Source of the DNA: Burkholderiales bacterium
GTDB lineage: Bacteria > Pseudomonadota > Gammaproteobacteria > Burkholderiales > Rhodocyclaceae
Length of the DNA: 46,990 bases
Direction of reading: 5' to 3'
Assembly (NCBI GenBank): GCA_964203325.1
Contig: CAXNNH010000001.1
Coordinates: forward strand, 1 to 46,990
Made by a program: the position numbers and the translations under genes. Under the pieces are notes generated by a model that had not been told where the DNA came from, made no database searches, and saw nothing but the letters and a program-made list of their open reading frames with translations. Below, in pieces: positions 1 to 46,990 of the stretch; positions within the stretch are counted from its first letter, which is position 1, and each line of letters starts with the position of its first letter.

Positions 1-2
1 TG

Positions 3-158
3 ACCATGCGCAACCTTAGAAACCAGATGGTTCACGAATACGTTGAAGACCCCACCGTGCTCACCAGCGCTTTGCAAACCGGCCATGCTTTTGTGCCGGC
101 ACTCATTGCGGCCGCTGCCAACATGGTTGCCGAAATCGAGCGGCGGGGATGGGCGTGA
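3..158 (+). CDS. HEPN-domain protein, C-terminal fragment (HepT / HI0074-like nucleotidyltransferase-substrate-binding family); 5' end is off-window
   Basis: The frame is open from the window edge to TGA at 156-158. The translation TMRNLRNQMVHEYVEDPTVLTSALQTGHAF... contains the HEPN R-x4-H motif (RNQMVH). Confidence 0.5.
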   Translation, partial: TMRNLRNQMVHEYVEDPTVLTSALQTGHAFVPALIAAAANMVAEIERRGWA

Positions 159-328
159 AGCAACACAACTGCTGGCTTGGCGATGACGGCAGAACGAATC
201 CATGACCGTGCCGCAGCCCCCCTTGGGAGTGGACCACACCCGCTTTAGCCCACAGACACATCAACTGGTGCGATCATCCGCACCTGACGCCTGAACAACC
301 TCAGAACCCCTCGCTCACCCAATCCAAC

Positions 329-628
329 ATGCGCCTGACCGAAGCCCAACGATATGCCATCACCGACGCCATCCACGACGTCGATCCAGACGCGCCTGTC
401 TACCTCTTCGGCTCGCGCGCAAATACCAGCGCCAAGGGGGGCGATATCGACCTCCTGGTGCTTTCATCGCAGATCGACCTGATGGCGAAACTCGACATAC
501 TGTCCCGATTGCATCGGCAGCACGTAGGGCGGAAAAGCGATAGCGCCTTCCGCCGTATGCTCCGAGCGTTGGCGGAAGGCGCCGGCTTTTCCGCCCTACG
601 TGCTGAGCTGAATCAACCACTTGTATGA
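329..628 (+). CDS. Minimal nucleotidyltransferase (MNT, antitoxin-like); native C-terminus replaced by read-through into a REPIN
   Basis: The first ~64 aa carry the pol-beta-type NTase motif [17 protein letters not shown] (G-S-x10-D-x-D). From nt 521 the frame runs through an 82-nt palindromic repeat ([12 protein letters not shown]...GFSALRAE), so the last third is repeat-encoded. Confidence 0.6.
521..602. repeat. REPIN (two inverted REP hairpins, GTAG heads outward), family A
   Basis: Sequence: cacGTAGggcggaaaagcgatagcgccttccgcc gtatgctccgagcgtt ggcggaaggcgccggcttttccgccCTACgtg. Each half folds on itself (ggcggaa/ttccgcc) and the halves are reverse complements. Confidence 0.8.
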
Positions 629-633
629 ATTTG

Positions 634-948
634 CCGAACCCCATGATCAACCAGAACCACTCCGCCGCAGAGAACAAGCAATGAGCCGCCCCGCTGTAGT
701 ATTTGACCAAGTCTCCAAGGTTTACTCCCTCTCCCACCAGAAAACGGAGAATCTGAAGGACCGCCTCACGCGGATGCTCCGGGGTGGAAAAGCACCCGTC
801 CAGACCCAAGCAGAAACAGAGGCCTTCTACGCGCTCAGGGACGTTTGCTTCGAGATTCAGCCCGGTGAGTCTGTGGGCATCATCGGCCCCAACGGCTCCG
901 GGAAAAGTACCTCGCTTAAGATACTTGCCGGCGTGACAACACCCGGTT
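634..948 (+). repeat. Direct repeat copy 1 (~315 bp) of the wzt upstream region plus the first ~89 codons
   Basis: Aligns base-for-base at a constant offset of 1961 nt with 2595-2909, with only scattered substitutions. The proteins match: [52 protein letters not shown](R/K)DV(C/S)[30 protein letters not shown]. Confidence 0.9.
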
Positions 949-953
949 TGTGA
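681..953 (+). pseudogene. wzt: Truncated duplicate of the wzt 5' end (ABC ATPase N-terminus through Walker A only)
   Basis: ATG at 681 corresponds to the wzt ATG at 2642. The Walker A motif GPNGSGKST is present. Similarity ends at ~948 and a stop follows at 951-953 after 90 codons. Confidence 0.85.
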
Positions 954-1035
954 GAATTTAATATGAACAAAATAGCCCTACAAGGCGATGGATTACAACG
1001 AGTAAGCGCGGTCCAGTCAGAATCGACTTTCTTGA

Positions 1036-1797
<762 letters not shown>

Positions 1798-1808
1798 ATT
1801 GGTGTTTA

Positions 1809-1894
1809 CGACATCAGGAAGAGTTGCTGGAAAACTGGGAGCGCCCAGCGACTGGAGCCTTTGGAGCGTATTCGAGGAGCAGATCAAGATGATT
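1809..1894 (+). pseudogene. Possible DUF4160-family gene remnant (C-terminal end, frameshifted)
   Basis: [11 protein letters not shown] followed, in the +1 frame, by [18 protein letters not shown]-stop resembles DUF4160 C-termini. Its TAA (1892-1894) overlaps the DUF2442 ATG as ATGATTAA, the usual DUF4160-DUF2442 pair geometry. Confidence 0.3.
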
Positions 1895-2137
1895 AAGGTA
1901 TTAGTGGCACGCTACCTTGGCACCTATCGTGTCGAGTTGGTTTTTTCTGATGGAAAAGAAGGTGTTTTTGATGGTGCCATACTCTTACAACGCACTGGAT
2001 CGTTAGTTGAAGCATTGCGAGATGAAAACTATTTCAAGCGCCTATACATAGAAGCGGGTGCGTTGTGCTGGCCAAATGGACTGGAACTCGCCCCGTTACG
2101 CTTGTACGAAAATTGCACGATGACTGAGCCAGCTTGA
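1889..2137 (+). CDS. DUF2442 family small protein
   Basis: 82 aa starting at the internal ATG of ORF 1769-2137: [74 protein letters not shown]. This matches the typical DUF2442 pattern (FsDG...vD....f..L.d...F..v.v..g.l.WPNG.dl.P..LY). Confidence 0.7.
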
Positions 2138-2144
2138 GCGACTT

Positions 2145-2590
2145 ATGAACCCTAACTCCAAAACCCACATCGCCGGCCATCGCGGCCTGGTTGGCTCCGC
2201 CCTGATGCGCCGCCTTTCACTCCCCTCGCCCGCAAGCGGGAGAGGGGCTGGGGGAGAGGGGCCTTTCAGCAACCCCCTTACCCGCACCCACGCCGAACTC
2301 GACCTCATTAATCAAGCCGCCGTCGAGGCCTTTTTCGCCGAAGAAAAGCTGGACTACGTCTTCCTCGCAGCGGCCAAGGTTGGGCGGCATTCTCGCCAAC
2401 AACGAATGCCCGGCCGAATTCATCCGCGACAACCTCGCCATCCAGACCAACATCATCCACACCGCCTACAAAAACAACGTCAAACAGCTGTTGTTCCTTG
2501 GTTTAAGCTGAATCTATCCCAAACTCTGCCCGCAGCCGATGAAAGAGGAATACCGCCTCACCGGCCCGCTTGAAGCCGAGACCGCACCGA
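2145..2590 (+). pseudogene. fcl: GDP-L-fucose synthase, N-terminal ~45% only, with a repeat insertion, a frameshift and a nonsense codon
   Basis: [17 protein letters not shown]...[33 protein letters not shown] matches Fcl. An extra base near 2382-2385 shifts the frame; the shifted frame reads [42 protein letters not shown] at 2509-2511 replaces the conserved Cys of SSCIYP. Similarity ends at ~2590, where the wzt repeat begins. Confidence 0.85.
2214..2269. repeat. GC-rich hairpin element inserted in-frame in fcl
   Basis: The stem cccctcgcccgc-aa-gcgggagagggg is followed by a partial reiteration (ctgggggagagggg) and flanked by CCTTTCA on both sides. It encodes [18 protein letters not shown], about 12 residues more than the remembered Fcl loop. 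Confidence 0.5.
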
Positions 2591-2594
2591 TACA

Positions 2595-2909
2595 CCGAGC
2601 CCCATGATCAACCAAAACCACTCCGCCGCAGAGAACAAGCAATGAGCCGCCCCGCCGTAGTATTTGACCAAGTCTCCAAGGTCTATTCCCTCTCCCACCA
2701 GAAAACGGAGAACCTGAAGGACCGTCTCACGCGGATGCTCCGGGGTGGCAAGGCGCCAGTACAGACGCAAGCAGAAACAGAGGCCTTCTACGCGCTCAAA
2801 GACGTTTCCTTCGAGATTCAGCCCGGCGAGTCCGTGGGCATCATCGGCCCCAACGGCTCCGGGAAAAGTACCTCGCTCAAGATACTCGCAGGCGTCACCA
2901 AACCCAGTT
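2595..2909 (+). repeat. Direct repeat copy 2 (functional wzt 5' region)
   Basis: See 634-948; the constant offset is 1961 nt. Confidence 0.9.
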
Positions 2910-3883
2910 CAGGCAGATTCGAACTCAATGGCAGACTGGGTGCACTGATCGAAGTAGGCGCCGGCTTCCACCCGGAATTAACTGGACGTGAAAACGTTTA
3001 TATGAACGGCTCCATTCTCGGCATGAGCAAGAAGGAGATCGACCTGAAATTCGATTCCATCGTGGATTTCTCCGAGATTGAGCAATTCATCGATACGCCG
3101 GTCAAGCACTACTCATCCGGGATGTATGTGAGACTCGGATTTGCTGTAGCCATACATAACGAGCCCGAAGTCATGTTGGTGGATGAGGTGTTGGCGGTTG
3201 GTGACCTGGGCTTTCAGAAGAAATGCTTTGCACGAATGGAGGCGCTCAAGAACGAGGGCCGTACATTCATACTCGTATCGCATTCCATGGGGCAGATACA
3301 GGAAATGTGCAAACGGGCAATCATGCTGAAAAAAGGTAAGGTTGTTGCAGACGATGAAGCTGTCGTGGTATCCGGACGATACATTGAGTTAATGAATGAA
3401 AAGAAAACGGTAGTTGTAAATCCGGAACAGCAAGAATCAATTATAAGAATTACCGGTCTTGAGATTATGGATGAAAGTGGTAATCGTCTATCTCAGATGG
3501 CTCTAGGAGACGATATTATAGTTCGCATCGAATATGAGGCAGTAGAGGCTATTGAAAACATGGTTGTGGTTTTAAACGTGAAGCGCCCGGGAGTGAAAGT
3601 ATACGAAGTTCATTCCGATATTCAAAAGATTAAATTCTCGGCACACGTGGGAAAGAGTGAAATTCACTGCCGATTGCCAAAACTACATTTAATGCCTAAT
3701 ACGTACGGACTTGATGTGCTGATTTGGAATTCGACCGTAACAAGCATGCTTGCAAGAAAGATAGATTACGAGTCATTCGTAGTAATGCCGCCTAATGATC
3801 CATTTATTCTTGGTTGTAGGCTTTATATGGAACCGACAGAAAGGCCGCCAATCTATGGGCATACGCGCTGGGAACAGAAATAG
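2642..3883 (+). CDS. wzt: O-antigen/polysaccharide ABC exporter ATP-binding protein with a C-terminal Wzt-type carbohydrate-binding domain
   Basis: ATG at 2642 ([15 protein letters not shown]). Walker A is GPNGSGKST, the signature motif is YSSGM, and Walker B is VMLVDEVLAVGD. About 160 further residues (ITGLEIMDESGNRLSQMALGDDIIVRIEYEA...) look like the Wzt_C beta-sandwich. Confidence 0.85.
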   Translation: MSRPAVVFDQVSKVYSLSHQKTENLKDRLTRMLRGGKAPVQTQAETEAFYALKDVSFEIQPGESVGIIGPNGSGKSTSLKILAGVTKPSSGRFELNGRLGALIEVGAGFHPELTGRENVYMNGSILGMSKKEIDLKFDSIVDFSEIEQFIDTPVKHYSSGMYVRLGFAVAIHNEPEVMLVDEVLAVGDLGFQKKCFARMEALKNEGRTFILVSHSMGQIQEMCKRAIMLKKGKVVADDEAVVVSGRYIELMNEKKTVVVNPEQQESIIRITGLEIMDESGNRLSQMALGDDIIVRIEYEAVEAIENMVVVLNVKRPGVKVYEVHSDIQKIKFSAHVGKSEIHCRLPKLHLMPNTYGLDVLIWNSTVTSMLARKIDYESFVVMPPNDPFILGCRLYMEPTERPPIYGHTRWEQK

Positions 3884-4007
3884 TGCTCTGTTTGAACACG
3901 GGTAAGCTGAAATCATATGAGTTTCGGATTCGTCAGGAATAAATGTTCATGTTCAAGAATAACCCATGCGTCAAATTCAATATTTTTACCAATGTTGCTA
4001 AACTCTC

Positions 4008-5123
4008 GTGAATACCGTCAAGCCTATATACGTAACTGAGCCTTACCTCCCTCCCTTGGAGGAGTTCATTCCCTACCTCGAAAAAATCTGGGATAGCAAA
4101 GTACTCACCAACAAGGGGCCATTTCATGAACAGCTTGAAAGGGAGTTATGTGAGTACCTCGGTGTAGAACATCTCGCTCTTTTCACCAACGGTACCATTG
4201 CTCTGGTAACCGCACTGCAGGCGCTTCGCATTACGGGCGAAGTCATCACTACACCCTTTTCCTTCGTAGCTACAGCACATTCGCTGCTATGGAACGGAAT
4301 CAAACCGGTTTTTGTCGATATCGATCCTGATACGCTTAATCTGGACCCTCGCAAAATCGAGGCCGCCATTACTCCGCAAACCACAGCCATCTTGCCGGTA
4401 CATTGCTATGGCAATCCCTGCGATGTAGATGCCATCCAGGCCATAGCCAACAATTACAATCTCAAGGTCATCTACGATGCAGCGCACGCTTTTGGTGTCC
4501 AATGCCACTGCGGAAGCGTACTGAAACATGGTGATTTATCGGTGCTGAGTTTTCACGCTACCAAGGTGTTCAACACGTTCGAAGGCGGTGCTATTGTTTG
4601 TCCAGACGCCAAGACCAAACAGCATATCGACAATCTCAAGAACTTTGGCTTTGTCAACGAAACTACTGTAGTGGCGCCGGGTATCAATGGCAAGATGAGC
4701 GAATTCGGTGCGGCCCTGGGGTTGCTGCAACTCAAACACATCGACCACGCGCTAACAAGGCGTGGTGAGATAGATCAAATCTATCGCGAAACTCTAAAAG
4801 ATGTCCCCGGAATAACGTGTATTGGTCAGTCTGGACAGAGGGTTGCAAACTACGCATATTTTCCAATATTGATCGAATCTGAATATCCACTCGCTCGCGA
4901 TGCCTTGTATCACAAGTTACAAGAAAACAACATATTCGGACGGCGGTACTTCTATCCCTTGATATCCGAATTCCCGATGTATCGAGGTTTGTTATCGGCA
5001 AATCAAGGAAATTTACCTACAGCAACTGCAATGGCAAAGAAGGTGTTGTGTTTGCCTATTTATCCCATGCTTTCAGATGGTGATATTATGAGGATTATTG
5101 GCATAATTCGAGATGCTGCTTAA
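4008..5123 (+). CDS. DegT/DnrJ/EryC1/StrS-family PLP sugar aminotransferase
   Basis: 371 aa with a GTG start. Family-typical segments are VTEPYLPPLEEF, GTIALVTALQAL, ITTPFSFVATAH, ILPVHCYG and SFHATKVFNTFEGGAIV (PLP Lys). Confidence 0.85.
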   Translation: MNTVKPIYVTEPYLPPLEEFIPYLEKIWDSKVLTNKGPFHEQLERELCEYLGVEHLALFTNGTIALVTALQALRITGEVITTPFSFVATAHSLLWNGIKPVFVDIDPDTLNLDPRKIEAAITPQTTAILPVHCYGNPCDVDAIQAIANNYNLKVIYDAAHAFGVQCHCGSVLKHGDLSVLSFHATKVFNTFEGGAIVCPDAKTKQHIDNLKNFGFVNETTVVAPGINGKMSEFGAALGLLQLKHIDHALTRRGEIDQIYRETLKDVPGITCIGQSGQRVANYAYFPILIESEYPLARDALYHKLQENNIFGRRYFYPLISEFPMYRGLLSANQGNLPTATAMAKKVLCLPIYPMLSDGDIMRIIGIIRDAA

Positions 5124-5221
5124 CTTAAGCTCGAATATGGAAACTAATGGCTGGCGAATTAGCGTCGCTATGCATTAATTATATAAAGTCTTTGCATTTA
5201 AAATGGCGATAGATCGAACTG

Positions 5222-5851
5222 GTGAGTATGTTTATGCAACGTATATTCGGTCCTACACACTACACTGAAGATGATTTGGCTGATGAGGGCTTTCGCAGCC
5301 TTGGCAGAAATGTCCGCATCGCGCGAAACTGCACCATTATTGGAGCAGAGAATATATCTATTGGCGATAACGTTCGAATCGATGGATATTGCACTTTGGT
5401 CGCCGCCGGTAATGGCTACATAAACCTAGGTTCATATATACACTTAGGGGGTTACTGCACCTTGCTTGCGGGTGAGGGAATAATCATGGAGGACTTCTCC
5501 GGACTGTCATGGGGGGTTCGCCTATTTTCACGCTCAGATGATTTCACCGGCCGGTATATGACAAACCCCACCGTTCCATCTAAATACACAGGCGCAACAG
5601 GAGGCGTGATCGTCATTAAGAGACATGCTATTGTGGGGGCCAATAGCGTCATCCTTCCCAAAGTCACTCTTGGTGAAGGCGTGGCGGTTGGTGCGCTGTC
5701 TCTTGTAACAAAGAGTCTTGACGACTGGGGCGTCTATTCGGGCCGTCCTGTAGTTCGCCTTAAGGAACGCAAGCGCAACATTCTTGAACTTGAAAAGGCA
5801 CTCCTAGGCGAGTTGCATCTAGCTGGTGCGCCGAATCACCCCCGTTCTTAA
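5222..5851 (+). CDS. Left-handed beta-helix (hexapeptide-repeat) acyltransferase, WbbJ/PerB/VioB-like
   Basis: Hexapeptide periodicity is visible in IGAENISIGDNVRIDGYCTLVAAGNGYINLGSYIHLGGYCTLLAGEGIIMEDF...IGANSVILPKVTLGEGVAVGALSLV. It lies immediately downstream of the aminotransferase. Confidence 0.75.
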   Translation: MSMFMQRIFGPTHYTEDDLADEGFRSLGRNVRIARNCTIIGAENISIGDNVRIDGYCTLVAAGNGYINLGSYIHLGGYCTLLAGEGIIMEDFSGLSWGVRLFSRSDDFTGRYMTNPTVPSKYTGATGGVIVIKRHAIVGANSVILPKVTLGEGVAVGALSLVTKSLDDWGVYSGRPVVRLKERKRNILELEKALLGELHLAGAPNHPRS

Positions 5852-6079
5852 TAGCCAAAATGATGTGCTTATTAATTAGGTTCGTGGATAGCGGCATTAA
5901 TTCTGATCGAAGGGGGCTCCAGTAATGAACAACCGATTTTTTCAGTGATTTCCCTAACGAATCGTTAGTTGTGTAGAAAGTGATTATCAGGTTATGTGTG
6001 TAATGAGTTACTAAATCTTTCTACTTATCAGAGGCAAGATGTGAACACTGTGATAAGAGGCTGAACGCAACAAAATTAT

Positions 6080-7144
6080 ATGGATACTAACGGAATGTTA
6101 CAGCTGGAAAGAAAATCGAGCGACCAGAGGTCTTGGCTTCCCAAGCCCGTTCTCATTACTGACCAGAAGTGGCCACATGAAACTGTGCCGGTTGTAAGTG
6201 TCTGTTGCCTCACCTATAACCATGAAAGATTTATTCGAGAATGCCTTGACGGTTTTTTGATGCAAAAAACATCTTTTCCTGTCGAGATTCTGATTCATGA
6301 TGATGCATCTGGCGACGGCACAGCAGAAATCATTCGTGAGTATGCGGTTCAATGCCCACATATTATCAAGCCAATTTTACAATTAACGAATCAGTATTCG
6401 AATGGAATAAAACCATTCGCGGCTTTTGTTATTCCAGTGGCAAGGGGCGGGTTCATCGCGCTTTGTGAGGGGGATGATTACTGGACGGACCCTTATAAAC
6501 TAGAAAAACAGGTGCAATTTTTGGAGGAAAATACGGATTTTTCAATCTGCTTTCATAAAGTAAAAATATCGTCTAAATCGAAAATAATAGATGACTACAT
6601 TACACGAAACGTTCCTGTGGTAACGGATATCATCGAACTTGCGAGGGGTAATTACATGCACACCCCGTCAGTTGTTTTTAGGAGACATTGGCTTACTTTG
6701 CCGGACTGGTTTTATAACTGTCCAATCGACGACTACCCATTGCATATGATTAATGCAGAATATGGCAAGATCTACAAACTAGATGACGTTATGTGTATAT
6801 ATAGGGTGCATGATACAAACACATGGGCAAATCAGCATCCTGATAACATGAGATTAAAAATCCTTGCCTACTTGGAAGCTATGATCGGTAATTTCCAGGA
6901 TGTAGTGAATGATTTGCTAATACAGAGATATGAACAAATTGCTTTGGATTTGGCTCGGGAATATTATAACTCTGGTGATTTATCAAAGTCCAGCAAACTT
7001 CTGATTAAAGCAATGCAAATGGCACCTATATCCATAACAAAAAAATTCTTTGGTAGTAATGTGCCGGTAGTATCCCAAGGGCGTGCCGAAAAAACAAGGG
7101 CTAGAATTCTTAAAATTATTAAATCTATCTTGCCATCATCCTAG
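6080..7144 (+). CDS. Family 2 glycosyltransferase
   Basis: Motifs VSVCCLTYNHERFIRECLDGFLMQ, ILIHDDASGDGT and CEGDDYW (DxD). Confidence 0.8.
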   Translation: MDTNGMLQLERKSSDQRSWLPKPVLITDQKWPHETVPVVSVCCLTYNHERFIRECLDGFLMQKTSFPVEILIHDDASGDGTAEIIREYAVQCPHIIKPILQLTNQYSNGIKPFAAFVIPVARGGFIALCEGDDYWTDPYKLEKQVQFLEENTDFSICFHKVKISSKSKIIDDYITRNVPVVTDIIELARGNYMHTPSVVFRRHWLTLPDWFYNCPIDDYPLHMINAEYGKIYKLDDVMCIYRVHDTNTWANQHPDNMRLKILAYLEAMIGNFQDVVNDLLIQRYEQIALDLAREYYNSGDLSKSSKLLIKAMQMAPISITKKFFGSNVPVVSQGRAEKTRARILKIIKSILPSS

Positions 7145-7230
7145 GTTGCAGCGGATGCATTTAGATAATGTGGTACACGTAATAATGCTCACGATCTCCT
7201 CGAGTCACTTAAAAATAATGGTGATAACTT

Positions 7231-8145
7231 ATGTCTCCAAAAGTCTCAATCATTATATTGAACTGGAATAGCGTGGATGACACGCTTGCGTGCCTCAAGA
7301 CGATTGACGCTATCGAGTATCCCGCGTTGCATGTCGTGGTTGTCGACAATGCATCCACCGATGTTTCGGCAGACCGAATCCGTGCGGAATTTCCTAAAAT
7401 TCCCCTCCTGCAGAATGCTCGTAATCTTGGCTATGCAGAGGGTAACAACGTCGCGATTCGCCTTGCCTTGAAACAGGGGATGGATTACATACTTATCGTT
7501 AATCCCGATGTGCGTCTGCCGCCTGAATCCATAGCTGCGTATGTGCGCCTGATGGAGGCCGACTCGAGCATTTCAGCGCTCAACCCCATCCAGCTCACAG
7601 GCGATGGAATGGTGATGGACGAATTCTTCCGGCGGGAAATGTTTGACTACAACAATCAACCGACGCCACAGCTCCCGACGGAGGTTGAAACGCATTGGGA
7701 CGTCCGAACCTTGTTCGGCGCCGCGCTTTTCATCAGTTGCAAGACCTTGGAGAAGGTGGGTCTGTTTGATCCACTGTTCTTCGCATACTGGGAGGAGGTA
7801 GATTTATGCCGGCGCATCAAACTTCACGGTGGCAGGCTCGTCGTAACTAGCGCAGCGCCGATTGTGCACCTGCGTTCCTACAAGGCCAAAGGTCGGGATC
7901 CCTTCAGGGCATTCTTAAGGCTGAAAGGCATGCAGCTATACTCGTTAAAAGACCCTAAAACACCACTAAGCCGCCAAGCTTGGACTACGCTGGTTGAACT
8001 GGTCCGCAACATCGTACGCCTACCAGCCAATGATTTCGGCTGGCGACGGTTAGATTACATTCGCACCCTGGCATGGGTGGTGATCCATCTGCCTGAAATA
8101 TGGGGTCATCGCGAGATGGACCGAGTTGGCAAGGCCTATTTGTAG
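7231..8145 (+). CDS. Family 2 glycosyltransferase (WbbL/rhamnosyltransferase-like subgroup)
   Basis: Motifs VSIIILNWNSVDDTLACL, VVVDNASTD, NLGYAEGNN and IVNPDV. Confidence 0.75.
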   Translation: MSPKVSIIILNWNSVDDTLACLKTIDAIEYPALHVVVVDNASTDVSADRIRAEFPKIPLLQNARNLGYAEGNNVAIRLALKQGMDYILIVNPDVRLPPESIAAYVRLMEADSSISALNPIQLTGDGMVMDEFFRREMFDYNNQPTPQLPTEVETHWDVRTLFGAALFISCKTLEKVGLFDPLFFAYWEEVDLCRRIKLHGGRLVVTSAAPIVHLRSYKAKGRDPFRAFLRLKGMQLYSLKDPKTPLSRQAWTTLVELVRNIVRLPANDFGWRRLDYIRTLAWVVIHLPEIWGHREMDRVGKAYL

Positions 8146-8161
8146 ATTGTGTAGCTAACAC

Positions 8162-9310
8162 ATGGTTAAGCCACTCAACATCGTCATGTTTTGGTTTATG
8201 CGCGATTGGGGACAGTACGGTCGCGCCTATGAAAAAATTGCCGCTGAACTAGCCGCGCGCCCGGAGATTGGACGTGTGCTATGCGTTATGCCGCCAAGTG
8301 TGGTTCAGCCGAATGAATATGCTTGGCCGCTCAAGCTCGATCGTTCGTCAGGAAAACTATGGGCGCTGAGCCTCAGCACACGCGTTACCCCAACCACCGG
8401 CGCACCCTACCGATTACGAAAGTGGGCTAATGCAAGGCTTCCAAGCCTGACCTTCTCCACCTTGCTGAGGATGCTTGGTTTCAAACAATCAAATACTTTG
8501 CTGTGGTTGTATCCACCACATCCTTATATTTCGCAGATACAGCAGCAGGTGCCCCACTTCGGTCAACTGATCCAGATTGTGGACAACAACATGCACCTCG
8601 GGACCGCGTCCGAGCAATATCGGCAGGATGCAAGGCGTCAGTATGAATCGCTCGTTTCCACGGCGGACTGCGTGATCGTTTCATCGCAGGCCAACAATGA
8701 CTTTTTCTCGTCGATGAACGGGAAAACGTTTGTGTTCGAGAACGCGGTGGACGAAATCTTCCTGCGTCCCTCAACAGAGTTACCGTCTAAGTCTGGCGCC
8801 AAGAGACCCCGCCTGGGTTATGTGGGTTGGCTCAGCGATCGGACCGACGTCGTGCTACTGGAGCGATTGGCCGAAGAAAGGCCACTTTACGACATCATTT
8901 TGGCCGGCCCTGCCGAAGGCGCGGACATTTCCAGACTCGTCGAACTCCCCAATGTAACTTGGTTGGGTAAAGTACCCTACGAAGACGTTCCCGATCTGCT
9001 TTGCACTTTTGATATCTGCTTGATACCCCATCTGGATACACCCTACAGCCGTAGCATGAGCCCCCTCAAGCTCTTCCAGTACCTGGGTTCCGGCAGGCCG
9101 ATTGTCACTACACCGGTGGCGGGCGTTGACCGCTGGCAGGAACATATACGTATAGCCAACAATCATGAGACCTTCATTCGCATGGTGGATGCCGCGCTGG
9201 TAGAGGAAACCCCCGAGAAATCAGAAGCAAGGATCGCGGCAGCCAAGCGGGAGACCTGGCCAATACGTATCGACCAGATGTTGCAAGCCGTCCGCAGCGC
9301 CTTTCCATGA
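8162..9310 (+). CDS. GT-B fold glycosyltransferase (family 1/4, TuaH-like)
   Basis: The C-terminal motif SPLKLFQYLGSGRPIVTTPVAG is typical of GT1/GT4 proteins. The stop overlaps the next start (ATGA at 9307). Confidence 0.65.
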   Translation: MVKPLNIVMFWFMRDWGQYGRAYEKIAAELAARPEIGRVLCVMPPSVVQPNEYAWPLKLDRSSGKLWALSLSTRVTPTTGAPYRLRKWANARLPSLTFSTLLRMLGFKQSNTLLWLYPPHPYISQIQQQVPHFGQLIQIVDNNMHLGTASEQYRQDARRQYESLVSTADCVIVSSQANNDFFSSMNGKTFVFENAVDEIFLRPSTELPSKSGAKRPRLGYVGWLSDRTDVVLLERLAEERPLYDIILAGPAEGADISRLVELPNVTWLGKVPYEDVPDLLCTFDICLIPHLDTPYSRSMSPLKLFQYLGSGRPIVTTPVAGVDRWQEHIRIANNHETFIRMVDAALVEETPEKSEARIAAAKRETWPIRIDQMLQAVRSAFP

Positions 9311-10998
9311 CCCGGGCTTCTATCCAATGCCGCCAATCGCCGCGATGGGGAGTGCATGGCATCTTTTTCTGCTTTCTCTTTCTAACGCAGCTTTCAAGCG
9401 CAGGTGCCAATGCAGCACTTCCTCCCGATACTGTTGCCCAGCAATGGCGAGTCTTGGAATTGGTGTTGCACGCTGAACGCGAACATCCACAACCCGCTGG
9501 GCTGGAACTGACTGTCTACTTTCATGCTCCAGACGGCAATCACTTTGCTGTACCAGCGTTCTGGGATGGGGAGAAGACTTGGAAAGTGCGTTTCACACCG
9601 ACCCAGGCAGGTGAATGGAAATACGATTCTTCTGCTCCACAATCGCTTGATAATGGCTTGGACGCGCAGCATGGCAACTTCACGGCGCTTCCATCTGAGG
9701 GCGCCAATCCATTCCATCTCCATGGCGGTTTTCTAACAGTCAGTCCAAACGGACGTCACCTGACTTATTCAGATGGAACACCATTCTTCTGGCTGGGCGA
9801 CACTTGGTGGTACTGCCCCTCCAAGCTATGCCCGATTGACAGTTCGTCTGCGCCTGAAGACACCTCGATGTTCAGAACATTGGTTGATACTCGATCGCGG
9901 CAGGGATACACCGTTGCGCAGATGTTGTTCGTAGGACCGAGGGATTCTCAGATCAATCTGCACAGACCCGGGCAATGGGCGGAAGAAGATATGGAATTCT
10001 GGAGGAAGGCTGACGAGTACCTGCGCTATGCTGCTGACAATGGCATTCTTGTTGCTTTGGGAATTGGCTGGCACCGCTCCATCGATGCAGTGCCATTTGA
10101 AGAACTCAAGCTGCTTTGGCGTAATGTTGTGGCGCGGTTTGGCTCCTACCCAGTCACTTGGTTGATTGTCGGTGAATACAATTTGGACAATCATGCGAGC
10201 CGAGTAAGTAAAGTGCTTGCCCTGGGCAAATACATCAAGGAGATTGATCCTTACAAGAGGGCTATGTCGGTTCATCCCTGGTATGCCGGCGGTGAGAAGC
10301 GGCAGGCCTGGAACGCGTCCTGGCTCGATTTCGTGATGCTGCAAGGTGCGCATGGTGGTTTTCCCGCTGCGAGTATCTACAAAGATGCTTATGATTGGCA
10401 GCCAACTCGTCCATTCCTTGAAGACGAGGCCAACTACGAGGGCATTCGCAATGCGACCGCAGAAGTCGTTCGCACGACGGCTTACCGTGCCATTCAGCTA
10501 GGTTCATTCGGCTACACCTACGGGTCGCATGGACTCTGGCATCCCATCCATTCCCCAGATAAACTTATCAGCAGCGTCGAGCAGTGGGGAAAGCCGTTGC
10601 TCTGGTGGGAAGCGCTTCAACGGGATGGCGGGCGGCAGATGGGGTATCTGCGGAAATTTTATCAGTCGCTGCCCTGGTGGCGGCTAGAGCCGCGGCCGGA
10701 GGCTCTGGATACAGGCGCGCAGGTAGTGGATGAAAAGAGGCCAGGCGTCACCGCGAAAGCGGACGGCGATAGTTTTTTCGTGCTCCATTTCCCGCCAGGA
10801 GTACCTGCCAATGCAGCCATCTGGCTAAACGGGTTGGCGGTCGGCGAGCATTACGTGGCGAGATGGTTCAACCCGCGCACAGGCGAATTCCTCAAGGAAG
10901 GTGAACTGCGCGTCGAAACTCCGCGAGTGCTACTACCCGATAGGCCCGACAAGGCTGATTGGCTATTGCAGGTGGGCAAGACATCCATGGCACCGTGA
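9307..10998 (+). CDS. Secreted DUF5060 + DUF4038 (GH140-like TIM-barrel) protein, putative glycoside hydrolase
   Basis: Hydrophobic signal-like N-terminus IFFCFLFLTQLSSAGANA. An Ig-like segment LELVLHAERE...FAVPAFWDGEKTWKVRFTPTQAGEWKY follows, then the DUF4038 hallmark DGTPFFWLGDTWW. Confidence 0.6.
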   Translation: MTRASIQCRQSPRWGVHGIFFCFLFLTQLSSAGANAALPPDTVAQQWRVLELVLHAEREHPQPAGLELTVYFHAPDGNHFAVPAFWDGEKTWKVRFTPTQAGEWKYDSSAPQSLDNGLDAQHGNFTALPSEGANPFHLHGGFLTVSPNGRHLTYSDGTPFFWLGDTWWYCPSKLCPIDSSSAPEDTSMFRTLVDTRSRQGYTVAQMLFVGPRDSQINLHRPGQWAEEDMEFWRKADEYLRYAADNGILVALGIGWHRSIDAVPFEELKLLWRNVVARFGSYPVTWLIVGEYNLDNHASRVSKVLALGKYIKEIDPYKRAMSVHPWYAGGEKRQAWNASWLDFVMLQGAHGGFPAASIYKDAYDWQPTRPFLEDEANYEGIRNATAEVVRTTAYRAIQLGSFGYTYGSHGLWHPIHSPDKLISSVEQWGKPLLWWEALQRDGGRQMGYLRKFYQSLPWWRLEPRPEALDTGAQVVDEKRPGVTAKADGDSFFVLHFPPGVPANAAIWLNGLAVGEHYVARWFNPRTGEFLKEGELRVETPRVLLPDRPDKADWLLQVGKTSMAP

Positions 10999-11000
10999 GT

Positions 11001-11798
11001 ATGAAACTAGCGAAACGAATCAAGAAAAAGCTGCGCCTGCTGTCGCGGCACATCAACCCGTTGCGCCTTACCCAGCCGAAGGTGCTAGTGCTGGGAATCT
11101 ATCTCGCTGATCGGAAAAACCTGGTCTGCCACATTGTCCAGGAACTCGGCGAGAGCATGCGCTGCCGCGTAACCCAGCGCTGGGCCGCGCTCAACGGTGA
11201 GGCGCCGGCTGCCCATGTCGGCCAGGTCACCTGCATGACGTTAAGCCAGCGGGTGCCTAAATTCGCTCTGCTCAATCGCCTGATGGAAGGAGTGGACATC
11301 GCCGCCTACGATTTTATTCTGTTATGCGATGACGACATCCTGCTGCCTGAATCATTTCTTGATGGGTTGTTGCAGCGCCAGATCAAATATGATTTTGCTT
11401 TGGCACAGCCTGCGCGGACGCAAGACAGTTATATCGATCACCCGATAGTAGGCCGGGTGGAAGGCCTTGACGCACGAAGAACACGTTTTGTGGAAATCGG
11501 TCCGGTGGTCTCCATTCGCCGCGATGCGGCCGTGCACTTGCTGCCACTGGATGAAGATAGCGGAATGGGCTGGGGTGTGGATTTCATCTGGCCTGTACTC
11601 ATGGAACAGGCGAAATTGAAAATGGGCATAATCGACGCCACCCCTATAGCACACAAGTTACGCCCGCCAGTGCAAACATATAACTATTCAGATGCGGTCA
11701 ACCAGATGCATGCGTATCTTGCCGATAAACCCCATCTGCAACCGGAAGATGCCATGGTAGTTATTAAAAATCACGTAATACCGGAATGCCATGACTAA
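11001..11798 (+). CDS. GT-A-fold-like protein of unknown specificity
   Basis: ATG at 11001 lies just after the upstream stop. DFILLCDDDILLP is a DxD-like acidic cluster. No other recognisable family motif was seen. Confidence 0.4.
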   Translation: MKLAKRIKKKLRLLSRHINPLRLTQPKVLVLGIYLADRKNLVCHIVQELGESMRCRVTQRWAALNGEAPAAHVGQVTCMTLSQRVPKFALLNRLMEGVDIAAYDFILLCDDDILLPESFLDGLLQRQIKYDFALAQPARTQDSYIDHPIVGRVEGLDARRTRFVEIGPVVSIRRDAAVHLLPLDEDSGMGWGVDFIWPVLMEQAKLKMGIIDATPIAHKLRPPVQTYNYSDAVNQMHAYLADKPHLQPEDAMVVIKNHVIPECHD

Positions 11799-12738
11799 CG
11801 CTCTTAATATTTCTGTAGTAATTTGTACTTATAACCGCGCCAAGATTCTTGCCGATACTTTAGTAAGTTTTTCTAAGATGTCTTTTTCAGATCTTGGTGC
11901 TTTTGAATTGGTTATTGTAGATAATAATTCAAACGACGAGACTGCGGAAATCACCAAGTCTTTCTGCTTGGATCAGCCGTATGCGCGTTACCTATATGAA
12001 GAAAAACCTGGTCTGAGCCATGCCCGTAACAAGGGAATTCTCGAATCGAGCGGAAATGTTATAGTTTTTATTGACGATGATGTCTATCTGGACCAGAACT
12101 GGCTGCACGCAGTAGAGCGCGTTTTTGCCAATCATCCAGATGCTGCCGCCTTCGGTGGCAAATCCATTCCCCAATTCGAGAATGGGCGACCTGAATGGCT
12201 CAAGGAATGGATGGCCGGAATGTATGGTGATACGGGATTCGGCGATGATCCCCGCTGGGTCGAATTCCCTAAAATTCCTTTTGGCTTGAATATGGGATTC
12301 CGACGTTGGGTATTCGACCAGATCGGTTTATTTAATCCCAAGCTGGGTCGTGTCAAAGGCTCGCTACTCTCTAATGAGGAAGTGGATATATTTTGGCGTA
12401 TCGCACAAGCCGGCCTGAAGGTCTATTACGCCCCTGAGGCGTTGCTTTACCACCGCATACCGGCAAGCCGTAGTGATCCAAAATGGATCATCGAGCGCTA
12501 TTACTGGCAGGGCATCTCAACGGTTGTATTCGATCAGATCATTCATCCGCAAAGTAAACTGGCGTTGCTAAGGGGTGCCATGAAATGCGCGTGGCAGGCG
12601 TTTCAAGGTTTCCGTGGAGGCCACGTGTCGCCACGCCAGGCATATTGGCACTATCTTGGCCTCTCGGTGGAATACAAATGCTTGAGATGGTACGACTTGG
12701 GTGTAGCGAGACAGAAGCTGCGCGAGGCTATTAGTTGA
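11791..12738 (+). CDS. Family 2 glycosyltransferase
   Basis: Motifs ISVVICTYNRAKIL, VIVDNNSNDET, GLSHARNKG and FIDDDV. It is a paralogue of the GT2s at 23115 and 25723. Confidence 0.8.
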   Translation: MTNALNISVVICTYNRAKILADTLVSFSKMSFSDLGAFELVIVDNNSNDETAEITKSFCLDQPYARYLYEEKPGLSHARNKGILESSGNVIVFIDDDVYLDQNWLHAVERVFANHPDAAAFGGKSIPQFENGRPEWLKEWMAGMYGDTGFGDDPRWVEFPKIPFGLNMGFRRWVFDQIGLFNPKLGRVKGSLLSNEEVDIFWRIAQAGLKVYYAPEALLYHRIPASRSDPKWIIERYYWQGISTVVFDQIIHPQSKLALLRGAMKCAWQAFQGFRGGHVSPRQAYWHYLGLSVEYKCLRWYDLGVARQKLREAIS

Positions 12739-12887
12739 TTTTCTGCAAGCTGTGCAGGTTAATCTGCTGCTTTATGATGACGGTCAAGACTTATGTACTG
12801 CTTGCAGAAATATATTCCTTTTCCTCGATCGAGGCGCGGGGCAAAAGAGCCAATGTTGCCTACGAAAAACCATAAGAAGATAATGGC

Positions 12888-13697
12888 ATGTCAACTAAGA
12901 GTCACCCCGTTCAAATACGTACAGCTGCAGATTTGCATAATGCCTTAACTGCAACCTTCTCCAATGCGAACGAGCGTTTTTTATTTGTACATCCTGGTGT
13001 CACGATCTCGCCCACTGACATTGCACTTCTAGAATCTGCTCTAGACTCACTGCCTCTTACCGTAGCCGTCATCGCACGTGTGTTCAAATACGATAGGCCT
13101 CATTACGTGCTTAATGGTTGCTATTGGAGAGGTGGGCAAGATCCGCTATGGCATAGTCAGGTGCTTGGCGAAAGTTCCACTTACATTGGCAGCCTCAATA
13201 TCGAGCCTGCCTTTCACAGTGCACAGGGTGCAATGTTGATGTCCCGGGAGATAGCGACCCGGGTTGGATTTTACGATGTACGCTTCGCAACTCATTTGGC
13301 CGACCTCGATTGGCAGTGCCGGGCACACAGGCTAGGCGTCTCTTGTTTTGTTGTTCGCGATGCCCGAGCTATGGCCGACCCGGCGACTTATCCGACCCAG
13401 CTAGGCGAACGTTATGCCGTAGTCCGGGACAGCCTGTTGTTGGCGCGCAAACAAGGATCATTTTGGCCCTTAGAGGTTTGCCGTTTATTATTTTGGTGGG
13501 TCTTTGACGTTTGGCGCCCATTTGATTTTTCCCTTTCCGGTAAGTTGGGCGTTAACCCCTTGAGACCTCTCATCTGGGCCATCGCAAGCTATGTGCGGGG
13601 TCTGCGAATGCGTTTCTCCGATGCAGAGAGCAAGGCTACATTGGCAGCGGTGAGAGATTTTCTTCTAAATCGCTATGAGCGGAGGCGTTTCCGCTAA
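12888..13697 (+). CDS. GT2-like protein (divergent)
   Basis: 269 aa. The central segment GAMLMSREIATRVGFYDVRFATHLADLDWQCRAHRLG resembles the acceptor-side region of GT2 enzymes. The N-terminal DxD region is weak. Confidence 0.45.
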   Translation: MSTKSHPVQIRTAADLHNALTATFSNANERFLFVHPGVTISPTDIALLESALDSLPLTVAVIARVFKYDRPHYVLNGCYWRGGQDPLWHSQVLGESSTYIGSLNIEPAFHSAQGAMLMSREIATRVGFYDVRFATHLADLDWQCRAHRLGVSCFVVRDARAMADPATYPTQLGERYAVVRDSLLLARKQGSFWPLEVCRLLFWWVFDVWRPFDFSLSGKLGVNPLRPLIWAIASYVRGLRMRFSDAESKATLAAVRDFLLNRYERRRFR

Positions 13698-13705
13698 AGC
13701 CTGCC

Positions 13706-14944
13706 ATGCTGTCTAGAAGACCTCGAATACTCTTCGTTTCGCCAATAGCGCCTTATCCAGTAGACAGCGGCGTGAAGATCCGCATACGCAACATGCTGGA
13801 CAGCGTTGCGCAGGTGGGGGACGTCGATTTCGTCGGATATTCCATTGATCCGACTCCCGACAACCTCCCGTCCGATGAGCTGTTGTCTGATCTCGCCGCC
13901 CGTTGCCGTACAGTAAGAATCTGCCGGCACCCCTCTTGGCGCGGTGTTGGACGGAGGGAGCGACTGAAAATTCTCCAGCGGTATTTCATCTCGCCAACCC
14001 CGGTCATGTATGCGGATTTTCCTCGCGAACCCTTGCTGACAATGGTCGAGCCACTGGCACGTGAGGCCGACATGATCTGGGTGGAGCGGCTCTATGTGGC
14101 ACACTGGCTGAGACATCACGGCTCGAAGACCATCGTCGATGTGGACGATCTGGATTCGGTCAAGCTGGCGCGGCAAATTGCATTGAGTCCATCTTCATTG
14201 TCGCCGCGGGGTGAGGAAGCACAGGTTAGTAAGCTCGCGCGTGAAGAAAGACATGCTGTTAGTCGATTCGCCCGGCTTGTTGTGTGTTCCGACCAGGATC
14301 GCGCTTTCTGGCCGTCGGTTGCTCAGGACCGTGTTTGGGTGGTGCCCAACGGTGCTGATGACCGTCTGTTTGATTTTCCGCGTAGACCCAAAGTTAAGAA
14401 CCGGCTTGTCTTCGTGGGTGCAATGGGCTACCCACCCAACGTGGATGCAGTCAAATTTTTCTGTGCCGATATTCTGCCCAAAGTGGCACTACAGGTGCCT
14501 GACGTTACTTTGTGGATCGTGGGTAAGAGTCCCGCAGAGGATGTGCTAAAGCTTGACGATGGTGTCCGCGTGAGGGTGGCGGCCGATGTGCCTGATGTGG
14601 CACCCTATGTTCAAGAGGCCGCAATTTCGGTGGTGCCCCTTAGGGTAGGAGGCGGAACTCGATTGAAGATCCTCGAATCGTTGGCCCTGGGTACACCCGT
14701 TGTATCGACTACTATCGGCGCTGAGGGTCTGGATCTTGCGGATGGCCGCGATCTGGTTATCGCGGATACAAGTGATGATTTCGCATGCGAAGTGATCGAA
14801 CTCCTGCGACAGGAAGACAGATTCAGCAAGATGGCTGACTCAGGAATGCAAACGGTATTTGAACGTTATGCCTGGTCGAAAATTCGTAAAACCCTATCAG
14901 TTGACTTGCAGGACTGGTGTGAAAACAGGGGATTAGGTCTGTGA
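13706..14944 (+). CDS. Family 4 (GT-B) glycosyltransferase
   Basis: RILFVSPIAPYPVDSGVKIR at the N-terminus and GGGTRLKILESLALGTPVVSTTIGAEGL (E-x7-E region) near the C-terminus. Confidence 0.8.
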   Translation: MLSRRPRILFVSPIAPYPVDSGVKIRIRNMLDSVAQVGDVDFVGYSIDPTPDNLPSDELLSDLAARCRTVRICRHPSWRGVGRRERLKILQRYFISPTPVMYADFPREPLLTMVEPLAREADMIWVERLYVAHWLRHHGSKTIVDVDDLDSVKLARQIALSPSSLSPRGEEAQVSKLAREERHAVSRFARLVVCSDQDRAFWPSVAQDRVWVVPNGADDRLFDFPRRPKVKNRLVFVGAMGYPPNVDAVKFFCADILPKVALQVPDVTLWIVGKSPAEDVLKLDDGVRVRVAADVPDVAPYVQEAAISVVPLRVGGGTRLKILESLALGTPVVSTTIGAEGLDLADGRDLVIADTSDDFACEVIELLRQEDRFSKMADSGMQTVFERYAWSKIRKTLSVDLQDWCENRGLGL

Positions 14945-15975
14945 GTGTTAATTCATCAGGTGGTCCGCCCAATTCAACAAGGCCACGTGTCACGGTGCTT
15001 ATTCCCGCTTATAACGCTGCCACACATTTACGAGATGCGATTGATAGCATTCTGAGGCAGTCATTCACTGATTTTGAATTGATCGTGGTGGACGATGCCT
15101 CCGTGGATGGAACTTCGGCAATTCTGGCCTCTTATAATGACCCACGTATTCGTGTGCATCGGTTTTCCAAAAATTCTGGTGTCTCTGCCGCGCGCAATAT
15201 GGGTATTTCCCTTGCTCTTGGCGAGTATATTGCACTATTGGACGCAGACGACATTGCTTATCCGAAACGATTAGAATTGCAGGTCGCCTATCTGGATCAG
15301 CATCCGGATGTGGCTGTGGTGGGAAGCCTCGTGGATTATATTGATGAGAAGGGGCACGGTTTATATCGATCTTCTCCCAATCATCCTCAAACCATGGAGG
15401 AAGTTGCAAATGCGTTGGCTTGGGGTTGTTGCATTATTAACTCCGCTGTGACAATGCGCCGCGATGTAGTGTTGAAAAAGGGTGGGTACAACGGCAGTGA
15501 TGTAGCAGAAGACTATGATTTGTGGTTAAAGATTTCAGATGATTACCAGTTGGTTAATTTTCCGGAGTATTTATCTGCTTATCGAACTCATGGCCAGCAG
15601 GCGTCATTCAGAAAAATAAGAAAAATGCGGCGTGTTACTGATATAACAAAAATTAATGCATTCAATCGCAAAAAGACACTAGGGTTACTGCCAATAGATG
15701 CGCAAGCTCCCTTGCCTGATTACTGGGCACGTCTGCGTGGTGTCAGTTATACATTGGGTGGAGATTATTTGGGCTGGGCAAAGGAATATTCTTCGCTGCA
15801 CCGCCATGATTTATCATTGCGCCTGTCATTGCTTACGATAGTCAATGCCCCGTTTTGCTTGGAGGCGTATCGGTCCGCATTGGTTGAGTTGAGCTATGTC
15901 GTCCTGTCACGGCGGAATAGGAGTATTTTGGCTTGGCAATGGAGTAAGTTCGTCAATCGCAAGCCAAGGGAATGA
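14941..15975 (+). CDS. Family 2 glycosyltransferase
   Basis: Motifs VTVLIPAYNAATHLRDAIDSILRQ, IVVDDASVDGT, LLDADDIAYPKRLELQ and EDYDLWLK. The GTGA overlap with the upstream gene supports coupling. Confidence 0.85.
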   Translation: MSVNSSGGPPNSTRPRVTVLIPAYNAATHLRDAIDSILRQSFTDFELIVVDDASVDGTSAILASYNDPRIRVHRFSKNSGVSAARNMGISLALGEYIALLDADDIAYPKRLELQVAYLDQHPDVAVVGSLVDYIDEKGHGLYRSSPNHPQTMEEVANALAWGCCIINSAVTMRRDVVLKKGGYNGSDVAEDYDLWLKISDDYQLVNFPEYLSAYRTHGQQASFRKIRKMRRVTDITKINAFNRKKTLGLLPIDAQAPLPDYWARLRGVSYTLGGDYLGWAKEYSSLHRHDLSLRLSLLTIVNAPFCLEAYRSALVELSYVVLSRRNRSILAWQWSKFVNRKPRE

Positions 15976-16054
15976 TCTCATCTTATGTTTTTTCGCGCTG
16001 ATGTCGCTGTTTTTGACGTATGAATAATATTCGATCTTTTACGCAATAATCAAC

Positions 16055-17038
16055 ATGCCTAGAGTCAGTGTCGTTTTGCCGGTATTTAATGCTGGTGTCT
16101 ATCTTCGCGAAGCAGTGGATAGCATGCTTATGCAGTCATATGATGATTTTGAGATTGTTGTAATAGATGATGGTTCGTCTGACGATTCATTTCTAATACT
16201 CAATGGCTTCTCAAGTCCCAAGATGCGAGTGCTTCAAAATGATAAAAATCGCGGACTTATATACACGCTTAATCGGGGAATTGCCGAAGCGCGAGGTGAG
16301 CTTGTAGCACGGATGGATGCGGATGATATATCCAATCCTGATCGTCTTGAAAAGCAAGTGGCTTTTCTGGATGCCAATCCTGATGTTGCAATGGTTGGGT
16401 CCCTGGCGGAAGAGATTGATAGTAATGGGGTGTCTTTGGGTATTGTTTCCTATCCACTTGAATATGAGGAAATTCAGCAAACCCTGATCAAACGAAGCTG
16501 CTTTTGCCATCCATCAGTTATGTTTCGAAAGAATGATGTTCTGACGGTTGGCGGTTACCGCGACAAATTTCGCCATGCTGAAGACTATGATCTCTGGCTT
16601 CGATTGTCGGAATCCCATAGACTCGCAAATATTGGTGAGCTGCTAATAAAGTATCGTATTCATGCTAATCAGGTCTGTTTTAAGAGTCAGTCATCTCAGT
16701 TTCAAGCGGGGCAACTCGCAATAGCAGAGGCACTGGAACGGCGAGGAATACCGCCGGGCGAGAGGCATAAATATTTTCATTCCTTGTTTGGCCGTGCCAG
16801 CGCGTCGCCAGGCACAATAGGGCGAAATTACATTAACTTTGCCCATACATTTAATATGATGGGGGATATACGTAAGGCATGGAGGTCTGCGGCTTTGAGC
16901 GTGTTGCATAGCCCAGTATCCGTTGATGCTTGGCGAGCATTTTTGTCTTACACCCTGCTTGGCCTCTTGGGAAAGAAAAACGTTAATATTATCAAATGGT
17001 ATTTTGAGCGTACAAAGCAGATGTTCATGCGAAATTAA
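16055..17038 (+). CDS. Family 2 glycosyltransferase (tandem paralogue of 14941-15975)
   Basis: Motifs VSVVLPVFNAGVYLREAVDSMLMQ, VVIDDGSSDDS, RMDADDISNPDRLEKQ and EDYDLWLR. Confidence 0.85.
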   Translation: MPRVSVVLPVFNAGVYLREAVDSMLMQSYDDFEIVVIDDGSSDDSFLILNGFSSPKMRVLQNDKNRGLIYTLNRGIAEARGELVARMDADDISNPDRLEKQVAFLDANPDVAMVGSLAEEIDSNGVSLGIVSYPLEYEEIQQTLIKRSCFCHPSVMFRKNDVLTVGGYRDKFRHAEDYDLWLRLSESHRLANIGELLIKYRIHANQVCFKSQSSQFQAGQLAIAEALERRGIPPGERHKYFHSLFGRASASPGTIGRNYINFAHTFNMMGDIRKAWRSAALSVLHSPVSVDAWRAFLSYTLLGLLGKKNVNIIKWYFERTKQMFMRN

Positions 17039-17135
17039 TAACTATGATATTGCTTTGAATAGGTGTTGCTATGCCTTGGCGGGGCAATTTAAATTATTTA
17101 ATTTAGTTCTGTATTATTATATCGCGGAAGAAAAA

Positions 17136-18185
17136 ATGGCTATTTATTTTCTCACGCCCGACTACGCTTTTCCCTCGGGTGGGGTGCGAATCATCTATCG
17201 TCATGTTGATATTCTCAATTCGCATGGCATTCAGGCTTATGTGCTGCATCGCAAGCCTGGGCACCGTGCATCATGGTTTGATAACCAAACATCCATTGCA
17301 TATTTGGATAATACGGTTTCACGCCGGCTACATCTAAAACTGCAAAAGCGTCTGCATCCAGATCGTCCGCGAAAATGGTTTCTACTGGGTCAGACGAATA
17401 AATATCTTGGCGCGGAAGATATCCTGGTTTTGCCCGAGATATATGGGCCGCAGGAGATGCTGGATATGGCGCCTGGTGTGCCAAAAGTGATTCTTAATCA
17501 GGGTTGTTACCTTACTTTTCAGCAATACCCGATTGCGCAGGATATGTTGTTGACCCCCTATCGCCATCCCGATGTCATTGGGGTGCTGACGAATTCACAG
17601 GAGGGTTTGGACTATCTCAAGTATGTCTTTCCGGAGATCCAGGTTGGACGTTTTCATCCCTCTATCGATCCAGTGTTGTTTGGCTATAGGGCGGATAAAA
17701 AGCGAAAAATCGCTTTCACAACTCGCAAGAATGAATTGATCATGCGCCAGGTCGTTAACATATTGAAATTTCGCAATGCGCTGAGTGATTTTGAATTAGT
17801 GCCCTTTGCGGGTATCGGCCAGCAGGAGGTGGCGAAGATATTTCAGGATTCCGTTTTTTATCTAAGCTTCGCCACCTATGAAGGGTTTGGCCTTCCCCCC
17901 GCTGAGGCGATGGCATGTGGCTGTGTGGTGATCGGGTTCAACGGCGGTGGTGGCAAGGAGTTCTTCCAGCCGGAAATTTCTTACCCCATAGAGAATAGTG
18001 ATGTGATCGGCTTCGCCGCTCAGGTTGAACAGTCAATACGTGAGTTTGAGGCAGACCCGTCGGAAATTATGGAGAAGGGGCGATTGGCTTCTGACTTCAT
18101 TCGTGAACACTATTCACCCGAGCAGGAAATCGGTGATGTCGTGAATTACTGGCGTGGATTCGTTTCCGGTGAATCAATGCAATGA
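17136..18185 (+). CDS. Family 4-like (GT-B) glycosyltransferase
   Basis: Start taken at the internal ATG 17136 (MAIYFLTPDYAFPSGGVRIIY). The C-terminal motif is YEGFGLPPAEAMACGCVVIGFNGGG. Confidence 0.7.
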   Translation: MAIYFLTPDYAFPSGGVRIIYRHVDILNSHGIQAYVLHRKPGHRASWFDNQTSIAYLDNTVSRRLHLKLQKRLHPDRPRKWFLLGQTNKYLGAEDILVLPEIYGPQEMLDMAPGVPKVILNQGCYLTFQQYPIAQDMLLTPYRHPDVIGVLTNSQEGLDYLKYVFPEIQVGRFHPSIDPVLFGYRADKKRKIAFTTRKNELIMRQVVNILKFRNALSDFELVPFAGIGQQEVAKIFQDSVFYLSFATYEGFGLPPAEAMACGCVVIGFNGGGGKEFFQPEISYPIENSDVIGFAAQVEQSIREFEADPSEIMEKGRLASDFIREHYSPEQEIGDVVNYWRGFVSGESMQ

Positions 18186-20137
18186 ATTACACAATAGACA
18201 TTGCCGAGCTTTTCGATTCGCCGGCTGATCACGTCGAGCCCCTTCTGAATGGGGCCGATTTTGTGCGTACAGTCTGGCAGGACAGGGCCTTGGGGGAGAG
18301 AATTCTCGACTCCTTCGGCGCCGATTCTGCCCAATGCTCCTTTACAAGACTCTCTTTGCTCGAGGATGCCGAGGTCAGGTTGTCATGCCAGGGGGCCTAC
18401 ACCGTGGAGAGTGCCTCTGCGGGCGGTTGGTTGCTTTTACCGGTATATCCTGGCCCGCCAGCTTACTGGTTGCCAGCGTCCCCCATGCTGCGCAGACTAG
18501 ACAAGAGTGGTCATATTCTAGCCAAGGCTACCGCAGATATATGCGGCCTCAATGTTGCGAGTGAAGGGTTGGGGATATCGCTCAAAGGGCGCGCGGGGCA
18601 ATTGCTTGACTTGGTTATTTGGCGGCTTCCAACTGGCGCCGAGAACTGGGTCGATTCCTTGCGGCAGTTCTCAGCCCTCGAGGTCCAGCGCTATTTCCTT
18701 TGGAGTTCGCACACGACGTATGCGCGGCCAGCAGACCTTTATCATCATCTAGTGCACGGCCATGTCTACGAAAACCATGAAGTCTGGCCCAAGTATTGGC
18801 GGGTTTGCTCGGAACTGGATGCTTATGCCTTATACGTGACCCTTTCCGGTTTGTTGCGGGCCACCGGCAAGCGGTTGTATGACTTGCTGAGAATTCAGGT
18901 GGTGTTTTCGGTCATCGCTCGACAAGCCGCAGATGGCGGCTGGTATCACGGTGAATGGTCCAATGATATGGAATCGCATTACCGCTTGCATGCCGGTGGC
19001 ATGCATTTGCTGGCGGCTTACTTTGAGGAATCACATGATCCGGTTGTGGGCTCTGCCTTGAAAAAGGCGGCTGCCTTTGCGGCTTCACGCACGGACCGGT
19101 TGAACTGCGGGATGTGGTATCTGCACGACTCTCTGGAAGAGAACACGGAAACCCTGAAGAAATATCCGTTCCGTTATGCGGTTAGTCGCGCTCTGGGCAA
19201 GTCGCCCAGCAACTTGTTGGTATTGAATACTCATCTGGATACCAACATTGCCATGGAGCGCTATCGCCAGGTTACGGGCGATGCACAACATGACGCATTA
19301 ATTGCTTCGGCTAACGCGACGACCAAGTCGATTCTTGAACTGCGACCGGCAGAATGGCTGTACCGCCCTCTGTTTCGCGCCATCGGGTTGACTTTCTTGC
19401 CGGTCGAGAAGGCGAAGGCACTCTCCCTGCCGCTGCGTGTCATCAAGCGCATCGCCTGGAAATATCTGGTGCCCAAGCTTCCGCAGATCAAGGCGCGCTT
19501 TCCACGTCTGGTCATGCCCGGCGGTTTTATCGAGCGGGACCTGGTGCAATTTTCTTTCTCTGTGCGTTATCAACCGGTCAACTTGATGGATTTGATCCGC
19601 ACCCGGCATTTATTCAACGAGGCAGCCCTTGATGACCTGCTGGAAGAAAGTTTTACTTTTACACAGCAAAGCGGCATCAAGGATCGCTGGAAGGAATTAA
19701 AGGGCAAGGAAGACGACTCACTGGGCTTCTGGGCTGAAGCGCTGTATCACCTTTGCCTGGTCAAATCAGATGCTCGTTACCTCGCTTGGCTAGCCGAGGC
19801 CATCATGGACCTGGAAGACAATGGTCTCGGCCTTTCGCCTTCTTTGCTGGGCGCCAATGCGGAAGCTATTACGCCTGCCATGCAACGGCCATGCCCTAGC
19901 CCAGCCAATTCCAGATTACGGCTGGTTAATCTTGGGCGCGGAGATTTGATTGAGTTGCTGGTGGTCAACCCGAGCAATCAGACCATCACCCTGGAATGGG
20001 AGGCGCCACCGGCTAACCCGATGGTGTGGCGAGGACCGGTTGCCGCGCTGCCGCAAAATTCCGAACGCGGCCTTGAAGTCCCGCCGCGCGGTTGGCTGCT
20101 TGGGGTCGGCGCTGACTCTGGCACATGTCAGTCATGA
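18182..20137 (+). CDS. Large uncharacterised protein; possibly an (alpha/alpha)6-toroid glycan-modifying enzyme (glucuronyl C5-epimerase / lyase-like)
   Basis: 651 aa, coupled by ATGA to the upstream GT. No signal peptide or TM segment was seen. The segment DGGWYHGEW...MWYLHDS...SNLLVLNTHLDTNIAMERYRQVTGDAQ loosely resembles the C5-epimerase C-terminal domain pattern (..VLNGf...l.gLydy...tGd). The gene call is confident; the function is tentative. Confidence 0.3.
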   Translation: MNYTIDIAELFDSPADHVEPLLNGADFVRTVWQDRALGERILDSFGADSAQCSFTRLSLLEDAEVRLSCQGAYTVESASAGGWLLLPVYPGPPAYWLPASPMLRRLDKSGHILAKATADICGLNVASEGLGISLKGRAGQLLDLVIWRLPTGAENWVDSLRQFSALEVQRYFLWSSHTTYARPADLYHHLVHGHVYENHEVWPKYWRVCSELDAYALYVTLSGLLRATGKRLYDLLRIQVVFSVIARQAADGGWYHGEWSNDMESHYRLHAGGMHLLAAYFEESHDPVVGSALKKAAAFAASRTDRLNCGMWYLHDSLEENTETLKKYPFRYAVSRALGKSPSNLLVLNTHLDTNIAMERYRQVTGDAQHDALIASANATTKSILELRPAEWLYRPLFRAIGLTFLPVEKAKALSLPLRVIKRIAWKYLVPKLPQIKARFPRLVMPGGFIERDLVQFSFSVRYQPVNLMDLIRTRHLFNEAALDDLLEESFTFTQQSGIKDRWKELKGKEDDSLGFWAEALYHLCLVKSDARYLAWLAEAIMDLEDNGLGLSPSLLGANAEAITPAMQRPCPSPANSRLRLVNLGRGDLIELLVVNPSNQTITLEWEAPPANPMVWRGPVAALPQNSERGLEVPPRGWLLGVGADSGTCQS

Positions 20138-20174
20138 GCATGCCGATGGCACTTTGGTTAGGTGCTGGCTCTGA

Positions 20175-20242
20175 AGGAGCAGCTTCAGCCGCGAGCCTCC
20201 AGCTATCATTGTGCTGTTCGCGCCTGAAGGCGCTCCTACGTG
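20175..20242. repeat. REPIN, family B
   Basis: The left arm aggagcagcttcagccgcga and the right arm tcgcgcctgaaggcgctcCTACgtg are near reverse complements. The element lies in the 118-nt gap between 20137 and 20256. Confidence 0.6.
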
Positions 20243-20255
20243 ACATCGCTAACGT

Positions 20256-21356
20256 ATGCTGAAACCAGCCGACAATATTCAAATGACTCAACGCGCTCGC
20301 CTCATCGCCTTTCACTTGCCGCAGTTCCACCCAACGCCGGAAAACGATGCCTGGTGGGGCAAAGGTTTTACCGAGTGGACCAATGTCGCCAAGGCGAAGC
20401 CGTTGTTTCCTGGCCACTATCAACCCCACATTCCTGCGGACCTGGGGTTTTATGACTTGCGCCTGCCCGAGGCGCGACATGCTCAGGCTGAACTGGCAAA
20501 GGAATATGGTGTCAGCGGCTTTTGTTATTACCACTACTGGTTTGGTGATGGTCGACGCATTCTGGAGCGACCGGTCAACGAGGTACTCTCAAGCGGCGAG
20601 CCGGATTTTCCGTTCTGTTTGTGCTGGGCCAACCATTCCTGGAACAGCATTTGGCAAGGTACCAACGAGATGCTGATGGAGCAGCGCTATCCGGGTTGGG
20701 ATGATCATGCCGCGCATTTCGATTGGCTGCTGCGCGCGTTCACAGATCCGCGCTACCTTACTGTGGACGGCAAACCAATCTTTGTTATCTACAAGCCGGA
20801 TGACATCCCCGAAATACAAAAAGTGACCGACTATTGGCGTGAGCGTGCGCTCAAGGCAGGTTTACCCGGGTTGCATCTGATCGGCTTTTCTCATTACAAC
20901 CAAAAATGGGATCCTCGAACACGTGGCCTCGATGCAAGCACCATGCAAGCCTTGCCCAATAGAAACGGGCGGATTCCACGTCGTCATCTCAGCACCAAGA
21001 TTAAACTGGCGCTGCAAGGCAACAAGCACGAATTGACCTTATGGGATTACAAGGACGTCTTGCCCATACTGCTGCGCACCAATCAAGTCGATTGGACGGA
21101 TTACCCTCTGGTATTGCCAAATTGGGACAACACGCCCCGGTCCGGCATGCGTGGTTTGGTATTTGAAAACGCCACGCCAGAATTGTTTCGTGGCCTACTG
21201 AACAAGGCCATTGAACGTGTCTCAACCCGGCCGGCGGACGAACGTATTGTCTTTCTGAAAGCATGGAACGAGTGGGCGGAGGGAAACTATGTGGAGCCGG
21301 ACCAAAAATGGGGCCGGGCCTGGCTTGAAGTTATCAAACAGGAGTTGCAAGCATGA
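20256..21356 (+). CDS. WbsX-family (GH99-like fold) glycosyl transferase/hydrolase-like protein
   Basis: LIAFHLPQFHPTPENDAWWGKGFTEWTNVAKAKPLFPGHYQPHIPADLGFYDLR...CYYHYWF...CLCWANHSW is the WbsX family N-terminal signature as I recall it. Confidence 0.7.
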   Translation: MLKPADNIQMTQRARLIAFHLPQFHPTPENDAWWGKGFTEWTNVAKAKPLFPGHYQPHIPADLGFYDLRLPEARHAQAELAKEYGVSGFCYYHYWFGDGRRILERPVNEVLSSGEPDFPFCLCWANHSWNSIWQGTNEMLMEQRYPGWDDHAAHFDWLLRAFTDPRYLTVDGKPIFVIYKPDDIPEIQKVTDYWRERALKAGLPGLHLIGFSHYNQKWDPRTRGLDASTMQALPNRNGRIPRRHLSTKIKLALQGNKHELTLWDYKDVLPILLRTNQVDWTDYPLVLPNWDNTPRSGMRGLVFENATPELFRGLLNKAIERVSTRPADERIVFLKAWNEWAEGNYVEPDQKWGRAWLEVIKQELQA

Positions 21357-22324
21357 GTGAGACAGCGGCCGAAAAATCGAGCGAGATTCGCCCTCTGATC
21401 TCGGTGGTGATGCCCTGCTTCAACGCTGCCCCCTATCTGGCTGAGGCAGTCGGTTCCGCTTTGGGGCAAACCTATGGCAACGTCGAAGTCGTACTGGTGG
21501 ATGATGGTTCTACCGATGGTTCTGCTGAGATTGCCGCACAACTAGCAACTGAACACCCCGAACGTGTTCGGTTACTCCACTCTCCTCACATGGGGCCTTA
21601 CCCAGCGCGGAATAAGGCGCTTCGTATCATCCAGGGCGAGTTCGTTGCGTTTCTTGACGCCGATGACTGGTGGGATGCCAGCACGCTGGAAAAACTTCAT
21701 GCGGCTTTGACCACCGCCAATGCCGATATCGCCTATTGCGGTTGGCAGAATGTGGGGGAGGGCTTGACTCTGGAACCCTATGTGCCTCACGAATATGAGA
21801 AGGCAGATCCGGTCGATGCGTTTCTCCGTTCCTGCCCCTGGCCAATTCATGCCGCACTGATAAAGCGTACCATCGTCGACCGCATCGGCGGTTTTTCCGA
21901 ACGGCGCTTTTCTTCGATGGACTACGACTTCTGGCTGCGTGCACTGGCGCAAACACGCAGCATCACGCGCGTGCCCGAGGTATTGGCGTTCTACCGCTGG
22001 CACGGCCAGGGTCAGCTATCAGCGGTGAAATGGCGGCAGGTGCTGGATGCGCTCGAAGCGCAGCAAGCCTTCATCGCCGCCAACCCGCGACTGGTGGCGC
22101 ATCTACCGCTGGAAAAGTTGCGCGATTTGACGGAAGGGCAAGTGCTGCGTCAGGCTTATCGTGCCTTCTGGAAGCGTGATCTGCTGTCGGCGCAGAAGCT
22201 GTTCCGTCATGTGGCAACGCATGGCGGTTTTGCTCTCAGCGATCTGCGCCATATCCTGGCAGCACTGTTGCCGATGACGATTTATCGCGGCCTTGTCCAT
22301 CTGACCGAGCGGAGCCGCCAATGA
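21353..22324 (+). CDS. Family 2 glycosyltransferase
   Basis: Motifs ISVVMPCFNAAPYLAEAVGSALGQ, VLVDDGSTDGS, FLDADDWW and DYDFWLR. Confidence 0.85.
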   Translation: MSETAAEKSSEIRPLISVVMPCFNAAPYLAEAVGSALGQTYGNVEVVLVDDGSTDGSAEIAAQLATEHPERVRLLHSPHMGPYPARNKALRIIQGEFVAFLDADDWWDASTLEKLHAALTTANADIAYCGWQNVGEGLTLEPYVPHEYEKADPVDAFLRSCPWPIHAALIKRTIVDRIGGFSERRFSSMDYDFWLRALAQTRSITRVPEVLAFYRWHGQGQLSAVKWRQVLDALEAQQAFIAANPRLVAHLPLEKLRDLTEGQVLRQAYRAFWKRDLLSAQKLFRHVATHGGFALSDLRHILAALLPMTIYRGLVHLTERSRQ

Positions 22325-23118
22325 GCCAGGCCACCCGGATTCCTGTGTTGATGTACCACCGTGTCGGCGCCTCCAGTAATGCCTGGGAGGCACGTTACGC
22401 GATTTCCCCCGAGGGTTTCGCCGCCCACATGCAAACCCTCGCCAGATCGGGCTATCGCGCGGTCGATATCGATGCTCTGGTGGACTGGCTGGAGGGTGGC
22501 GCTGCATTGCCTGAGGGGGCGTTCCTGCTCACCTTCGATGACGGTTTCCGCGGCGTTCGAGAGCATGCCCTGCCGGTGCTGGAAAAGCTGGGCTGGCCGT
22601 TCACCGTCTTTCTGGTCAGTGACCTGATCGGTGGTGAGGATGTCTGGACGCGTAGCAGCAATCCCTCCGGGGCTACCTTCCCGCTGCTGGATGCTGGCGA
22701 GATCCGGGACATGCAGCGACGCGGCTGTAGTTTCCATTCGCATACTCGCAGTCACGCCAGTTTGCCGAAGCTCGATGATGTGGCGCTGGCCGATCAATTG
22801 CGGGGGTCGCGCTCGGCTCTGGCCGAACTGCTCGACCATGACGTGCGTTATATCGCTTATCCTTTTGGCCATCTGGATGAACGGGTGGAGGCCGCCACCC
22901 GTGCCGCCGGCTATCGTGCAGCCTTCGCCACGCAGCCTGGTTTCAACCGTCGCGACGTGAACCGGTTCCGGATTCGCCGCATCGACGTGTTCGGCACCGA
23001 TACCCCAGCCATGCTTGCACGCAAGATTCACCTCGGCAGCAACGACGGCAGTCTGGGCCATGCCTTGCGCTATTACCTGGCGCGCCTGAGCAGCCGGCTG
23101 CCCGGAGTCGGACGATGA
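22321..23118 (+). CDS. Polysaccharide deacetylase (NodB homology / CE4)
   Basis: Motifs IPVLMYHRV, LTFDDGF (Asp-Asp motif) and HSHTRSH (His-x-x-x-His metal motif). Confidence 0.8.
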   Translation: MSQATRIPVLMYHRVGASSNAWEARYAISPEGFAAHMQTLARSGYRAVDIDALVDWLEGGAALPEGAFLLTFDDGFRGVREHALPVLEKLGWPFTVFLVSDLIGGEDVWTRSSNPSGATFPLLDAGEIRDMQRRGCSFHSHTRSHASLPKLDDVALADQLRGSRSALAELLDHDVRYIAYPFGHLDERVEAATRAAGYRAAFATQPGFNRRDVNRFRIRRIDVFGTDTPAMLARKIHLGSNDGSLGHALRYYLARLSSRLPGVGR

Positions 23119-24044
23119 GCTTCGCCTACAGTGTTGCCCTGTGCACCCATAACCATGCCGACCGCCTTGTGCGCACACTCGCAGACCTGCCCGGCATCCG
23201 GCAGCCCCGCGCCGCATGGGAATTGCTGATCATCGATAACGCTAGCCGCGACGCTACCCCCGAAATCCTTGCCAACCACGCGTGGCCGGTGGAATGGACG
23301 GTGCGCGTGGTGCGCGAGGAAAAGCTTGGCCTCTCCAACGCGCGCAACCGCGCCATCCGGGAAGCACGCGGTGAGTATGTCATCTTCATCGACGACGACG
23401 AGACCGCCGACGCCGACTGGCTGTGTGCGTTCGAACGCCTGATTGAGGCACAAGCCCCTGATGCCTTCGGTGGCCGTATTGAGGTGCTGTTCGAGGACCA
23501 GCGTCCGTCTTGGCTGCGCGACGAGTTGCTCGGCTTTCTCGGCCAGCTTAACCGCCACGAGATGATCGCGCCCCTGACTGAGCCAGGCACCTCCTTCTAT
23601 GGTGGTAACTTCGGATTCCGTACAAGCGTTTGCGAACGCGTCGGCGCCTTCGATACCGACCTCGGCCGGAAGGGCACGGACAATACGGGTGGGGAGGAAG
23701 TGGACTTTTATCGTCGACTGCTTGGCGCCGGCATGCGCGTGTGGTGGACGCCGGATGCAGTGATTCATCACCGCATCCAGGCGGTGAAGCTTGACCGCCG
23801 CTACTTTATTGACCTGCATTACCGACAGGGTCGCATGGAAGCCATCCGCAAACGCGGTAACGCTTCCCGGCTGCCGCCGCCTTACCTGGTCGGCCAGTTC
23901 GCCCGCGCGCTCCAATCCGTATGGAATGAATATCGCATCGGTGGTCGTGACGCCACGTTGCGCAAGGAAATGAACGTGGCCTATTTCGTCGGCTACATCA
24001 ACGGCTGGCTGTTTGGCCCGGCGCCGGATACTTCTGCATCGTGA
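23115..24044 (+). CDS. Family 2 glycosyltransferase
   Basis: Motifs SVALCTHNHADRL, LIIDNASRDAT, GLSNARNRA and FIDDDE. Confidence 0.8.
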   Translation: MSFAYSVALCTHNHADRLVRTLADLPGIRQPRAAWELLIIDNASRDATPEILANHAWPVEWTVRVVREEKLGLSNARNRAIREARGEYVIFIDDDETADADWLCAFERLIEAQAPDAFGGRIEVLFEDQRPSWLRDELLGFLGQLNRHEMIAPLTEPGTSFYGGNFGFRTSVCERVGAFDTDLGRKGTDNTGGEEVDFYRRLLGAGMRVWWTPDAVIHHRIQAVKLDRRYFIDLHYRQGRMEAIRKRGNASRLPPPYLVGQFARALQSVWNEYRIGGRDATLRKEMNVAYFVGYINGWLFGPAPDTSAS

Positions 24045-24862
24045 TCCGCCTCGCGTTCCGACTCGACGATCCCTCAGCCACCAGCAATCGGGAGATTGAG
24101 GCGCGCATCCTGGAATCCCTTGCGCGCCACGGCCTGCGCGCCACTTTCGCGGTGATTCCGTTTCGCGGTGAGGAGGCGACACCTCTGCCTTTGACCAGGG
24201 AACGGGCGCGGCCGCTGCGCGAAGCTGTTGAACAAGGCGTGCTGGATGTCGCCCTGCATGGCCATTCCCACCACGATAATAATCCTGGCGGCCAACCCAG
24301 CGAGTTCGCCGGCTTGCCGGCATCCCGCCAACGCGAGCTGATCTCGTCTGGAAAGGACTTGCTGGAGGCGATCTTCGAACGCCCCATCCGTGGTTTCGTT
24401 CCACCCTACAACAGCTTCGATGCTGCGACCCTGGCCGTGCTTGAGCAAGCCGGACTCAGCCATCTGTCCTCGAATATGCGCTATGCGCCGATGCGTCATA
24501 CTTCTCTGCGTCTGCTACCGCTTACCTGCCACCTCCCAGAGCTGAAGGCTGCGATCGCTGAGGCGCGCCGTTTCTCTCGTTTGCAGCCGCTGGTCGTCGT
24601 GGTCATGCACCACTACGATTTCCCCGGAGGCGAGGCGCCGGTATTCTCTGATTTCGCAGAGTTCGACGCGCTGTTGGCCTGGATCGCCGAGCAGAAAGAT
24701 GTCCAGATCAGGACACTGTCACAACTGGCTGAAGAACTTACTTCCACCGCTAGCCAGCGCGTATTTCAGCATAATCGCCTGCGGGATCACCTTCCCTGGC
24801 GTTATCGTCACTGGCTGCCCAGCCTTTGCGCGGCCTCCCGGCCGTTGTGGTGGCCTGGATGA
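24041..24862 (+). CDS. Deacetylase-like protein (DUF2334-like, glycoside hydrolase/deacetylase fold)
   Basis: GTG start overlapping the upstream TGA. Motifs RLDDPSATSN, ATFAVIPF, ALHGHSHHD and FVPPYNSFD are typical of this fold. Confidence 0.5.
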   Translation: MIRLAFRLDDPSATSNREIEARILESLARHGLRATFAVIPFRGEEATPLPLTRERARPLREAVEQGVLDVALHGHSHHDNNPGGQPSEFAGLPASRQRELISSGKDLLEAIFERPIRGFVPPYNSFDAATLAVLEQAGLSHLSSNMRYAPMRHTSLRLLPLTCHLPELKAAIAEARRFSRLQPLVVVVMHHYDFPGGEAPVFSDFAEFDALLAWIAEQKDVQIRTLSQLAEELTSTASQRVFQHNRLRDHLPWRYRHWLPSLCAASRPLWWPG

Positions 24863-24887
24863 AGGCCGCGTCTGGAAGCTCGCCAAC

Positions 24888-25706
24888 ATGCCATATTCAA
24901 CCTTGGAGGATCGCTTTATGAACAAAGAAGAACTGCTTGCCGAAGTCGCTAAACATGAATGGATGCACACCATCGACCTCGGCCAGGGTGTGGTTACTCC
25001 CGGCCGTTGGCCTGTCAACCAGAACACCCTAAGCGCTTACGACCGAATTGATTTCAAGGGCAAGAAGGTTCTAGACCTGGGTTCCTGCAATGGCCTCTGG
25101 TCTTTTGAAGCCGAACGTCGTGGCGCTGCCGAGGTGTATTCCGTCGATTACCTGACCCATGTCGGCTATTGGTGCACCCCGGCCTACAAGCTTGCCCATG
25201 AGGCGCTCGGCTCGAAGGCCAAATACTTTCCGGACATGAATGTCTATGACGTGGAGCAGCTCGGCATCAACGACTTCGACGTGGTGATCTTCAGCGGCAT
25301 TTACTACCACCTCAAGCACCCCCTGATGGCGTTGACGATTCTTCGCCGGGTGATGAAGGAGGGGGGGCACATTATCATCGAGGGGCCGATCTTTCCGGAT
25401 GTCGAGCAGAGTTATTCCAGCTTTCACTATCGTGATCTTCTGTTCGGCGACAAGAGCAACTGGTGTGTGCCGAGCTTGCGCTGTTTGCGGGAGTGGGTCG
25501 AATGCTCCTTTTTCGAGATCGAGACGGAGTCTTTCAACCAGGAACTTCCCTCCGGCGGTAAGCAGAAACTCAAGTCAATGATTCGCGCCGGCCTGGGTAA
25601 GCAGTCCTCCGACATCCTGCGTACCGTAATGCTGGCGCGGGCGGTGGTCCGCAAGGATCCACTCTATTCCACCATCGATCCCGATCTGGCCGCCTTCTTC
25701 CGCTGA
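24888..25706 (+). CDS. Class I SAM-dependent methyltransferase (DUF1698/CmoB-like subgroup)
   Basis: Start taken at the internal ATG 24888 (MPYSTLEDRF). WMHTIDLGQGVVTPG is present and SAM motif I is VLDLGSCNGLWSF. VVIFSGIYYHLKHP is also present. Confidence 0.75.
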   Translation: MPYSTLEDRFMNKEELLAEVAKHEWMHTIDLGQGVVTPGRWPVNQNTLSAYDRIDFKGKKVLDLGSCNGLWSFEAERRGAAEVYSVDYLTHVGYWCTPAYKLAHEALGSKAKYFPDMNVYDVEQLGINDFDVVIFSGIYYHLKHPLMALTILRRVMKEGGHIIIEGPIFPDVEQSYSSFHYRDLLFGDKSNWCVPSLRCLREWVECSFFEIETESFNQELPSGGKQKLKSMIRAGLGKQSSDILRTVMLARAVVRKDPLYSTIDPDLAAFFR

Positions 25707-25722
25707 GCCGCCGAACGCCAGC

Positions 25723-26664
25723 ATGCGTCTGACTATCCTGATCTGCACCCACGACCGCGTCGAGTTGCTGGGCAAGACGCTGGCCTCGCTGAATGCCGCC
25801 GAGCGGCCGGTCGGCTGGGAGGTGGACATTCTGGTGATTGCCAATGCCTGCGAGGACGGTACCCATTCCTTCCTCGGCGCCTATCCGGATGGATTGCCGG
25901 GCGCGCTCCCCCTCCACTGGTTAGCAGAGCCGACGCCGGGCAAGTCGCACGCGCTGAATCTGGCGATGGGCGTGGTCGAGTCCGATCTGGTTGCTTTCGT
26001 CGATGACGATCACCGCGTTGACCCCACCTATCTTGACGCTGTCTGCCGGGCCGCCGACCAGTACCCGGAAACCGACCTGTTTTGCGGCCGCATCTTGCCC
26101 GATTGGGATGGCAGCGAGCCCGCGTGGGTGCACGACAACGGCCCGTACCGGATCTATCCGTTGCCGGTGCCGCGCTTCGACCTCGGCGGCGCCGGTCGCC
26201 CGATCGATGCCGATATCGCCATTCCCGGCGGCGGCAACTTGTTCCTGCGCACACCCTGGCTGCGCCGGGTCGGCTCCTTCGTGGTCGAACTTGGCCCGGT
26301 TGGCCACAACCTTGGTGGTGCCGAAGATATTGAATGGGTGCTGCGCGCCCTCGGGCTGGGCGCGCGCCTGCGCTATGTCCCGGAGGTCATGCAACATCAC
26401 TTTGTCGATACCGAGCGCCTGTGCATGCGTTACCTTCTCGCCAAGGCCTATGAGAGATCGGCCTCCACCGTGCGCGTGCATACTTCCGCTGCCGAGGGCG
26501 TTCCGCTGTATATGTATCGCAAGCTGTTCGGCTATCTCTTTTCTGCCTTGACCGCCTGGTCGACCAATCGCCGCCGCTTCTTTCTGGTTCGACTGGCGGC
26601 CAGCCTGGGAGAGATCAAGGGTCATCGGCAGGCGCGTGGCGACCGCTTGAGGAACACGCGATGA
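25723..26664 (+). CDS. Family 2 glycosyltransferase
   Basis: Motifs LTILICTHDRVELL, LVIANACEDGT, GKSHALNLA and FVDDDH. Confidence 0.8.
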   Translation: MRLTILICTHDRVELLGKTLASLNAAERPVGWEVDILVIANACEDGTHSFLGAYPDGLPGALPLHWLAEPTPGKSHALNLAMGVVESDLVAFVDDDHRVDPTYLDAVCRAADQYPETDLFCGRILPDWDGSEPAWVHDNGPYRIYPLPVPRFDLGGAGRPIDADIAIPGGGNLFLRTPWLRRVGSFVVELGPVGHNLGGAEDIEWVLRALGLGARLRYVPEVMQHHFVDTERLCMRYLLAKAYERSASTVRVHTSAAEGVPLYMYRKLFGYLFSALTAWSTNRRRFFLVRLAASLGEIKGHRQARGDRLRNTR

Positions 26665-27617
26665 ATCCGCTTGAAAAACTGCTCAAGCTGCGCGACCCGG
26701 AAATCCGCGCCAAGAATCTGCGTGCCCTGCGCTACGCCGCTCGCGGTCTCGCCTGGGACATCCTGCGTCCGGCGCAACCCGATCCGGTCTTTCTGGTCGG
26801 CTGCTCGCGCTCCGGAACCACGGTCACTTACGAAACGCTGGCGGCGGCGCCACAACTGCTCAAGTTTGGCTATGAACTCCCGGATTTCTGGGACAGCCTA
26901 TGGGGACCGCTCAATAACGGCTGGGAGTCCGAAGCCGCCGGCGCTGAACAGGCCATGCCGGAACATCGCGATGCCGCCCTGCGCTTTTTCTATCAGCGTT
27001 TGGGCGCCGGGCGCGTGCTCGACAAAACCTGTATCAACACGCTGCGCCTGCCTTACCTGTACAAGCTGTTTCCTGAGGCTCGCTTCGTCTTCATCCAGCG
27101 TGATGGTCGCGACAACATCAGTTCGATGATCGACGGCTGGCGCCACGGCCGCACTGATGGCGGTTTCGGTCTGGAGAATTTTTTCGGCCCGTTCCCGGAA
27201 CCGGTGGCGATCAATGGCGGTGAATTCGACGAATGGCATTTCTTCCTGCCGCCAGGCTGGCGCGAGTACAACCACGCCAGCCTGGAGGAGGTGTGCGCAT
27301 TCCAGTGGGTTTCCGCTAATCGCCTGGCGCTCGACGCCAAACGCCTGATTCCGGCAGCGCAATGGGTGCATCTGCGTTATGAGGATCTGTTCACCCGGCC
27401 GGTCGAGATGTTCGAGGCCGCATTCGCGCAGCTCGAACTGCCCTTCACGGAGGCGGTCCGCCAGCGTTGCGCCAACCTTCACAAGCGCCCCACCAGTATC
27501 GTCAAGGGTTCGCCGCAACGGCAGAAATGGCGGCAACACAATCCCGAGGCCATTGATCGCATCCTGCCGATGATCCGGCCCCTGATGGAACAGCTCGGCT
27601 ATGACGCGGATGATTGA
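26661..27617 (+). CDS. PAPS-dependent sulfotransferase family protein
   Basis: The 5'-PSB loop is VFLVGCSRSGTTVTYE and the 3'-PB motif is FVFIQRDGRDNISSM. ATGA coupling to the upstream GT2. Confidence 0.8.
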   Translation: MNPLEKLLKLRDPEIRAKNLRALRYAARGLAWDILRPAQPDPVFLVGCSRSGTTVTYETLAAAPQLLKFGYELPDFWDSLWGPLNNGWESEAAGAEQAMPEHRDAALRFFYQRLGAGRVLDKTCINTLRLPYLYKLFPEARFVFIQRDGRDNISSMIDGWRHGRTDGGFGLENFFGPFPEPVAINGGEFDEWHFFLPPGWREYNHASLEEVCAFQWVSANRLALDAKRLIPAAQWVHLRYEDLFTRPVEMFEAAFAQLELPFTEAVRQRCANLHKRPTSIVKGSPQRQKWRQHNPEAIDRILPMIRPLMEQLGYDADD

Positions 27618-28518
27618 CCGTGACCAGACGCCCCCACTGGTTAGCGTGGTCATACCTACCTACAACTCGGCGACCACCTTGCCGCGCACGCTTGCCAGCG
27701 TGCTAGCGCAAACCTGGACACGGTGCGAGATACTGGTAATCGACGATGGCAGCGCAGACACCACGCCAGCGCTGCTAGCCGGTTACGGCGAGCAGTTGCG
27801 CGCTATCCGCCAGGATAATGCCGGGCCGTCCGCCGCTCGTAACCGAGGCCTGCGCGAAGCGCGTGGCGACTATGTGGCGTTTCTCGATGCCGACGATCTT
27901 TGGCTGCCGGAAAAGCTGGAACGCCAGGTTGCTCTGCTGTCCGCGCACCCGGAGCTAGGCTTCTGCTCCACTGCCACGAGTGTGGTCGACCCGGAAGGAT
28001 CCCCTCTGCGTGATTGGCCTTGCCGAAGCGGCGAGGAGCCTCTGCTGGAAACCCTGTTTATGCACAGCGCGGCGGTAAGCGGCTCCACCTCGGGCGTATT
28101 GGCGCGCCGCCAGCTGGTTCTGGACGCAGGCGGCTTCGACGAAAGCCTGCGCGGCTTCGAGGACCCCGATCTGTGGATCCGCCTCGCCGCGCGCACCGGC
28201 TATGCCTGCGTCCCGGAGCGGCTCACTCGCGTGGTGCGGATGCCCGGGAGCGTCAGCGGCAACTTGCCCACGATGTGCGCGGCAACCCTGGCTTCGTTCG
28301 AGAAAAACCGCGACCTGCTGCCACCGGACAAGCGTGGCGCATATTGGCGCGCTGCCTGCGCCGGTGCCCTGGCGGACTATGCCAAGGGAGTTTATCGCCA
28401 GGGGCGGAGCGGCCTGGCGCTGGTCTGGCTGCTGCGTGCCCTGTGGCTGTCGCCATGGCGGCGCGGGCGTCTTCTGCTCGGTTTGCTGTTCGCTGTGCTC
28501 ACGGGGCGCGCGCTGTGA
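27601..28518 (+). CDS. Family 2 glycosyltransferase
   Basis: Motifs VSVVIPTYNSATTLPRTLASVLAQ, LVIDDGSADTT, FLDADDLWLPEKLERQ and EDPDLWIR. The alternative start at 27610 is equally possible. Confidence 0.85.
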   Translation: MTRMIDRDQTPPLVSVVIPTYNSATTLPRTLASVLAQTWTRCEILVIDDGSADTTPALLAGYGEQLRAIRQDNAGPSAARNRGLREARGDYVAFLDADDLWLPEKLERQVALLSAHPELGFCSTATSVVDPEGSPLRDWPCRSGEEPLLETLFMHSAAVSGSTSGVLARRQLVLDAGGFDESLRGFEDPDLWIRLAARTGYACVPERLTRVVRMPGSVSGNLPTMCAATLASFEKNRDLLPPDKRGAYWRAACAGALADYAKGVYRQGRSGLALVWLLRALWLSPWRRGRLLLGLLFAVLTGRAL

Positions 28519-30602
28519 TGAGCGATCAGGCCTTTCTCGTCCTGGCCATACAGGCCAGCAACATCGCCTCGCTGGTGGCGGCCCTGATTACCTTACTGTT
28601 ACTGGGCAAGTCGTTGCGCGATTTCAGCCAGACCGGGCCGCCGTTGGGCCGCGAAGTGCTGCGCCATTACCGTGGCGCGCTGGCGCTCAGCCTGGCCAGA
28701 CTGGGGCTGGCGGCGTTCCTGCTGGCCAACCTGCTTGCCTTGCCCGGCAGCTTTATCTATCTATCCAGTCTGGCCCTGTTCCAGCTACCCTTCCATCCGT
28801 TGGCTGCGGCTGCGGCCGCCCTGGCTTCGCTGGCCTTGCTGCTGCTGTTCCAGTTCTGTCGGGTGCTGCATGATTCGCCGGGCATCATCGTTGCCTCCTC
28901 GCATTACGCGATGCCTCGCTTCTATCCCCTCTGGGAGAAGCTGTCGCCTACTCTGCTTCAGCGCTGGTCGAACTGGGGTAGCGGCATCTATATCGGCTGG
29001 GTGTTGCTGGGAATCGCCGCGCTGTTCTGGCAGGGCGCTGTCTATTCCGCGCTGGCGTTGTTCATGCTGCACGGCCTCGCCTTGCTGTTCTACCAAATCT
29101 GGATCGCGGAGAGTGAGCCACTGCCGCTACCCGCGACGTCCGCTCGAAAGCGGCGCAATCTGCTGATGATCGGCTCCGATACCCTGCGTGCGGATCGCCT
29201 CGGGCTGGCCGGTTATCACCGCGACCTGACTCCCAACCTCGACCGCCTGGCTGCGCGCGGAGTCGCCCTCAGCCATTGTTATGTGCCGTGCGCAAGAACC
29301 GCGCCCAGTCTGCTCTCGCTGTTTACTGGCAGCTGGCCGCATAGCCATGGCGTGCGCGACAACTTTGTCAGCGATAACGACAGCTACCTGACCCAGGCTG
29401 CCCTGCCCGAATTGCTTGCGGCCGCCGGCTACCAGACTGCGGCAGTCGGCGACTGGGCGGCTTCCGATCTGTCCAAGTTCAATTTGGGCTTCCAATCACT
29501 GGATGTGCCGGCGGATCAATGGAACCTGAAATTCCTCCTGCGCCAGGGCCCCAAGGACATCCGTCTGTTTCTTTCCCTGTTCATCGACAACCGTATCGGC
29601 AAATTCTTTCTTGAAGAGATCTATTACCTGGGTGGGGTGCCGCTGACCCGCCAAATCGGACTTCGCTCTCGCCAGATGCTGGAACACCTGGGCTCCGACG
29701 AGCGGCCATTCTTCCTCAATGTGTTCATGGCCAGCACACATCCACCTTTCGCTAGTGAATACCCTTACTACACGATGTATGCCGATCCCGCTTATCGGGG
29801 GCCGTCCAAGTTCGCGATGGCCAAGCTGACCGAGCCGTTCGAGATCATCCGCCGACAGGGCGAGCCGCGTGAGGAATTCGACCTGGAACAGATCATTGAT
29901 CTCTACGACGGCTGTGTGAAGAGTTTTGATGACGAGCTCGGTCGTATCCTCGACTACCTGGATGCAAGTGGGCTGGCTCAGGAGACCCTGGTGGTGGTGT
30001 ACAGCGACCATGGGATGGAATTCTTCGAGCATGAGACCTGGGGCCAGGGCAACTCCGCGATTGGCGATTTTTCGGCGCGTGTTCCGGTTGTCATGGCCGG
30101 ACCGACACTGGCGACGGGATGCCGCCTGGACGGTGTGACCCGCAGCATCGATCTGGCGCCCAGCCTGCTGGAACTCCTGGATCTGCCCATCGCCTCGACG
30201 ATGGAGGGTGTCTCACTTGCGGCGGCCATGCGCGGCGCGCCGTTGCCGGAGCTACCTGCTTTCTACGAAACAGGCATCTGGCTGACGACGTTGCCAGGCA
30301 CGCCACCTGGCCACCTCAGCTATCCGGGCATTCTCGAGTTGCTCGAAGTACCCGATCTGTCTACCGGCACACTGGCGGTTAAGCGCGCCTATCAGGAGGC
30401 GGTGGTCGCCGCCAAGGATCGCATGGTTCGCCTTGGCCACTGGAAGCTAGTCTGCCAGCCACTCGTGAACGGTGAATTGCTGCGTCTCTATAACCTGCGG
30501 ACAGATCCGGAATGCCGCATCGACGTGTCGGAACAGCATCCAGAAATCGCTAGTCGGCTTTGGGGTCTACTCCGGGCGTGGATGGGGTTGCCGCTGGATT
30601 GA
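28518..30602 (+). CDS. Membrane-anchored alkaline-phosphatase-superfamily ('sulfatase-like') hydrolase/transferase
   Basis: Start taken at ATG 28518 (MSDQAFLVLAIQ), overlapping the upstream TGA by 1 nt. About 190 aa form several hydrophobic helices. The catalytic domain follows: LLMIGSDTLRADRLG...TPNLDRLAARGV...CARTAPSLLSLFTG. The nucleophile position aligns to Thr (T-A-P-S-L), not to the C/S-x-P-x-R of formylglycine sulfatases. Confidence 0.75.
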   Translation: MSDQAFLVLAIQASNIASLVAALITLLLLGKSLRDFSQTGPPLGREVLRHYRGALALSLARLGLAAFLLANLLALPGSFIYLSSLALFQLPFHPLAAAAAALASLALLLLFQFCRVLHDSPGIIVASSHYAMPRFYPLWEKLSPTLLQRWSNWGSGIYIGWVLLGIAALFWQGAVYSALALFMLHGLALLFYQIWIAESEPLPLPATSARKRRNLLMIGSDTLRADRLGLAGYHRDLTPNLDRLAARGVALSHCYVPCARTAPSLLSLFTGSWPHSHGVRDNFVSDNDSYLTQAALPELLAAAGYQTAAVGDWAASDLSKFNLGFQSLDVPADQWNLKFLLRQGPKDIRLFLSLFIDNRIGKFFLEEIYYLGGVPLTRQIGLRSRQMLEHLGSDERPFFLNVFMASTHPPFASEYPYYTMYADPAYRGPSKFAMAKLTEPFEIIRRQGEPREEFDLEQIIDLYDGCVKSFDDELGRILDYLDASGLAQETLVVVYSDHGMEFFEHETWGQGNSAIGDFSARVPVVMAGPTLATGCRLDGVTRSIDLAPSLLELLDLPIASTMEGVSLAAAMRGAPLPELPAFYETGIWLTTLPGTPPGHLSYPGILELLEVPDLSTGTLAVKRAYQEAVVAAKDRMVRLGHWKLVCQPLVNGELLRLYNLRTDPECRIDVSEQHPEIASRLWGLLRAWMGLPLD

Positions 30603-31437
30603 CGGGTGGGATGTCGGGACAGAAACGGCAGAACGGATTGGTGCTGGAACCGATCTCGACCTTGATGGGGGCGTATTTGTTGGCGCCTTTTTTCGGGGTT
30701 GCTGGTGCGGCGGTTGATTCCTTAGGTTGCTCGGGTGCATTTGTGATGACCGGCGCCGTGGCTGCTGCAGACGGGGCACCCGTGCTCGGCGCGGGGGTGG
30801 CGGTGGTTTCGGCGGTTGCCGCAACTGGCTTGTCGACTGGTGCGGTTGCGTCGGTTGCATTCGCATTGGGGTAAGGCATTGCGCCACCCAACTCTTTGTA
30901 CATGCGCATCAATCCCTTGTTAGTAGGATTAAATTGCAAGCCGCGGGTCACTGTTTCCAAAGCGTTCTTCTTATCTTTGTTCCTGAGGAAGAATTCGGCC
31001 AGACCGATATACGCCCGGGGGAGACGCGGATTGCCGTTCATCGCCTTGGAATATTCTGCCGCAGCGAGTCCGGTTTTTTTTTGTAGAGAATAGATGACCG
31101 CTTTTTGTAGATAGATTTCCGGTAGCAATGAAAAATCGGGCGACGTGTGCTCAATGACGTAGTCACAGCCGTCCAGGGCTTCGCTGAGGTAGAAATCGAA
31201 ATCCCGCTTATCCTTCTTGCCCATTAATCGATAGGCGTGATTCGTGAAGCGAACACAGTCGCAATAGTGGTGTACGTGCGTCCAGTTTTGGTTTTTTGGC
31301 ACCGCGCGACTGTATATCGTAGCTTCGCACATCTTCCTTTCTTCCTGCGTGGCTGCGTAAAACCCAGAGGCGGACGAAGACGCCAGCACGGAGAGTAGAA
31401 AAAGACTTGTGGCGCGGAAGGCTGCAATAGGCTTCAT
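30550..31437 (-). CDS. Exported TPR-repeat protein with an Ala/Pro/Thr-rich C-terminal tail
   Basis: Start preferred at 31437 (MKPIAAFRATSLFLLSVLASSSASG, signal-like), preceded by GGAGA 7 nt upstream. TPR-like helices are present (AVIYSLQKKTGLAAAEYSKAMNGNPRLPRAYIGLAEFFLRNKDKKNALETVTRGLQFNP). The low-complexity tail is ATAETTATPAPSTGAPSAAATAP. Confidence 0.6.
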   Translation of the reverse strand: MKPIAAFRATSLFLLSVLASSSASGFYAATQEERKMCEATIYSRAVPKNQNWTHVHHYCDCVRFTNHAYRLMGKKDKRDFDFYLSEALDGCDYVIEHTSPDFSLLPEIYLQKAVIYSLQKKTGLAAAEYSKAMNGNPRLPRAYIGLAEFFLRNKDKKNALETVTRGLQFNPTNKGLMRMYKELGGAMPYPNANATDATAPVDKPVAATAETTATPAPSTGAPSAAATAPVITNAPEQPKESTAAPATPKKGANKYAPIKVEIGSSTNPFCRFCPDIPPVNPAATPSTPGVDPKAD

Positions 31438-31472
31438 GGGGGTATCTCCGGAAAGATGGTCTTGATCAAGTC

Positions 31473-32627
31473 TCATACAAGCGAACGGGTTTTGTTCGCC
31501 ACTGAATCCCAGCTGAATTCAGTGCGTGCACGGGCGAGGCCGGCATCGGCCAGTCGCGCCGCAAAAACGGCATCGTTTAAAACAGCGCAAAGGGCAGAGG
31601 TGACTAATTCTTCACGATGGCCGTCAATGCGTAAACCCGTTTCGCCATCCACCACTGCCGCTGCGGTGCCACCGGCATCTCCGGCAATAGCAGGCTTGCC
31701 GCAGGCCGCCGCTTCCAGGAACACCATGCCGAAACCCTCTGTGTCACCGTTGATCTCGCGGTTCGCCATGACAAAAACGTCGCAGGCGTTGTACCAGCGC
31801 GGCAGGTCTTCCGGGCTGACATGGCCGAGCAGATGCAGGCGCTCGGATACGCCCAGTTCTTTCGCTAGTTCAGACAAGTAGTCCCAGTCTTCGCCGATGC
31901 CGATGAGTGCGTAATGAACGTCAATGCTCTGTTTGACCAATTCAGGCAGCGAGCGAATGACCTGGTCGAAACCTTTACGACGCACCAGGCGCCCCACCGA
32001 CAAAATCAGTTTCTGCCCGGTTTGCAGGCCAATGGATTGTTTGAGGTCTTCACATGGCAGGCCAGGGCGGAAGCGTTCGGTCTCGACGCCGGGGTAGATC
32101 AAAGTAATGGTTTCGCGCCGCACGCCAAGCTTGACCATTTCTTCCAGCGTGTATTCGCTGTTGGCGATGTTGGCATCGGCATGCCGGTAAACCCAGAGCA
32201 TGGTGCGGAATTTGCGCCCGCGTCCCCAAGTGGAGAGTTCTTCGCCGTGGCAGTAGACCACCAGCGGCTTACGCAATAGGCGCGCCATGATCCAGGCCAC
32301 CAGGCCTTCAGGCAGCGCGCGGGCACCGTGGACTGCGTCGAATTTGTTGTTGAACGCTACCAGCAGCGATTTGCCGAGCATTTTCAGATACATGCCGAGT
32401 GATTCCGGTTTCAGCCACCAGACCCGTTTGAGCCCGACTCGATGAATGCTGTTGGAGTGGATCCGGTCGATGGCGGCAGCATTGGGCACATCGGCGGTAA
32501 TGATATGCACGCCTTTACCCCCCATCCGGCGATAGACGGCGTCATACCAGACGGTAGTGCCACCTTTCGTGGGCAGGAACAATTCGGAGATGACCAGCAG
32601 ACGGGATAGAGGCGGCGCAGGTTTCAC
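31473..32627 (-). CDS. Family 4 (GT-B) glycosyltransferase
   Basis: LLVISELFLPTKGGT at the N-terminus and TEGFGMVFLEAAACGKPAIAGDAGG (E-x7-E) at the C-terminus. Confidence 0.8.
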   Translation of the reverse strand: MKPAPPLSRLLVISELFLPTKGGTTVWYDAVYRRMGGKGVHIITADVPNAAAIDRIHSNSIHRVGLKRVWWLKPESLGMYLKMLGKSLLVAFNNKFDAVHGARALPEGLVAWIMARLLRKPLVVYCHGEELSTWGRGRKFRTMLWVYRHADANIANSEYTLEEMVKLGVRRETITLIYPGVETERFRPGLPCEDLKQSIGLQTGQKLILSVGRLVRRKGFDQVIRSLPELVKQSIDVHYALIGIGEDWDYLSELAKELGVSERLHLLGHVSPEDLPRWYNACDVFVMANREINGDTEGFGMVFLEAAACGKPAIAGDAGGTAAAVVDGETGLRIDGHREELVTSALCAVLNDAVFAARLADAGLARARTEFSWDSVANKTRSLV

Positions 32628-33811
32628 GGGCGGAGTTCAGATCGAGCAAACAGGTTGAGCAATGGGAGCAGACCGGTCAGGCGCGCCGCCTTGCCAAAAC
32701 GCGGCAGGCAGGCAATACGCCGAAGCCAGATGGTAAACCGGCATCGAGGGTCTTGCTCGATCCAGTTTGCGTCTCCGGTTCTGATCGCGCGCCCGAGTTC
32801 AGCCGGTGAGGCGAAACGCAGATTCGGGAAATCGTGCAGCGCACGGGTAAAGAGATCATCCAGCGCAGCCAATGCGGCGGTCGGATTGCCACCAGCTTCG
32901 GTCAGGAAATTGCTGCGATGGGTTTCCAGCAAGCAGGGGCGGCCCAGTGCGGTTTTACGCGCCAGCGCGGCCAGCGCTTGTTCTGGCCGATGTCCGAATA
33001 CCGGCTCGAAGTAATCGTCGCGCACCAGGTAGATCACATCCCCCGCGCCTCGGTCACCATTCAGCATGGTCTTGTCCTGGCAACCCGGTTTCCCGTCTGC
33101 ATCCCGACAAGTCAGCCTGCGCCCCGGTGTAATAACCACCGCCACCCCCTGGTTCGCCCAAGCCGCCTCAACCCGAGAATCCCAGACAAAAGTAGGCGGC
33201 ACCACCACCAAATCCGTAGCTCCTACATTTAGCGCCTTGAACAACCCCACTTCTTCCGCAACGGCTGCTTGAATTTCCTCAAGCTTATGGGGCTTTGAAG
33301 GGAGATTTGCCGCATTGGTCCAGCGGCTTTGCAGGTGTGACGGAAGCTGTTCCGTGAGTTCGGGTTTATTTAGCCAGATGCGGACTTCAGGTTGCTCGCG
33401 AGCGGCTTCTTGCACGCTATCCGGCCAGAAATGCATCATGCCGTGCAGTTGCACGGCGAAGACGCCTTGCGTTTGGCCACTGAGAATGGAATTCAGAACA
33501 GGAAGCTGATTGGCATCCGCCAACGTCACTTTTCCAGCCATTTCAGGTTTCGGAATGGCCAGAATCAGCGCTAGCGTCATGCATGCCGGGCGTCCGGTTA
33601 CGTCATGATGTCGGTTAAGACAGGCTGCTAATTCAGTCAGCGCGTTGGCCTGCGTGAGCGGGCCGGCGCCCCAGTCATCGCTTTCAACTATCAGAATCGG
33701 CGCTTTGAAGGCGGGTTCACGCCAGAGGGCAAGAAGAGGGCCACGAAAGGCGAGCAACAGGCCAGCAGCTAAAGACAGCCAAGCTAGGACAACAAAGAAG
33801 AGCAGGGTCAT
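32624..33811 (-). CDS. N-terminally membrane-anchored protein, deacetylase/glycoside-hydrolase-fold-like, function unknown
   Basis: One TM segment (LLFFVVLAWLSLAAGLLLAF), then ILIVESDDWG, VQLHGMMHF and LLETHRSNF. The His/Asp-rich motifs are reminiscent of the DUF2334/CE4-like fold. Confidence 0.35.
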   Translation of the reverse strand: MTLLFFVVLAWLSLAAGLLLAFRGPLLALWREPAFKAPILIVESDDWGAGPLTQANALTELAACLNRHHDVTGRPACMTLALILAIPKPEMAGKVTLADANQLPVLNSILSGQTQGVFAVQLHGMMHFWPDSVQEAAREQPEVRIWLNKPELTEQLPSHLQSRWTNAANLPSKPHKLEEIQAAVAEEVGLFKALNVGATDLVVVPPTFVWDSRVEAAWANQGVAVVITPGRRLTCRDADGKPGCQDKTMLNGDRGAGDVIYLVRDDYFEPVFGHRPEQALAALARKTALGRPCLLETHRSNFLTEAGGNPTAALAALDDLFTRALHDFPNLRFASPAELGRAIRTGDANWIEQDPRCRFTIWLRRIACLPRFGKAARLTGLLPLLNLFARSELRP

Positions 33812-33881
33812 GTATCGGGGAATTGTCTGTGAAGCGGCGAATTGGCGATCAGTTTAACAGCGCTCGTTTGGCGCTCCTGCT

Positions 33882-33916
33882 ATGCGCATCATCTGAAAAG
33901 AATGCGCATGTACAAT
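33882..33916 (+). promoter_or_regulatory. Twin ATGCGCAT palindromes abutting a TACAAT -10-like hexamer in the divergent intergenic region
   Basis: ATGCGCAT occurs at 33882-33889 and at 33902-33909, 20 nt apart. TACAAT lies at 33911-33916, about 45 nt upstream of GTG 33962, which has an AAGGGAG Shine-Dalgarno sequence. Confidence 0.25.
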
Positions 33917-33961
33917 CCCGCCGCGCAAAGTCTGGTGTTGTTTCGGTAAGGGAGAAAATTC

Positions 33962-34906
33962 GTGTCCAGCTTGTCCATTGTCATTCCCGTTTACCGTGCG
34001 GAAGAAACCCTGTGCGAGTTGTATCGCCGCTTGGTTGCCGTGTTGGAGACGGAGAGAATCGAGTTCGAGATTCTTTTCGTCGAGGATTGTGGCGGTGATC
34101 GCTCCTGGGAAGTGATTCAGGCTCTTGCCACCGATGACTCGCGTGTGCGCGGGTTTCGCATGTCACGCAACTACGGCCAGCACAGCGCTCTGTTATGCGG
34201 TATCCGCGCGGCCCGGAACGAAATCGTGGTCACTTTGGACGACGATTTGCAGAATCCCCCTGAGGAAATTCCAAAGCTGCTGGCGAAGTTGGCAGAAGGC
34301 TACGACATGGTCTACGGAACCCGTGAGCAGGAGCGCCACGGTTTCCTGCGCGACATGGCTTCGCGTGTCACTAAATGGGCGTTGCAGAGCGCGATGGGCG
34401 CGCAAACGGCTCGTAACGTCAGCGCCATGCGCACCTTTCGCACCGAGTTGCGCGAGGCGTTTGCCGATTACCGAAGTCCCACCGTCAATCTGGATGTCTT
34501 GCTCACCTGGGGCACCACCCGTTTCGGCTCAGTGCGGGTAAAGCATGAAGCGCGTCTGATCGGCGAGTCCGGATACACCCTGCGCAAGCTGATCACCCAT
34601 GCAGTAAACCTGACCACCGGTTTTTCCACTCTGCCGCTTCAGGTCGCCAGCGTCATGGGCTTCATCTTCGCGTTGTTCGGCTTTCTTATCTTGGGCTATG
34701 TGTTGTTCCGCTATGCGCTTTACGGCAGTGTGGTCCCAGGTTTTCCTTTCCTTGCGTCACTTATTGCCATCTTTTCCGGGGTGCAATTATTCGCTCTAGG
34801 CATTATTGGCGAGTATCTGGCGCGCATGCATTTTCGAACCATGGATCGACCGGCCTATTTGGTACGGGAGCAGGTCGGTCAACCCGCAAGGAAATCTGAA
34901 ACATGA
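33962..34906 (+). CDS. Polyprenyl-phosphate glycosyltransferase (GT2, ArnC/GtrB/DPM1-like) with two C-terminal TM helices
   Basis: Segment-by-segment resemblance to remembered E. coli ArnC: SIVIPVYRAEETL, SRNYGQHSAL, TLDDDLQNPPEEIPKLLAKLAEGYDMV, GESGYT and GIIGEYLARMHFRTMDRPAYLV. Confidence 0.85.
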   Translation: MSSLSIVIPVYRAEETLCELYRRLVAVLETERIEFEILFVEDCGGDRSWEVIQALATDDSRVRGFRMSRNYGQHSALLCGIRAARNEIVVTLDDDLQNPPEEIPKLLAKLAEGYDMVYGTREQERHGFLRDMASRVTKWALQSAMGAQTARNVSAMRTFRTELREAFADYRSPTVNLDVLLTWGTTRFGSVRVKHEARLIGESGYTLRKLITHAVNLTTGFSTLPLQVASVMGFIFALFGFLILGYVLFRYALYGSVVPGFPFLASLIAIFSGVQLFALGIIGEYLARMHFRTMDRPAYLVREQVGQPARKSET

Positions 34907-35748
34907 AAATTCTGATTCTGGGGGGGACCCGCTACATGGGTCGCGCCGCCGCCAGGCGCCTGTCGACGGCGGGGCACGAGGTAATCAGCGTTAGCCGCAC
35001 TCCGATTGAGGGCGGTACGATCCGGCATCGGGTCTGCGATCGCAAGGATGGCGCCGCCTTGGATGCACTGGTGCGCGAGGAGGAACCCTCGGCCATACTG
35101 GACATGGTTTGTTTCGACGCTGGTGACGGCGCCGGTATGGCGCGTCTGTTCGAGTCCGGCGCGCTGTCGGGCTTGCGCCACTACCTGATGGTTTCCACCT
35201 TCTTTCCCTACAACTACTTCGACGCGCGCGAAGCCCCGTTTGCGGGCGACCCGACGGCGATCGCGGATGGTTACACGCGGCGTAAGGTGGAAGCGGAGGC
35301 AATCATCAAGGCTGGCGCCTTGTTCGGCAGGAGTTCGATCCTGCGCCTGCCATTCGTCTTCTCCCATGACGACTACACGGGAAGGTTTCAACGTCTCTGC
35401 GAAATGGTGCGAGATGGCCGGGTTGCGGCGACGGGTACGTCGTCCTGGCGTACGTCGATGATTGCCATGGAAGACGCGGCAGGAGCACTTGCGAATATTC
35501 TGCAAGGCCCGCCGTTGGGGTACGCCGACATTGCTAACGCCGGCTGCTTGACCGCGCATGAAATCGCCGCTGTTGTTGCCGCGGCACTGGACTGTTCCTG
35601 TGAGTTCAACGGCGCGGACGACCCCGGTACGATCTATGGGCTCAGCCGCGATCTCTGCCTGGATTCGGCCAAATCGCCGAAGCTGCGTCCCCTGGCCGAA
35701 GCACTGGCCGACGAAGCGAAACAATGGAGCACACAACATGGCGATTAA
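34903..35748 (+). CDS. NAD(P)-binding Rossmann-fold protein (atypical/extended SDR, epimerase/reductase-like)
   Basis: MKILILGGTRYMGRAAARRL is a GGTxxxG nucleotide-binding motif. 281 aa; ATGA-coupled to the upstream gene. Confidence 0.6.
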   Translation: MKILILGGTRYMGRAAARRLSTAGHEVISVSRTPIEGGTIRHRVCDRKDGAALDALVREEEPSAILDMVCFDAGDGAGMARLFESGALSGLRHYLMVSTFFPYNYFDAREAPFAGDPTAIADGYTRRKVEAEAIIKAGALFGRSSILRLPFVFSHDDYTGRFQRLCEMVRDGRVAATGTSSWRTSMIAMEDAAGALANILQGPPLGYADIANAGCLTAHEIAAVVAAALDCSCEFNGADDPGTIYGLSRDLCLDSAKSPKLRPLAEALADEAKQWSTQHGD

Positions 35749-36739
35749 AGTCCTGGTTAGCGGCGCCGGCGGCGATGTCGGGCAGGGGGTATTGAAGGCG
35801 CTGGCCGCGTCATCCCTCGATATCGAGGCCCACACCACCTGCATTGGCCCGCACAGTTCCTGGTTGTACCAGCCGGGCGTCAACAGCTTCATCGCCCCCC
35901 TGTCCGCTGCCGAGGACTATGTTCCTTTCCTGATCCGCCTGATCCGACGCCATGGCATTCAGGTGTTCTTCCCCACCGTGGACGGAGAAATCACCAAGAT
36001 CGCGCGAGAAAAAGCACGCATCGAAGGCGAGACCGGATGCCTGGTGTTCGTGGATGGCGAAGACAAAGTCGCGGTCAGCGACGACAAGTTCAACACCGCC
36101 GAATTTCTCCGCGGTCATGGTTTTGCCTACCCTGCTTCGGCCATCGCCGTCGGCCCGCAAGCCCATGCGCTGGCCGACCGGCTCGGCTTCCCGCTGATCG
36201 TCAAGAAACGTAGCGGCAAGGGCTCCCAGGATGTGTTCCTGGTTCGGGATTCGGCGGAACTGGAACGCCGCCTGGGCGACCCTTCCTTCGTCGTCCAGGA
36301 GTGGCTGGACCCCGAACAGGGCGAGTACACCTCCGGCCTTTATCTCGGCGATGATGGCGAGATAAAGGGTGTCTGTACTTTCCGCCGCCAGCTTAAAGGC
36401 GGCTCCACCTACATCGCCGAACGCATCATCGACCCTGCGCTGGAACAGCCGCTGGAACGCATCGCCCGGACCCTGGGCATGAAGTATCTGAACATCCAGT
36501 CGATGCGCCGGGGTGACGAACTGGTGCCGTTCGAATTCAACGGCCGCCTCTCCGGCACCACTGCAATGGTATCCAGGGTGTTCAACGCCCCGGAGATGTT
36601 TATCCGCGAGCGACTTCTGGGCGAGCGACTCGCGCGCGTGGACAACACGACGCGCTTTGTCGCCATGCGTTACTACGAGGAGGTCTACGCGAATCCGGAA
36701 CAAGTGGACGCCCTCATCGCACGGAGCACCGAAATATGA
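35738..36739 (+). CDS. ATP-grasp ligase (carbamoyl-phosphate-synthase-L-like ATP-binding fold)
   Basis: Start taken at the internal ATG 35738 (MAIKVLVSGAGGDVGQG). PLIVKKRSGKGSQDVFLV holds the ATP-binding Lys. VVQEWL is present and FEFNGRLSG is the E-x-N-x-R Mg/ATP motif. Confidence 0.7.
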   Translation: MAIKVLVSGAGGDVGQGVLKALAASSLDIEAHTTCIGPHSSWLYQPGVNSFIAPLSAAEDYVPFLIRLIRRHGIQVFFPTVDGEITKIAREKARIEGETGCLVFVDGEDKVAVSDDKFNTAEFLRGHGFAYPASAIAVGPQAHALADRLGFPLIVKKRSGKGSQDVFLVRDSAELERRLGDPSFVVQEWLDPEQGEYTSGLYLGDDGEIKGVCTFRRQLKGGSTYIAERIIDPALEQPLERIARTLGMKYLNIQSMRRGDELVPFEFNGRLSGTTAMVSRVFNAPEMFIRERLLGERLARVDNTTRFVAMRYYEEVYANPEQVDALIARSTEI

Positions 36740-37422
36740 CCGCCTGCGTGCTGTTCGATTTCGCCGACACCTTGGCGGAGCTGCATCCCAACCGTATGGA
36801 TATCGTTGCCGATTACATCCTCACCGTCGGCGGCATCCAGATCGGTCAGGACGCCATTGCCCGCGCCTATAAGTCGGTCGACCTGCTGTTGCCCTACAGT
36901 TCGGTGAAGACCCGCACCCAGGCGCAGCGGGACGAGTTCTATCGGGAATACAACCGTCAGTTGTTCGTCCTGCTCGGCGTCGCCCATCGCGCCGATCCCG
37001 CCGGCCTGATCGCCGCCTTCGGTGAACGCCGCGCACACTGGGCGCTCAAGCCGGGCGTTCGCGACACCCTTGCCGAACTGCGCCGACGCGGCTATCGCAT
37101 CGGCATCATCTCCAACTTTGACAGCCGCCTGGAACAGGTGGTCTACGAGTTCCTCGGCCTTGCCGGTACGGTCGATTACCTGCACATCTCGCAGACCGAG
37201 GGCGTGGAGAAGCCCGACCCACGGTTCTACCTCGGTTTCTTTGAGCGGCATGGCCTGGATATCGAACAATCGGTCTATGTCGGCGACAGCTACACCCTGG
37301 ATTTCCTGCCCGCCAGCGGCATCGGCCTCAAGGCCTGGTTGCTCGATGAGGCCGGCCTATATCCGCATTTACCCGAGGCGATCCGTGACATTGCCGAATT
37401 GCCTGGCCTGCTGCCCGCATGA
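36736..37422 (+). CDS. HAD-superfamily hydrolase (subfamily IA-like)
   Basis: Motif I is CVLFDFADTL (nucleophile Asp). IGIISNFD is present and motif IV is VYVGDSYTLD. Confidence 0.65.
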   Translation: MTACVLFDFADTLAELHPNRMDIVADYILTVGGIQIGQDAIARAYKSVDLLLPYSSVKTRTQAQRDEFYREYNRQLFVLLGVAHRADPAGLIAAFGERRAHWALKPGVRDTLAELRRRGYRIGIISNFDSRLEQVVYEFLGLAGTVDYLHISQTEGVEKPDPRFYLGFFERHGLDIEQSVYVGDSYTLDFLPASGIGLKAWLLDEAGLYPHLPEAIRDIAELPGLLPA

Positions 37423-37802
37423 GCACACAAGTCCAGATGCTGCGCTTCGCGCTGGTGGGTCTGGCCTCCAACGCGGTGCTGTATCTGGTTTATCTCGGCA
37501 TGACCACCGCCGGACTCGGCCCCAAGCTTGCCATGAGCCTGGTCTATGGCATCGGCGTGGCGCAAACCTTCTTATTCAACAAGCGCTGGACCTTTAATCA
37601 TTCTGGACGTTTCGATACCGCTTTGCTGCGCTATATCGCCGTCTATGCCGGCGGCTACGTCGCCAACCTGCTGGTGTTGGCCTGGCTGGTGGATGGGTTA
37701 GGTTATCCGCATCAGATTGTGCAGGGTGTGATGATTCTGACGCTGGCGGGTTGTTTCTTTCTGTTGCAAAAATTATGGGTATTCAGAACGGGGCGGATAT
37801 GA
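37419..37802 (+). CDS. GtrA-family small membrane protein (lipid-linked sugar translocation-associated)
   Basis: 127 aa with four hydrophobic segments. FALVGLASNAVLYLVYL...FLFNKRWTF is the GtrA family signature. Confidence 0.75.
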   Translation: MSTQVQMLRFALVGLASNAVLYLVYLGMTTAGLGPKLAMSLVYGIGVAQTFLFNKRWTFNHSGRFDTALLRYIAVYAGGYVANLLVLAWLVDGLGYPHQIVQGVMILTLAGCFFLLQKLWVFRTGRI

Positions 37803-38926
37803 ACATTCCATTCAACAAGCCTTACATGACCGGAAAAGAACTCTGGTACATCGCTCAAGCGCACCACAACGGCTGGCTGGCGGGCGATGGTGGGTTTACG
37901 AAACGCTGTAATACCTGGTTGGAGCAGCGTACCGGCGCACGTAAGGCACTGCTGACACATTCCTGCACGGCAGCGCTGGAAATGGCTGCCATCTTGGCCG
38001 ATATCCAGCCTGGCGATGAAGTGATCATGCCGTCTTACACTTTCGTCTCCACCGCCAACGCTTTCGTGCTGAGAGGTGCGGTGCCAGTGTTCGTAGACAT
38101 ACGCCCGGATACCCTGAATATTGATGAGACGCTGATCGAAGCCGCTATCACCGAAAAAACTCGCGCCATTGTTCCTGTGCATTACGCCGGCGTGGGCTGC
38201 GAGATGGATGCCATCATGGACATCGCCACACGGCACGGTCTGCTGGTCATCGAGGATGCTGCGCAAGGCATCATGTCGACTTACAAAGGGCGTCCATTGG
38301 GCAGCATCGGCCACCTCGCCGCGCTCTCCTTCCATGAGACCAAGAACATCATTTCCGGCGAGGGTGGCGCGCTGTTGGTGAATGACCCGGAACTGGCGGA
38401 GCGGGCCGAGATCATTCGCGAGAAGGGCACGAACCGCAGCCAGTTCTTCCGCGGGCAAGTCGACAAATACACCTGGGTGGACATCGGCTCTTCCTATCTA
38501 CCGAGCGAACTGATCGCCGCTTTCCTGTGGGCGCAGATGGAAGAAGCGGATGCCATCACGCGACGTCGCCTGGGCATCTGGCAGACTTACCACAGCGCTT
38601 TCGCTGATCTGGAACAGCGCGGCAAGGTACGCCGTCCGCAAGTGCCCGCCGACTGCGTCCACAACGCCCATATGTATCAGCTCCTGCTGCCCAGCCTGGA
38701 AAAACGCACAGCGTTCATTGCGACGCTGAAGTCGGGCGGCATCAGTAGCGTGTTCCACTATGTGCCGCTGCATTCGGCGCCCGCCGGACGCCTGCACGGT
38801 CGTGTATCAGGCGGCATGCGCCATACATTGGAACTGTCGGACCGCCTGGTCCGACTGCCGCTTTGGGTTGGGCTGGAAGATGACCAGAACGAGGTTATCC
38901 GCCAGGTCATCGCCGCCGCCGAATGA
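37799..38926 (+). CDS. wecE: dTDP-4-amino-4,6-dideoxy-hexose (TDP-4-oxo-6-deoxy-D-glucose) transaminase, WecE-type
   Basis: Start at ATG 37799 (MNIPFNKPYMTGKEL). Long near-identical runs to remembered E. coli WecE: GDGGFTKRCNTWLEQR, IQPGDEVIMPSYTFVSTANAFVLRGA, VFVDIRPDTLNIDETLIEAAIT, VPVHYAGV, FHETKN and AEIIREKGTNRSQFFRGQVDKYTWVDIGSSYL. Confidence 0.9.
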   Translation: MNIPFNKPYMTGKELWYIAQAHHNGWLAGDGGFTKRCNTWLEQRTGARKALLTHSCTAALEMAAILADIQPGDEVIMPSYTFVSTANAFVLRGAVPVFVDIRPDTLNIDETLIEAAITEKTRAIVPVHYAGVGCEMDAIMDIATRHGLLVIEDAAQGIMSTYKGRPLGSIGHLAALSFHETKNIISGEGGALLVNDPELAERAEIIREKGTNRSQFFRGQVDKYTWVDIGSSYLPSELIAAFLWAQMEEADAITRRRLGIWQTYHSAFADLEQRGKVRRPQVPADCVHNAHMYQLLLPSLEKRTAFIATLKSGGISSVFHYVPLHSAPAGRLHGRVSGGMRHTLELSDRLVRLPLWVGLEDDQNEVIRQVIAAAE

Positions 38927-38927
38927 C

Positions 38928-40367
38928 ATGAGCCGCCGTTATCTGCCCTGGGCGGTCGCTGCTCTGTACCTGTTGTTCCTGTTTCCGACGCCGGAGTTCC
39001 CACCCTACAACGCTGATGACGGTAGCTGGTTCGTCACCATCGGCTGGAATCTGGCGCAATACGGCCGCTATACCAGCGACACCTTCCCGCTTGCCGAATA
39101 CGGCCATCACGCCGCCTGGCCGCCGTTGTTCGCCGGTATTCTGGCCGGGGTGATCTCGCTTTTCGGTCTCAACTGGCTGGCGCTCAAGTTGCTGATGGCG
39201 CTGATCGGGCTGGGCGCGCTGGCGCTGCTGCTTCGCCTGTGGCGAGACGACTCACCCGGTGCTTGGGCGGTGCTGCTTACCGCGTTGAGCCCCGCGATAT
39301 TCCTCTTCAGCCACCACACCATGACTGAAATGCCCTATATCGCGGCGGTCAGCGCCGCGTTGCTGGGACTTTCCCACGCGAGCAGCGGCCGCGGCGCGTT
39401 TCTCGCCGGCCTGCTTGCGGTGCTGGCGTTCTTCACCCGAGGTTACGCGGTGATCTTTCTGCTCGCCGGGCCGCTTTATTTCATGTTGCGGCCCTGGCCC
39501 ATGCGGCAGCGCTTGATCGCCTGCCTGGCCTATATCCTTCCTCTGATCGTCGCAGTGTTTGTTTGGAAAGGCTACACCGGCCAGGTCATTGCCAACTTGC
39601 CGCTGGACTGGATCAGCGAGCGTTTTGGCAATGGCGCCGGCCTGCTGCAAAGCCTGCTACGTTCCCCGGTGGAGTATGCGCAGCGCCTGTACTGGTTTGA
39701 ACTGCGCTACCCCGCGCATTTCCTGTTGCCGCTGATTCCGCTTGAATGGGCCTTGCGGCATGACCTTGCATTGGCGCTTTCGCTGCCGCTTCTGGCCATC
39801 ATCGGCTATGGCTGGCTGACCCTGTTCCTGCGCCGGCGCGGCGCGGTGGAATGCTGGCTGCCGCTGGCGCTGGCATTTTTGCTGGTCCCAAGCAGCGGCG
39901 CCGCGCGTTACCTGATCCCCTTCCTGCCTTTTCTGTTCTATTACCTGTTGCATGGCCTGCGCGAGATCAGCCAGCGTCTGCCACGCCTGGCGTTGGCCGC
40001 ACGCCTGACGCCTTACGCGCTGCTGCTGGTGACTGGCACCGCTCTCGCCTGGCATCTGACCGCTCCGGATCAGCTGCGTTTTGTGTCGGCAGACAGCAAG
40101 GATTACCGTGATGTCGCGCTCTGGGCAGGCGCAAACCTGCCGTTGGATGCCGTGGTGCTGGCGCCGGCCTCGCATCGCTTCCTTGCGGCCAGCGGCCGAA
40201 ACACCTGGCCGATCGAGCGTTTGCCCGACCCGCCTGAAGCGATTCAGCGCGGCAACCGGCCGATCTATCTGCTGTGTACGCCCGAAACGCCAGCGGCCCG
40301 CTGCGCCGGACTGAGCAATCCGGTTCAGCGTCAGGGTCGCATCGCCTTACATATGATCCGGCCATAA
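38928..40367 (+). CDS. GT-C fold polytopic membrane glycosyltransferase (ArnT/PMT family 39/83-like)
   Basis: Start at ATG 38928 (MSRRYLPWAVAALYLLFLF), 1 nt after the wecE stop. About 12 hydrophobic segments. An acidic first-loop motif (YNADDGSWF) and a WPPLF motif are present. The C-terminal soluble domain is ~100 aa. Confidence 0.7.
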   Translation: MSRRYLPWAVAALYLLFLFPTPEFPPYNADDGSWFVTIGWNLAQYGRYTSDTFPLAEYGHHAAWPPLFAGILAGVISLFGLNWLALKLLMALIGLGALALLLRLWRDDSPGAWAVLLTALSPAIFLFSHHTMTEMPYIAAVSAALLGLSHASSGRGAFLAGLLAVLAFFTRGYAVIFLLAGPLYFMLRPWPMRQRLIACLAYILPLIVAVFVWKGYTGQVIANLPLDWISERFGNGAGLLQSLLRSPVEYAQRLYWFELRYPAHFLLPLIPLEWALRHDLALALSLPLLAIIGYGWLTLFLRRRGAVECWLPLALAFLLVPSSGAARYLIPFLPFLFYYLLHGLREISQRLPRLALAARLTPYALLLVTGTALAWHLTAPDQLRFVSADSKDYRDVALWAGANLPLDAVVLAPASHRFLAASGRNTWPIERLPDPPEAIQRGNRPIYLLCTPETPAARCAGLSNPVQRQGRIALHMIRP

Positions 40368-40385
40368 ACAACAAACCGGATTGAG

Positions 40386-41453
40386 TCAGCGCAGGTTGGA
40401 GTTACCTGCGGACTTCATTCTCTGCGTGATTGATTCAGTCCTGGCGAGCAAATCTCGCCTGATCTCCAGCGGCGTCATGCTCTGTCCATTCAATTCCCGC
40501 ATGAACCACTCGAAATAGCCGCGTGATTTTCCAAGGAAGCGGCTTAAATCGGCTTCGTTGCGAACATAGGGCGTGTAGCCAGGGTGAACCGACGGGGAGT
40601 GAAAGCTGAAGACGAAGATACGTTGGCCTTCATCCAACATGGCGCGTGTCATGCGTTGCATTTCCGCCAGCGTGTAGTCCTCGGGGGAGAGGCGGATGCG
40701 TTCGAAGGCACGCAGGCGGGAGGTGATGCCGGGTAGACGCGCCCAATTCAGTTTGGGATGAGTAATCAGGCGGTAGAACGGGGCGCCGGCGTTTTTCAGC
40801 CAGCCGGCGTAGCAGCCGCCGCCCGGTAGGCCGAGTAATTTGCGCTGTTGGCCGAACCAGAATGGTTCCGCGGTATAGCCTGAGTAATCCGGGCCGCCGT
40901 CACTGCTGTAGTCGATGGGGGGGGCGATGCTGATATCGACTTCGTAGCCGAGTTCTTCCAGGATGGCGGCGCTGTTGGGGCCGTTGCCGTAGCGGCCGGC
41001 CAGGTAGGTGAGGGGGCGTTTGCCGAAATTCTGTTCGATGGTGTCGGTAAGTTGGCGCACCTTTTCGTATTCGAGTTCGCGCGGCAGGTTGCCCGGGTAG
41101 GTATTGGCGCGTGTCAGTTGTTCGGTCAACGGCGGCGATACCCAGGGGTGCAGGTGGGTGCCGATCAGGGCGCGGCCTTCATCCTGATAGCGGCGCAGGG
41201 TCTCGTAGCCCAGCGGTTGACTGGCGATGGGGTAGTCGATGACGTAGTTGGGGACAATGCCGTAGGCGTCGAATATTTCCTGGGCGCGGCTGATGTGGCG
41301 CATGTGTTCGACGCCGATTTCCGTGCGCGAGTGTTCGCTGTTCCAGTCGAATTCTTCTTCGGTGTGGATGACCACCGACAGGATAGGGCGTGTATCGGCT
41401 GGAACAGCAATGTGTTGCGCGTTGGGGAAGAGGTCAGAGATCGAGGGCGACAT
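40386..41453 (-). CDS. Polysaccharide deacetylase-like protein (WalW-type)
   Basis: ILSVVIHTEEEFDWNS...GTHLHPWVSPP...VFSFHSPSV shows acid/His motifs of a deacetylase-fold family that I recall as 'WalW' in EPS loci. Confidence 0.5.
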   Translation of the reverse strand: MSPSISDLFPNAQHIAVPADTRPILSVVIHTEEEFDWNSEHSRTEIGVEHMRHISRAQEIFDAYGIVPNYVIDYPIASQPLGYETLRRYQDEGRALIGTHLHPWVSPPLTEQLTRANTYPGNLPRELEYEKVRQLTDTIEQNFGKRPLTYLAGRYGNGPNSAAILEELGYEVDISIAPPIDYSSDGGPDYSGYTAEPFWFGQQRKLLGLPGGGCYAGWLKNAGAPFYRLITHPKLNWARLPGITSRLRAFERIRLSPEDYTLAEMQRMTRAMLDEGQRIFVFSFHSPSVHPGYTPYVRNEADLSRFLGKSRGYFEWFMRELNGQSMTPLEIRRDLLARTESITQRMKSAGNSNLR

Positions 41454-42297
41454 ATTCTGAATAGAGGTTCTGGATGTCGGCTTCGCCCAGTGTGTCGCTG
41501 CAGAATACTCGGTGGCGGTAGCCTGTTAGTTCGGTGTGCGGCCAGGCGGGTTTGTTCGGCAGCAAGCGCGTTTCCACCCGCGTGGTTGCCATGCCTGAGA
41601 GCAGGAAGTGGCAGCCGAGAACGGGCAGGTATTGTTGAAAGGTATCCGGGTTGGTGAAGCCGATGATTTCGGCGCTGGGCAGGTTTTTCAGGCTGGCACG
41701 TTTGTAGATGACCAGACTGCGGTTGCTGCCTTTACCGACAGCGAGGAAGTTGAGCCAGGGGAAATGCTTGTGGTCTCGGTAGACTTTGGCCGATGCCGCG
41801 TCCAGCACGTGTTCGATGCGTTCCGGGTTGCTGACGATGCCCGCGCCGGTGAGGCGCTGATGCGGCGCCGGCAGGTTGAACAGCACGGTGCGCGCTTCGT
41901 TCATGGGTTTGAACTTGAGGAACTTGAGCGACTGCTCCACCACGGCGGTGGGGGATAGGTCGGTGAAGTGGAAGCCGGGTTGCGAGATCACCGCCATTGC
42001 GAGGCGCATGCTCTGGGTACGGTAGGCGTCGAGCACCATCCAGCTAGTGATGTTGCAGAACTGTTCGAGTTTGCCGCGAACCGGGTAGGCGCCGTAAATG
42101 GCGCCGATGCCGCCGACGATTTCTCCGGCTTCGTCACGGATCAAGAAGCCGTTGTTGGGCTTGTTTACGCCCCAGTTCTGGCGAAAGGCTTCTGCCCAGA
42201 TATCGGCTGGGTGGCTGGGGTTGAGGTGTTTGTGCAAAAAAGCGCAGAACGCCGGCAGATCCTCGTCGCGGATAGGTTCGAGTTTGGGCAGGGCCAT
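41434..42297 (-). CDS. GNAT-fold acyltransferase-like protein
   Basis: Start preferred at 42297 (MALPKLEPIRDEDLPAFCAFLHKHL). The central FLIRDEAGEIVGGIGAIY...ITSWMVLDAYRTQSMRLAMAV fits the GNAT beta4-alpha3 core. The gene overlaps the downstream deacetylase-like gene by 20 nt. Confidence 0.5.
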   Translation of the reverse strand: MALPKLEPIRDEDLPAFCAFLHKHLNPSHPADIWAEAFRQNWGVNKPNNGFLIRDEAGEIVGGIGAIYGAYPVRGKLEQFCNITSWMVLDAYRTQSMRLAMAVISQPGFHFTDLSPTAVVEQSLKFLKFKPMNEARTVLFNLPAPHQRLTGAGIVSNPERIEHVLDAASAKVYRDHKHFPWLNFLAVGKGSNRSLVIYKRASLKNLPSAEIIGFTNPDTFQQYLPVLGCHFLLSGMATTRVETRLLPNKPAWPHTELTGYRHRVFCSDTLGEADIQNLYSEYVALDL

Positions 42298-42419
42298 ATT
42301 GGTATTTGTGAGTCCGTGGGAGCGGCAAGACGTTAGCACAAAGGGCAATAAAACTGGGTTAAGCTCGCGACCCAAGAATTTTGGTGTTGGAGCAGTCTTT
42401 AGTTAGTTTTGAGCAGGGC

Positions 42420-42518
42420 GTAGGTTGGGTTAGCCGACGTCTTTTTGTCGGCGTAACCCAACATGGCCGAGGTGAAGTCGGGTTACGGCGCAAAAAGACG
42501 CGCCTAACCCGACCTACA
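42420..42518. repeat. REPIN, family C (two inverted GTAG-headed hairpins)
   Basis: The forward unit is GTAGgttgggttagccgacgtctttttgtcggcgtaacccaac. The reverse complement of 42478-42518 is GTAGgtcgggttaggcgcgtctttttgcgccgtaacccgac. The loop (tcttttt) is identical and the stems differ by compensatory changes. Confidence 0.8.
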
Positions 42519-42521
42519 AGT

Positions 42522-42550
42522 CCTGGACCCCGGCCTCCGCCGGGGTGACG
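42522..42550 (-). repeat. REP hairpin, family D
   Basis: On the minus strand it reads cgtcaccccggcggaggccggggtccagg. The frame is the same as cgtcattccggc...gccggaatccag at 46188 and 46416. Confidence 0.65.
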
Positions 42551-42604
42551 GTTGTTTTGAAGTTTTTGTGTTTTTCGTCATCTTGTCAGTGATGTTTTTT
42601 GTGG

Positions 42605-42677
42605 GTGCGGTCTTTAGCCGCGAAGAGGTGTGGCGGGCTTTGGAGCGATGGATTTCGCGGCTGAAGCTCGCTCCTAC
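42605..42677. repeat. REPIN, family B
   Basis: ...tttagccgcgaag...gatttcgcggctgaagctcgctcCTACgg. The arms ttagccgcgaa / ttcgcggctga pair with each other, and the right arm matches the 20175-20242 element. Confidence 0.6.
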
Positions 42678-42760
42678 GGGGTGTTGGTTTTTTGATGGTT
42701 TTCTTGCGGTTGATGCGGTTCTTTCGATCTGCGGCTTTTTAATTTCTTGCGATAGCCTCC

Positions 42761-44767
42761 ATGTCTAGCTTTCCTATTCCCGGCTTCGAACGTGACGCTC
42801 ATGGCAAACCGATCATCGGCCTGACTCCGGATGCGCTCTATGCCTATGGCCATCTGATCCGCTCCAGCGAGCTTTTGGTGCTTGATCAGTTTTCTCGCGG
42901 GTTGGTCTCCGGCACGACCCATACCTGCCTGGGCCAGGAAATCTGTGCGATGGCTGTGGTGCGGGCGCTGACGCATCCGGAAGATGCGGCATTGTCGAAT
43001 CACCGTAATCATGGTCATTTTCTGACCTATTCCGGTGAGTTCGTCGGCCTGGTGGCGGAGATCATGGGTCGCGCCGATGGCGCTTGCGGCGGGCGTGGCG
43101 GTAGTCAGCATCTGGTTTGGCGCCACTTTCATTCGAATGGTGTGCAAGGCGGCATGACCGGCATTGGCGCTGGCCTGGCTTTGGCGCGCAAGTTGCATGG
43201 CAGCGGTGCGGTGGTTGCCGCGATGATTGGCGATGGCACTTTGGGCCAGGGTTTGTTGTACGAGGCGATGAATCTGGCTTCGGTGTGGTCGGTGCCTTTC
43301 CTGGTGGTGGTGGAGAACAACGGCATTTCGCAAACCACGGAACCGCATCAAAACCTGGGCGGTGATATTCAGGCGCGCGGCGCGGCTTTCGGTTTGCAGA
43401 CCTGGCGGGTGGACGATGCTTCTGCCGATTTCTTCGAGCAAGTCGCGGCGGCGGTACAGCAGGTGCGCGAGAGCCAGCGGCCTGGCTTTTTGGTCATCGA
43501 TACCCGCCGCATGGGGCCGCATTCCAAGGGGGATGATCTGCGTGATGAGGCGGTGGTCGCCGCCATCCGCGAACGTGATCCGCTAACCGCGATGGGACGC
43601 CGGCTCTCGGATGCGGTGCGTGATGAAATTGAAGCGCGCAATGCTGCTTTCATCGAGGAGGTGAGGGAAGCCGCCAATGCTTCACCGGAAGCGCTTTGTG
43701 ACGATGCACCGGAACATATTTTCGACCGTGCCGGCGAGCTGGAAGGCCCGGTGCCAAGTTATCCGGTGGTGGCTGCGAAGACCAGCGTGCGCTTGTGCAT
43801 CAATGCCGCGTTGAATCATCTGTTGGCGACTTACCCGGAAACCATCGTGCTGGGTGAAGACCTGCATGATCCTTATGGCGGCGCTTTCAAGGTTACCCAG
43901 GGTTTGAGCACCGCCTATCCCGGTCGCGTGATTTCCACGCCGATTTCCGAAGCCGGCATTACCGGCGCCGCCATCGGCCTGGCGATGGATGGCTTCCGTC
44001 CGATTCTGGAAATCATGTTTGCGGATTTTCTTTCGCTGTGCATGGATCAGCTCTACAACCATGCGGTGAAGTTTCCCGGTGTGTTTCCGGAAGTGATGGT
44101 GCCGTTGATTCTGCGCACACCCTCCGGCGGCCGTCGCGGTTACGGTCCCACGCATAGCCAGAGCCCGGAGAACATCTTTACCGCGATACCGGGTTTGACC
44201 GTTCTTTACGGTAGTCATCGTCACGATGTTGCCCGGTTGCTGGTCGATGCGTCTCGCCGTTGGCCTTATCCGACGTTGTTTCTGGAACACAAGCTGCTGT
44301 ACGGCGAAACGCAGGATGCTGGCGGTTACGACATGCTCACGCCCGATCCGGATGACATCGCCGCCCATCTTTTCCCGACACTGATTCGTCGCCGCCCGGA
44401 CGCGGACCTGACGATTGTTGCCTATGGCGGCATGTTGCCGGTGGTGGAAGAAGCGGCGCAGCGCCTGGAAGACGAGGAGGAGTTGATGGTGGATATCGTC
44501 GTGCCTTCACTGCTTTCGCCGCTGCCGCGCCGCACTTTGCTGGCGCATCTGATGAGCAGCGAGAAGGTGGTGATCGCCGAGGAATCGCACCACGAATTCG
44601 GCATTGGTGCGGAAATCGCCGCTTGCCTGCTGGAAGCCGGTTTTCAAGGCCAGGCTTTCCGCATCGGCACGCCGCCGGTTCCCATCGCTTCCGCGCGCAG
44701 CCTGGAGCGCCAGATTCTGCCGGATGCCGATAAGCTGATCGAAGACATTCTGGATAACCTGTACTGA
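42761..44767 (+). CDS. Fused E1 alpha/beta thiamine-diphosphate-dependent 2-oxoacid dehydrogenase component
   Basis: 668 aa. The alpha part carries the TPP motif IGDGTLGQGLLYEAMNLASVWSVPFLVVVENNG (GDG-x26-NN). The beta part has VLGEDLHDPYGGAFKVTQGL, TPISEAGITGAAIGLAMDGFRPI and RGYGPTHSQS. Confidence 0.85.
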   Translation: MSSFPIPGFERDAHGKPIIGLTPDALYAYGHLIRSSELLVLDQFSRGLVSGTTHTCLGQEICAMAVVRALTHPEDAALSNHRNHGHFLTYSGEFVGLVAEIMGRADGACGGRGGSQHLVWRHFHSNGVQGGMTGIGAGLALARKLHGSGAVVAAMIGDGTLGQGLLYEAMNLASVWSVPFLVVVENNGISQTTEPHQNLGGDIQARGAAFGLQTWRVDDASADFFEQVAAAVQQVRESQRPGFLVIDTRRMGPHSKGDDLRDEAVVAAIRERDPLTAMGRRLSDAVRDEIEARNAAFIEEVREAANASPEALCDDAPEHIFDRAGELEGPVPSYPVVAAKTSVRLCINAALNHLLATYPETIVLGEDLHDPYGGAFKVTQGLSTAYPGRVISTPISEAGITGAAIGLAMDGFRPILEIMFADFLSLCMDQLYNHAVKFPGVFPEVMVPLILRTPSGGRRGYGPTHSQSPENIFTAIPGLTVLYGSHRHDVARLLVDASRRWPYPTLFLEHKLLYGETQDAGGYDMLTPDPDDIAAHLFPTLIRRRPDADLTIVAYGGMLPVVEEAAQRLEDEEELMVDIVVPSLLSPLPRRTLLAHLMSSEKVVIAEESHHEFGIGAEIAACLLEAGFQGQAFRIGTPPVPIASARSLERQILPDADKLIEDILDNLY

Positions 44768-44775
44768 GGAACACT

Positions 44776-45885
44776 ATGGCTCACGCCCTGCACGCCCCGC
44801 GCGTCAACAATAACGACGATATTGTCCAGGTCATCGCCTTCCGCGTCGGCGTTGGCGATTTCGTCAAGCAAGGCGACGTCGTTCTCGATGTGGAAACCGA
44901 CAAGGCGATTGTCGAAGTCGCCGCCGAGAAAGATGGTTATGTGCTGAAGCTGATGTGCGAGATCGACGACAAGGTCGCGGTTGGCTCCATCCTGCTCTGG
45001 CAGGGGGAAAGTGCCGATGAACCGGTGCCGGAAATCGAGGTTGCTACTGCGGCTGCCGGTGGCGGTGGTAATGCACGCCCCACTGCCAAGGCGCGTGCCT
45101 TGCTGAAGGAACTCAGCCTGGACTCCAGTGTGATTCCCCTCGCTGGCGACCGTTTGACGCTTGCCGATGTGGAATCCTATATGGCCGCGCATGGCATCAA
45201 GCGTCGCGACCACACTCCCGCCGTTGCTGTTTCGGCGCAGGAAAGCCTGCCGGATGTGCCGGGTGAGTTGCGCGATCTCAATGCCGAAGAGCGTGGCATG
45301 CTGATTACCGTGTCCTGGCATCGCGACCATGCCGCCGCGACCTATCTGGAAGTGGAATACGACCCGAAAGCCTGGGAAGACCACGCCGCCGCCTATGCCA
45401 GCGCCAACAAGTTGATGCTTTCGCCGCTGCTGCCGCTGCTGGCTTACCGCCTGGTGCAACTGGTCAAGGCCAGCCCTCGACTTAACGCCACAGTGGTGAA
45501 CGGCAAGCGCTTCGAGTACCAACCGGTGAACCTGGGTTTTACCGTGCAGGCCGGTGAAACGCTGTATCTGACCGTGGTGCGCGATGCCGCGTCGCTGGAG
45601 ACCAAGCAATTCATCGAGAACCTGGGTGAAGTGCAACGCCATGCTCTGCAACGCAAGCTTTCTCGCGATGAAACCACCGGCGCGACCATCGCTTTTTCCA
45701 GCATGGCGCGCTGGAACGTCAGCCGCCACATTCCTATTTTGCCGCCCTATTGTTCGCTGATGATCGCCCACGCCGCGCCCAAAGGCAGCGGCCGCGCCGT
45801 GCTAGGCGCCAGCTACGACCACCGCGTGCTGTCGGGCTTTGACGTAGCCCGTTTGTTGATGGAACTGGCCAAGCCACCCGTCTGA
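44776..45885 (+). CDS. Lipoyl-domain E2 acyltransferase (2-oxoacid dehydrogenase E2-like)
   Basis: The lipoyl attachment motif is VLDVETDKAIVEV. A PSBD-like segment follows (ARPTAKARALLKELSLDSSVIPLAGDRLTLADVESYM). The catalytic domain ends in SYDHRVLSG, a variant of the canonical DHRxxDG. The gap to E1 is 8 nt. Confidence 0.8.
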   Translation: MAHALHAPRVNNNDDIVQVIAFRVGVGDFVKQGDVVLDVETDKAIVEVAAEKDGYVLKLMCEIDDKVAVGSILLWQGESADEPVPEIEVATAAAGGGGNARPTAKARALLKELSLDSSVIPLAGDRLTLADVESYMAAHGIKRRDHTPAVAVSAQESLPDVPGELRDLNAEERGMLITVSWHRDHAAATYLEVEYDPKAWEDHAAAYASANKLMLSPLLPLLAYRLVQLVKASPRLNATVVNGKRFEYQPVNLGFTVQAGETLYLTVVRDAASLETKQFIENLGEVQRHALQRKLSRDETTGATIAFSSMARWNVSRHIPILPPYCSLMIAHAAPKGSGRAVLGASYDHRVLSGFDVARLLMELAKPPV

Positions 45886-45907
45886 TATATCAACCAAGGA
45901 AACCCGA

Positions 45908-46174
45908 ATGAACCTCGACCGTGATGCAATCAAAGCCGCTGTGCGCGCTAAAGTAATCGAACTGGCGAAAAATCTCGGCATGGATGCCAGCGAAATTGGC
46001 GACGACGACATCATCCCCGCTACTGGCTATGTTGACTCTGCTGCCATCCTGGAACTGGTGGTCTGGTACGAAGACGCCTACCAGATGCCGTTGAAGCAGG
46101 AAGAAATCAACATCGACAACCTTGGCTCGATCAATTCAATGACCGAGTTTGTGCTCAAGCGCAAGGGCGGCTGA
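45908..46174 (+). CDS. Acyl carrier protein (standalone)
   Basis: 88 aa. GYVDSAAILELVVW fits the phosphopantetheine site D-S-x-x-x-x-E-L. It is an acidic helical protein, 22 nt downstream of E2. Confidence 0.75.
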   Translation: MNLDRDAIKAAVRAKVIELAKNLGMDASEIGDDDIIPATGYVDSAAILELVVWYEDAYQMPLKQEEINIDNLGSINSMTEFVLKRKGG

Positions 46175-46187
46175 ACTCGCCAACGAT

Positions 46188-46220
46188 CGTCATTCCGGCA
46201 TAGTTCTGGCCGGAATCCAG
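46188..46220 (+). repeat. REP hairpin, family D (possible terminator of the ACP operon)
   Basis: cgtcattccggcatagttctggccggaatccag, with stem attccggc/gccggaat. It begins 14 nt after the ACP stop. Confidence 0.65.
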
Positions 46221-46305
46221 TTCGTTGGCGGGTGGCATAGGAGTATTCGATGCGTTGGGTCTGGATACCGGCTTACCCCACACCGGTATGACGGCGGTGG
46301 GTTTT

Positions 46306-46378
46306 GTAGGATGGGCAAAGCTTGCGTGCCCATCAGGCGCTGCGGATTGATGGGCACGCTGCGCTTGGCCCATCCTTC
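46306..46378. repeat. REPIN, family A architecture
   Basis: GTAGgatgggcaaagcttgcgtgcccatca ggcgctgcggat tgatgggcacgctgcgcttggcccatccttc. There are two inverted hairpins (gatgggca/tgcccatc each), the same architecture as 521-602. Confidence 0.7.
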
Positions 46379-46415
46379 GGTGGTTGCCACCCTTCAATGT
46401 CGCGAATTAATGGGT

Positions 46416-46448
46416 CGTTATACCGGCATGATTCTGGCCGGAATCCAG
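46416..46448 (+). repeat. REP hairpin, family D, second direct copy
   Basis: cgttataccggcatgattctggccggaatccag; most of its 33 positions match the 46188 copy. Confidence 0.65.
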
Positions 46449-46990
46449 CGAGGTCCAGTTCGATCCTGACTAAGTCATTCAAACGCCAAGTATCCTTTCG
46501 CCTGGCGCTGTTGATTCGAAACATCGTTATCCTTGCTCCGAATAACTCCAACTGAAACTTTGAAAAAAACCTCGATAAGCAGGAAACCATGCTCAGCGGC
46601 CCTGACCTGACGCAATCCACCCATTAGGAGATGAGGATCTGGCGATGCCAGAGGAGGCGATTCGTCTCGGCTTCCGAATTACGGCATGCCCCGCATGGAA
46701 ACAGGCGTGGAAATCCGCTCGTAATGCTTATTGACGCGGAATGGATAGATTGGAGTGCTGAAATAATGGGCAGGGTGCCCGCAAGTTGGGTGGGCTTGGA
46801 AGATTTATGAAACATTCGGGCTAAAACCGAAGTTGGCTTTAAACCTATTTTCCTCAGTTACCCCGCGTCCCAAGCCAAAGCGGCCCGAGGTAAGCTGGGC
46901 GGTGGAGAGTCTTGGGGCTTTGCGGAGAGGATTCTGGCGACGATGTAGCGCACGAGGGCAGGCCATCGGTCTGATTTTGGCAACTGAGGC

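Follow-up and report, generated by a model that had tools for sequence, protein, structure and literature searches.

The locus

The window analysed here, a stretch of 46,990 nucleotides from a Burkholderiales bacterium, carries a run of surface-polysaccharide genes, in the middle of which lies a long gene for a 651-residue protein, hereafter P0001. The features that bear on its interpretation are as follows.

2570..3883, forward strand, Wzt ABC-transporter ATPase with a Wzt_C glycan-binding domain (domain match)
16923..18185, forward strand, GT4-type glycosyltransferase, upstream of P0001 and translationally coupled to it (ATGA)
18182..20137, forward strand, P0001 gene, 651 aa, stop-free frame, single copy in the genome
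20256..21356, forward strand, WbsX-family gene, directly downstream of P0001; other loci have a GT4 in its place
21353..22324, forward strand, GT2a glycosyltransferase, conserved module partner
22321..23118, forward strand, cytoplasmic CE4a polysaccharide N-deacetylase, of all conserved partners the most specific
23115..24044, forward strand, GT2b glycosyltransferase, conserved module partner
25723..26664, forward strand, GT2c glycosyltransferase, conserved module partner, fused to a sulfatase-like domain in 10 loci
26661..27617, forward strand, Sulfotransfer_3 sulfotransferase, cytoplasmic (domain match)

The presence of Wzt with its Wzt_C domain identifies the cluster as an ABC-transporter-dependent pathway. 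The CE4 deacetylase and the sulfotransferase are both as the initial annotation had described them. A probable exported apiosidase-like hydrolase is also encoded in the window, at positions 9307-10998.

A large family of soluble proteins

The P0001 gene had been called clearly coding and ATGA-coupled to the upstream gene, and both descriptions hold: the open frame is intact over 651 codons, the GC content of third codon positions exceeds that of second positions (GC3 0.62 vs GC2 0.45), and the ATG shares bases with the TGA that ends the GT4-type frame, in the sequence caATGAatt. By contrast, the label of an orphan has to be abandoned because P0001 belongs to a large conserved family, with 717 homologues at E<=1e-3 in a collection clustered at 90% identity and 330 representatives in a library clustered at 50% identity. 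Among the matches listed, identity to P0001 goes down to 45% over 98% of the length; among the 120 listed, none carries a Pfam domain and every named one is a "hypothetical protein". A literature search of limited reach returned no paper on the family.

In agreement with the earlier description, the protein lacks a signal peptide and transmembrane segments: its N-terminus is acidic, and the Kyte-Doolittle mean over 19 residues peaks at 1.03, too low for a membrane segment. P0001 is a soluble, cytoplasmic protein. No glycosyltransferase, acyltransferase or Rossmann family was matched either, Pfam yielding only a 13-bit chance match and NCBIfam none. Searches of PDB sequences gave zero matches with P0001 itself (phmmer) and with a profile of its close homologues (A1, below), and chance matches only with P0226 alone.

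Remote homology to glucuronyl C5-epimerases

Two segments of P0001, DGGWYHGEW (residues 251-259) and SNLLVLNTHLDTNIAMERYRQVTGD (residues 343-367), had been noted as loosely reminiscent of the C-terminal domain of glucuronyl C5-epimerases (GlcE; PF06662, C5-epim_C), which in heparan sulfate convert glucuronic to iduronic acid. We compared, using hhalign, profiles of the close clade (A1), the broad family (A2) and the distant clade (A3) with a profile of six canonical bacterial PF06662 proteins from Acidobacteriota (A4). The A2 profile matched A4 with a probability of 90.7% (E 1.2e-6) and the A3 profile with 90.4%, compared to 37-45% for the AGE superfamily, 0.2-0.9% for GH88, 2-3% for DsbH and 0.1% for reversed controls, specificity being judged among the four families C5-epim_C, AGE, GH88 and DsbH. 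The close-clade profile alone failed to detect the canonical PF06662 proteins (3.5%). The structure model of P0001 (pLDDT 93) shows a beta domain followed by an (alpha/alpha) toroid, the same arrangement as in GlcE; GlcE structures came out on top in two structure comparisons, with GlcE entries occupying ranks 1-4, and the nearest non-self neighbour of P0001 in the Atlas is a bacterial C5-epimerase cluster aligned over query residues 4-498. The resemblance is thus beyond chance and represents true remote homology, at the level of the superfamily.

The PF06662 model itself gave zero matches to P0001 even at E<=10 (the gathering score is 23.3 bits) and none in the source genome; among 50 distant relatives, 14 pass the gathering score and 29 match at E<=0.01, the top score within the family being 38.6 bits. 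Such weak matches are non-specific because a Thioredox_DsbH protein also reaches 27.8 bits. A scan of 301 genomes of the phylum to which the window belongs produced three weak matches, which were dropped as candidate family members, the annotated one (L095) being a Thioredox_DsbH protein. A word-index search with the A3 alignment retrieved 24 members, all of the same clade, and did not reach canonical GlcE.

Domain architecture and the putative active site

Residue conservation was counted in 216 full-length family members (147 close and 69 distant). The domains and motifs of P0001 are listed below.

18182..18631, forward strand, N-terminal beta-sandwich domain (residues 1-150)
18674..19861, forward strand, (alpha/alpha) toroid (six-hairpin) domain of catalytic type (residues ~165-560)
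18947..18979, forward strand, family motif H256-G-x-W ... E264-x-H266 in the loop ahead of an inner helix (E264 in 213/216, H266 in 212/216)
19115..19138, forward strand, family motif W312-x-x-H315-D316-x-x-E319 (W312, H315 and D316 each in 214/216)
19199..19234, forward strand, K340 ... N344 ... L-N349-T-H351 (N349, at the position of human GlcE N510, in 215/216)
19361..19375, forward strand, Y394 and F398 (Y394 in 200/216; F398 aligns with GlcE Y560)
19502..19537, forward strand, P441-R442, then the insertion L443-F457 (L-V-M-P446-G-G448-F-I-E-R452...; R452 in 215/216)
19568..19591, forward strand, Y463 ... D470 (Y463, at the position of the catalytic GlcE Y578, in 214/216)
19904..20116, forward strand, small C-terminal beta domain (residues ~575-645, from the structure model)

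The accessible text of PMC13308652 lists E499, Y500, N510, Y560 and Y578 as the catalytic residues of human GlcE. The P0001 family retains two of these five positions, namely, N349 for N510 and Y463 for Y578. Human E499 and Y500 align with Y328 and P329 in a gapped loop where the alignment is uncertain, and a Glu-Tyr pair in this loop is not conserved across the 216 members. The position of Y560 is taken by F398, with tyrosine in 12 of the 147 close and 42 of the 69 distant members; one helical turn ahead of it lies the conserved Y394.

The family has, in addition, invariant residues of its own, namely, E264/H266, W312-H315-D316-E319, P441-R442, P446, G448 and R452. The W312-H315-D316-E319 motif has no catalytic counterpart in GlcE and aligns to the strand ahead of its EEY loop; the invariant 15-residue insertion L443-F457 is specific to the family and absent from GlcE. 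In total, some 20 invariant polar residues cluster on the loop face of the toroid, as is typical of an active site. Compared to GlcE, then, P0001 is a protein without a Pfam match and without equivalents of E499/Y500 and Y560, to which the insertion and the E264/H266 and W312-H315-D316-E319 motifs have been added; its toroid reaches to about residue 560 and is followed by the C-terminal beta domain, and it is cytoplasmic whereas GlcE resides in the Golgi lumen.

Conserved gene neighbourhood

We collected 78 related loci with the close-clade profile and counted gene context in the 42 that have at least 9 kb on each side. Isolates are among the sources of the related loci, namely, Aromatoleum tolulyticum ATCC 51758, Rubrivivax gelatinosus IM 151, Methylotuvimicrobium sp. 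KM1 and Methyloversatilis sp. XJ19-13. The same CE4 deacetylase is present in 37 of the 42, and this conserved synteny supports a functional link between it and the P0001 family. A sulfotransferase or sulfatase-like gene occurs in 30 of these loci (a sulfotransferase in 18), and AsnB-like amidotransferases in 14.

The neighbours give no indication of sugar specificity, as judged from the PDB matches of the sulfotransferase, which are to tyrosylprotein sulfotransferases only (E ~1e-6 or weaker) with no specific likeness to heparan N-sulfotransferases, and from the NCBIfam matches of the GT2 proteins, all of which are far under the cut-offs. A blastp search with two dehydrogenase queries from contigs of the same metagenome-assembled genome (MAG) against the 1116 open reading frames of the 78 loci detected no UDP-sugar 6-dehydrogenase within 10 kb of the family gene, and the window contains none. 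Genes for this enzyme are found elsewhere in the MAG and likewise in all five relatives checked, where they are far from the family gene or their position is ambiguous.

What does P0001 do?

P0001, which is soluble and cytoplasmic, probably modifies carbohydrates as an enzyme of the six-hairpin (alpha/alpha toroid) class, and the best reading of the evidence, to be taken as tentative, is that it is a uronate C5-epimerase acting at the level of the polymer. The gene and its family, the fold, the remote homology, the two retained catalytic positions, the cytoplasmic location and the synteny are directly shown, whereas the substrate, the epimerase chemistry and what each residue contributes are inferred. 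The substrate would most likely be the nascent lipid-linked polysaccharide, ahead of its Wzt-dependent export, on which P0001 might work alongside the GT2 transferases and the CE4 N-deacetylase inherited with it. The most likely reaction would be the inversion of a hexuronic acid residue at C5. Here Y463, the equivalent of GlcE Y578, could shuttle one proton, and the substrate could be positioned by N349, which corresponds to N510. The base on the opposite face might be provided from among H315, D316, E319, H351 and Y394, replacing E499, Y500 and Y560 of GlcE, and R442, R452 and K340 may bind a carboxylate or sulfate group. If P0001 is an epimerase, the GlcE fold would have a second way of achieving catalysis, with one tyrosine and one asparagine kept and histidine, aspartate, glutamate and arginine residues added.

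Rather unlikely, yet to be taken seriously, is the possibility that P0001, paired with the deacetylase, trims, primes or releases the chain during its growth as a glycoside hydrolase or polysaccharide lyase. There are precedents in PelA and PgaB, which combine a deacetylase with a hydrolase much as the P0001 family is partnered with CE4, and in the cytoplasmic MmpH of methylmannose polysaccharide synthesis; furthermore, the fold similarity of P0001 to the unsaturated glucuronyl hydrolases of GH88/GH105 is nearly equal to that to GlcE. However, the profile comparison with GH88 (PF07470) reaches 0.9% at most, vs 90.7% for C5-epim_C, the known deacetylase-hydrolase pairs are periplasmic whereas P0001 and CE4a are cytoplasmic, the conserved tyrosine and asparagine coincide with GlcE catalytic positions, and the window already has a probable hydrolase in the exported apiosidase-like protein. 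Should P0001 prove to be a hydrolase or lyase, it would add to ABC-transporter-dependent glycan synthesis a new step in which the chain is processed in the cytoplasm, and the family merits a name and an assay whichever reading holds.

It is distinctly improbable that P0001 is an epimerase or isomerase of the AGE type, comparable to cellobiose 2-epimerase or the archaeal Agl32/AglQ, using histidine bases on a sugar or a short lipid-linked oligosaccharide instead of a long polymer. The N-T-H motif is common to the AGE superfamily (N-acylglucosamine and cellobiose 2-epimerases, PF07221) and the P0001 family; however, the alignment between the two is of low probability with negative similarity, and the catalytic histidine pair of the AGE enzymes maps without confidence. 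Moreover, the AGE superfamily acts on free reducing sugars, and classical AGE enzymes require a reducing end that is free, as it is not in a lipid-linked glycan. With GH65 and GH94, P0001 shares the order of N-terminal beta-sandwich, toroid and C-terminal beta domain, and it might on that account build or remodel a linkage as a glycoside phosphorylase or another transferase. This reading is highly improbable; against it stand TM scores of just 0.2-0.3 with an rmsd of 16-20 A, VIA Z scores of 11.3-11.4 for GH94, under those of GlcE, and the absence of sequence-level signal. Least probable of all is a role without catalysis in ABC-transporter-dependent assembly, be it as scaffold, regulator of chain length or glycan-binding adaptor, for which the constant location of the gene among glycosyltransferases and the apparent GT2, GT4 and GT9 domain fusions in three database proteins (P0152, P0179 and P0172), which may be gene-call artefacts on short contigs, could be adduced, and against which the invariant polar residues of the toroid loop face speak.

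A heparan-type pathway?

The initial annotation had gone further and proposed that the cluster combines the three chemistries of heparan maturation, N-deacetylation, uronate C5-epimerisation and sulfation. The functional link to CE4 is supported by synteny, and sulfotransferases are frequent; nevertheless, because only two of the five GlcE residues are retained, no uronate-precursor gene was detected in the window or within 10 kb in the 78 loci and the sulfotransferase has no specific likeness to heparan N-sulfotransferases, the three-step scheme is put forward only as a tentative one. In its full form, it would make the module of the GlcE-like toroid enzyme, CE4, GT2/GT4 transferases and sulfotransferase a bacterial cytoplasmic counterpart of heparan-sulfate maturation, in which a lipid-linked glycan is N-deacetylated, sulfated and C5-epimerised ahead of ABC export, and this we consider improbable. 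If true, it would imply an iduronate-containing, sulfated, glycosaminoglycan-like surface polymer in Burkholderiales-type and methanotroph bacteria and, conceivably, a genetic basis for the 'GAG-like' polymers of granular sludge. According to the available text of PMC10483923, N- and O-sulfated polymers of this kind have been measured in granular sludge and their pathways are unknown.

The P0001 family may be a sign that bacteria have a route of their own to sulfated surface sugars of heparan-like type. If its members are epimerases, they would offer a new source of enzyme, and their gene could serve in wastewater, groundwater and methanotroph communities as a marker of bacterial glycans that are sulfated and may contain iduronate. 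The accessible part of PMC13308652 names only one demonstrated bacterial glucuronyl C5-epimerase, from Bermanella, and that of PMC12834895 portrays heparin biomanufacturing as an active field. In our own estimation, the epimerisation step probably limits engineered heparin production, so a soluble bacterial epimerase would be useful.

Relation to known epimerases

One parallel is the archaeal GlcA C5-epimerase of N-glycosylation, Agl32 (VNG1058H) of Halobacterium salinarum, which, by the description in the accessible text of PMC12624080 and PMC13308652, is a toroid protein without the catalytic residues of GlcE; it acts in a pathway for lipid-linked glycans and is coupled to sulfation. The canonical bacterial PF06662 proteins are exemplified by the epimerase of Bermanella marisrubri RED65 and the E. 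coli O112ab candidate (PMC3068255). The six canonical proteins of our A4 set are 315-381 aa long, reach 134-177 bits on PF06662 and possess each of the five catalytic residues of GlcE, whereas members of the P0001 family are about 650 aa long and score nothing or at most 38.6 bits. Three of the six canonical loci adjoin an ADH_zinc_N and GFO/IDH/MocA fusion, not CE4. Both groups share a setting among surface-polysaccharide genes that include GT2 and GT4 transferases, and AsnB-like amidotransferases recur next to the genes of both.

An unannotated protein family

The 651-residue protein P0001 is encoded by a stop-free reading frame, the ATG start of which shares bases with the TGA stop of the upstream GT4-type gene (caATGAatt):

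18182-20137, +, P0001, 651 residues

The protein has a calculated mass of 72.8 kDa and pI of 6.2 and an acidic N-terminus. None of its segments is hydrophobic (Kyte-Doolittle means over 19 residues reach 1.03 at most), and sequence searches against Pfam, NCBIfam and PDB gave no match. The initial annotation described the reading frame, the ATGA overlap and the lack of a signal peptide, TM segments and recognizable motifs accurately, but the label "orphan" was wrong, given that P0001 has 717 homologs at E<=1e-3 in a collection clustered at 90% identity. Among the 120 of these homologs listed, none had a Pfam domain listed and every named one was called hypothetical; a literature search, within the library and terms covered, found no paper on the family. 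When 1.84 billion cluster representatives were scanned exhaustively with HMMER, 330 matched the family, 125 of them below 1e-30. The family is thinly spread in its class, occurring in 5 of 300 sampled genomes (the window's own included), a distribution typical of a serotype-type surface-glycan gene. It is present in a single copy in the MAG that carries the window (2.0 Mb, 321 contigs, 62.5% complete). One member (G839:C27:27221-28855) contains an in-frame TGA and may be a pseudogene or reflect a sequencing error. Three database proteins apparently join parts of the family sequence to a glycosyltransferase domain: GT2 in P0152, GT4 in P0179 and GT9 in P0172. These fusions may be genuine or may have arisen from faulty gene calls on short contigs.

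Relationship to glucuronyl C5-epimerases

An AlphaFold2 model of P0001, built with a 40-sequence alignment (mean pLDDT 93.0, pTM 0.94), predicts the following organization.

Domains in the AlphaFold2 model of P0001
Residues 1-150: beta-sandwich
Between beta-sandwich and toroid: short helical linker
Residues about 165-560: (alpha/alpha) toroid
Residues about 575-645: small C-terminal beta domain

Fifty distant full-length relatives, 24-33% identical to P0001, were compared with the C5-epim_C profile (PF06662): 29 matched at E<=0.01, and 14 of the 29 exceeded the gathering score, with a top score of 38.6 bits. Such weak matches are nonspecific because a Thioredox_DsbH (DUF255) protein, another six-hairpin protein (L095:8564-10303, +), scores 27.8 bits against a gathering score of 23.3, and weak C5-epim_C annotations in databases may include unrelated six-hairpin proteins. 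Therefore, a direct profile-profile test against canonical proteins was built. The canonical profile, A4, was aligned from six Acidobacteriota proteins that matched PF06662 strongly (135-179 bits) when 301 genomes of that phylum, not the window's own, were scanned. One of these aligns to the glucuronyl C5-epimerase of humans (GlcE) with E 4.9e-25, and this alignment fixed the human residue number as the chain index plus 90. The residues reported as catalytic in GlcE, E499, Y500, N510, Y560 and Y578 (PMC13308652, there citing Debarnot 2019), are all invariant in A4. The family was represented by 48 members of both clades (A2), the distant clade only (A3) or the close clade only (A1), and the controls were profiles of AGE (5 sequences), GH88 (3) and DsbH (3) along with reversed A4.

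Profile-profile comparisons (probability, E-value, aligned columns)
A2 vs A4: 90.7%, 1.2e-6, 159
A3 vs A4: 90.4%, 1.4e-6, 160
A1 vs A4: 3.5%, 0.012, 104
A2 vs AGE: 37.4%, 3.5e-4, 247
A2 vs GH88: 0.9%, 0.06, 80
A2 vs DsbH: 3.3%, 0.013, 35
A2 vs reversed A4: 0.1%, 0.71, 34
C5-epim_C vs AGE (cross-control): 7.6%, 0.0046, 154

The close-clade profile alone fails against A4, and this accounts for the family's escape from standard annotation. The top PDB match of A3 was human GlcE, at a marginal E of 0.011. From these comparisons, we conclude that the family is a deep branch of the GlcE lineage inside the six-hairpin class.

Putative active-site residues

By alignment, two of the five catalytic positions of GlcE are kept in the family and the others are replaced. 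N510 corresponds to N349 of P0001 (Asn in 215 of 216 full-length members) and Y578 to Y463 (Tyr in 214 of 216). Y560 is matched by F398, a position occupied by Phe in 124 of the 147 close members and by Tyr in 42 of the 69 distant ones, and one helical turn before it, Y394 is Tyr in 200 of 216 members. E499 and Y500 lie opposite Y328 and P329 in a gapped loop, with no conserved Glu-Tyr pair across the family. P0001 is not a canonical GlcE.

The family possesses its own near-invariant set, H256, E264, H266, W312, H315, D316, E319, K340, N344, H351, P441, R442, P446, G448, R452 and D470, without counterparts among the GlcE catalytic residues, as well as an insertion of 15 residues, L443-F457, that GlcE lacks. 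In the model, the near-invariant residues share a single face of the toroid, where they sit in long loops and at the N-termini of helices; this is the substrate-binding side in six-hairpin enzymes. A two-base site of Tyr and His, with arginines for an anionic group, is compatible with proton abstraction beside a carboxylate. The family is a new active-site variant in a known fold and lineage.

Gene neighborhood

The window consists of a single long glycan cluster of the ABC-transporter-dependent type, which includes Wzt with a Wzt_C domain, at least a dozen GT2/GT4 genes, two CE4-type deacetylases, a methyltransferase, a Sulfotransfer_3 gene and a membrane-anchored sulfatase-like protein. No Wzm permease gene was found in the window, and the sole match in the MAG, on contig C51, is 27% identical. 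Comparison of 78 related loci, mostly of Burkholderiales type along with other Gammaproteobacteria and including several isolates, revealed a co-oriented module in the conserved order family gene, WbsX or GT4, GT2a, the deacetylase CE4a (22321-23118 in the window), GT2b, GT2c, sulfotransferase or sulfatase-like gene.

Neighbors of the family gene in the 42 loci with >=9 kb on both sides
GT2a-like: 39/42
CE4a: 37/42
Sulfotransferase or sulfatase-like: 30/42
Wzt: 29/42
Any sulfotransferase (Sulfotransfer_2, _3, or _4 fused to a CysQ-like domain): 18/42
AsnB-like amidotransferase: 14/42

The family is large and unannotated, and its link to deacetylation and sulfation genes is specific. In related loci, Sulfotransfer_3 is replaced by a Sulfotransfer_2 protein (L031:9091-9801, +) or by Sulfotransfer_4 fused to an inositol-monophosphatase/CysQ-like domain, possibly for PAP recycling (L043:13113-14486, -); with sulfotransferase families varying in this manner, sulfation is recurrent yet interchangeable in the module. 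No signal peptide or transmembrane segment was detected in P0001, CE4a, the second deacetylase CE4b, the sulfotransferase or the glycosyltransferases, so the chemistry takes place in the cytoplasm, ahead of export.

The sulfatase-like protein (28014-30602) has about four TM-like segments ahead of its sulfatase/phosphodiesterase domain, and in 10 related loci, this domain is fused to GT2c (~1057 aa; e.g. L019:15825-18995). Rather than a soluble sulfatase, the protein may be a transferase or hydrolase of phospho- or sulfo-esters that faces the periplasm.

Possible functions

P0001 is very probably a homolog of GlcE, a six-hairpin enzyme that modifies carbohydrate in the cytoplasm and acts on the nascent glycan as a partner of the CE4 deacetylase. 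Among the conceivable reactions, we tentatively rank C5-epimerization of a hexuronate first because C5-epimerases are the closest relatives in both sequence and structure, the key Tyr and Asn of GlcE are kept, and there is the precedent of Agl32 from Halobacterium salinarum, a toroid enzyme without the GlcE residues that is reported to epimerize glycan-bound GlcA and control sulfation (PMC12624080, PMC13308652).

Against a uronate role counts the lack of a nearby UDP-sugar 6-dehydrogenase: none was found in the 47-kb window or, across all 78 loci, at a distance of 10 kb or less from the family gene, and in two complete genomes the nearest one is >500 kb away. Elsewhere in the MAG, there are two UDP-glucose 6-dehydrogenase-like genes and one TviB-like gene, and genes of the 6-dehydrogenase type were found in all five relatives checked.

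Among the alternatives, a hydrolase or lyase paired with the deacetylase is less likely; an epimerase of the AGE/Agl32 type is doubtful; a phosphorylase-like transferase is distinctly improbable; and a scaffold is the least credible. The boldest reading, a rather long shot, is that the module is a bacterial cytoplasmic counterpart of heparan-sulfate maturation that might account for the sulfated GAG-like polymers found in granular sludge, the pathways of which are described there as unknown (PMC10483923).

Canonical loci and other features of the contig

Six annotated canonical bacterial C5-epim_C loci have GT4 (5/6) and GT2 (4/6) neighbors, AsnB-like genes (2/6) and ADH_zinc_N + GFO/IDH/MocA fusions (3/6). 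The large fusion oxidoreductase adjoins C5-epim_C in the Acidobacteriota loci L098:10655-12955 (-), L101:11579-13963 (-) and L102:8418-10553 (-), two of which also encode an AsnB-like amidotransferase; this neighborhood is conserved and uncharacterized. On contig C131 (L005) of the window's own genome, a UDP-glucose 6-dehydrogenase-like gene adjoins a longest ORF of 491 aa that is heparinase II/III-like by eye.

As listed, the second deacetylase-like ORF (DUF2334/CE4, 24041-24862) and the methyltransferase ORF (24699-25706) share 164 nt, so the true start of the latter probably lies beyond 24699; the listed N-terminus of the methyltransferase includes one hydrophobic segment. The cluster also encodes an apiosidase-like glycoside hydrolase (9307-10998) that carries DUF5060 and probably a signal peptide; just 2 of the 78 related loci have it. 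At its left end (1-2600), the contig is scrambled:

329-628, small ORF, nucleotidyltransferase-like by eye
621-953, 110-aa ORF duplicating the N-terminus of Wzt (2570-3883)
1069-1662, Bro-N domain joined to a GDP-mannose 4,6-dehydratase fragment
1605-1892, Gmd-like remnant, other frame
2145-2573, GDP-fucose-synthase-like remnant (by eye), other frame

Follow-up and report, generated by a model that had tools for sequence, protein, structure and literature searches.

A PAPS-Type Sulfotransferase Gene between Two GT2 Genes in a Conserved Glycan-Assembly Cassette: A Probable Decoration Step Rather than an Export Tag

The Sulfotransferase Gene g23 and Its Product

The DNA stretch analyzed here (the window) is a whole contig of 46,990 nt from a Burkholderiales bacterium of the family Rhodocyclaceae. 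ORF g23 (26661–27617, + strand, ATG start, TGA stop) encoded a protein of 318 aa, which, by its family, motifs, and predicted fold, is a genuine PAPS-type sulfotransferase. In the profile search, the product matched PF13469 (Sulfotransfer_3) with 82.9 bits (cut-off, 27; E-value = 5.2e-23), and none of the NCBIfam models matched it. Both PAPS-binding motifs, described as intact in the earlier note, were indeed read in the sequence, namely, GCSRSGTT at residues 47–54 and RDGRD at residues 147–151, the latter being part of the 3′-phosphate motif that extends to S155. Residues G47, C48, S49, R50, G52, T53, R147, D148, G149, R150, D151, and S155 were invariant in 20 orthologues, and in a set of 42 sulfotransferase sequences with identity down to 25%, R50 and R147 were invariant and E72 was at least 90% conserved. 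In the sequence alignment, R50 and E72 corresponded to chain positions 56 and 77 of TPST2, the Glu standing at the catalytic-base position.

The AF2 model of g23 (pLDDT 93.6, pTM 0.90) consisted of one compact domain with an N-terminal helical pair (residues 3–35); the hydrophobic-segment scan of the protein was empty, with neither a TM segment nor a signal peptide found. The closest solved fold in the VIA structure search was that of TPST (Z = 18.7, rmsd = 3.2, 223 aligned residues), and the further matches, all of them PAPS sulfotransferases, were CurM (Z = 17.8), Stf9 (16.4), and NDST1 (15.9), with Stf1 also listed. Each of the best 50 VIA rows was a PAP(S)-binding sulfotransferase fold (Z from 13.3 to 18.7). 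Seven TPST chains were the sole matches in phmmer (E-values from 1e-6 to 3.7e-4), and in VIA the TPST matches reached Z = 18.4–18.7. The solved structures closest to g23 are those of protein-tyrosine, not carbohydrate, sulfotransferases.

The GT2–Sulfotransferase–GT2 Triad

The sulfotransferase gene was flanked by two genes encoding GT2 glycosyltransferases, namely, g22 upstream (25723–26664, + strand; PF00535, E-value = 4.4e-10) and g24 downstream (27601–28518, + strand; PF00535, E-value = 4.7e-37; start ATG 27601 or ATG 27610). The stop codon of g22 (TGA 26662–26664) overlaps the g23 ATG at 26661, so the ATGA coupling of this pair is real. The two candidate starts of g24 share one frame and give an overlap with g23 of 17 or 8 nt, respectively, and thus g23 and g24 are coupled, but not by ATGA. 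The earlier description of g23 as ATGA-coupled between two GT2 genes was consequently correct for the upstream junction and for the nature of both neighbours, but not for the downstream junction.

Gene presence was counted over 51 well-flanked loci, Wzx over 80 loci, and Wzt_C over 35 genomes. Gene g22 was found in 45 of the 51 loci (directly upstream of the sulfotransferase gene in 36), and g24 in 48 (directly downstream in 45). In a related protein of 617 aa (P0128), a GT2 and a sulfotransferase are fused; its N-terminal half was 42% identical to g22 over 306 aa (E-value = 2e-84), and its sulfotransferase-like domain was 37% identical to g23 (E-value = 2.7e-59). A search for longer, fused forms gave one protein, the single sequence P0270 (679 aa, 74% identity), in which a short GT2 match followed the sulfotransferase; this extension may be a read-through. 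The sulfotransferase is the centre of a GT2–sulfotransferase–GT2 triad and not a strain-specific decoration.

Other Genes of the Cassette

The triad lies inside a conserved cassette corresponding to positions 18182–33811 of the window, in which overlaps of 4 nt run through g16–g20 and g22–g25. The cassette starts with g15 (18182–20137, + strand, 651 aa; 11 of 51 loci), a protein without a match to Pfam (even at E-value 5) or NCBIfam. Its AF2 model (pLDDT 79.7) consisted of a beta-sandwich, an (alpha/alpha)6 barrel, and a second beta-sandwich, and matched in VIA the unsaturated glucuronyl hydrolase of GH88 (Z = 19.3), cellobiose 2-epimerases (17–18), and human glucuronyl C5-epimerase (15.6). 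The closest Atlas cluster beyond its own kin was named after glucuronyl C5-epimerase (TM 0.53/0.66). The assignment of g15 as a C5-epimerase was kept as a lead only, with Foldseek TM values of 0.30 or lower and with the GH88 hydrolase and the cellobiose 2-epimerases outranking human Glce in VIA.

The following genes, all on the + strand, encode a WbsX-type glycosyltransferase (g16, 20256–21356; PF14307, E-value = 2e-141; 19 of 51 loci), a GT2 protein (g17, 21353–22324; PF00535, E-value = 2.9e-36; 26 of 51) whose gene overlaps g16 by 4 nt, a CE4/NodB-type polysaccharide deacetylase (g18, 22321–23118; PF01522, E-value = 1.1e-23; 35 of 51), and a further GT2 glycosyltransferase (g19, 23115–24044; PF00535, E-value = 7.3e-27), which was found in 13 of 51 loci at an identity of at least 45%, additional loci having weaker GT2 matches at its position. 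The g18 product carries the TFDDG and HSHTRSH motifs and has no hydrophobic N-terminus or signal peptide. Next to g19 lie a DUF2334/deacetylase-like gene (g20, 24041–24862, + strand; PF10096, E-value = 1.6e-15), present in two of 51 related loci, and a SAM methyltransferase gene (g21, + strand, ORF 24699–25706, likely start 24888 or 24918; PF08003/PF08241), present in none of them; the match of g21 to TIGR04290 (E-value = 3.6e-22) was below the cut-off of the model. Thus, g20–g21 (24041–25706) are an insert specific to the window.

Downstream of the triad, g25 (28515–30602, + strand; 26 of 51 loci) encodes a membrane protein with about six hydrophobic segments and a sulfatase-family domain (PF00884, E-value = 1.7e-43). 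In the alignment with sulfatase 7p24, the nucleophile (formylglycine Cys/Ser) position is occupied by the T of its RTAPS sequence and the Arg position by L, and RTAPS was present in 38 of 38 g25 orthologues. The reading of g25 as a true sulfatase that edits the product was rejected because an invariant T-A-P-S-[LIM] stands where the formylglycine motif CxPxR should be. The cassette ends with a conserved trio on the opposite strand, convergent to the sulfotransferase strand (g26–g28, 30550–33811, − strand). It comprises a TPR protein with a signal-like N-terminus and weak TPR matches (g26, 30550–31476; 12 of 51 loci), a GT4 glycosyltransferase (g27, 31473–32627; PF00534, E-value = 7.7e-37; 32 of 51), and an N-terminally anchored protein with GH57/DUF2334-like Atlas features (g28, 32624–33811; 17 of 51). 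A scan of positions 17500–34500 for promoters and terminators gave 4 and 16 sites, respectively, against 5.9 and 17.8 in shuffled sequences, i.e., no excess.

Spread of the Cassette

The distribution of the cassette was patchy, covering beta- and gammaproteobacteria and Desulfacinum, with a sulfotransferase identity of 57–89%; carriers in this range were found in Thauera, Methyloversatilis, Aromatoleum, Azoarcus, Competibacteraceae, Thiobacillus, Rubrivivax, and Chromatiaceae. The GC content was 60–63% over 22–30 kb of the window and 44–54% over 4–18 kb, the genome average being 56%. We propose that the conserved cassette is horizontally mobile and modular.

Export Route

A gene for a Wzt ABC-transporter ATPase (2570–3883, probable start ATG 2642, + strand; PF00005, E-value = 8.6e-22) lies on the same strand as the sulfotransferase gene, 22.8 kb upstream of it. 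Its Wzt_C domain (approximately nt 3440–3787) matched PF14524 with 38.3 bits (cut-off, 30.4; E-value = 1.6e-9). No Wzm permease gene was found within the window, which starts 2.5 kb before wzt and ends at 46990; the sole Wzm found in the genome of the window was located on another contig (C51), beside another Wzt. The first 2.5 kb of the contig are rearranged and contain a 300-nt direct repeat (93%) of the 5′ part of wzt. Strand and spacing alone lead us to infer that wzt and the sulfotransferase gene belong to one continuous operon. The claim of an ABC-transporter-dependent operon was thus borne out in part, with a Wzt carrying a Wzt_C domain on the same strand but no Wzm in the window, where the cassette appears to be joined to a Wzm/Wzt system.

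Thirteen of the 35 genomes, ranging from Thiobacillus to Desulfacinum, had an ORF with a Wzt_C domain on the contig of the sulfotransferase gene, 10–40 kb from it, and in 11 of these 13 cases, Wzm was directly beside Wzt. Within the 10-kb flanks, Wzt was found in 2 of 80 loci, the longer range having been seen by whole-genome search. A Wzx flippase gene was located upstream in 20 of the 80 loci, whose sulfotransferases were 65–73% identical, and the Wzx-type and Wzt_C-linked sets did not overlap. The Wzt_C domain was absent genome-wide in 15 of 35 genomes holding an orthologue. When the 13 cassette-adjacent Wzt proteins were compared with that of the window, similarity of the ATPase half was detectable in all 13 (29–68% identity), and similarity of the C-domain was detectable in one, at 30% identity.

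A quick ML tree was constructed from 78 sulfotransferases, three of the 80 loci having been left out because the match was shorter than 280 residues or contained a stop or X. On this tree, the Wzx/Wzt label needed five changes, at least three of which were forced by well-supported branches. The sulfotransferase is thus independent of the export route, and alternation between Wzx and Wzt was observed. It is unusual for one cassette to serve both the Wzx and the ABC routes, and its product might be a defined oligosaccharide, not a polymer.

PAPS Supply and Exosortase Genes

No match to APS kinase (PF01583) was found in the genome of the window, which is 62.5% complete, and an APS kinase domain was detected in all five other cassette-bearing genomes tested. 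Six of 80 loci contained an additional sulfotransferase that carries a fused PAP-phosphatase-like domain. An exosortase gene was found 17–75 kb from the sulfotransferase gene in 27 of 40 genomes, namely, on the same contig (PF09721, 17–75 kb) in 22 of 35 and at 18–35 kb in five of five further genomes, for which the shared contig was deduced from coordinates. No exosortase was found in the genome of the window, at 62.5% completeness and with the contig ending at 46990. The literature search found no paper tying a sulfotransferase to exosortase/PEP-CTERM loci.

Proposed Role of the Sulfotransferase

The first option of the earlier note, the sulfation of a glycan, agrees with the gene context, namely, the overlaps of g23 with two GT2 genes, the triad order kept upstream in 36 and downstream in 45 of 51 loci, and the P0128 fusion. 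We consider it rather probable that the enzyme carries out a cytoplasmic, PAPS-dependent sulfation of a lipid-linked glycan between two GT2 steps, as a structural decoration compatible with either export route. The g23 protein would transfer sulfate from PAPS to a sugar of a lipid-linked glycan intermediate at the inner face of the cytoplasmic membrane, with g22 presumably acting before it and g24 after it; this acceptor, order of steps, and cellular side are what we infer from the gene context. The cassette would contribute further glycosyltransferases and a cytoplasmic CE4 deacetylase, and the membrane-anchored, Thr-type sulfatase-like protein g25 probably decorates the exported glycan. Once complete, the sulfated glycan would be exported by the route of the host locus, i.e., Wzm/Wzt in the lineage of the window and Wzx/Wzy in others. 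Because the glycan would leave by whichever route the locus provides, the sulfate is better regarded as a structural anionic decoration than as an export signal. Cytoplasmic sulfation of a lipid-linked glycan is well supported by this context, and a cap read by Wzt is not, owing to the triad, the fusion, the alternation of Wzx and Wzt, and the unconserved Wzt C-domains.

The cap reading, the second option of the earlier note, supposes that sulfate on the non-reducing terminal sugar stops elongation and makes an epitope for the Wzt C-domain in Wzm/Wzt-type loci, including the window. Non-sugar caps, e.g., methyl or phosphomethyl, are what Wzt C-terminal domains read, and the Wzt with a Wzt_C domain 22.8 kb upstream on the same strand, as well as the Wzt_C-linked loci in 13 of 35 genomes (10–40 kb, same contig; Wzm beside Wzt in 11 of 13), are consistent with such a role. 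As a conserved role, however, it does not agree with the orthologous sulfotransferases accompanied by Wzx instead in 20 of 80 loci, with the 15 of 35 genomes without any Wzt_C match, or with C-domains whose similarity was detectable in one of 13 cases (30%), compared with 29–68% identity for the ATPase halves and 57–89% for the sulfotransferases. Terminators are typically built with a ruler or a coiled coil, or are fused to a polymerizing glycosyltransferase, whereas g23 is a single domain between two glycosyltransferases, with neither a ruler nor a second catalytic domain. The methyltransferase g21 of the window, present in none of the 51 other loci, is a more classical cap candidate, and a sulfate cap, though conceivable in the Wzt-type subset to which the window belongs, is quite unlikely. 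Two other readings place the acceptor outside the glycan of the cassette. RaxST, which sulfates RaxX, is a model for tyrosine sulfation of a secreted protein before export, such as a PEP-CTERM protein handled by the exosortase system nearby; TPST1/2 were the best matches in sequence (E-value = 1e-6) and structure (Z = 18.7), g23 agrees with TPST in its PRSGTT-like and RDGR motifs and in the placement of the catalytic Glu, and 27 of 40 genomes have an exosortase gene on the contig of the sulfotransferase gene (five by coordinates), at a distance of 17–75 kb. This reading is nevertheless highly improbable in view of the conserved immediate neighbours, which are glycosyltransferases (45 and 48 of 51 loci) and not a peptide precursor or peptide exporter, of the GT2 fusion in the close relative P0128, of the narrow gap between TPST (Z = 18.7) and other sulfotransferases (17.8 and 16.4), and of the exosortase-free result for the 62.5% complete genome of the window. 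Bacterial sulfotransferases of solved role act mostly on lipo-oligosaccharides, glycolipids, and polyketides (NodH, Stf0–3, CurM), and CurM, Stf9, and Stf1 were among the fold matches of g23; yet sulfation of a nucleotide sugar, of a glycolipid or LPS core/lipid A, or of some small metabolite is very unlikely, as both the strict GT2–sulfotransferase–GT2 order and the existence of a GT2 fusion point to a step within the assembly of a glycan, and the window is devoid of genes for lipid A, Nod factors, or polyketides.

A special case of glycan sulfation is N-sulfation, in which g18 would expose the amine of an N-acetylhexosamine and the sulfotransferase would convert it into a sulfamate. In animals, NDST deacetylates and then forms the sulfamate on heparan sulfate. 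Compatible with this are the intact CE4 motifs of g18, which has no signal peptide, shares the string of overlapping genes with the sulfotransferase gene in the window, and accompanies it in 35 of 51 loci, the presence of NDST1 among the fold matches (Z = 15.9), the (alpha/alpha)6 barrel of g15 and its Atlas cluster named after glucuronyl C5-epimerase (TM 0.53/0.66), and the excess of N-linked over O-linked sulfate in the EPS of granular sludge, as reported in PMC10483923. On the other hand, no g18 match was found within 9–10 kb in 16 of 51 loci, TPST and CurM outscored NDST in the structure search, g18 is neither adjacent nor fused to the sulfotransferase gene, the fold match of g15 is unspecific (GH88 hydrolase Z = 19.3 against 15.6 for human C5-epimerase), and a free amine may serve another purpose; N-sulfation is therefore considered unlikely. 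It is also rather improbable that the cassette is a heparan-sulfate-like line, with g18 as N-deacetylase, g23 as N-sulfotransferase, and g15 as uronyl C5-epimerase, leading, in the exosortase-linked EPS loci of floc-forming beta- and gammaproteobacteria, to the N-sulfated, glycosaminoglycan-like polymers that chemical analysis has detected in the matrices of activated and granular sludge.

Sulfation of a lipid-linked glycan thus stands as the preferred reading, with g23 probably serving to decorate the glycan and not to tag it for export. Since the gene is flanked by glycosyltransferase genes in a cassette common to many environmental bacteria, a sulfated surface polymer, not an export tag, is its most likely product.

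Sulfated glycoconjugates have been chemically measured in wastewater granules and biofilms, and their enzymes are still to be named; in the available part of the granular-sludge report, where N-linked sulfate exceeds O-linked sulfate, no responsible enzyme is named (PMC10483923). Given the identity of 57–89% across carriers and the constant glycan-assembly context, the sulfotransferase family described here is a concrete and testable candidate for those glycans. Several carriers are cultivable, among them Thauera aminoaromatica S2 and Methyloversatilis universalis FAM5 (both of the Wzx type) and Marichromatium gracile DSM 203 (Wzm/Wzt type), and the literature search found no sulfate measurement for the glycan of any carrier. 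If the heparan-sulfate-like line were true, genes for N-sulfated, glycosaminoglycan-like polymers of the sludge matrix would be named.

Comparison with Known Systems

The kinase/methyltransferase WbdD of E. coli O9a is a chain terminator of an ABC-transporter-dependent O-antigen that is read by Wzt. The window resembles this type in having a Wzt with a C-terminal carbohydrate-binding-type domain in the locus and an enzyme of non-sugar modification in the same gene string, but g23 differs in having no coiled-coil ruler or second catalytic domain, in being kept in Wzx-type loci and in Wzt_C-less genomes, and in showing no co-variation with the Wzt C-domain. With TPST1/2 (PDB 3ap3, 5wrj, 8w5z), g23 shares 20–24% identity (E-value = 1e-6, Z = 18.7), the xRSGTT and RDGR motifs, and the aligned Glu; TPSTs reside in the Golgi and sulfate acidic Tyr peptides, whereas g23 has an extra N-terminal helical pair (3–35), a glycosyltransferase context, and a GT2 fusion in a relative. 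NDST1 (PDB 8ccy, 9f6z; Z = 15.9) unites a deacetylase and a PAPS sulfotransferase acting on one glycan, while in the window, these functions are encoded by separate, non-adjacent genes, the deacetylase is of the CE4 type, and NDST was not the top fold match.

The earlier note called sulfated bacterial glycans uncommon, a view that is dated, as both a sulfated capsule of Vibrio sp. KMM 8419 (PMC11641403) and synechan (PMC8205485) have been described. According to the former report, the structurally solved capsule of KMM 8419 is encoded by an ABC-transporter cluster with sulfotransferases, so that ABC-type glycan loci containing a sulfotransferase are already a known kind (PMC11641403). That cluster includes dedicated cysDNC copies for PAPS as well as three sulfotransferases of putative role (PMC11641403), whereas the window contains no PAPS genes and its sulfotransferase family is conserved across classes and is not strain-specific. 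The xss cluster for synechan of Synechocystis PCC 6803, with the sulfotransferases XssA and XssE, is similar by description, combining PAPS-type sulfotransferase genes with many glycosyltransferase genes in a cluster for an extracellular polysaccharide (PMC8205485). In that report, the repeat unit is proposed to be sulfated while lipid-linked, on the cytoplasmic side of the membrane, and the loss of one sulfotransferase abolished the polymer (PMC8205485). The synechan system is cyanobacterial, uses Wzx/Wzy only, and is regulated by XssS/R/Q (PMC8205485), whereas the cassette described here has one sulfotransferase in a fixed GT2–sulfotransferase–GT2 triad, occurs in proteobacteria and Desulfacinum, and is combined with either Wzx or Wzm/Wzt.

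Identity and Fold of the Sulfotransferase

The sulfotransferase (ST) gene, g23, occupies positions 26661–27617 (+), reads from an ATG start to a TGA stop, and encodes a real, intact PAPS sulfotransferase of 318 aa. The protein matched Pfam Sulfotransfer_3 at 82.9 bits (cut-off, 27; E-value = 5.2 × 10−23), and no matching model was found in the NCBIfam search. As the earlier note had stated, both PAPS motifs are intact (GCSRSGTT, residues 47–54; RDGRD, residues 147–151); neither motif varied among 20 aligned orthologues, and R50 and R147 were invariant across 42 sequences, down to 25% identity. An AlphaFold model built from the 20-orthologue alignment (pLDDT 93.6, pTM 0.90), on which Foldseek was also run, retrieved the PAP(S)-binding sulfotransferase fold in 50 of its best 50 structural matches. 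TPST1/2 were aligned with the model over 223–232 residues (Z 18.4–18.7, rmsd 3.2–3.7), and further matches were CurM (Z 17.8), Stf9 (16.4), and NDST1 (15.9). In the phmmer alignment with TPST2, R50 and E72 fell on chain positions 56 and 77, which are reportedly the catalytic Arg78 and Glu99 of TPST2. No hydrophobic segment was found in a scan of the ST protein, which is presumably cytoplasmic and located in the same compartment as PAPS.

Distribution and Conserved Gene Cassette

A protein search revealed 925 ST relatives, the best 120 of which had 72–89% identity and belonged to Rhodocyclaceae, Azonexus, Thiocystis, Marichromatium, and Burkholderiaceae. Among species-representative genomes, a relative was encoded in 89 stretches, of which 80 loci were retained, extending as far as Desulfacinum (58–60% identity). 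One full-length representative stood for the entire orthologue group in a 50%-identity clustered library, with the next relatives at no more than 43%. Within the order, ST is nevertheless rare: of 300 further genomes, 4 carried it, all from one genus of another family, and it was found in none of the seven genomes of its own family among these 300. Families and classes were intermixed in the ST tree, and the distribution has the pattern of a mobile yet strongly constrained module.

The window proteins were mapped onto the 80 loci, and presence was then counted in the 51 loci whose flanks reached 9 kb or more on each side of ST. The most frequent members of the cassette (18182–33811) were the GT2 genes g24 (48 of 51, directly downstream of ST in 45) and g22 (45, directly upstream in 36), followed by the CE4 deacetylase g18 (35), the GT4 gene g27 (32), the GT2 gene g17 and the membrane sulfatase-like gene g25 (26 each), the WbsX gene g16 (19), g28 (17), g19 (13), and g15 (11). 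The window-specific insert between g19 and g22 (24041–25706) comprises a DUF2334/deacetylase-like gene, g20 (2 of 51), and a SAM methyltransferase gene, g21 (0 of 51), the latter with a weak TIGR04290/CmoB-like match. An ArnC-like/WecE amino-sugar decoration operon (33962–40367) adjoins the cassette and co-occurs in several relatives; matches to g29 and/or g33 were found in loci L003, L005, L016, L022–L024, and L026.

The ATGA coupling of ST between two GT2 genes, proposed previously, holds upstream, where g22 terminates within the ST start codon; downstream, g24 starts at ATG 27601 or 27610 and is coupled by an overlap of 17 or 8 nt, not by ATGA. Overlaps of 4 nt between adjacent genes continue nearly all the way from g16 (20256) to g25 (30602).

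Organization of the Contig

The source MAG is 62.5% complete (2.0 Mb, 321 contigs), and the window is one entire contig. About 25 genes form a plus-strand run (2570–30602) containing a Wzt ATPase whose Wzt_C domain (PF14524) scored 38.3 bits (cut-off, 30.4), one DegT aminotransferase, one acetyltransferase, numerous GT2/GT1/WbsX glycosyltransferases, two genes of deacetylase type, one methyltransferase, ST, and the membrane "sulfatase". The GC content was 44–54% over 4–18 kb versus 60–63% over 22–30 kb (genome mean 56%). This step fits a boundary between modules, and the glycosyltransferase block close to wzt appears to be a module that differs in origin from the ST cassette.

An apiosidase-like (PF13204) and DUF5060 protein with a glycoside-hydrolase-type fold is encoded within the biosynthetic gene string (9307–10998); its gene has a 4-nt overlap with the preceding GT1, and no hydrophobic segment was detected in the protein. 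At the contig end (42761–45885), a fused E1 alpha/beta thiamine-diphosphate enzyme (668 aa) precedes a lipoyl-domain E2-like acyltransferase; the neighbours of this pair are glycan genes, not central metabolism, and its scores were far under the PDH equivalog cut-offs.

The 5′ end (1–2900; first 2.5 kb) is rearranged. A 300-nt direct repeat (634–933 and 2595–2894, 93%) doubles the 5′ part of wzt, and a nucleotidyltransferase ORF (329–628) lies at the contig 5′ end. Between the repeat copies, there are a Bro-N::GDP-mannose-dehydratase hybrid ORF (1069–1662), a further gmd fragment (1605–1892), a truncated epimerase/fcl-like ORF (2145–2573), a DUF2442 ORF, and small mobile-looking ORFs. This arrangement is either a true insertion with duplication or an assembly chimera.

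Acceptor and Export Route

ST is most likely a glycan-modifying step, as suggested earlier. Genes fused elsewhere normally act successively on one substrate, and P0128 (617 aa), the closest full-length relative with extra length outside the orthologue group in the search of clustered representatives, joins a g22-type GT2 (residues 1–306, 42% identity to g22, E-value = 2 × 10−84) to an ST-like C-terminal half (37%, E-value = 2.7 × 10−59). This fusion, beside the gene order, argues for a glycan acceptor. In more distant relatives, the fusion partner is another sulfotransferase, TPR repeats, an Asp/Asn hydroxylase, or a Kdo/WaaP-type kinase; thus, the wider family is not uniform. An APS kinase domain was found in all five cassette-bearing genomes tested. 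In 6 of the 80 loci (L015, L049, L051, L059, L070, and L078), a second sulfotransferase (Sulfotransfer_4) is fused to an inositol-monophosphatase/CysQ-like domain and looks like a sulfotransferase with its own PAP phosphatase.

The earlier note had placed ST in an ABC-transporter-dependent operon and offered, as one of two readings, that it supplies a sulfate chain terminator recognized by the Wzt C-domain (Wzt, 2570/2642–3883). Within 10-kb flanks, Wzt was near ST in only 2 of 80 loci, an artefact of flank length. When whole genomes were searched for 35 of the 80 loci, picked for long contigs, a Wzt_C ORF was found 10–40 kb from ST on the same contig in 13 (12 exceeding the Pfam cut-off), with Wzm adjoining Wzt in 11 of these 13 regions; the proposed ABC-transporter setting is thus genuine and recurs among these loci. 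The gene string there, Wzm, Wzt, variable glycosyltransferases, and cassette, is similar to that of the window. No Wzm-, Wzx-, or Wzy-like ORF was found in the window, and the sole Wzm detected in its 62.5% complete genome adjoins a different Wzt on contig C51.

The terminator reading is unlikely for ST. A Wzt_C match was absent genome-wide in 15 of the 35 ST-bearing genomes, and a Wzx-type flippase (PF13440) lay a few kb upstream of ST on the same strand in 20 of the 80 loci, 11 of them also with a Wzy_C protein. The Wzx- and Wzt-bearing sets did not overlap, and the label switched at least 3–5 times on a quick ST tree. Among the 13 cassette-adjacent Wzt proteins, the ATPase half was 29–68% identical, and C-domain similarity was detectable in one (30% identity). 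Since ST is kept at 57–89% identity while its supposed reader is absent or unrecognisably different, ST is unlikely to serve that reader. The methyltransferase is a more classical chain-cap candidate than ST in a Wzt-type locus.

An exosortase gene (PF09721) was present on the ST contig, 17–75 kb apart, in 22 of 35 genomes, and 18–35 kb from ST in five of five further genomes, where a shared contig was deduced from coordinates and contig sizes; none was found in the window's own genome (62.5% complete). Genes typical of XrtA loci also recur in the exosortase-linked ST loci, in keeping with this setting: asparagine-synthase paralogues, MBOAT genes, and heparinase-II/III-like genes.

Partner Genes

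The product of g25 (28515–30602, +) was closest to S1 sulfatases (E-value = 2 × 10−25) and has about six N-terminal membrane segments. It carries Thr at the formylglycine Cys/Ser position and L/I/M at the Arg position, which argues against a sulfatase; RTAPS was present in 38 of 38 orthologues. Its features suggest an alkaline-phosphatase-superfamily transferase or hydrolase that faces the periplasm. This uncharacterised Thr-type branch accompanies ST in about half of the loci.

The CE4 deacetylase g18 (22321–23118, +) has intact motifs and no signal peptide. The cytoplasmic protein g15 (18182–20137; 651 aa, no Pfam family) is predicted to comprise a beta-sandwich, an (alpha/alpha)6 barrel, and a beta-sandwich. 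Its structural matches were unspecific (GH88, Z 19.3; cellobiose 2-epimerases, 17–18; human glucuronyl C5-epimerase, 15.6), and its nearest foreign Atlas cluster bears a C5-epimerase name (TM 0.53/0.66). Together, g18, ST, and g15 would allow, rather than demonstrate, a heparan-like logic of deacetylation, N-sulfation, and epimerisation.

Comparison with Known Systems

Literature searches on PEP-CTERM with sulfotransferase revealed nothing relevant, and those on zooglan and on exosortase/floc/sulfate revealed nothing about this family. The interest of ST lies in its conservation, fixed GT2 partners, export-route promiscuity, and possible bearing on sulfated sludge polymers. In granular sludge, sulfated, mainly N-sulfated, glycoconjugates are described, and the responsible sulfotransferases are unknown according to PMC10483923. 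Bacterial polysaccharide clusters that contain sulfotransferases are a known kind: an unexplained sulfotransferase-domain ORF adjoins wzt in Aeromonas salmonicida (PMC4483657), sulfotransferases occur with an ABC transporter in the sulfated capsule cluster of Vibrio KMM 8419 (PMC11641403), and the synechan cluster is a further case (PMC8205485). ST is an uncharacterised new member of this known kind.

Follow-up and report, generated by a model that had tools for sequence, protein, structure and literature searches.

A coupled seven-gene operon predicted to deliver a WecE-derived amino sugar by lipid-carrier periplasmic glycosylation

In the stretch of DNA that we analysed (the window; 46,990 nt of a Rhodocyclaceae contig), seven co-directional ORFs, each in frame with a single stop, occupy 33962–40367 of the + strand (Table 1). 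A sequence-only reading had described seven genes coupled by overlapping start and stop codons, and this organisation was present, including the 11-nt overlap it had noted between g2 and g3 (35738–35748) and the 1-nt gap between g6 and g7 (position 38927, on the stop side of the gene that starts at 37,799). The remaining junctions are four ATGA overlaps: the three that it had listed (34903, 36736 and 37419) and a fourth, at 37799 between the GtrA and WecE genes, that it had missed. The starts of g3, g6 and g7 were set inside longer mechanically called ORFs and match homologue lengths and N-termini. Profile searches bore out the earlier GT2, SDR, ATP-grasp, HAD, GtrA and WecE domain calls, with family E-values for six of the seven proteins ranging from 5e-9 (SDR) to 1e-190. 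A locus on another contig (L014) has an identical gene order. The tight junctions, the family identities of all seven proteins and the shared order in L014 together lie far beyond chance.

Table 1. The seven genes of the operon, in window coordinates
Gene	Position	Strand	Length (aa)	Assignment	Start
g1	33962–34906	+	314	GT2-family glycosyltransferase	GTG; AGGGAG Shine-Dalgarno-like sequence 5′ of start
g2	34903–35748	+	281	atypical/extended SDR-like oxidoreductase	
g3	35738–36739	+	333	ATP-grasp enzyme, PRK12767 'carbamoyl-phosphate-synthase-like' family	
g4	36736–37422	+	228	HAD-superfamily hydrolase (REG-2/HDHD3-like)	
g5	37419–37802	+	127	GtrA-family small membrane protein	
g6	37799–38926	+	375	WecE, predicted dTDP-4-keto-6-deoxy-D-glucose 4-aminotransferase	
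g7	38928–40367	+	479	GT-C-fold membrane glycosyltransferase, rare family	

Judged by curated equivalog cutoffs and its PLP-lysine motif (SFHETKN), g6 is a true WecE. It scored 631 bits against NF008687 (cutoff 375) and 632 bits against TIGR02379 (cutoff 435), and aligned with E. coli WecE (4piw) at 522 bits. ArnB was rejected as an assignment, with only 210.5 bits against NF008658 (cutoff 631). The predicted product of g6 is a dTDP-4-amino-4,6-dideoxyhexose of the Fuc4N type. Our ORF scan agreed with the earlier remark that the window holds no rmlA or rmlB, and the sole precursor genes in it, at 1069–2570, are fragmentary and encode a GDP-mannose dehydratase and an Fcl-like epimerase.

The g1 protein has the make-up of a polyprenyl-phosphate GT2, combining a GT-A domain (PF00535; 5.8e-29) with a C-terminal pair of TM helices (221–240 and 252–272). 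Its best PDB sequences were ArnC (9hwj, 9bhc and 8vxh; 169–180 bits, full length), then GtrB (5ekp; 143 bits), and it keeps the LDDDLQNPPEEI motif (LDxDLQNPPEEI). Against the ArnC family NF007986 it reached 6.5e-57 and 192.9 bits, below the equivalog cutoff of 529; the second-best NCBIfam was PgfS (2.4e-47), and all equivalog cutoffs were missed. From these matches, we predict that g1 makes an Und-P-linked amino-deoxyhexose. In agreement with a small multi-TM flippase component, g5 matched PF04138 across the whole profile (1.5e-19), and a rough hydropathy count gave it ∼3 TM segments. It is predicted to flip the Und-P-sugar or to assist a flippase that does so, and its counterpart in a related locus (L003) is an ArnE/ArnF-like SMR protein (ArnF-like, 2.3e-12).

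The seventh gene had been called a GT-C transferase. Neither a Pfam nor an NCBIfam match was found for g7, even at E = 10, nor any sequence match to ArnT or to PF02366/PF13231, and the call therefore rests on family-level and structural evidence. PF13231 (PMT_2) was matched by 24 of the 26 g7 family members (best 3e-9). The best Foldseek match to the AF2 model (pLDDT 88, pTM 0.88) was ArnT (5f15; E 8e-8, TMq 0.61), a structure with bound undecaprenyl phosphate, and the first extracytoplasmic loop carries an acidic motif in which E23, N28, D30 and D31 are invariant across the family. The GT-C assignment was thus upheld, and the modelled fold suggests that g7 is a periplasmic transferase with an Und-P-sugar as donor.

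Part of the operon recurs around g7-type genes. A WecE gene lies immediately 5′ of the GT-C gene in the window and in L003, L005, L006, L007, L017, L018 and L019 (L009 retains a remnant), and the gap is 1 nt wherever coordinates were read, despite extensive rearrangement around it. Almost all of these loci also have GT2 and GtrA (ArnE/F-like in L003). In the slot that separates GT2 from GtrA, L006–L009 and L017 have a WecD-like GNAT, L005 has a NeuD/VioB-type acetyltransferase, and the window and L014 have the SDR/ATP-grasp/HAD cassette. Acetyltransferases of the WecD-like and NeuD/VioB types act on the 4-amino group of a Fuc4N-type sugar. Six of the seven g7-bearing relatives have GtrA, and all six have an N-acetyltransferase in the slot. 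With such an enzyme in most relatives the sugar would be neutral, which leaves the earlier idea of a cationic decoration unsupported. These comparisons point to a conserved core of GT2, GtrA, WecE and GT-C, between which the other genes are exchanged. The proposal of one seven-gene set consequently held for gene order, which recurs in L014, but not for a single unit: the set divides into this four-gene core and a portable cassette (g2–g4) that is separate from it. Identity to the GNAT-type loci is 77% for g1 and 79–84% for g5, about equal to that of the flanking genes, and a shift in specificity with the cassette swap is therefore not indicated.

Within the cassette, g2 matched epimerase-family profiles weakly (PF01370, 4.8e-9; PF04321, 1.9e-7) and carries a GGTRYMG nucleotide motif and YTRRK as its YxxxK motif. 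Orthologues (74–78% identity) are present in L010, L014 and L015, and different SDR types take this position in L011/L016 and in L012, giving three types of SDR partner overall. By profiles and fold, g3 belongs to the ATP-grasp superfamily: it reached 5.1e-62 and 209.6 bits against NF009402 (cutoff 218), matched PF02655/PF08443, and its AF2 model (pLDDT 94) was closest in Foldseek to 2pn1 (TM 0.82), then PurK (0.7), PylC, biotin carboxylase, CPS and PurT, with an N-carboxylase (PurK) and amide ligases (PylC, PurT) at equal closeness. More than 200 homologues were found, and K156, E266 and N268 are invariant in g3 homologues; by analogy with other ATP-grasp enzymes, these residues would form the nucleotide/Mg site. 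We predict that g3 is an ATP-dependent ligase or carboxylase acting on an amino sugar. A HAD gene follows the ATP-grasp gene directly in all loci with sequence downstream. The HAD protein g4 matched PF00702 (6.9e-20) and, below cutoff, TIGR02252 (1.5e-25). In an alignment of seven orthologues the nucleophile Asp8 and motifs II–IV are present, and motif I reads FDFADT (D-F-A-D-T), with Ala at Asp+2 in all seven, so phosphatase activity is not assured.

Taken together, the component identities and the synteny of the core support the proposal of an Arn/Gtr-style system built on a WecE sugar, its function being predicted. We consider it reasonably likely that the operon is a three-component lipid-carrier periplasmic glycosylation system that uses the WecE product. 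RmlA and RmlB encoded elsewhere would supply dTDP-4-keto-6-deoxyglucose, which g6 would convert to a dTDP-4-amino-4,6-dideoxyhexose of the Fuc4N type. The cassette would then tailor this nucleotide sugar. Most likely, the 4-amino group would be derivatised in an ATP-dependent reaction that needs no CoA and runs through an acyl- or carboxy-phosphate, and the HAD and SDR enzymes would process the group so added. The ArnC-like g1 would load the sugar onto undecaprenyl phosphate, g5 would assist the membrane flip of the lipid-linked sugar, and the ArnT-like g7 would transfer it in the periplasm as a side branch or cap. The likeliest recipient is the polysaccharide of the adjacent Wzt ABC-transporter-type cluster: upstream, the window encodes a Wzt that bears a C-terminal domain, together with numerous GT2/GT4 enzymes, and the operon and its relatives are within or adjoin large polysaccharide clusters with Wzt, Wzx, WbsX and many GTs. 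We infer the substrates and the order of steps, and likewise the acceptor, which is the most likely one given the gene neighbourhood. The system would thus be a three-component periplasmic glycosylation scheme of a known kind, now with a Fuc4N-type sugar. A published description of such a system was not found in the literature.

Several known systems are close to this proposal. In Gtr systems (GtrA/GtrB/GtrC), too, a polyprenyl-P GT2 is co-encoded with its small flippase protein and a GT-C, and they act post-export, as in the galactosylation of Klebsiella O2, an ABC-transporter O-antigen. Their known sugars are glucose, galactose, GlcNAc and pentofuranoses, made from UDP-sugars or PRPP. Unlike them, the present module has its own WecE, joined in relatives by a WecD-like acetyltransferase, and its GT-C comes from a rare family of its own. 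The branch sugar of the Xanthomonas campestris wxc locus is a 3-amino sugar (Fuc3NAc), and WxcN is GtrA-like. In wxc region 3, the wxcK aminotransferase and the wxcN small membrane protein are needed for FucNAc branches that decorate a rhamnan O-antigen whose main chain is made independently (PMC4878081). As described, this is also a dTDP-derived acetamido-dideoxyhexose side branch with a co-encoded aminotransferase and small membrane protein, but that description has no SDR/ATP-grasp/HAD cassette (PMC4878081). Three-component systems also work on other ABC-transporter-made O-antigens, e.g. with pentofuranose in C. youngae (PMC11127046).

It is possible, if doubtful, that the sugar delivered by the core is Fuc4N itself, or Fuc4NAc whose acetyltransferase gene lies outside the operon, and that the cassette does other work, such as making a non-sugar substituent of its own or converting a different intermediate, and only accompanies these loci. 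The three SDR partner types and the lack of extra divergence in g1 and g5 relative to GNAT-type loci are consistent with this, as is the cassette of L016 (ATP-grasp 83% identical), for which no glycan gene lies within 8 kb. In L010, L012/13 and L037 the cassette shares its locus with an acetyltransferase and is therefore not simply a substitute for N-acetylation; in L012/13 it is also paired with a WecF-type GT56. There is, moreover, a precedent for such enzymes working on a polymer rather than a nucleotide sugar: in the C. jejuni HS:2 capsule, the ATP-dependent amidoligase Cj1438C acts first and the HAD phosphatase Cj1435 follows (PMC11800397). By description, the two systems would be alike in having an ATP-dependent ligase and then a HAD hydrolase add an amide-linked group to a surface glycan, and the capsule enzymes are in this respect also a precedent for a tailoring role of the cassette. 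They differ in that the HS:2 sugar (GlcA) provides the carboxylate, serinol-P or ethanolamine-P supplies the amine, and the growing polymer is the substrate (PMC11800397); g4 also lacks the canonical Asp+2. Arguing instead for a role in tailoring the WecE sugar, the cassette lies between g1 and g5, with translational coupling on either side, and in the window and L014 it takes the position of the relatives' sugar N-acetyltransferase. In addition, a WecE orthologue (58–95% identity) accompanies it in the window operon, L010, L012/13, L014, L021, L024, L026 (with RmlB-RmlA-WecE), L037 and L038, and a short DegT-family ORF lies directly 3′ of the HAD gene in L031, L042 and L043. In all, at least 12 loci, from high-GC as well as low-GC organisms, have a WecE or DegT-family gene next to the cassette or in its vicinity, and in unrelated bacteria the ATP-grasp/HAD pair usually has such a gene nearby.

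That the same machinery instead modifies lipid A or core, as a true ArnT-like, charge-modifying envelope decoration, appears unlikely. The Arn system (ArnA/B/C/D/E/F/T, L-Ara4N on lipid A) shares with the operon a DegT-family sugar 4-aminotransferase, an ArnC-type GT2 to which g1 is nearest, a GT-C best matched by ArnT, a small membrane protein for flipping (ArnE/F-like in L003) and, plausibly, an N-modification between amination and lipid loading. The window operon also has no N-acetyltransferase, which would permit a free or unusual amine. On the other hand, the aminotransferase is WecE and not ArnB (631 vs 210 bits), pointing to a dTDP-6-deoxyhexose and not a UDP-pentose. No operon protein matches ArnA (decarboxylase/formyltransferase) or ArnD (deformylase), the flippase is GtrA, and both g1 and g7 fall under the ArnC/ArnT family thresholds. 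As had been noted, the combination with an ATP-grasp enzyme is foreign to the canonical systems, and SDR, ATP-grasp and HAD have no Arn counterpart. N-acetyltransferases in most relatives would remove the positive charge, the loci sit in or beside large polysaccharide clusters, and a GT-C fold cannot predict the acceptor.

We consider it improbable that WecE feeds a cytoplasmic main-chain GT while GT2, GtrA and GT-C move an ordinary hexose, their adjacency being coincidental. Classical GtrB-type enzymes do use UDP-glucose, and g1 is under all equivalog cutoffs, with a sugar specificity that cannot be read from sequence. Against this, WecE is directly 5′ of a g7-type GT-C in eight intact loci, and a WecD-like dTDP-Fuc4N acetyltransferase occupies the GT2–GtrA slot in five loci. 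In the enterobacterial ECA pathway, Fuc4NAc is added in the cytoplasm by WecF onto Und-PP-linked lipid II. The operon resembles this branch (WecE/WecD/WecF) in its bona fide WecE and in the WecD-like GNATs of its relatives, but the window lacks WecD, WecF, WecG, WzxE and WzyE (the scanned ORFs gave no match for GT56, including the WecF type, WecD-like GNAT, Wzx or Wzy) and instead shows the features typical of Und-P-monosaccharide delivery.

A role for g7 in protein glycosylation, as a protein O-glycosyltransferase or oligosaccharyltransferase (PMT, Pgf or PglB-like), is very improbable: PMT_2 matches in its family, the PgfS match of g1 and the ranking of OST catalytic subunits next after ArnT in Foldseek fit it, but their TM-scores are lower than that of ArnT, the surroundings are polysaccharide clusters, and the WWDYG motif and large C-terminal periplasmic domain of PglB/STT3/AglB are both missing (no WWD in g7 or the 26 family members; a C-terminal domain of ∼75 aa), so the OST-type enzyme that would have spoken against the earlier reading was not what we found. 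The g7 family is rare, with about 30 homologous clusters in 5.8e9 proteins.

The seven-gene operon proposed at 33962-40367 by the sequence-only reading is real, on the evidence of its coordinates, gene coupling, family and fold identities and conserved synteny, and the interpretation given there is supported. Its genes, g1 to g7 in order, all lie on the + strand without usable intergenic space. Three ATGA start/stop overlaps were seen as described (34903, 36736 and 37419), as were an 11-nt overlap (35738-35748) and a 1-nt gap (38927); a sixth junction absent from that list, between g5 and g6, is ATGA too (37799). The starts used for g3, g6 and g7 are internal to longer mechanical ORFs and were chosen to fit homologue lengths and N-termini. 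A promoter/terminator pattern scan of 33600-40700 gave no signal exceeding shuffle expectation.

Coordinates of the operon genes and of neighbouring features in the window
Feature	Position	Strand	Product
g1	33962-34906	+	GT2
g2	34903-35748	+	SDR-fold
g3	35738-36739	+	ATP-grasp
g4	36736-37422	+	HAD hydrolase
g5	37419-37802	+	GtrA
g6	37799-38926	+	WecE
g7	38928-40367	+	GT-C
Gene-remnant patch	600-2570		
Remnant	612-950		ABC-ATPase N-terminal fragment
Remnant	1069-1659		Bro-N domain fused in frame to GDP-mannose 4,6-dehydratase fragment; continues in another frame at 1545-1889
Remnant	2124-2570		Fcl-like epimerase fragment
Hydrolase-type gene	9307-10998		Apiosidase-like/DUF5060 glycoside-hydrolase-type, 563 aa
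Methyltransferase gene	24699-25706		Methyltransferase
Sulfotransferase gene	26661-27617		PF13469
Sulfatase/LtaS-like gene	28518-30602		PF00884
Divergent upstream gene	32624-33811		395 aa, no family match
First downstream gene	40386-41453	-	No family match
Second downstream gene	41434-42375	-	No family match
E1/E2/ACP-like set	42761-46171		Fused E1 alpha-beta 2-oxoacid dehydrogenase (668 aa), E2 (369 aa)
Small ORF of that set	45908-46171		ACP-like

In architecture, g1 is a polyprenyl-phosphate glycosyltransferase. It matched the GT2 family (PF00535, 5.8e-29), retains the LDxDLQNPPEEI motif and has two TM helices at its C-terminus. It aligned full-length to the ArnC model NF007986 (6.5e-57), yet scored 193 bits against a cutoff of 529; its closest solved structures were three ArnC proteins (169-180 bits), followed by Synechocystis GtrB (143 bits) and DPMS. 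The g5 product matched GtrA (PF04138, 1.5e-19). The transaminase g6, described from the sequence as very WecE-like, is a genuine WecE: the two WecE models, with cutoffs of 375 and 435, scored it at 631-632 bits, but the ArnB model (cutoff 631) gave 210 bits, and it matched E. coli WecE (4piw) at 522 bits with the PLP-lysine motif intact.

Since g7 has no Pfam match even at E = 10 and none in NCBIfam, its initial label of 'ArnT/PMT-like' required testing. Single-sequence and profile searches of PDB sequences also found nothing, and the assignment came solely from a family-wide Pfam scan and structure comparison. The family is small (30 clusters among 5.8 billion proteins), and PMT_2 (PF13231) was matched individually by 24 of its 26 aligned members (best 3e-9). 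An AlphaFold model built from the family alignment (pLDDT 88, pTM 0.88) had ArnT with bound undecaprenyl phosphate as its top Foldseek match (5f15; E 8e-8, TMq 0.61), ahead of OST catalytic subunits, ALG12, AftA and Pmt4. Residues 20-31 of the family read PxPE(F/Y)PxYNxDD without variation, as would be expected for the acidic motif of a GT-C first loop. Therefore, g7 is a GT-C of the ArnT/PMT structural type and this part of the label stands, but membership of the ArnT family is not demonstrable. An OST or ligase was rejected, as WWDYG is missing throughout the family and ArnT is the best match.

Loci with g7 homologues came from Hydrogenophilales-type MAGs (Hydrogenophilales, Thiobacillus, Tepidiphilus) and related metagenome contigs. 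WecE lies directly 5′ of a g7-type GT-C in eight intact loci (the window, L003, L005, L006, L007, L017, L018 and L019), and, L018 and L019 excepted, each has GT2 and GtrA (ArnE/F-like in L003) upstream of this pair. Around this four-gene core (GT2, GtrA, WecE and GT-C), all other genes are reshuffled between loci. The link of the GT-C to the WecE product is thereby much stronger than could be seen from the window by itself. Synteny of all seven genes held in part: the window layout with its upstream flanks recurs on L014 as far as that contig extends, but in relatives the slot between GT2 and GtrA, filled in the window by g2-g4, is usually occupied by an enzyme that N-acetylates the WecE-type sugar (WecD-like or NeuD/VioB-like).

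Gene order in comparison loci from other contigs
Locus	Genes in order
L003	GT2, protein without assigned family, WbqC, ArnE/F-like, WecE, GT-C
L005	GT2, NeuD/VioB-type LbH acetyltransferase, GtrA, WecE, GT-C
L006/L007	GT2, WecD-like GNAT, GtrA, different (LAL-type) ATP-grasp, second GT2, LPG_synthase_TM, WecE, GT-C
L008	GT-C, GT2, WecD-like GNAT, GtrA, membrane protein, WecE, second PMT_2 protein
L009	GT2, WecD-like GNAT, GtrA, membrane protein, WecE, 38-aa GT-C remnant only
L017	GT2, GNAT, GtrA, LbH, DegT, GT-C
L018	WecE, GT-C, GT2
L019	DegT, GT-C

Some of these loci carry further variations. The module inserted between GtrA and WecE in L006 (5496-8763) and L007 (5573-8786), in which the L-amino-acid-ligase-type ATP-grasp has a LAL_C2 domain, may represent a second lipid-linked decoration pathway. 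In L009 (Tepidiphilus sp. J10), just the first 38 codons of the GT-C remain after WecE (10001-10114), followed by an unrelated 550-aa multi-TM protein, suggesting that the transferase gene was replaced in situ. Membrane proteins of 380-621 aa in L008, L009, L010, L011 and L015 were considered as distant g7 relatives, which was unsupported: nothing significant came from hmmsearch with the A1 profile, and five of them had no Pfam match.

The g2-g4 cassette consists of an SDR-fold protein with weak epimerase-family matches and a YxxxK motif (g2), an ATP-grasp protein (g3; 209.6 bits against a cutoff of 218 on NF009402, 'carbamoyl phosphate synthase-like protein') and a HAD-superfamily hydrolase of the REG-2/HDHD3 type (g4). 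PDB sequence searches with all three returned generic or uncharacterised entries only (2pn1, HDHD3). The closest structure to the g3 model (pLDDT 94) was likewise 2pn1, an uncharacterised structural-genomics protein (TM 0.82); next came amine N-carboxylases (PurK, biotin carboxylase, CPS), about equal to carboxylate-amine ligases (PylC, PurT, ArgX, RizA). In g4 the nucleophile and motifs II-IV are retained, but every orthologue has Ala in place of Asp+2 (FDFADT), a feature atypical of phosphatases. By described activity, the ATP-grasp and HAD pair can be likened to C. jejuni Cj1438C/Cj1435, in which an ATP-dependent amide ligase is followed by a HAD phosphatase in glycan decoration, a precedent for the ligase-then-HAD order (PMC11800397). 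Our literature search found no paper describing the SDR/ATP-grasp/HAD cassette and no assigned function.

More than 200 g3 homologues were found, and the comparisons covered a sample of about 35 loci. The HAD gene is directly 3′ of ATP-grasp in every sampled locus with downstream sequence, and an SDR gene of one of three kinds (g2-like, extended, or classical with 210-220 aa) is directly 5′ of this pair wherever the upstream gene was examined. One g3 homologue (P0132, 562 aa) carries a fused SDR domain of the classical type (PF00106), which supports functional coupling of ATP-grasp and SDR. Besides g6 in the window operon, WecE orthologues at 58-95% identity occur in cassette loci L010, L012/13, L014, L021, L024, L026, L037 and L038, lying directly 3′ of HAD in L021 and with RmlB-RmlA in L026; a short DegT-family ORF immediately follows HAD in L031, L042 and L043. 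In L012/13 the cassette is combined with a WecF-type GT56 and Wzx in place of GT2/GtrA. That the cassette simply replaces an N-acetyltransferase was ruled out, as both are present in L010 (GNAT directly 3′ of HAD) and in L012/13 and L037 (LbH in that position). Strict dependence on WecE was ruled out by a stand-alone copy in L016 (7091-9694; ATP-grasp 83% identical to g3) with no glycan gene within 8 kb. From these neighbourhood patterns, the cassette is a portable unit that is mainly, not exclusively, linked to 4-amino-6-deoxyhexose genes and is independent of the undecaprenyl phosphate (Und-P) module.

The neighbours of the L016 copy are aldehyde dehydrogenase, chromate transporter, amidase and peptide ABC transporter genes. 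On the low-GC contig L026 (200-10167), RmlB-RmlA-WecE flank the cassette on one side, and a NeuB-like synthase, a class-III aminotransferase and a CMP-sugar-type cytidylyltransferase on the other; therefore, the cassette also occurs in loci making nonulosonic-acid-type sugars. In L010 (Gallionellaceae), a near-identical g1-g4 block is preceded at 1-6211 by genes for a FAD_binding_4 protein, a 538-aa membrane protein, adh_short and an epimerase-type SDR, a set that recalls DprE1/DprE2-style epimerisation of lipid-linked sugars. This locus also encodes a 621-aa 12-TM protein with no family match.

Based on family and fold identity and conserved synteny, the core steps of the following mechanism are probable. 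g6 would aminate dTDP-4-keto-6-deoxyglucose supplied by rmlAB encoded elsewhere; as noted previously, the window contains no rmlA or rmlB, and its sole genes for sugar precursors, gmd and an fcl-like gene close to its start, are fragmentary. g1 would load the sugar onto Und-P, g5 would help flipping, and g7 would transfer it in the periplasm to the polysaccharide of the adjacent Wzt-type cluster, an acceptor we infer from the neighbourhood. Before loading, g2-g4 would modify the amino sugar, our best guess being an ATP-dependent derivatisation at the 4-amino group, in which HAD and SDR would trim the new substituent or adjust its redox state. Drawn from position and co-occurrence, this N-derivatisation role is tentative. 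Compared with GNAT-type loci, window g1 is 77% and g5 79-84% identical, and the flanking GT4 is 81-83%; g1 and g5 are thus no more diverged than the GT4, which argues against a large head-group change. The decoration was earlier described as possibly cationic, which the evidence neither favours nor contradicts: the window operon has no acetyltransferase, but most relatives would produce a neutral N-acetyl sugar. Membership of the Arn pathway was rejected, as ArnA and ArnD are absent, the ArnB and ArnC equivalog tests fail and g7 resembles ArnT in structure only. ECA biosynthesis was dismissed in the absence of WecD, WecF, WzxE and WzyE.

Functionally, the operon is of the three-component scheme shared by Gtr systems and the Arn pathway. 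Much of the diversity of surface antigens, and much resistance to phages and serum, comes from periplasmic glycosylation of this kind, and characterised examples use common hexoses, GlcNAc, Ara4N, GalN and pentofuranoses. A module that includes a dedicated WecE would widen the range to dTDP-derived 4-amino-6-deoxyhexoses. The same scheme has recently been described on ABC-transporter-dependent O-antigens (PMC11127046). In sugar class, the nearest biological parallel is Xanthomonas wxc region 3, in which FucNAc side branches depend on an aminotransferase together with a small membrane protein (PMC4878081). We found no description of an Und-P/GT-C system for a WecE product in the literature searched.

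Two elements are new: the rare WecE-tied GT-C family, which such a module would define and whose donor would be predictable, and the uncharacterised, widely distributed cassette. The cassette may matter more widely, given its homologues beside WecE/DegT genes in unrelated bacteria. The boldest reading, which we consider rather unlikely, is that the cassette is an unrecognised, widespread and CoA-independent route for derivatising the 4-amino group of dTDP-4-amino-4,6-dideoxyhexoses, and that the operon brings the resulting unusual sugar to the cell surface as the first three-component Und-P system for a 4-amino-6-deoxyhexose, with a new GT-C family. Possible substituents would then be hydroxyacyl, aminoacyl, formyl or carbamate-type groups, added via an acyl- or carboxy-phosphate. 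The significance would be greater if the cassette were such a new N-derivatisation route for amino-deoxy sugars. Once known, its chemistry would probably show how certain unusual N-substituted amino-deoxy sugars of O-antigens and capsules arise, and would also give a glycoengineering tool. The direct practical importance for the source organism, apparently an environmental Hydrogenophilales-like betaproteobacterium, is modest.

A very large polysaccharide cluster occupies about 2.5-30.6 kb of the window, upstream of the operon. Besides a Wzt-type ABC ATPase that carries a C-terminal domain, it has about a dozen GT2/GT4 genes, WbsX, a second DegT aminotransferase with an LbH acyltransferase, and two deacetylase-family genes. 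The sulfotransferase and methyltransferase within it hint at a sulfated and/or methylated (perhaps capped) glycan. The membrane-anchored sulfatase/LtaS-like protein, with about five N-terminal TM helices, could transfer phospho-substituents in the periplasm and thereby decorate the polysaccharide as well; its gene is kept next to the locus in L005 and L014, and L008 has it too. The glycoside-hydrolase-type gene sits amid the glycosyltransferases.

The operon is abutted by a divergent pair, a GT4 and the 395-aa protein. The latter begins with a TM helix, and its gene keeps the divergent upstream position in L003, L005, L006, L007, L009 and L014. The two minus-strand genes downstream are conserved in that position in L003, L004 and L009. 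These three flanking proteins had no Pfam, NCBIfam or PDB-sequence match, and an ArnD-like deacylase among them was thus unsupported. The E1, E2 and ACP-like genes (the last with a weak phosphopantetheine-attachment match) are conserved together downstream in the same three loci, and may be a set that generates an acyl donor and is linked to the neighbouring genes without family match. At the other end of the window, the gene remnants lie just 5′ of the Wzt gene, and GC content across the first 7 kb is a mosaic (0.40-0.57). Together these suggest that this edge of the polysaccharide cluster was once rearranged or received an insertion.

What the first reader, a model, noticed from the sequence alone, without database searches (positions are those of the whole stretch)
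42761..46174. E3-less 2-oxoacid dehydrogenase pair (fused E1 alpha/beta + lipoyl-E2) in one operon with a private acyl carrier protein, embedded in a glycan locus
Seen in sequence:
- Three genes are separated by only 8 and 22 nt.
- The first is a fused E1 with an intact TPP motif (GDG-x26-NN).
- The second is an E2 with a lipoyl Lys (ETDKA), a PSBD-like linker and a catalytic His in a variant motif (DHRVLSG rather than DHRxxDG).
- The third is an 88-aa ACP with a D-S phosphopantetheine site.
- No dihydrolipoyl dehydrogenase (E3) gene follows; REP elements do.
- Every neighbour is a glycan-tailoring gene rather than a catabolic one.

Established knowledge: E2 enzymes transfer the acyl group from dihydrolipoamide to the phosphopantetheine thiol of CoA, and holo-ACP presents the same thiol arm.

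Inference: this module may convert a 2-oxoacid directly into acyl-S-ACP. That acyl-ACP would be a dedicated donor for N- or O-acylation of the amino sugar made by the adjacent wecE operon. As far as I know this route is not a characterised way to decorate polysaccharides.
Basis: partly seen in the sequence, partly recalled or inferred. Interest (0 to 1): 0.8.

Follow-up and report, generated by a model that had tools for sequence, protein, structure and literature searches.

The report
Lipoyl enzyme pair feeding a carrier protein
A pyruvate-dehydrogenase-like enzyme pair sits beside its own small acyl carrier protein, an acyltransferase and a deacetylase as a five-gene cassette found in the sugar-polymer gene clusters of well over a hundred bacterial species; it probably makes an unusual carrier-bound acyl group for decorating those polymers, which nobody appears to have tested.

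Summary

The triad is far from chance:
- In 80 genome loci (E2 identity 45-98%; Beta- and Gammaproteobacteria, Acidobacteria, a planctomycete), E1 lies directly upstream in 66/68 and the ACP directly downstream in 75/77.
- No E3 signature occurs within 10 kb of any triad.

- A 287-aa protein predicted to be a tandem-GNAT acyltransferase, present in 48/52 loci.
- A WalW/CE4-like deacetylase.

In 25 other loci the deacetylase is replaced by the two "exosortase A system-associated" hydrolases, next to the XrtA-associated ligase and decarboxylase. WecE is not a conserved neighbour.

Best reading: E1/E2 load an acyl group onto the ACP rather than CoA, as QncN/L/M do in NRPS pathways. The GNAT then N-acylates an amine freed by the deacetylase. 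Neither the acyl group nor the acceptor is known.

Verdict: a real, uncharacterised new variant of a known kind.

The parts
40386..41453 (-). WalW/CE4-like 'polysaccharide deacetylase' fold protein (355 aa). It is the second gene of the divergent pair and its start overlaps the end of the GNAT gene by 20 nt.
   Evidence: No Pfam or NCBIfam hit at threshold; weak Polysacc_deac_1 hit, E=0.05. Sources name homologues 'WalW protein' or 'polysaccharide deacetylase family protein'. AF2 model pLDDT 78.7, pTM 0.83. Foldseek top hits are HP0310 (3qbu, 1.3e-8), 3rxz, PuuE (3cl6) and ArnD (8t0j). It co-occurs with the triad in 35 loci and never together with hydr1/hydr2. It is 61% identical to the neighbour of a 62%-identical E2.
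41434..42297 (-). Tandem-GNAT-fold acyltransferase (287 aa). The mechanical ORF extends to 42375 from a TTG, but homologues are 285-287 aa and start at the ATG at 42297. It is the proposed consumer of the acyl-ACP.
   Evidence: Annotated 'hypothetical protein' in all sources, with no precomputed Pfam domain. 10 of 13 members weakly hit GNAT Acetyltransf_1 (best 1.7e-3) and 8 hit Acetyltransf_9. AF2 pLDDT 86.7. Foldseek top hits are two-domain GNATs: 2ozg (1e-9), Eis2 (6rft), N-myristoyltransferases, VipF and MAB_4324. Present in 48 of 52 loci with enough flank.
42298..42760 (.). 463-nt divergent intergenic region between the GNAT/deacetylase pair and the E1-E2-ACP operon. It contains GC-rich palindromic repeats (about 42424-42520).
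   Evidence: Sequence read directly. No sigma-70 or sigma-54 consensus found, so the promoters are unidentified.
42761..44767 (+). Fused E1 alpha/beta: a ThDP-dependent decarboxylase/dehydrogenase of the heterotetrameric PDH/BCKDH class.
   Evidence: Pfam E1_dh, Transket_pyr and Transketolase_C. NCBIfam PDH E1 alpha 177 bits and E1 beta 158 bits, far below the equivalog cut-offs of 394 and 321. Nearest solved structures are 1ik6 (1.5e-40), 1um9_B and human PDH E1 alpha (1e-31). GDG-x26-NN motif. Directly upstream of E2 in 66/68 loci. Natural E1-E2 fusions occur in metagenomes.
44776..45885 (+). E2 with a single lipoyl domain, a PSBD-like linker and an acyltransferase catalytic domain carrying the family-specific motifs FSSMARW and YDHR[VL]L[ST]G. 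Its C-terminus is shortened.
   Evidence: The Pfam 2-oxoacid_dh match ends at model position 221/232 at residue 365/369. The alignment to E. coli E2p ends 14 residues before that protein's C-terminus. 136 clusters at 50% identity score E<=1e-30 among 1.84 billion representatives.
45908..46174 (+). Dedicated 88-aa acyl carrier protein; phosphopantetheine Ser44 lies in the motif PATG-x-[ILV]-DS.
   Evidence: PP-binding 19.7 bits. Best NCBIfam matches are other dedicated ACPs (OlsHI ACP 35 bits, AmcB). D43-S44 invariant in 78/78. Directly downstream of E2 in 75/77 loci.
46187..46448 (.). Cluster of REP-like palindromic units immediately after the ACP stop codon. It marks the end of homology with the nearest related locus.
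   Evidence: Direct repeat at 46187-46220 and 46415-46448, and inverted repeat at 46175-46233. The pattern gives 3 sites against 0.09 expected. Homology to L004 stops at 46177.

Best explanation
The finding is the core of a self-contained five-gene cassette that supplies and transfers an acyl group within a cell-surface glycan locus.

Shown:
- E1 alpha/beta, lipoyl-E2 and a dedicated ACP are co-linear and conserved as a unit across phyla.
- They always lack a local E3.
- They almost always travel with a tandem-GNAT acyltransferase.
- They also carry either a WalW/CE4-like deacetylase (as in this window) or the two 'exosortase A system-associated' alpha/beta hydrolases.

Inferred mechanism:
1. 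The fused E1 decarboxylates a 2-oxo acid, or cleaves a ketose or hydroxy-ketone donor, on ThDP.
2. It reductively acylates the lipoyl-Lys43 of E2.
3. The E2 catalytic domain (His349, Ser308/309) transfers the acyl group to the phosphopantetheine thiol of the holo-ACP (Ser44) instead of to CoA.
4. A housekeeping E3 encoded elsewhere re-oxidises the dihydrolipoyl arm, docking on the retained PSBD-like linker.
5. The CE4-like enzyme removes an N-acetyl or N-formyl group from an amino sugar in the glycan or its precursor.
6. The tandem GNAT re-acylates the freed amine from acyl-S-ACP.

This is the same logic as NodB/NodA/NodF or LpxC/LpxD. In some relatives an MBOAT may use the same donor for O-acylation.

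The acyl group is not identified. E1 is closest to pyruvate-type E1s, so short groups are the candidates: acetyl, propionyl or glycolyl.
For: - Conserved order and tight spacing: E1 to E2 in 66/68 loci, E2 to ACP in 75/77 loci, with median gaps of about 18 and 37 nt.
- All catalytic hallmarks are kept: the ThDP motif, lipoyl Lys, catalytic His/Ser and the ACP Asp-Ser.
- No E3 signature in 1.39 Mb of flanks.
- All three proteins score far below the PDH, OGDH and acetoin equivalog cut-offs, so they form a separate subfamily.
- The cassette is the only segment shared between the window and its nearest relative. No ligase, acyltransferase or ketosynthase in it could load the ACP instead.
- The partner proteins have a tandem-GNAT fold and a CE4/WalW fold.
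- Contexts are glycan/EPS loci: Wzm/Wzt, GTs, sulfotransferase and deacetylase; Poly_export and FemAB-like; Bac_transf and MBOAT; XrtA-associated TIGR03098-03101.
- Biochemical precedent for PDH-like E1/E2 loading an ACP: QncN/L/M and SclQ1-4 (PMC6335953).
- The E2 C-terminus is about 7 residues shorter than canonical E2s. Established knowledge places the inter-trimer contact of cubic and dodecahedral E2 cores there. A trimer-only E2 would leave the CoA-side channel open to a protein substrate. This last step is a low-confidence inference.
Against: - No direct evidence exists that E2 acylates the ACP rather than CoA. The catalytic domain is an ordinary CAT-like E2 fold and could still use CoA.
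- The ACP scores just below Pfam's threshold.
- In the XrtA-type loci a second ACP and an AMP-forming ligase are present, so carrier-protein chemistry there does not have to start from E2.
- The GNAT and CE4 assignments rest on predicted structures with modest TM-scores (0.4-0.6) and sequence identities of 10-16%.
- The acceptor is unknown. Four loci with adequate flanks lack the GNAT altogether.
- A pyruvate-type E1 making acetyl-ACP would seem redundant with acetyl-CoA.
Confidence: 0.5

Rival explanations
1. Same architecture, but the E1 is not a 2-oxoacid decarboxylase. Like QncN/QncL it would take a C2 unit from a ketose phosphate (or from hydroxypyruvate), so the product is glycolyl-S-ACP and the glycan carries N- or O-glycolyl groups. 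This rival concerns only the substrate and the acyl group; the ACP-loading mechanism is unchanged.
For: QncN/L are also PDH-E1/E2-like by sequence yet are described as using ketose phosphates to make glycolicacyl-S-ACP on a dedicated ACP (PMC6335953). There is no cellular glycolyl-CoA pool, which would explain a private pathway better than acetyl transfer does. E1 scores far below the PDH equivalog cut-offs.
Against: The domain fusions differ. Here alpha and beta are fused and E2 is separate, whereas in Qnc alpha is separate and beta is fused to the lipoyl and acyltransferase domains. I could not obtain the Qnc sequences, so relatedness is untested. E1's nearest solved relatives are true 2-oxoacid E1s.
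Confidence: 0.2
2. E2 makes an ordinary acyl-CoA as a local supply for CoA-dependent GNAT or hexapeptide acyltransferases in the locus. The ACP is loaded independently, by a housekeeping enzyme or by the AMP-ligase in XrtA-type loci, and serves a different step.
For: The E2 catalytic domain is a canonical CAT-like fold with the usual His/Ser. Most solved GNATs that resemble the 287-aa protein use acyl-CoA. XrtA-type loci carry ligase_PEP_1 plus a second ACP.
Against: The ACP is glued to E2 in 75/77 loci, including the 35 WalW-type cassettes that contain no ligase. The cassette moves as a unit between unrelated flanks. A CoA-producing complex would not need a private carrier protein.
Confidence: 0.2
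3. The cassette does not decorate a glycan. It builds a small N-acylated amine or lipid, or acylates PEP-CTERM proteins, linked to the exosortase system. Its position in a glycan locus reflects only co-regulation of surface structures.
For: In 25 loci the triad is followed by hydr2_PEP and hydr1_PEP. It also lies near ligase_PEP_1, the PLP decarboxylase dCO2ase_PEP1 and a second ACP, a set that looks like small-molecule biosynthesis. [quoted passage not shown] 2011, cited in PMC11631085). The GNAT's structural neighbours include protein N-myristoyltransferases.
Against: The window and its close relatives carry the WalW/CE4 variant. Of the XrtA-system families, the scanned window ORFs give only matches far below cut-off: stp2 and stp3 for the GT4 gene and PrsT for a TPR protein. 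CE4-fold enzymes act mainly on sugar N-acetyl or N-formyl groups. MBOATs and sugar-priming transferases sit next to some triads.
Confidence: 0.2
4. It is an ordinary catabolic acetoin, pyruvate or branched-chain 2-oxoacid dehydrogenase that merely happens to lie beside a glycan locus and borrows E3.
For: The best family and structure hits are PDH/BCKDH components. Sharing of E3 between complexes is common (established knowledge).
Against: Scores are 2-10 fold below every equivalog cut-off. The ACP and GNAT linkage is invariant. No catabolic neighbours were found in 80 loci, whereas glycan/EPS genes were found in the loci whose neighbours were annotated. E2 has a single lipoyl domain and an altered DHRxxDG motif conserved family-wide.
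Confidence: 0.03

Closest known systems
QncN/QncL/QncM of quinocarcin biosynthesis, with NapB/D and SclQ1-4 of scleric acid (Peng et al. 2012 PNAS, as described in PMC6335953)
   Same: ThDP-dependent PDH-E1-like protein(s), a lipoyl domain and an E2-type acyltransferase domain are encoded next to a dedicated ACP. No E3 gene is listed among the Qnc/Scl proteins described. The product is an acyl-S-ACP used as a biosynthetic building block.
   Different: - Fusion pattern: Qnc has alpha alone and beta fused to the lipoyl and acyltransferase domains. Here alpha and beta are fused and E2 is separate with a PSBD-like linker.
- Context: actinomycete NRPS clusters versus Gram-negative glycan/EPS loci.
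- Consumer: an NRPS module versus a tandem GNAT (or MBOAT).
- Substrate: shown to be ketose phosphate for Qnc, unknown here.
- Sequence relatedness could not be tested.
Heterotetrameric-E1 2-oxoacid dehydrogenase complexes (Gram-positive/mitochondrial PDH, BCKDH, acetoin dehydrogenase)
   Same: Domain families, ThDP motif, lipoyl-Lys, PSBD-like segment and CAT-like catalytic His/Ser.
   Different: - E1 alpha and beta are fused.
- No E3 lies nearby in any of 80 loci.
- The catalytic motif is DHRxL[ST]G instead of DHRxxDG.
- The C-terminus is shortened.
- Scores fall below all equivalog cut-offs.
- There is an obligatory adjacent ACP and a biosynthetic rather than catabolic context.
NodB / NodA / NodF (Nod-factor N-acylation) and LpxC / LpxD (lipid A) (established knowledge)
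   Same: The logic is the same: a deacetylase frees a sugar amine, and an N-acyltransferase re-acylates it from an acyl-ACP. For Nod factors the donor is a dedicated ACP.
   Different: The acyltransferase here is a tandem GNAT, not a NodA or LpxD fold. The acyl group would come from a lipoyl-dependent oxidative decarboxylation, not from fatty-acid synthesis. The acceptor is unknown.
XrtA/PEP-CTERM 'exosortase A system-associated' gene set (NCBIfam TIGR03098 ligase, TIGR03099 decarboxylase, TIGR03100/03101 hydrolases)
   Same: In 25 related loci the E1-E2-ACP triad and the GNAT are embedded in exactly this set. All of these genes are functionally uncharacterised and defined by context.
   Different: The window carries the other cassette variant, with the WalW/CE4 deacetylase instead of the two hydrolases. 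Its scanned ORFs reach no XrtA-system family cut-off. No NCBIfam model names the E1, E2, ACP or GNAT of this module.
Dlt system (DltA/DltC/DltB/DltD) and other MBOAT-based polymer acylation (established knowledge)
   Same: A small dedicated carrier protein donates an acyl group to a surface polymer. 8 related loci have an MBOAT near the triad, including the nearest relative L004, where it lies directly after the ACP.
   Different: In Dlt the carrier is loaded by an adenylating ligase, not by a lipoyl-E2. No MBOAT lies within the window.

Membership tests
2-oxoacid dehydrogenase complex (PDH/BCKDH/acetoin DH) | E1 with a ThDP-binding motif and alpha plus beta domains | tested here: met
   Pfam E1_dh, Transket_pyr and Transketolase_C; GDG-x26-NN
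2-oxoacid dehydrogenase complex (PDH/BCKDH/acetoin DH) | E2 with a lipoyl-lysine and a CAT-like catalytic His/Ser | tested here: met
   K43, S308/309 and H349 are invariant, but the DHRxxDG Asp is replaced by Ser/Thr
2-oxoacid dehydrogenase complex (PDH/BCKDH/acetoin DH) | Scores above the curated equivalog cut-offs for a named complex | tested here: not met
   E1 alpha 177 vs 394 bits; E1 beta 158 vs 321; E2 79 vs 722; acetoin E2 39 vs 307
2-oxoacid dehydrogenase complex (PDH/BCKDH/acetoin DH) | Cognate E3 (dihydrolipoyl dehydrogenase) in the operon or neighbourhood | tested here: not met
   No GGxCxxxGCxP or CxxxGCxPSK motif in 84 sequences, 1.39 Mb. An E3 elsewhere in the genome cannot be tested from a 47-kb window.
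2-oxoacid dehydrogenase complex (PDH/BCKDH/acetoin DH) | Product is acyl-CoA, in a catabolic or central-metabolic context | not testable with these tools
   The context is glycan/EPS in every locus whose neighbours were annotated. The acceptor thiol needs biochemistry.
Qnc-type E1/E2 to ACP acyl-unit systems | PDH-like ThDP enzyme plus lipoyl/acyltransferase domains encoded next to a dedicated ACP | tested here: met
   the description of QncN/L/M is in PMC6335953
Qnc-type E1/E2 to ACP acyl-unit systems | Qnc domain architecture (alpha alone; beta fused to the lipoyl and acyltransferase domains) and an NRPS context | tested here: not met
   Here alpha is fused to beta and E2 is separate. No NRPS families turned up in the neighbours scanned.
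Qnc-type E1/E2 to ACP acyl-unit systems | Sequence or phylogenetic affiliation with QncN/L/M; ketose-phosphate substrate | not tested
   The Qnc sequences (AFJ11255-57) were not retrievable with these tools and the primary paper is not held
Acyl carrier protein (PF00550) | Pfam gathering score | tested here: not met
   19.7 bits vs 20.8
Acyl carrier protein (PF00550) | Conserved Asp-Ser phosphopantetheine site at the start of helix II in a protein of about 80-90 aa | tested here: met
   D43-S44 invariant in 78/78; best NCBIfam hits are dedicated ACPs
XrtA/PEP-CTERM (exosortase A) associated cassette | Neighbouring TIGR03100/03101 hydrolases and TIGR03098/03099 ligase and decarboxylase | tested here: not met
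   Absent from the window. Present next to the homologous triad in 25 other loci, above cut-off.
GNAT acyltransferases (the 287-aa partner) | GNAT fold | tested here: inconclusive
   No Pfam hit at the gathering score. 10/13 members give weak hits. The AF2 model matches tandem GNATs at E 1e-9 to 1e-7 with TM 0.4-0.5.
CE4 / polysaccharide deacetylase superfamily (the 355-aa partner) | Deacetylase-type (beta/alpha) barrel fold | tested here: inconclusive
   Pfam E=0.05 only. Foldseek gives 3qbu at 1.3e-8 and 3rxz with TM 0.5-0.67. Homologues are named WalW or polysaccharide deacetylase. Metal and catalytic residues were not examined.

The most novel reading that the evidence does not exclude
A widespread and so far unrecognised route to acyl-ACP. 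A lipoyl-dependent E1/E2 pair would oxidatively convert a keto compound directly into acyl-S-ACP, bypassing CoA. This would supply an unusual short acyl group, possibly glycolyl, that a tandem GNAT (or an MBOAT) installs on exopolysaccharide or O-antigen-like glycans. The route would occur in more than 130 species of Proteobacteria, Acidobacteria and Planctomycetes. The same triad would be the missing 'acyl source' of the long-unexplained exosortase-A-associated ligase/decarboxylase/hydrolase gene set.
Probability: 0.4. Interest if true: 0.8.

Novelty: new variant of a known kind. Interest (0 to 1): 0.65.

Why it matters
- It would add a CoA-independent, lipoate-dependent way of activating acyl groups to glycan biosynthesis. 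Until now this chemistry is documented only for a few actinomycete NRPS products.
- It gives a concrete, testable biochemical role to a conserved block of "hypothetical" or generically annotated genes in the EPS and floc-forming loci of environmentally important bacteria: Thiobacillus/Hydrogenophilales, Methylomonas, Accumulibacter, Dechloromonas, Nitrosomonas and Acidobacteria.
- It offers an entry point into the exosortase-A-associated cassette, whose function has been unknown since it was defined by genome context.
- It corrects automated annotation, which calls these genes pyruvate dehydrogenase components and so inflates central-metabolism reconstructions of MAGs.

Tried and rejected
- Profile searches of the GNAT-like and WalW-like families against PDB sequences found nothing significant. 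Structure prediction was needed instead.
- Sigma-70 and sigma-54 consensus scans of the divergent intergenic region found nothing above chance.
- The REP-like palindrome was searched in the 85 fetched loci and gave no matches. Its status as a genome-wide REP therefore cannot be confirmed.
- Four literature searches looked for PDH-like genes or ACPs in O-antigen, PEP-CTERM or floc EPS clusters. None describes this module. Two candidate papers on PEP-CTERM biofilm and floc clusters do not mention these genes.
- The primary Qnc paper (PMC3365175) is not held, and the Qnc sequences could not be fetched for a phylogeny.
- The nearest out-group E2 clusters carry only generic names.
- The WecE link was rejected because WecE is absent from 79 of 80 related loci.
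- The catabolic reading was rejected: no E3, no catabolic neighbours, and scores below cut-off.
- I looked for E2-ACP fusion proteins as Rosetta-stone evidence. Among the three longest of the 150 best representatives I found only E1-E2 fusions.

Full report
**1. The observation**

- E1: Pfam finds E1_dh, Transket_pyr and Transketolase_C in the first protein, so it is a true E1 alpha/beta fusion. Its translation contains GDG-x26-NN.
- E2: Pfam finds Biotin_lipoyl plus 2-oxoacid_dh.
- ACP: only a sub-threshold PP-binding match, 19.7 bits against a cut-off of 20.8.
- NCBIfam places E1 and E2 nearest to pyruvate dehydrogenase components, but 2-10 fold below every equivalog cut-off.
- In an alignment of 16 E2 family members, the lipoyl Lys43, the FSSMARW motif and the catalytic His349 in YDHR[VL]L[ST]G are invariant. 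The usual Asp of DHRxxDG is always Ser or Thr.
- A family profile aligns end to end with E. coli E2p (7b9k).
- The ACP's Asp43-Ser44 is invariant in 78 of 78 distinct homologues.
- Downstream of the ACP there is no further ORF in the remaining 816 nt. Instead there is a cluster of three palindromic units, with 0.09 expected by chance. Whether these are genome-wide REPs cannot be tested.

**2. Not chance: a conserved unit**

The E2 has more than 1000 relatives with E<=1e-10 in the 5.8-billion-protein collection; the 120 best listed are at least 54% identical, and the rest include ordinary E2s. A scan of one genome per species returned 136 species carrying the subfamily-specific motifs, and 80 loci were fetched.

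- E1 lies immediately upstream on the same strand in 66 of 68 loci with enough flank.
- The ACP lies immediately downstream in 75 of 77.
- E2 identity in these loci runs from 45% to 98%.
- Hosts include Hydrogenophilales/Thiobacillus MAGs (the window's nearest relatives), Methylomonas, Methylobacter, Rhodocyclales (Accumulibacter, Dechloromonas, Azonexus, Rhodocyclus), Burkholderiales, Nitrosomonas, Acidobacteria and a Gemmataceae MAG.
- A search of all 1.84 billion 50%-identity representatives gives 136 clusters at E<=1e-30. Scores grade down into ordinary multi-lipoyl E2s at about 120 bits.
- Some metagenomic proteins are E1-E2 fusions.

**3. No E3, not catabolic**

No class-I disulfide-reductase signature occurs in any reading frame of the 84 sequences, 1.39 Mb in total. 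Being "E3-less" within 10 kb is therefore a property of the whole family. Neighbours are never acetoin or branched-chain catabolic genes. The glycan or EPS genes found beside the triad include:

- Wzm/Wzt, GT2/GT4, sulfotransferase and CE4 deacetylase.
- Poly_export, TPR and FemAB-like genes.
- Bac_transf and MBOAT.

The window itself is a large Wzt-type glycan locus.

**4.

The two divergently transcribed genes upstream, 41434-42297 and 40386-41453 on the - strand, travel with the triad.

- In a locus whose E2 is only 62% identical, they are 54% and 61% identical and in the same arrangement.
- The 287-aa protein is present in 48 of 52 loci with enough flank.
- The window and its nearest relative (L004) are homologous only over 40465-46177, which is these five genes. 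The flanks are unrelated. The five genes therefore behave as a cassette.

The 287-aa protein:
- It is "hypothetical" in every source and has no Pfam domain.
- 10 of 13 members give weak GNAT hits.
- An AlphaFold2 model (pLDDT 86.7) matches two-domain GNAT acyltransferases: 2ozg, Eis2, N-myristoyltransferases, VipF and MAB_4324, at E 1e-9 to 1e-7.

The 355-aa protein:
- Some sources call its homologues WalW or polysaccharide deacetylase.
- Its model (pTM 0.83) matches CE4-type deacetylases: HP0310, 3rxz, PuuE and ArnD.

WecE, by contrast, is found near the triad in only one other locus. The proposed link to the wecE product is not supported as a general feature.

**5. Two cassette variants and the exosortase connection**

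- Variant 1 (35 loci, including the window): E1-E2-ACP plus the GNAT plus the WalW-like deacetylase.
- Variant 2 (25 loci, E2 48-55% identical to the window's): the ACP is followed at fixed spacing by "hydrolase 2" and "hydrolase 1, exosortase A system-associated" (TIGR03101 at 252 bits, TIGR03100 at 297 bits, both above cut-off), then by the GNAT.

The two variants never mix. Variant 2 loci also often carry:
- the exosortase-A-associated acyl-CoA ligase (TIGR03098, 789 bits),
- the PLP decarboxylase (TIGR03099, 605 bits),
- a second ACP,
- an XrtA-type amidotransferase-like AsnB.

Other accessory genes:
- Eight loci have an MBOAT near the triad, including L004 where it lies directly after the ACP.
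- Eleven loci have, directly after the ACP, a homologue of the window's unknown gene at 32624-33811.
- Acidobacterial loci replace the GNAT with other unknown proteins.

The constant element is E1-E2-ACP. The variable element is an acyl-transfer or hydrolase partner.

**6. Mechanism**

What is shown: catalytically intact E1, lipoyl-E2 and ACP are obligately linked, lack a local E3, lie in biosynthetic contexts, and partner with an acyltransferase-fold protein and a deacetylase-fold protein.

What is inferred:
1. E1 reductively acylates the E2 lipoyl arm.
2. E2 passes the acyl group to the ACP's phosphopantetheine instead of CoA.
3. A housekeeping E3 recycles the lipoyl arm. The retained PSBD-like segment would allow it to dock.
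4. The CE4-like enzyme exposes an amine.
5. The tandem GNAT re-acylates that amine from acyl-ACP.

The main argument for E2-to-ACP transfer is parsimony: the minimal cassette contains no other ACP-loading enzyme. There is also a biochemical precedent. QncN/QncL/QncM are PDH-like ThDP and lipoyl/acyltransferase proteins with a dedicated ACP, and they generate glycolicacyl-S-ACP from a ketose phosphate for an NRPS. SclQ1-4 is a second example (PMC6335953; the original work is Peng et al. 2012, which is not held).

A further, weak hint is that the family's E2 ends about 7 residues earlier than canonical E2s. Established knowledge places the inter-trimer contact of the large E2 cores there. A trimeric E2 would make the CoA-side channel accessible to a protein substrate.

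The deacetylate-then-acylate logic mirrors NodB/NodA/NodF and LpxC/LpxD (established knowledge).

The acyl group is unknown. E1's closest relatives are pyruvate-type E1s. Acetyl-ACP would be redundant with acetyl-CoA, so propionyl or glycolyl (Qnc-like) are attractive but untested.

**7. Rivals**

- (a) The same machine, with a ketose or hydroxypyruvate substrate giving glycolyl-ACP.
- (b) E2 makes acyl-CoA and the ACP is loaded by something else.
- (c) The product is a small N-acyl amine or lipid, or a protein modification tied to the exosortase system, rather than a glycan substituent.
- (d) An ordinary catabolic complex.

Rival (d) is effectively excluded by context, scores and the ACP linkage. 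Rivals (a) to (c) need biochemistry.

**8. Novelty and verdict**

Source annotation of the three proteins is generic: "2-oxo acid dehydrogenase subunit E2", "pyruvate dehydrogenase E2 component", "hypothetical protein". No NCBIfam model names the module. Four full-text searches found no paper describing it in O-antigen, EPS or PEP-CTERM loci.

The chemistry has a precedent in NRPS pathways. I therefore rate this a new variant of a known kind, not categorically new.

Interest is 0.65. The cassette is a widespread, conserved, uncharacterised and directly testable piece of glycan and exosortase biology.

Noticed in passing
window 32624-33811 (-): A 395-aa protein with an N-terminal hydrophobic segment and no Pfam or NCBIfam hit. 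Its homologues lie directly after the ACP gene in 11 related loci, so it may be a further accessory of the module even though it sits 7 kb away in the window.
   Followed up: partly
L039-L083 (25 loci), e.g. L066:11403-13183 and L080:4007-5611: The 'exosortase A system-associated' hydrolase 1/2, acyl-CoA ligase and PLP decarboxylase families (TIGR03098-03101) are physically interleaved with the E1-E2-ACP triad, the GNAT and a second 88-aa ACP. The long-unexplained XrtA-associated cassette therefore appears to include a lipoyl-dependent acyl-ACP source.
   Followed up: partly
L004:11677-13230 and seven other loci: An MBOAT-family membrane O-acyltransferase lies near the triad in 8 loci, directly after the ACP in the window's nearest relative. 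In the window itself that position is occupied by REP-like repeats and no ORF.
   Followed up: partly
window 21353-30602 and L001:12107-15820: The window and a locus whose E2 is only 62% identical (Gammaproteobacteria-labelled MAG) share a further gene set: GT2, Polysacc_deac_1, GT2 and a sulfotransferase. The window adds a sulfatase/phosphodiesterase-like 862-aa ORF. This suggests a sulfated, partly de-N-acetylated Wzm/Wzt-exported glycan.
   Followed up: no
window 34903-38926: Upstream of WecE lies an operon-like run of an SDR/epimerase-like gene, an ATP-grasp ('carbamoyl phosphate synthase-like') gene and a HAD phosphatase. An ATP-grasp ligase next to a 4-amino-sugar transaminase could itself attach an acid to the amino sugar. 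That would be an alternative fate for the WecE product, independent of the ACP module.
   Followed up: no
window 38760-40367 (+): A 535-aa ORF with no family hit. Its 5' end overlaps wecE by 167 nt, so the real start is probably internal. From about residue 57 (MSRRYLPW...) the sequence is strongly hydrophobic, which suggests a polytopic membrane protein. It is not conserved near the triad except for a fragment in L005.
   Followed up: no
window 42424-42520 and 46187-46448: GC-rich palindromic repeats sit in the divergent intergenic region inside the cassette and immediately after the ACP gene. Homology to the nearest relative ends 3 nt after the ACP stop codon.
   Followed up: partly
window 3001-7000 and 15001-18000: GC content drops to 0.40-0.48 in these stretches of glycosyltransferase and aminotransferase genes, against 0.55-0.66 elsewhere. 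This suggests a mosaic origin for the glycan locus.
   Followed up: no
window 1069-1662 (+): A 197-aa ORF matches GDP-mannose 4,6-dehydratase over only 44 residues (model positions 170-213 of 342). It is probably a gene remnant or a mis-framed ORF.
   Followed up: no
window 9307-10998 (+): A 563-aa protein with DUF5060 and an apiosidase-like glycoside-hydrolase domain lies inside the glycan biosynthesis locus.
   Followed up: no
P0376, P0400 (metagenomic proteins): Apparent natural E1-E2 fusion proteins of this subfamily: the E1 C-terminal domain runs straight into the lipoyl domain. They could also be frameshift or assembly artefacts.
   Followed up: no
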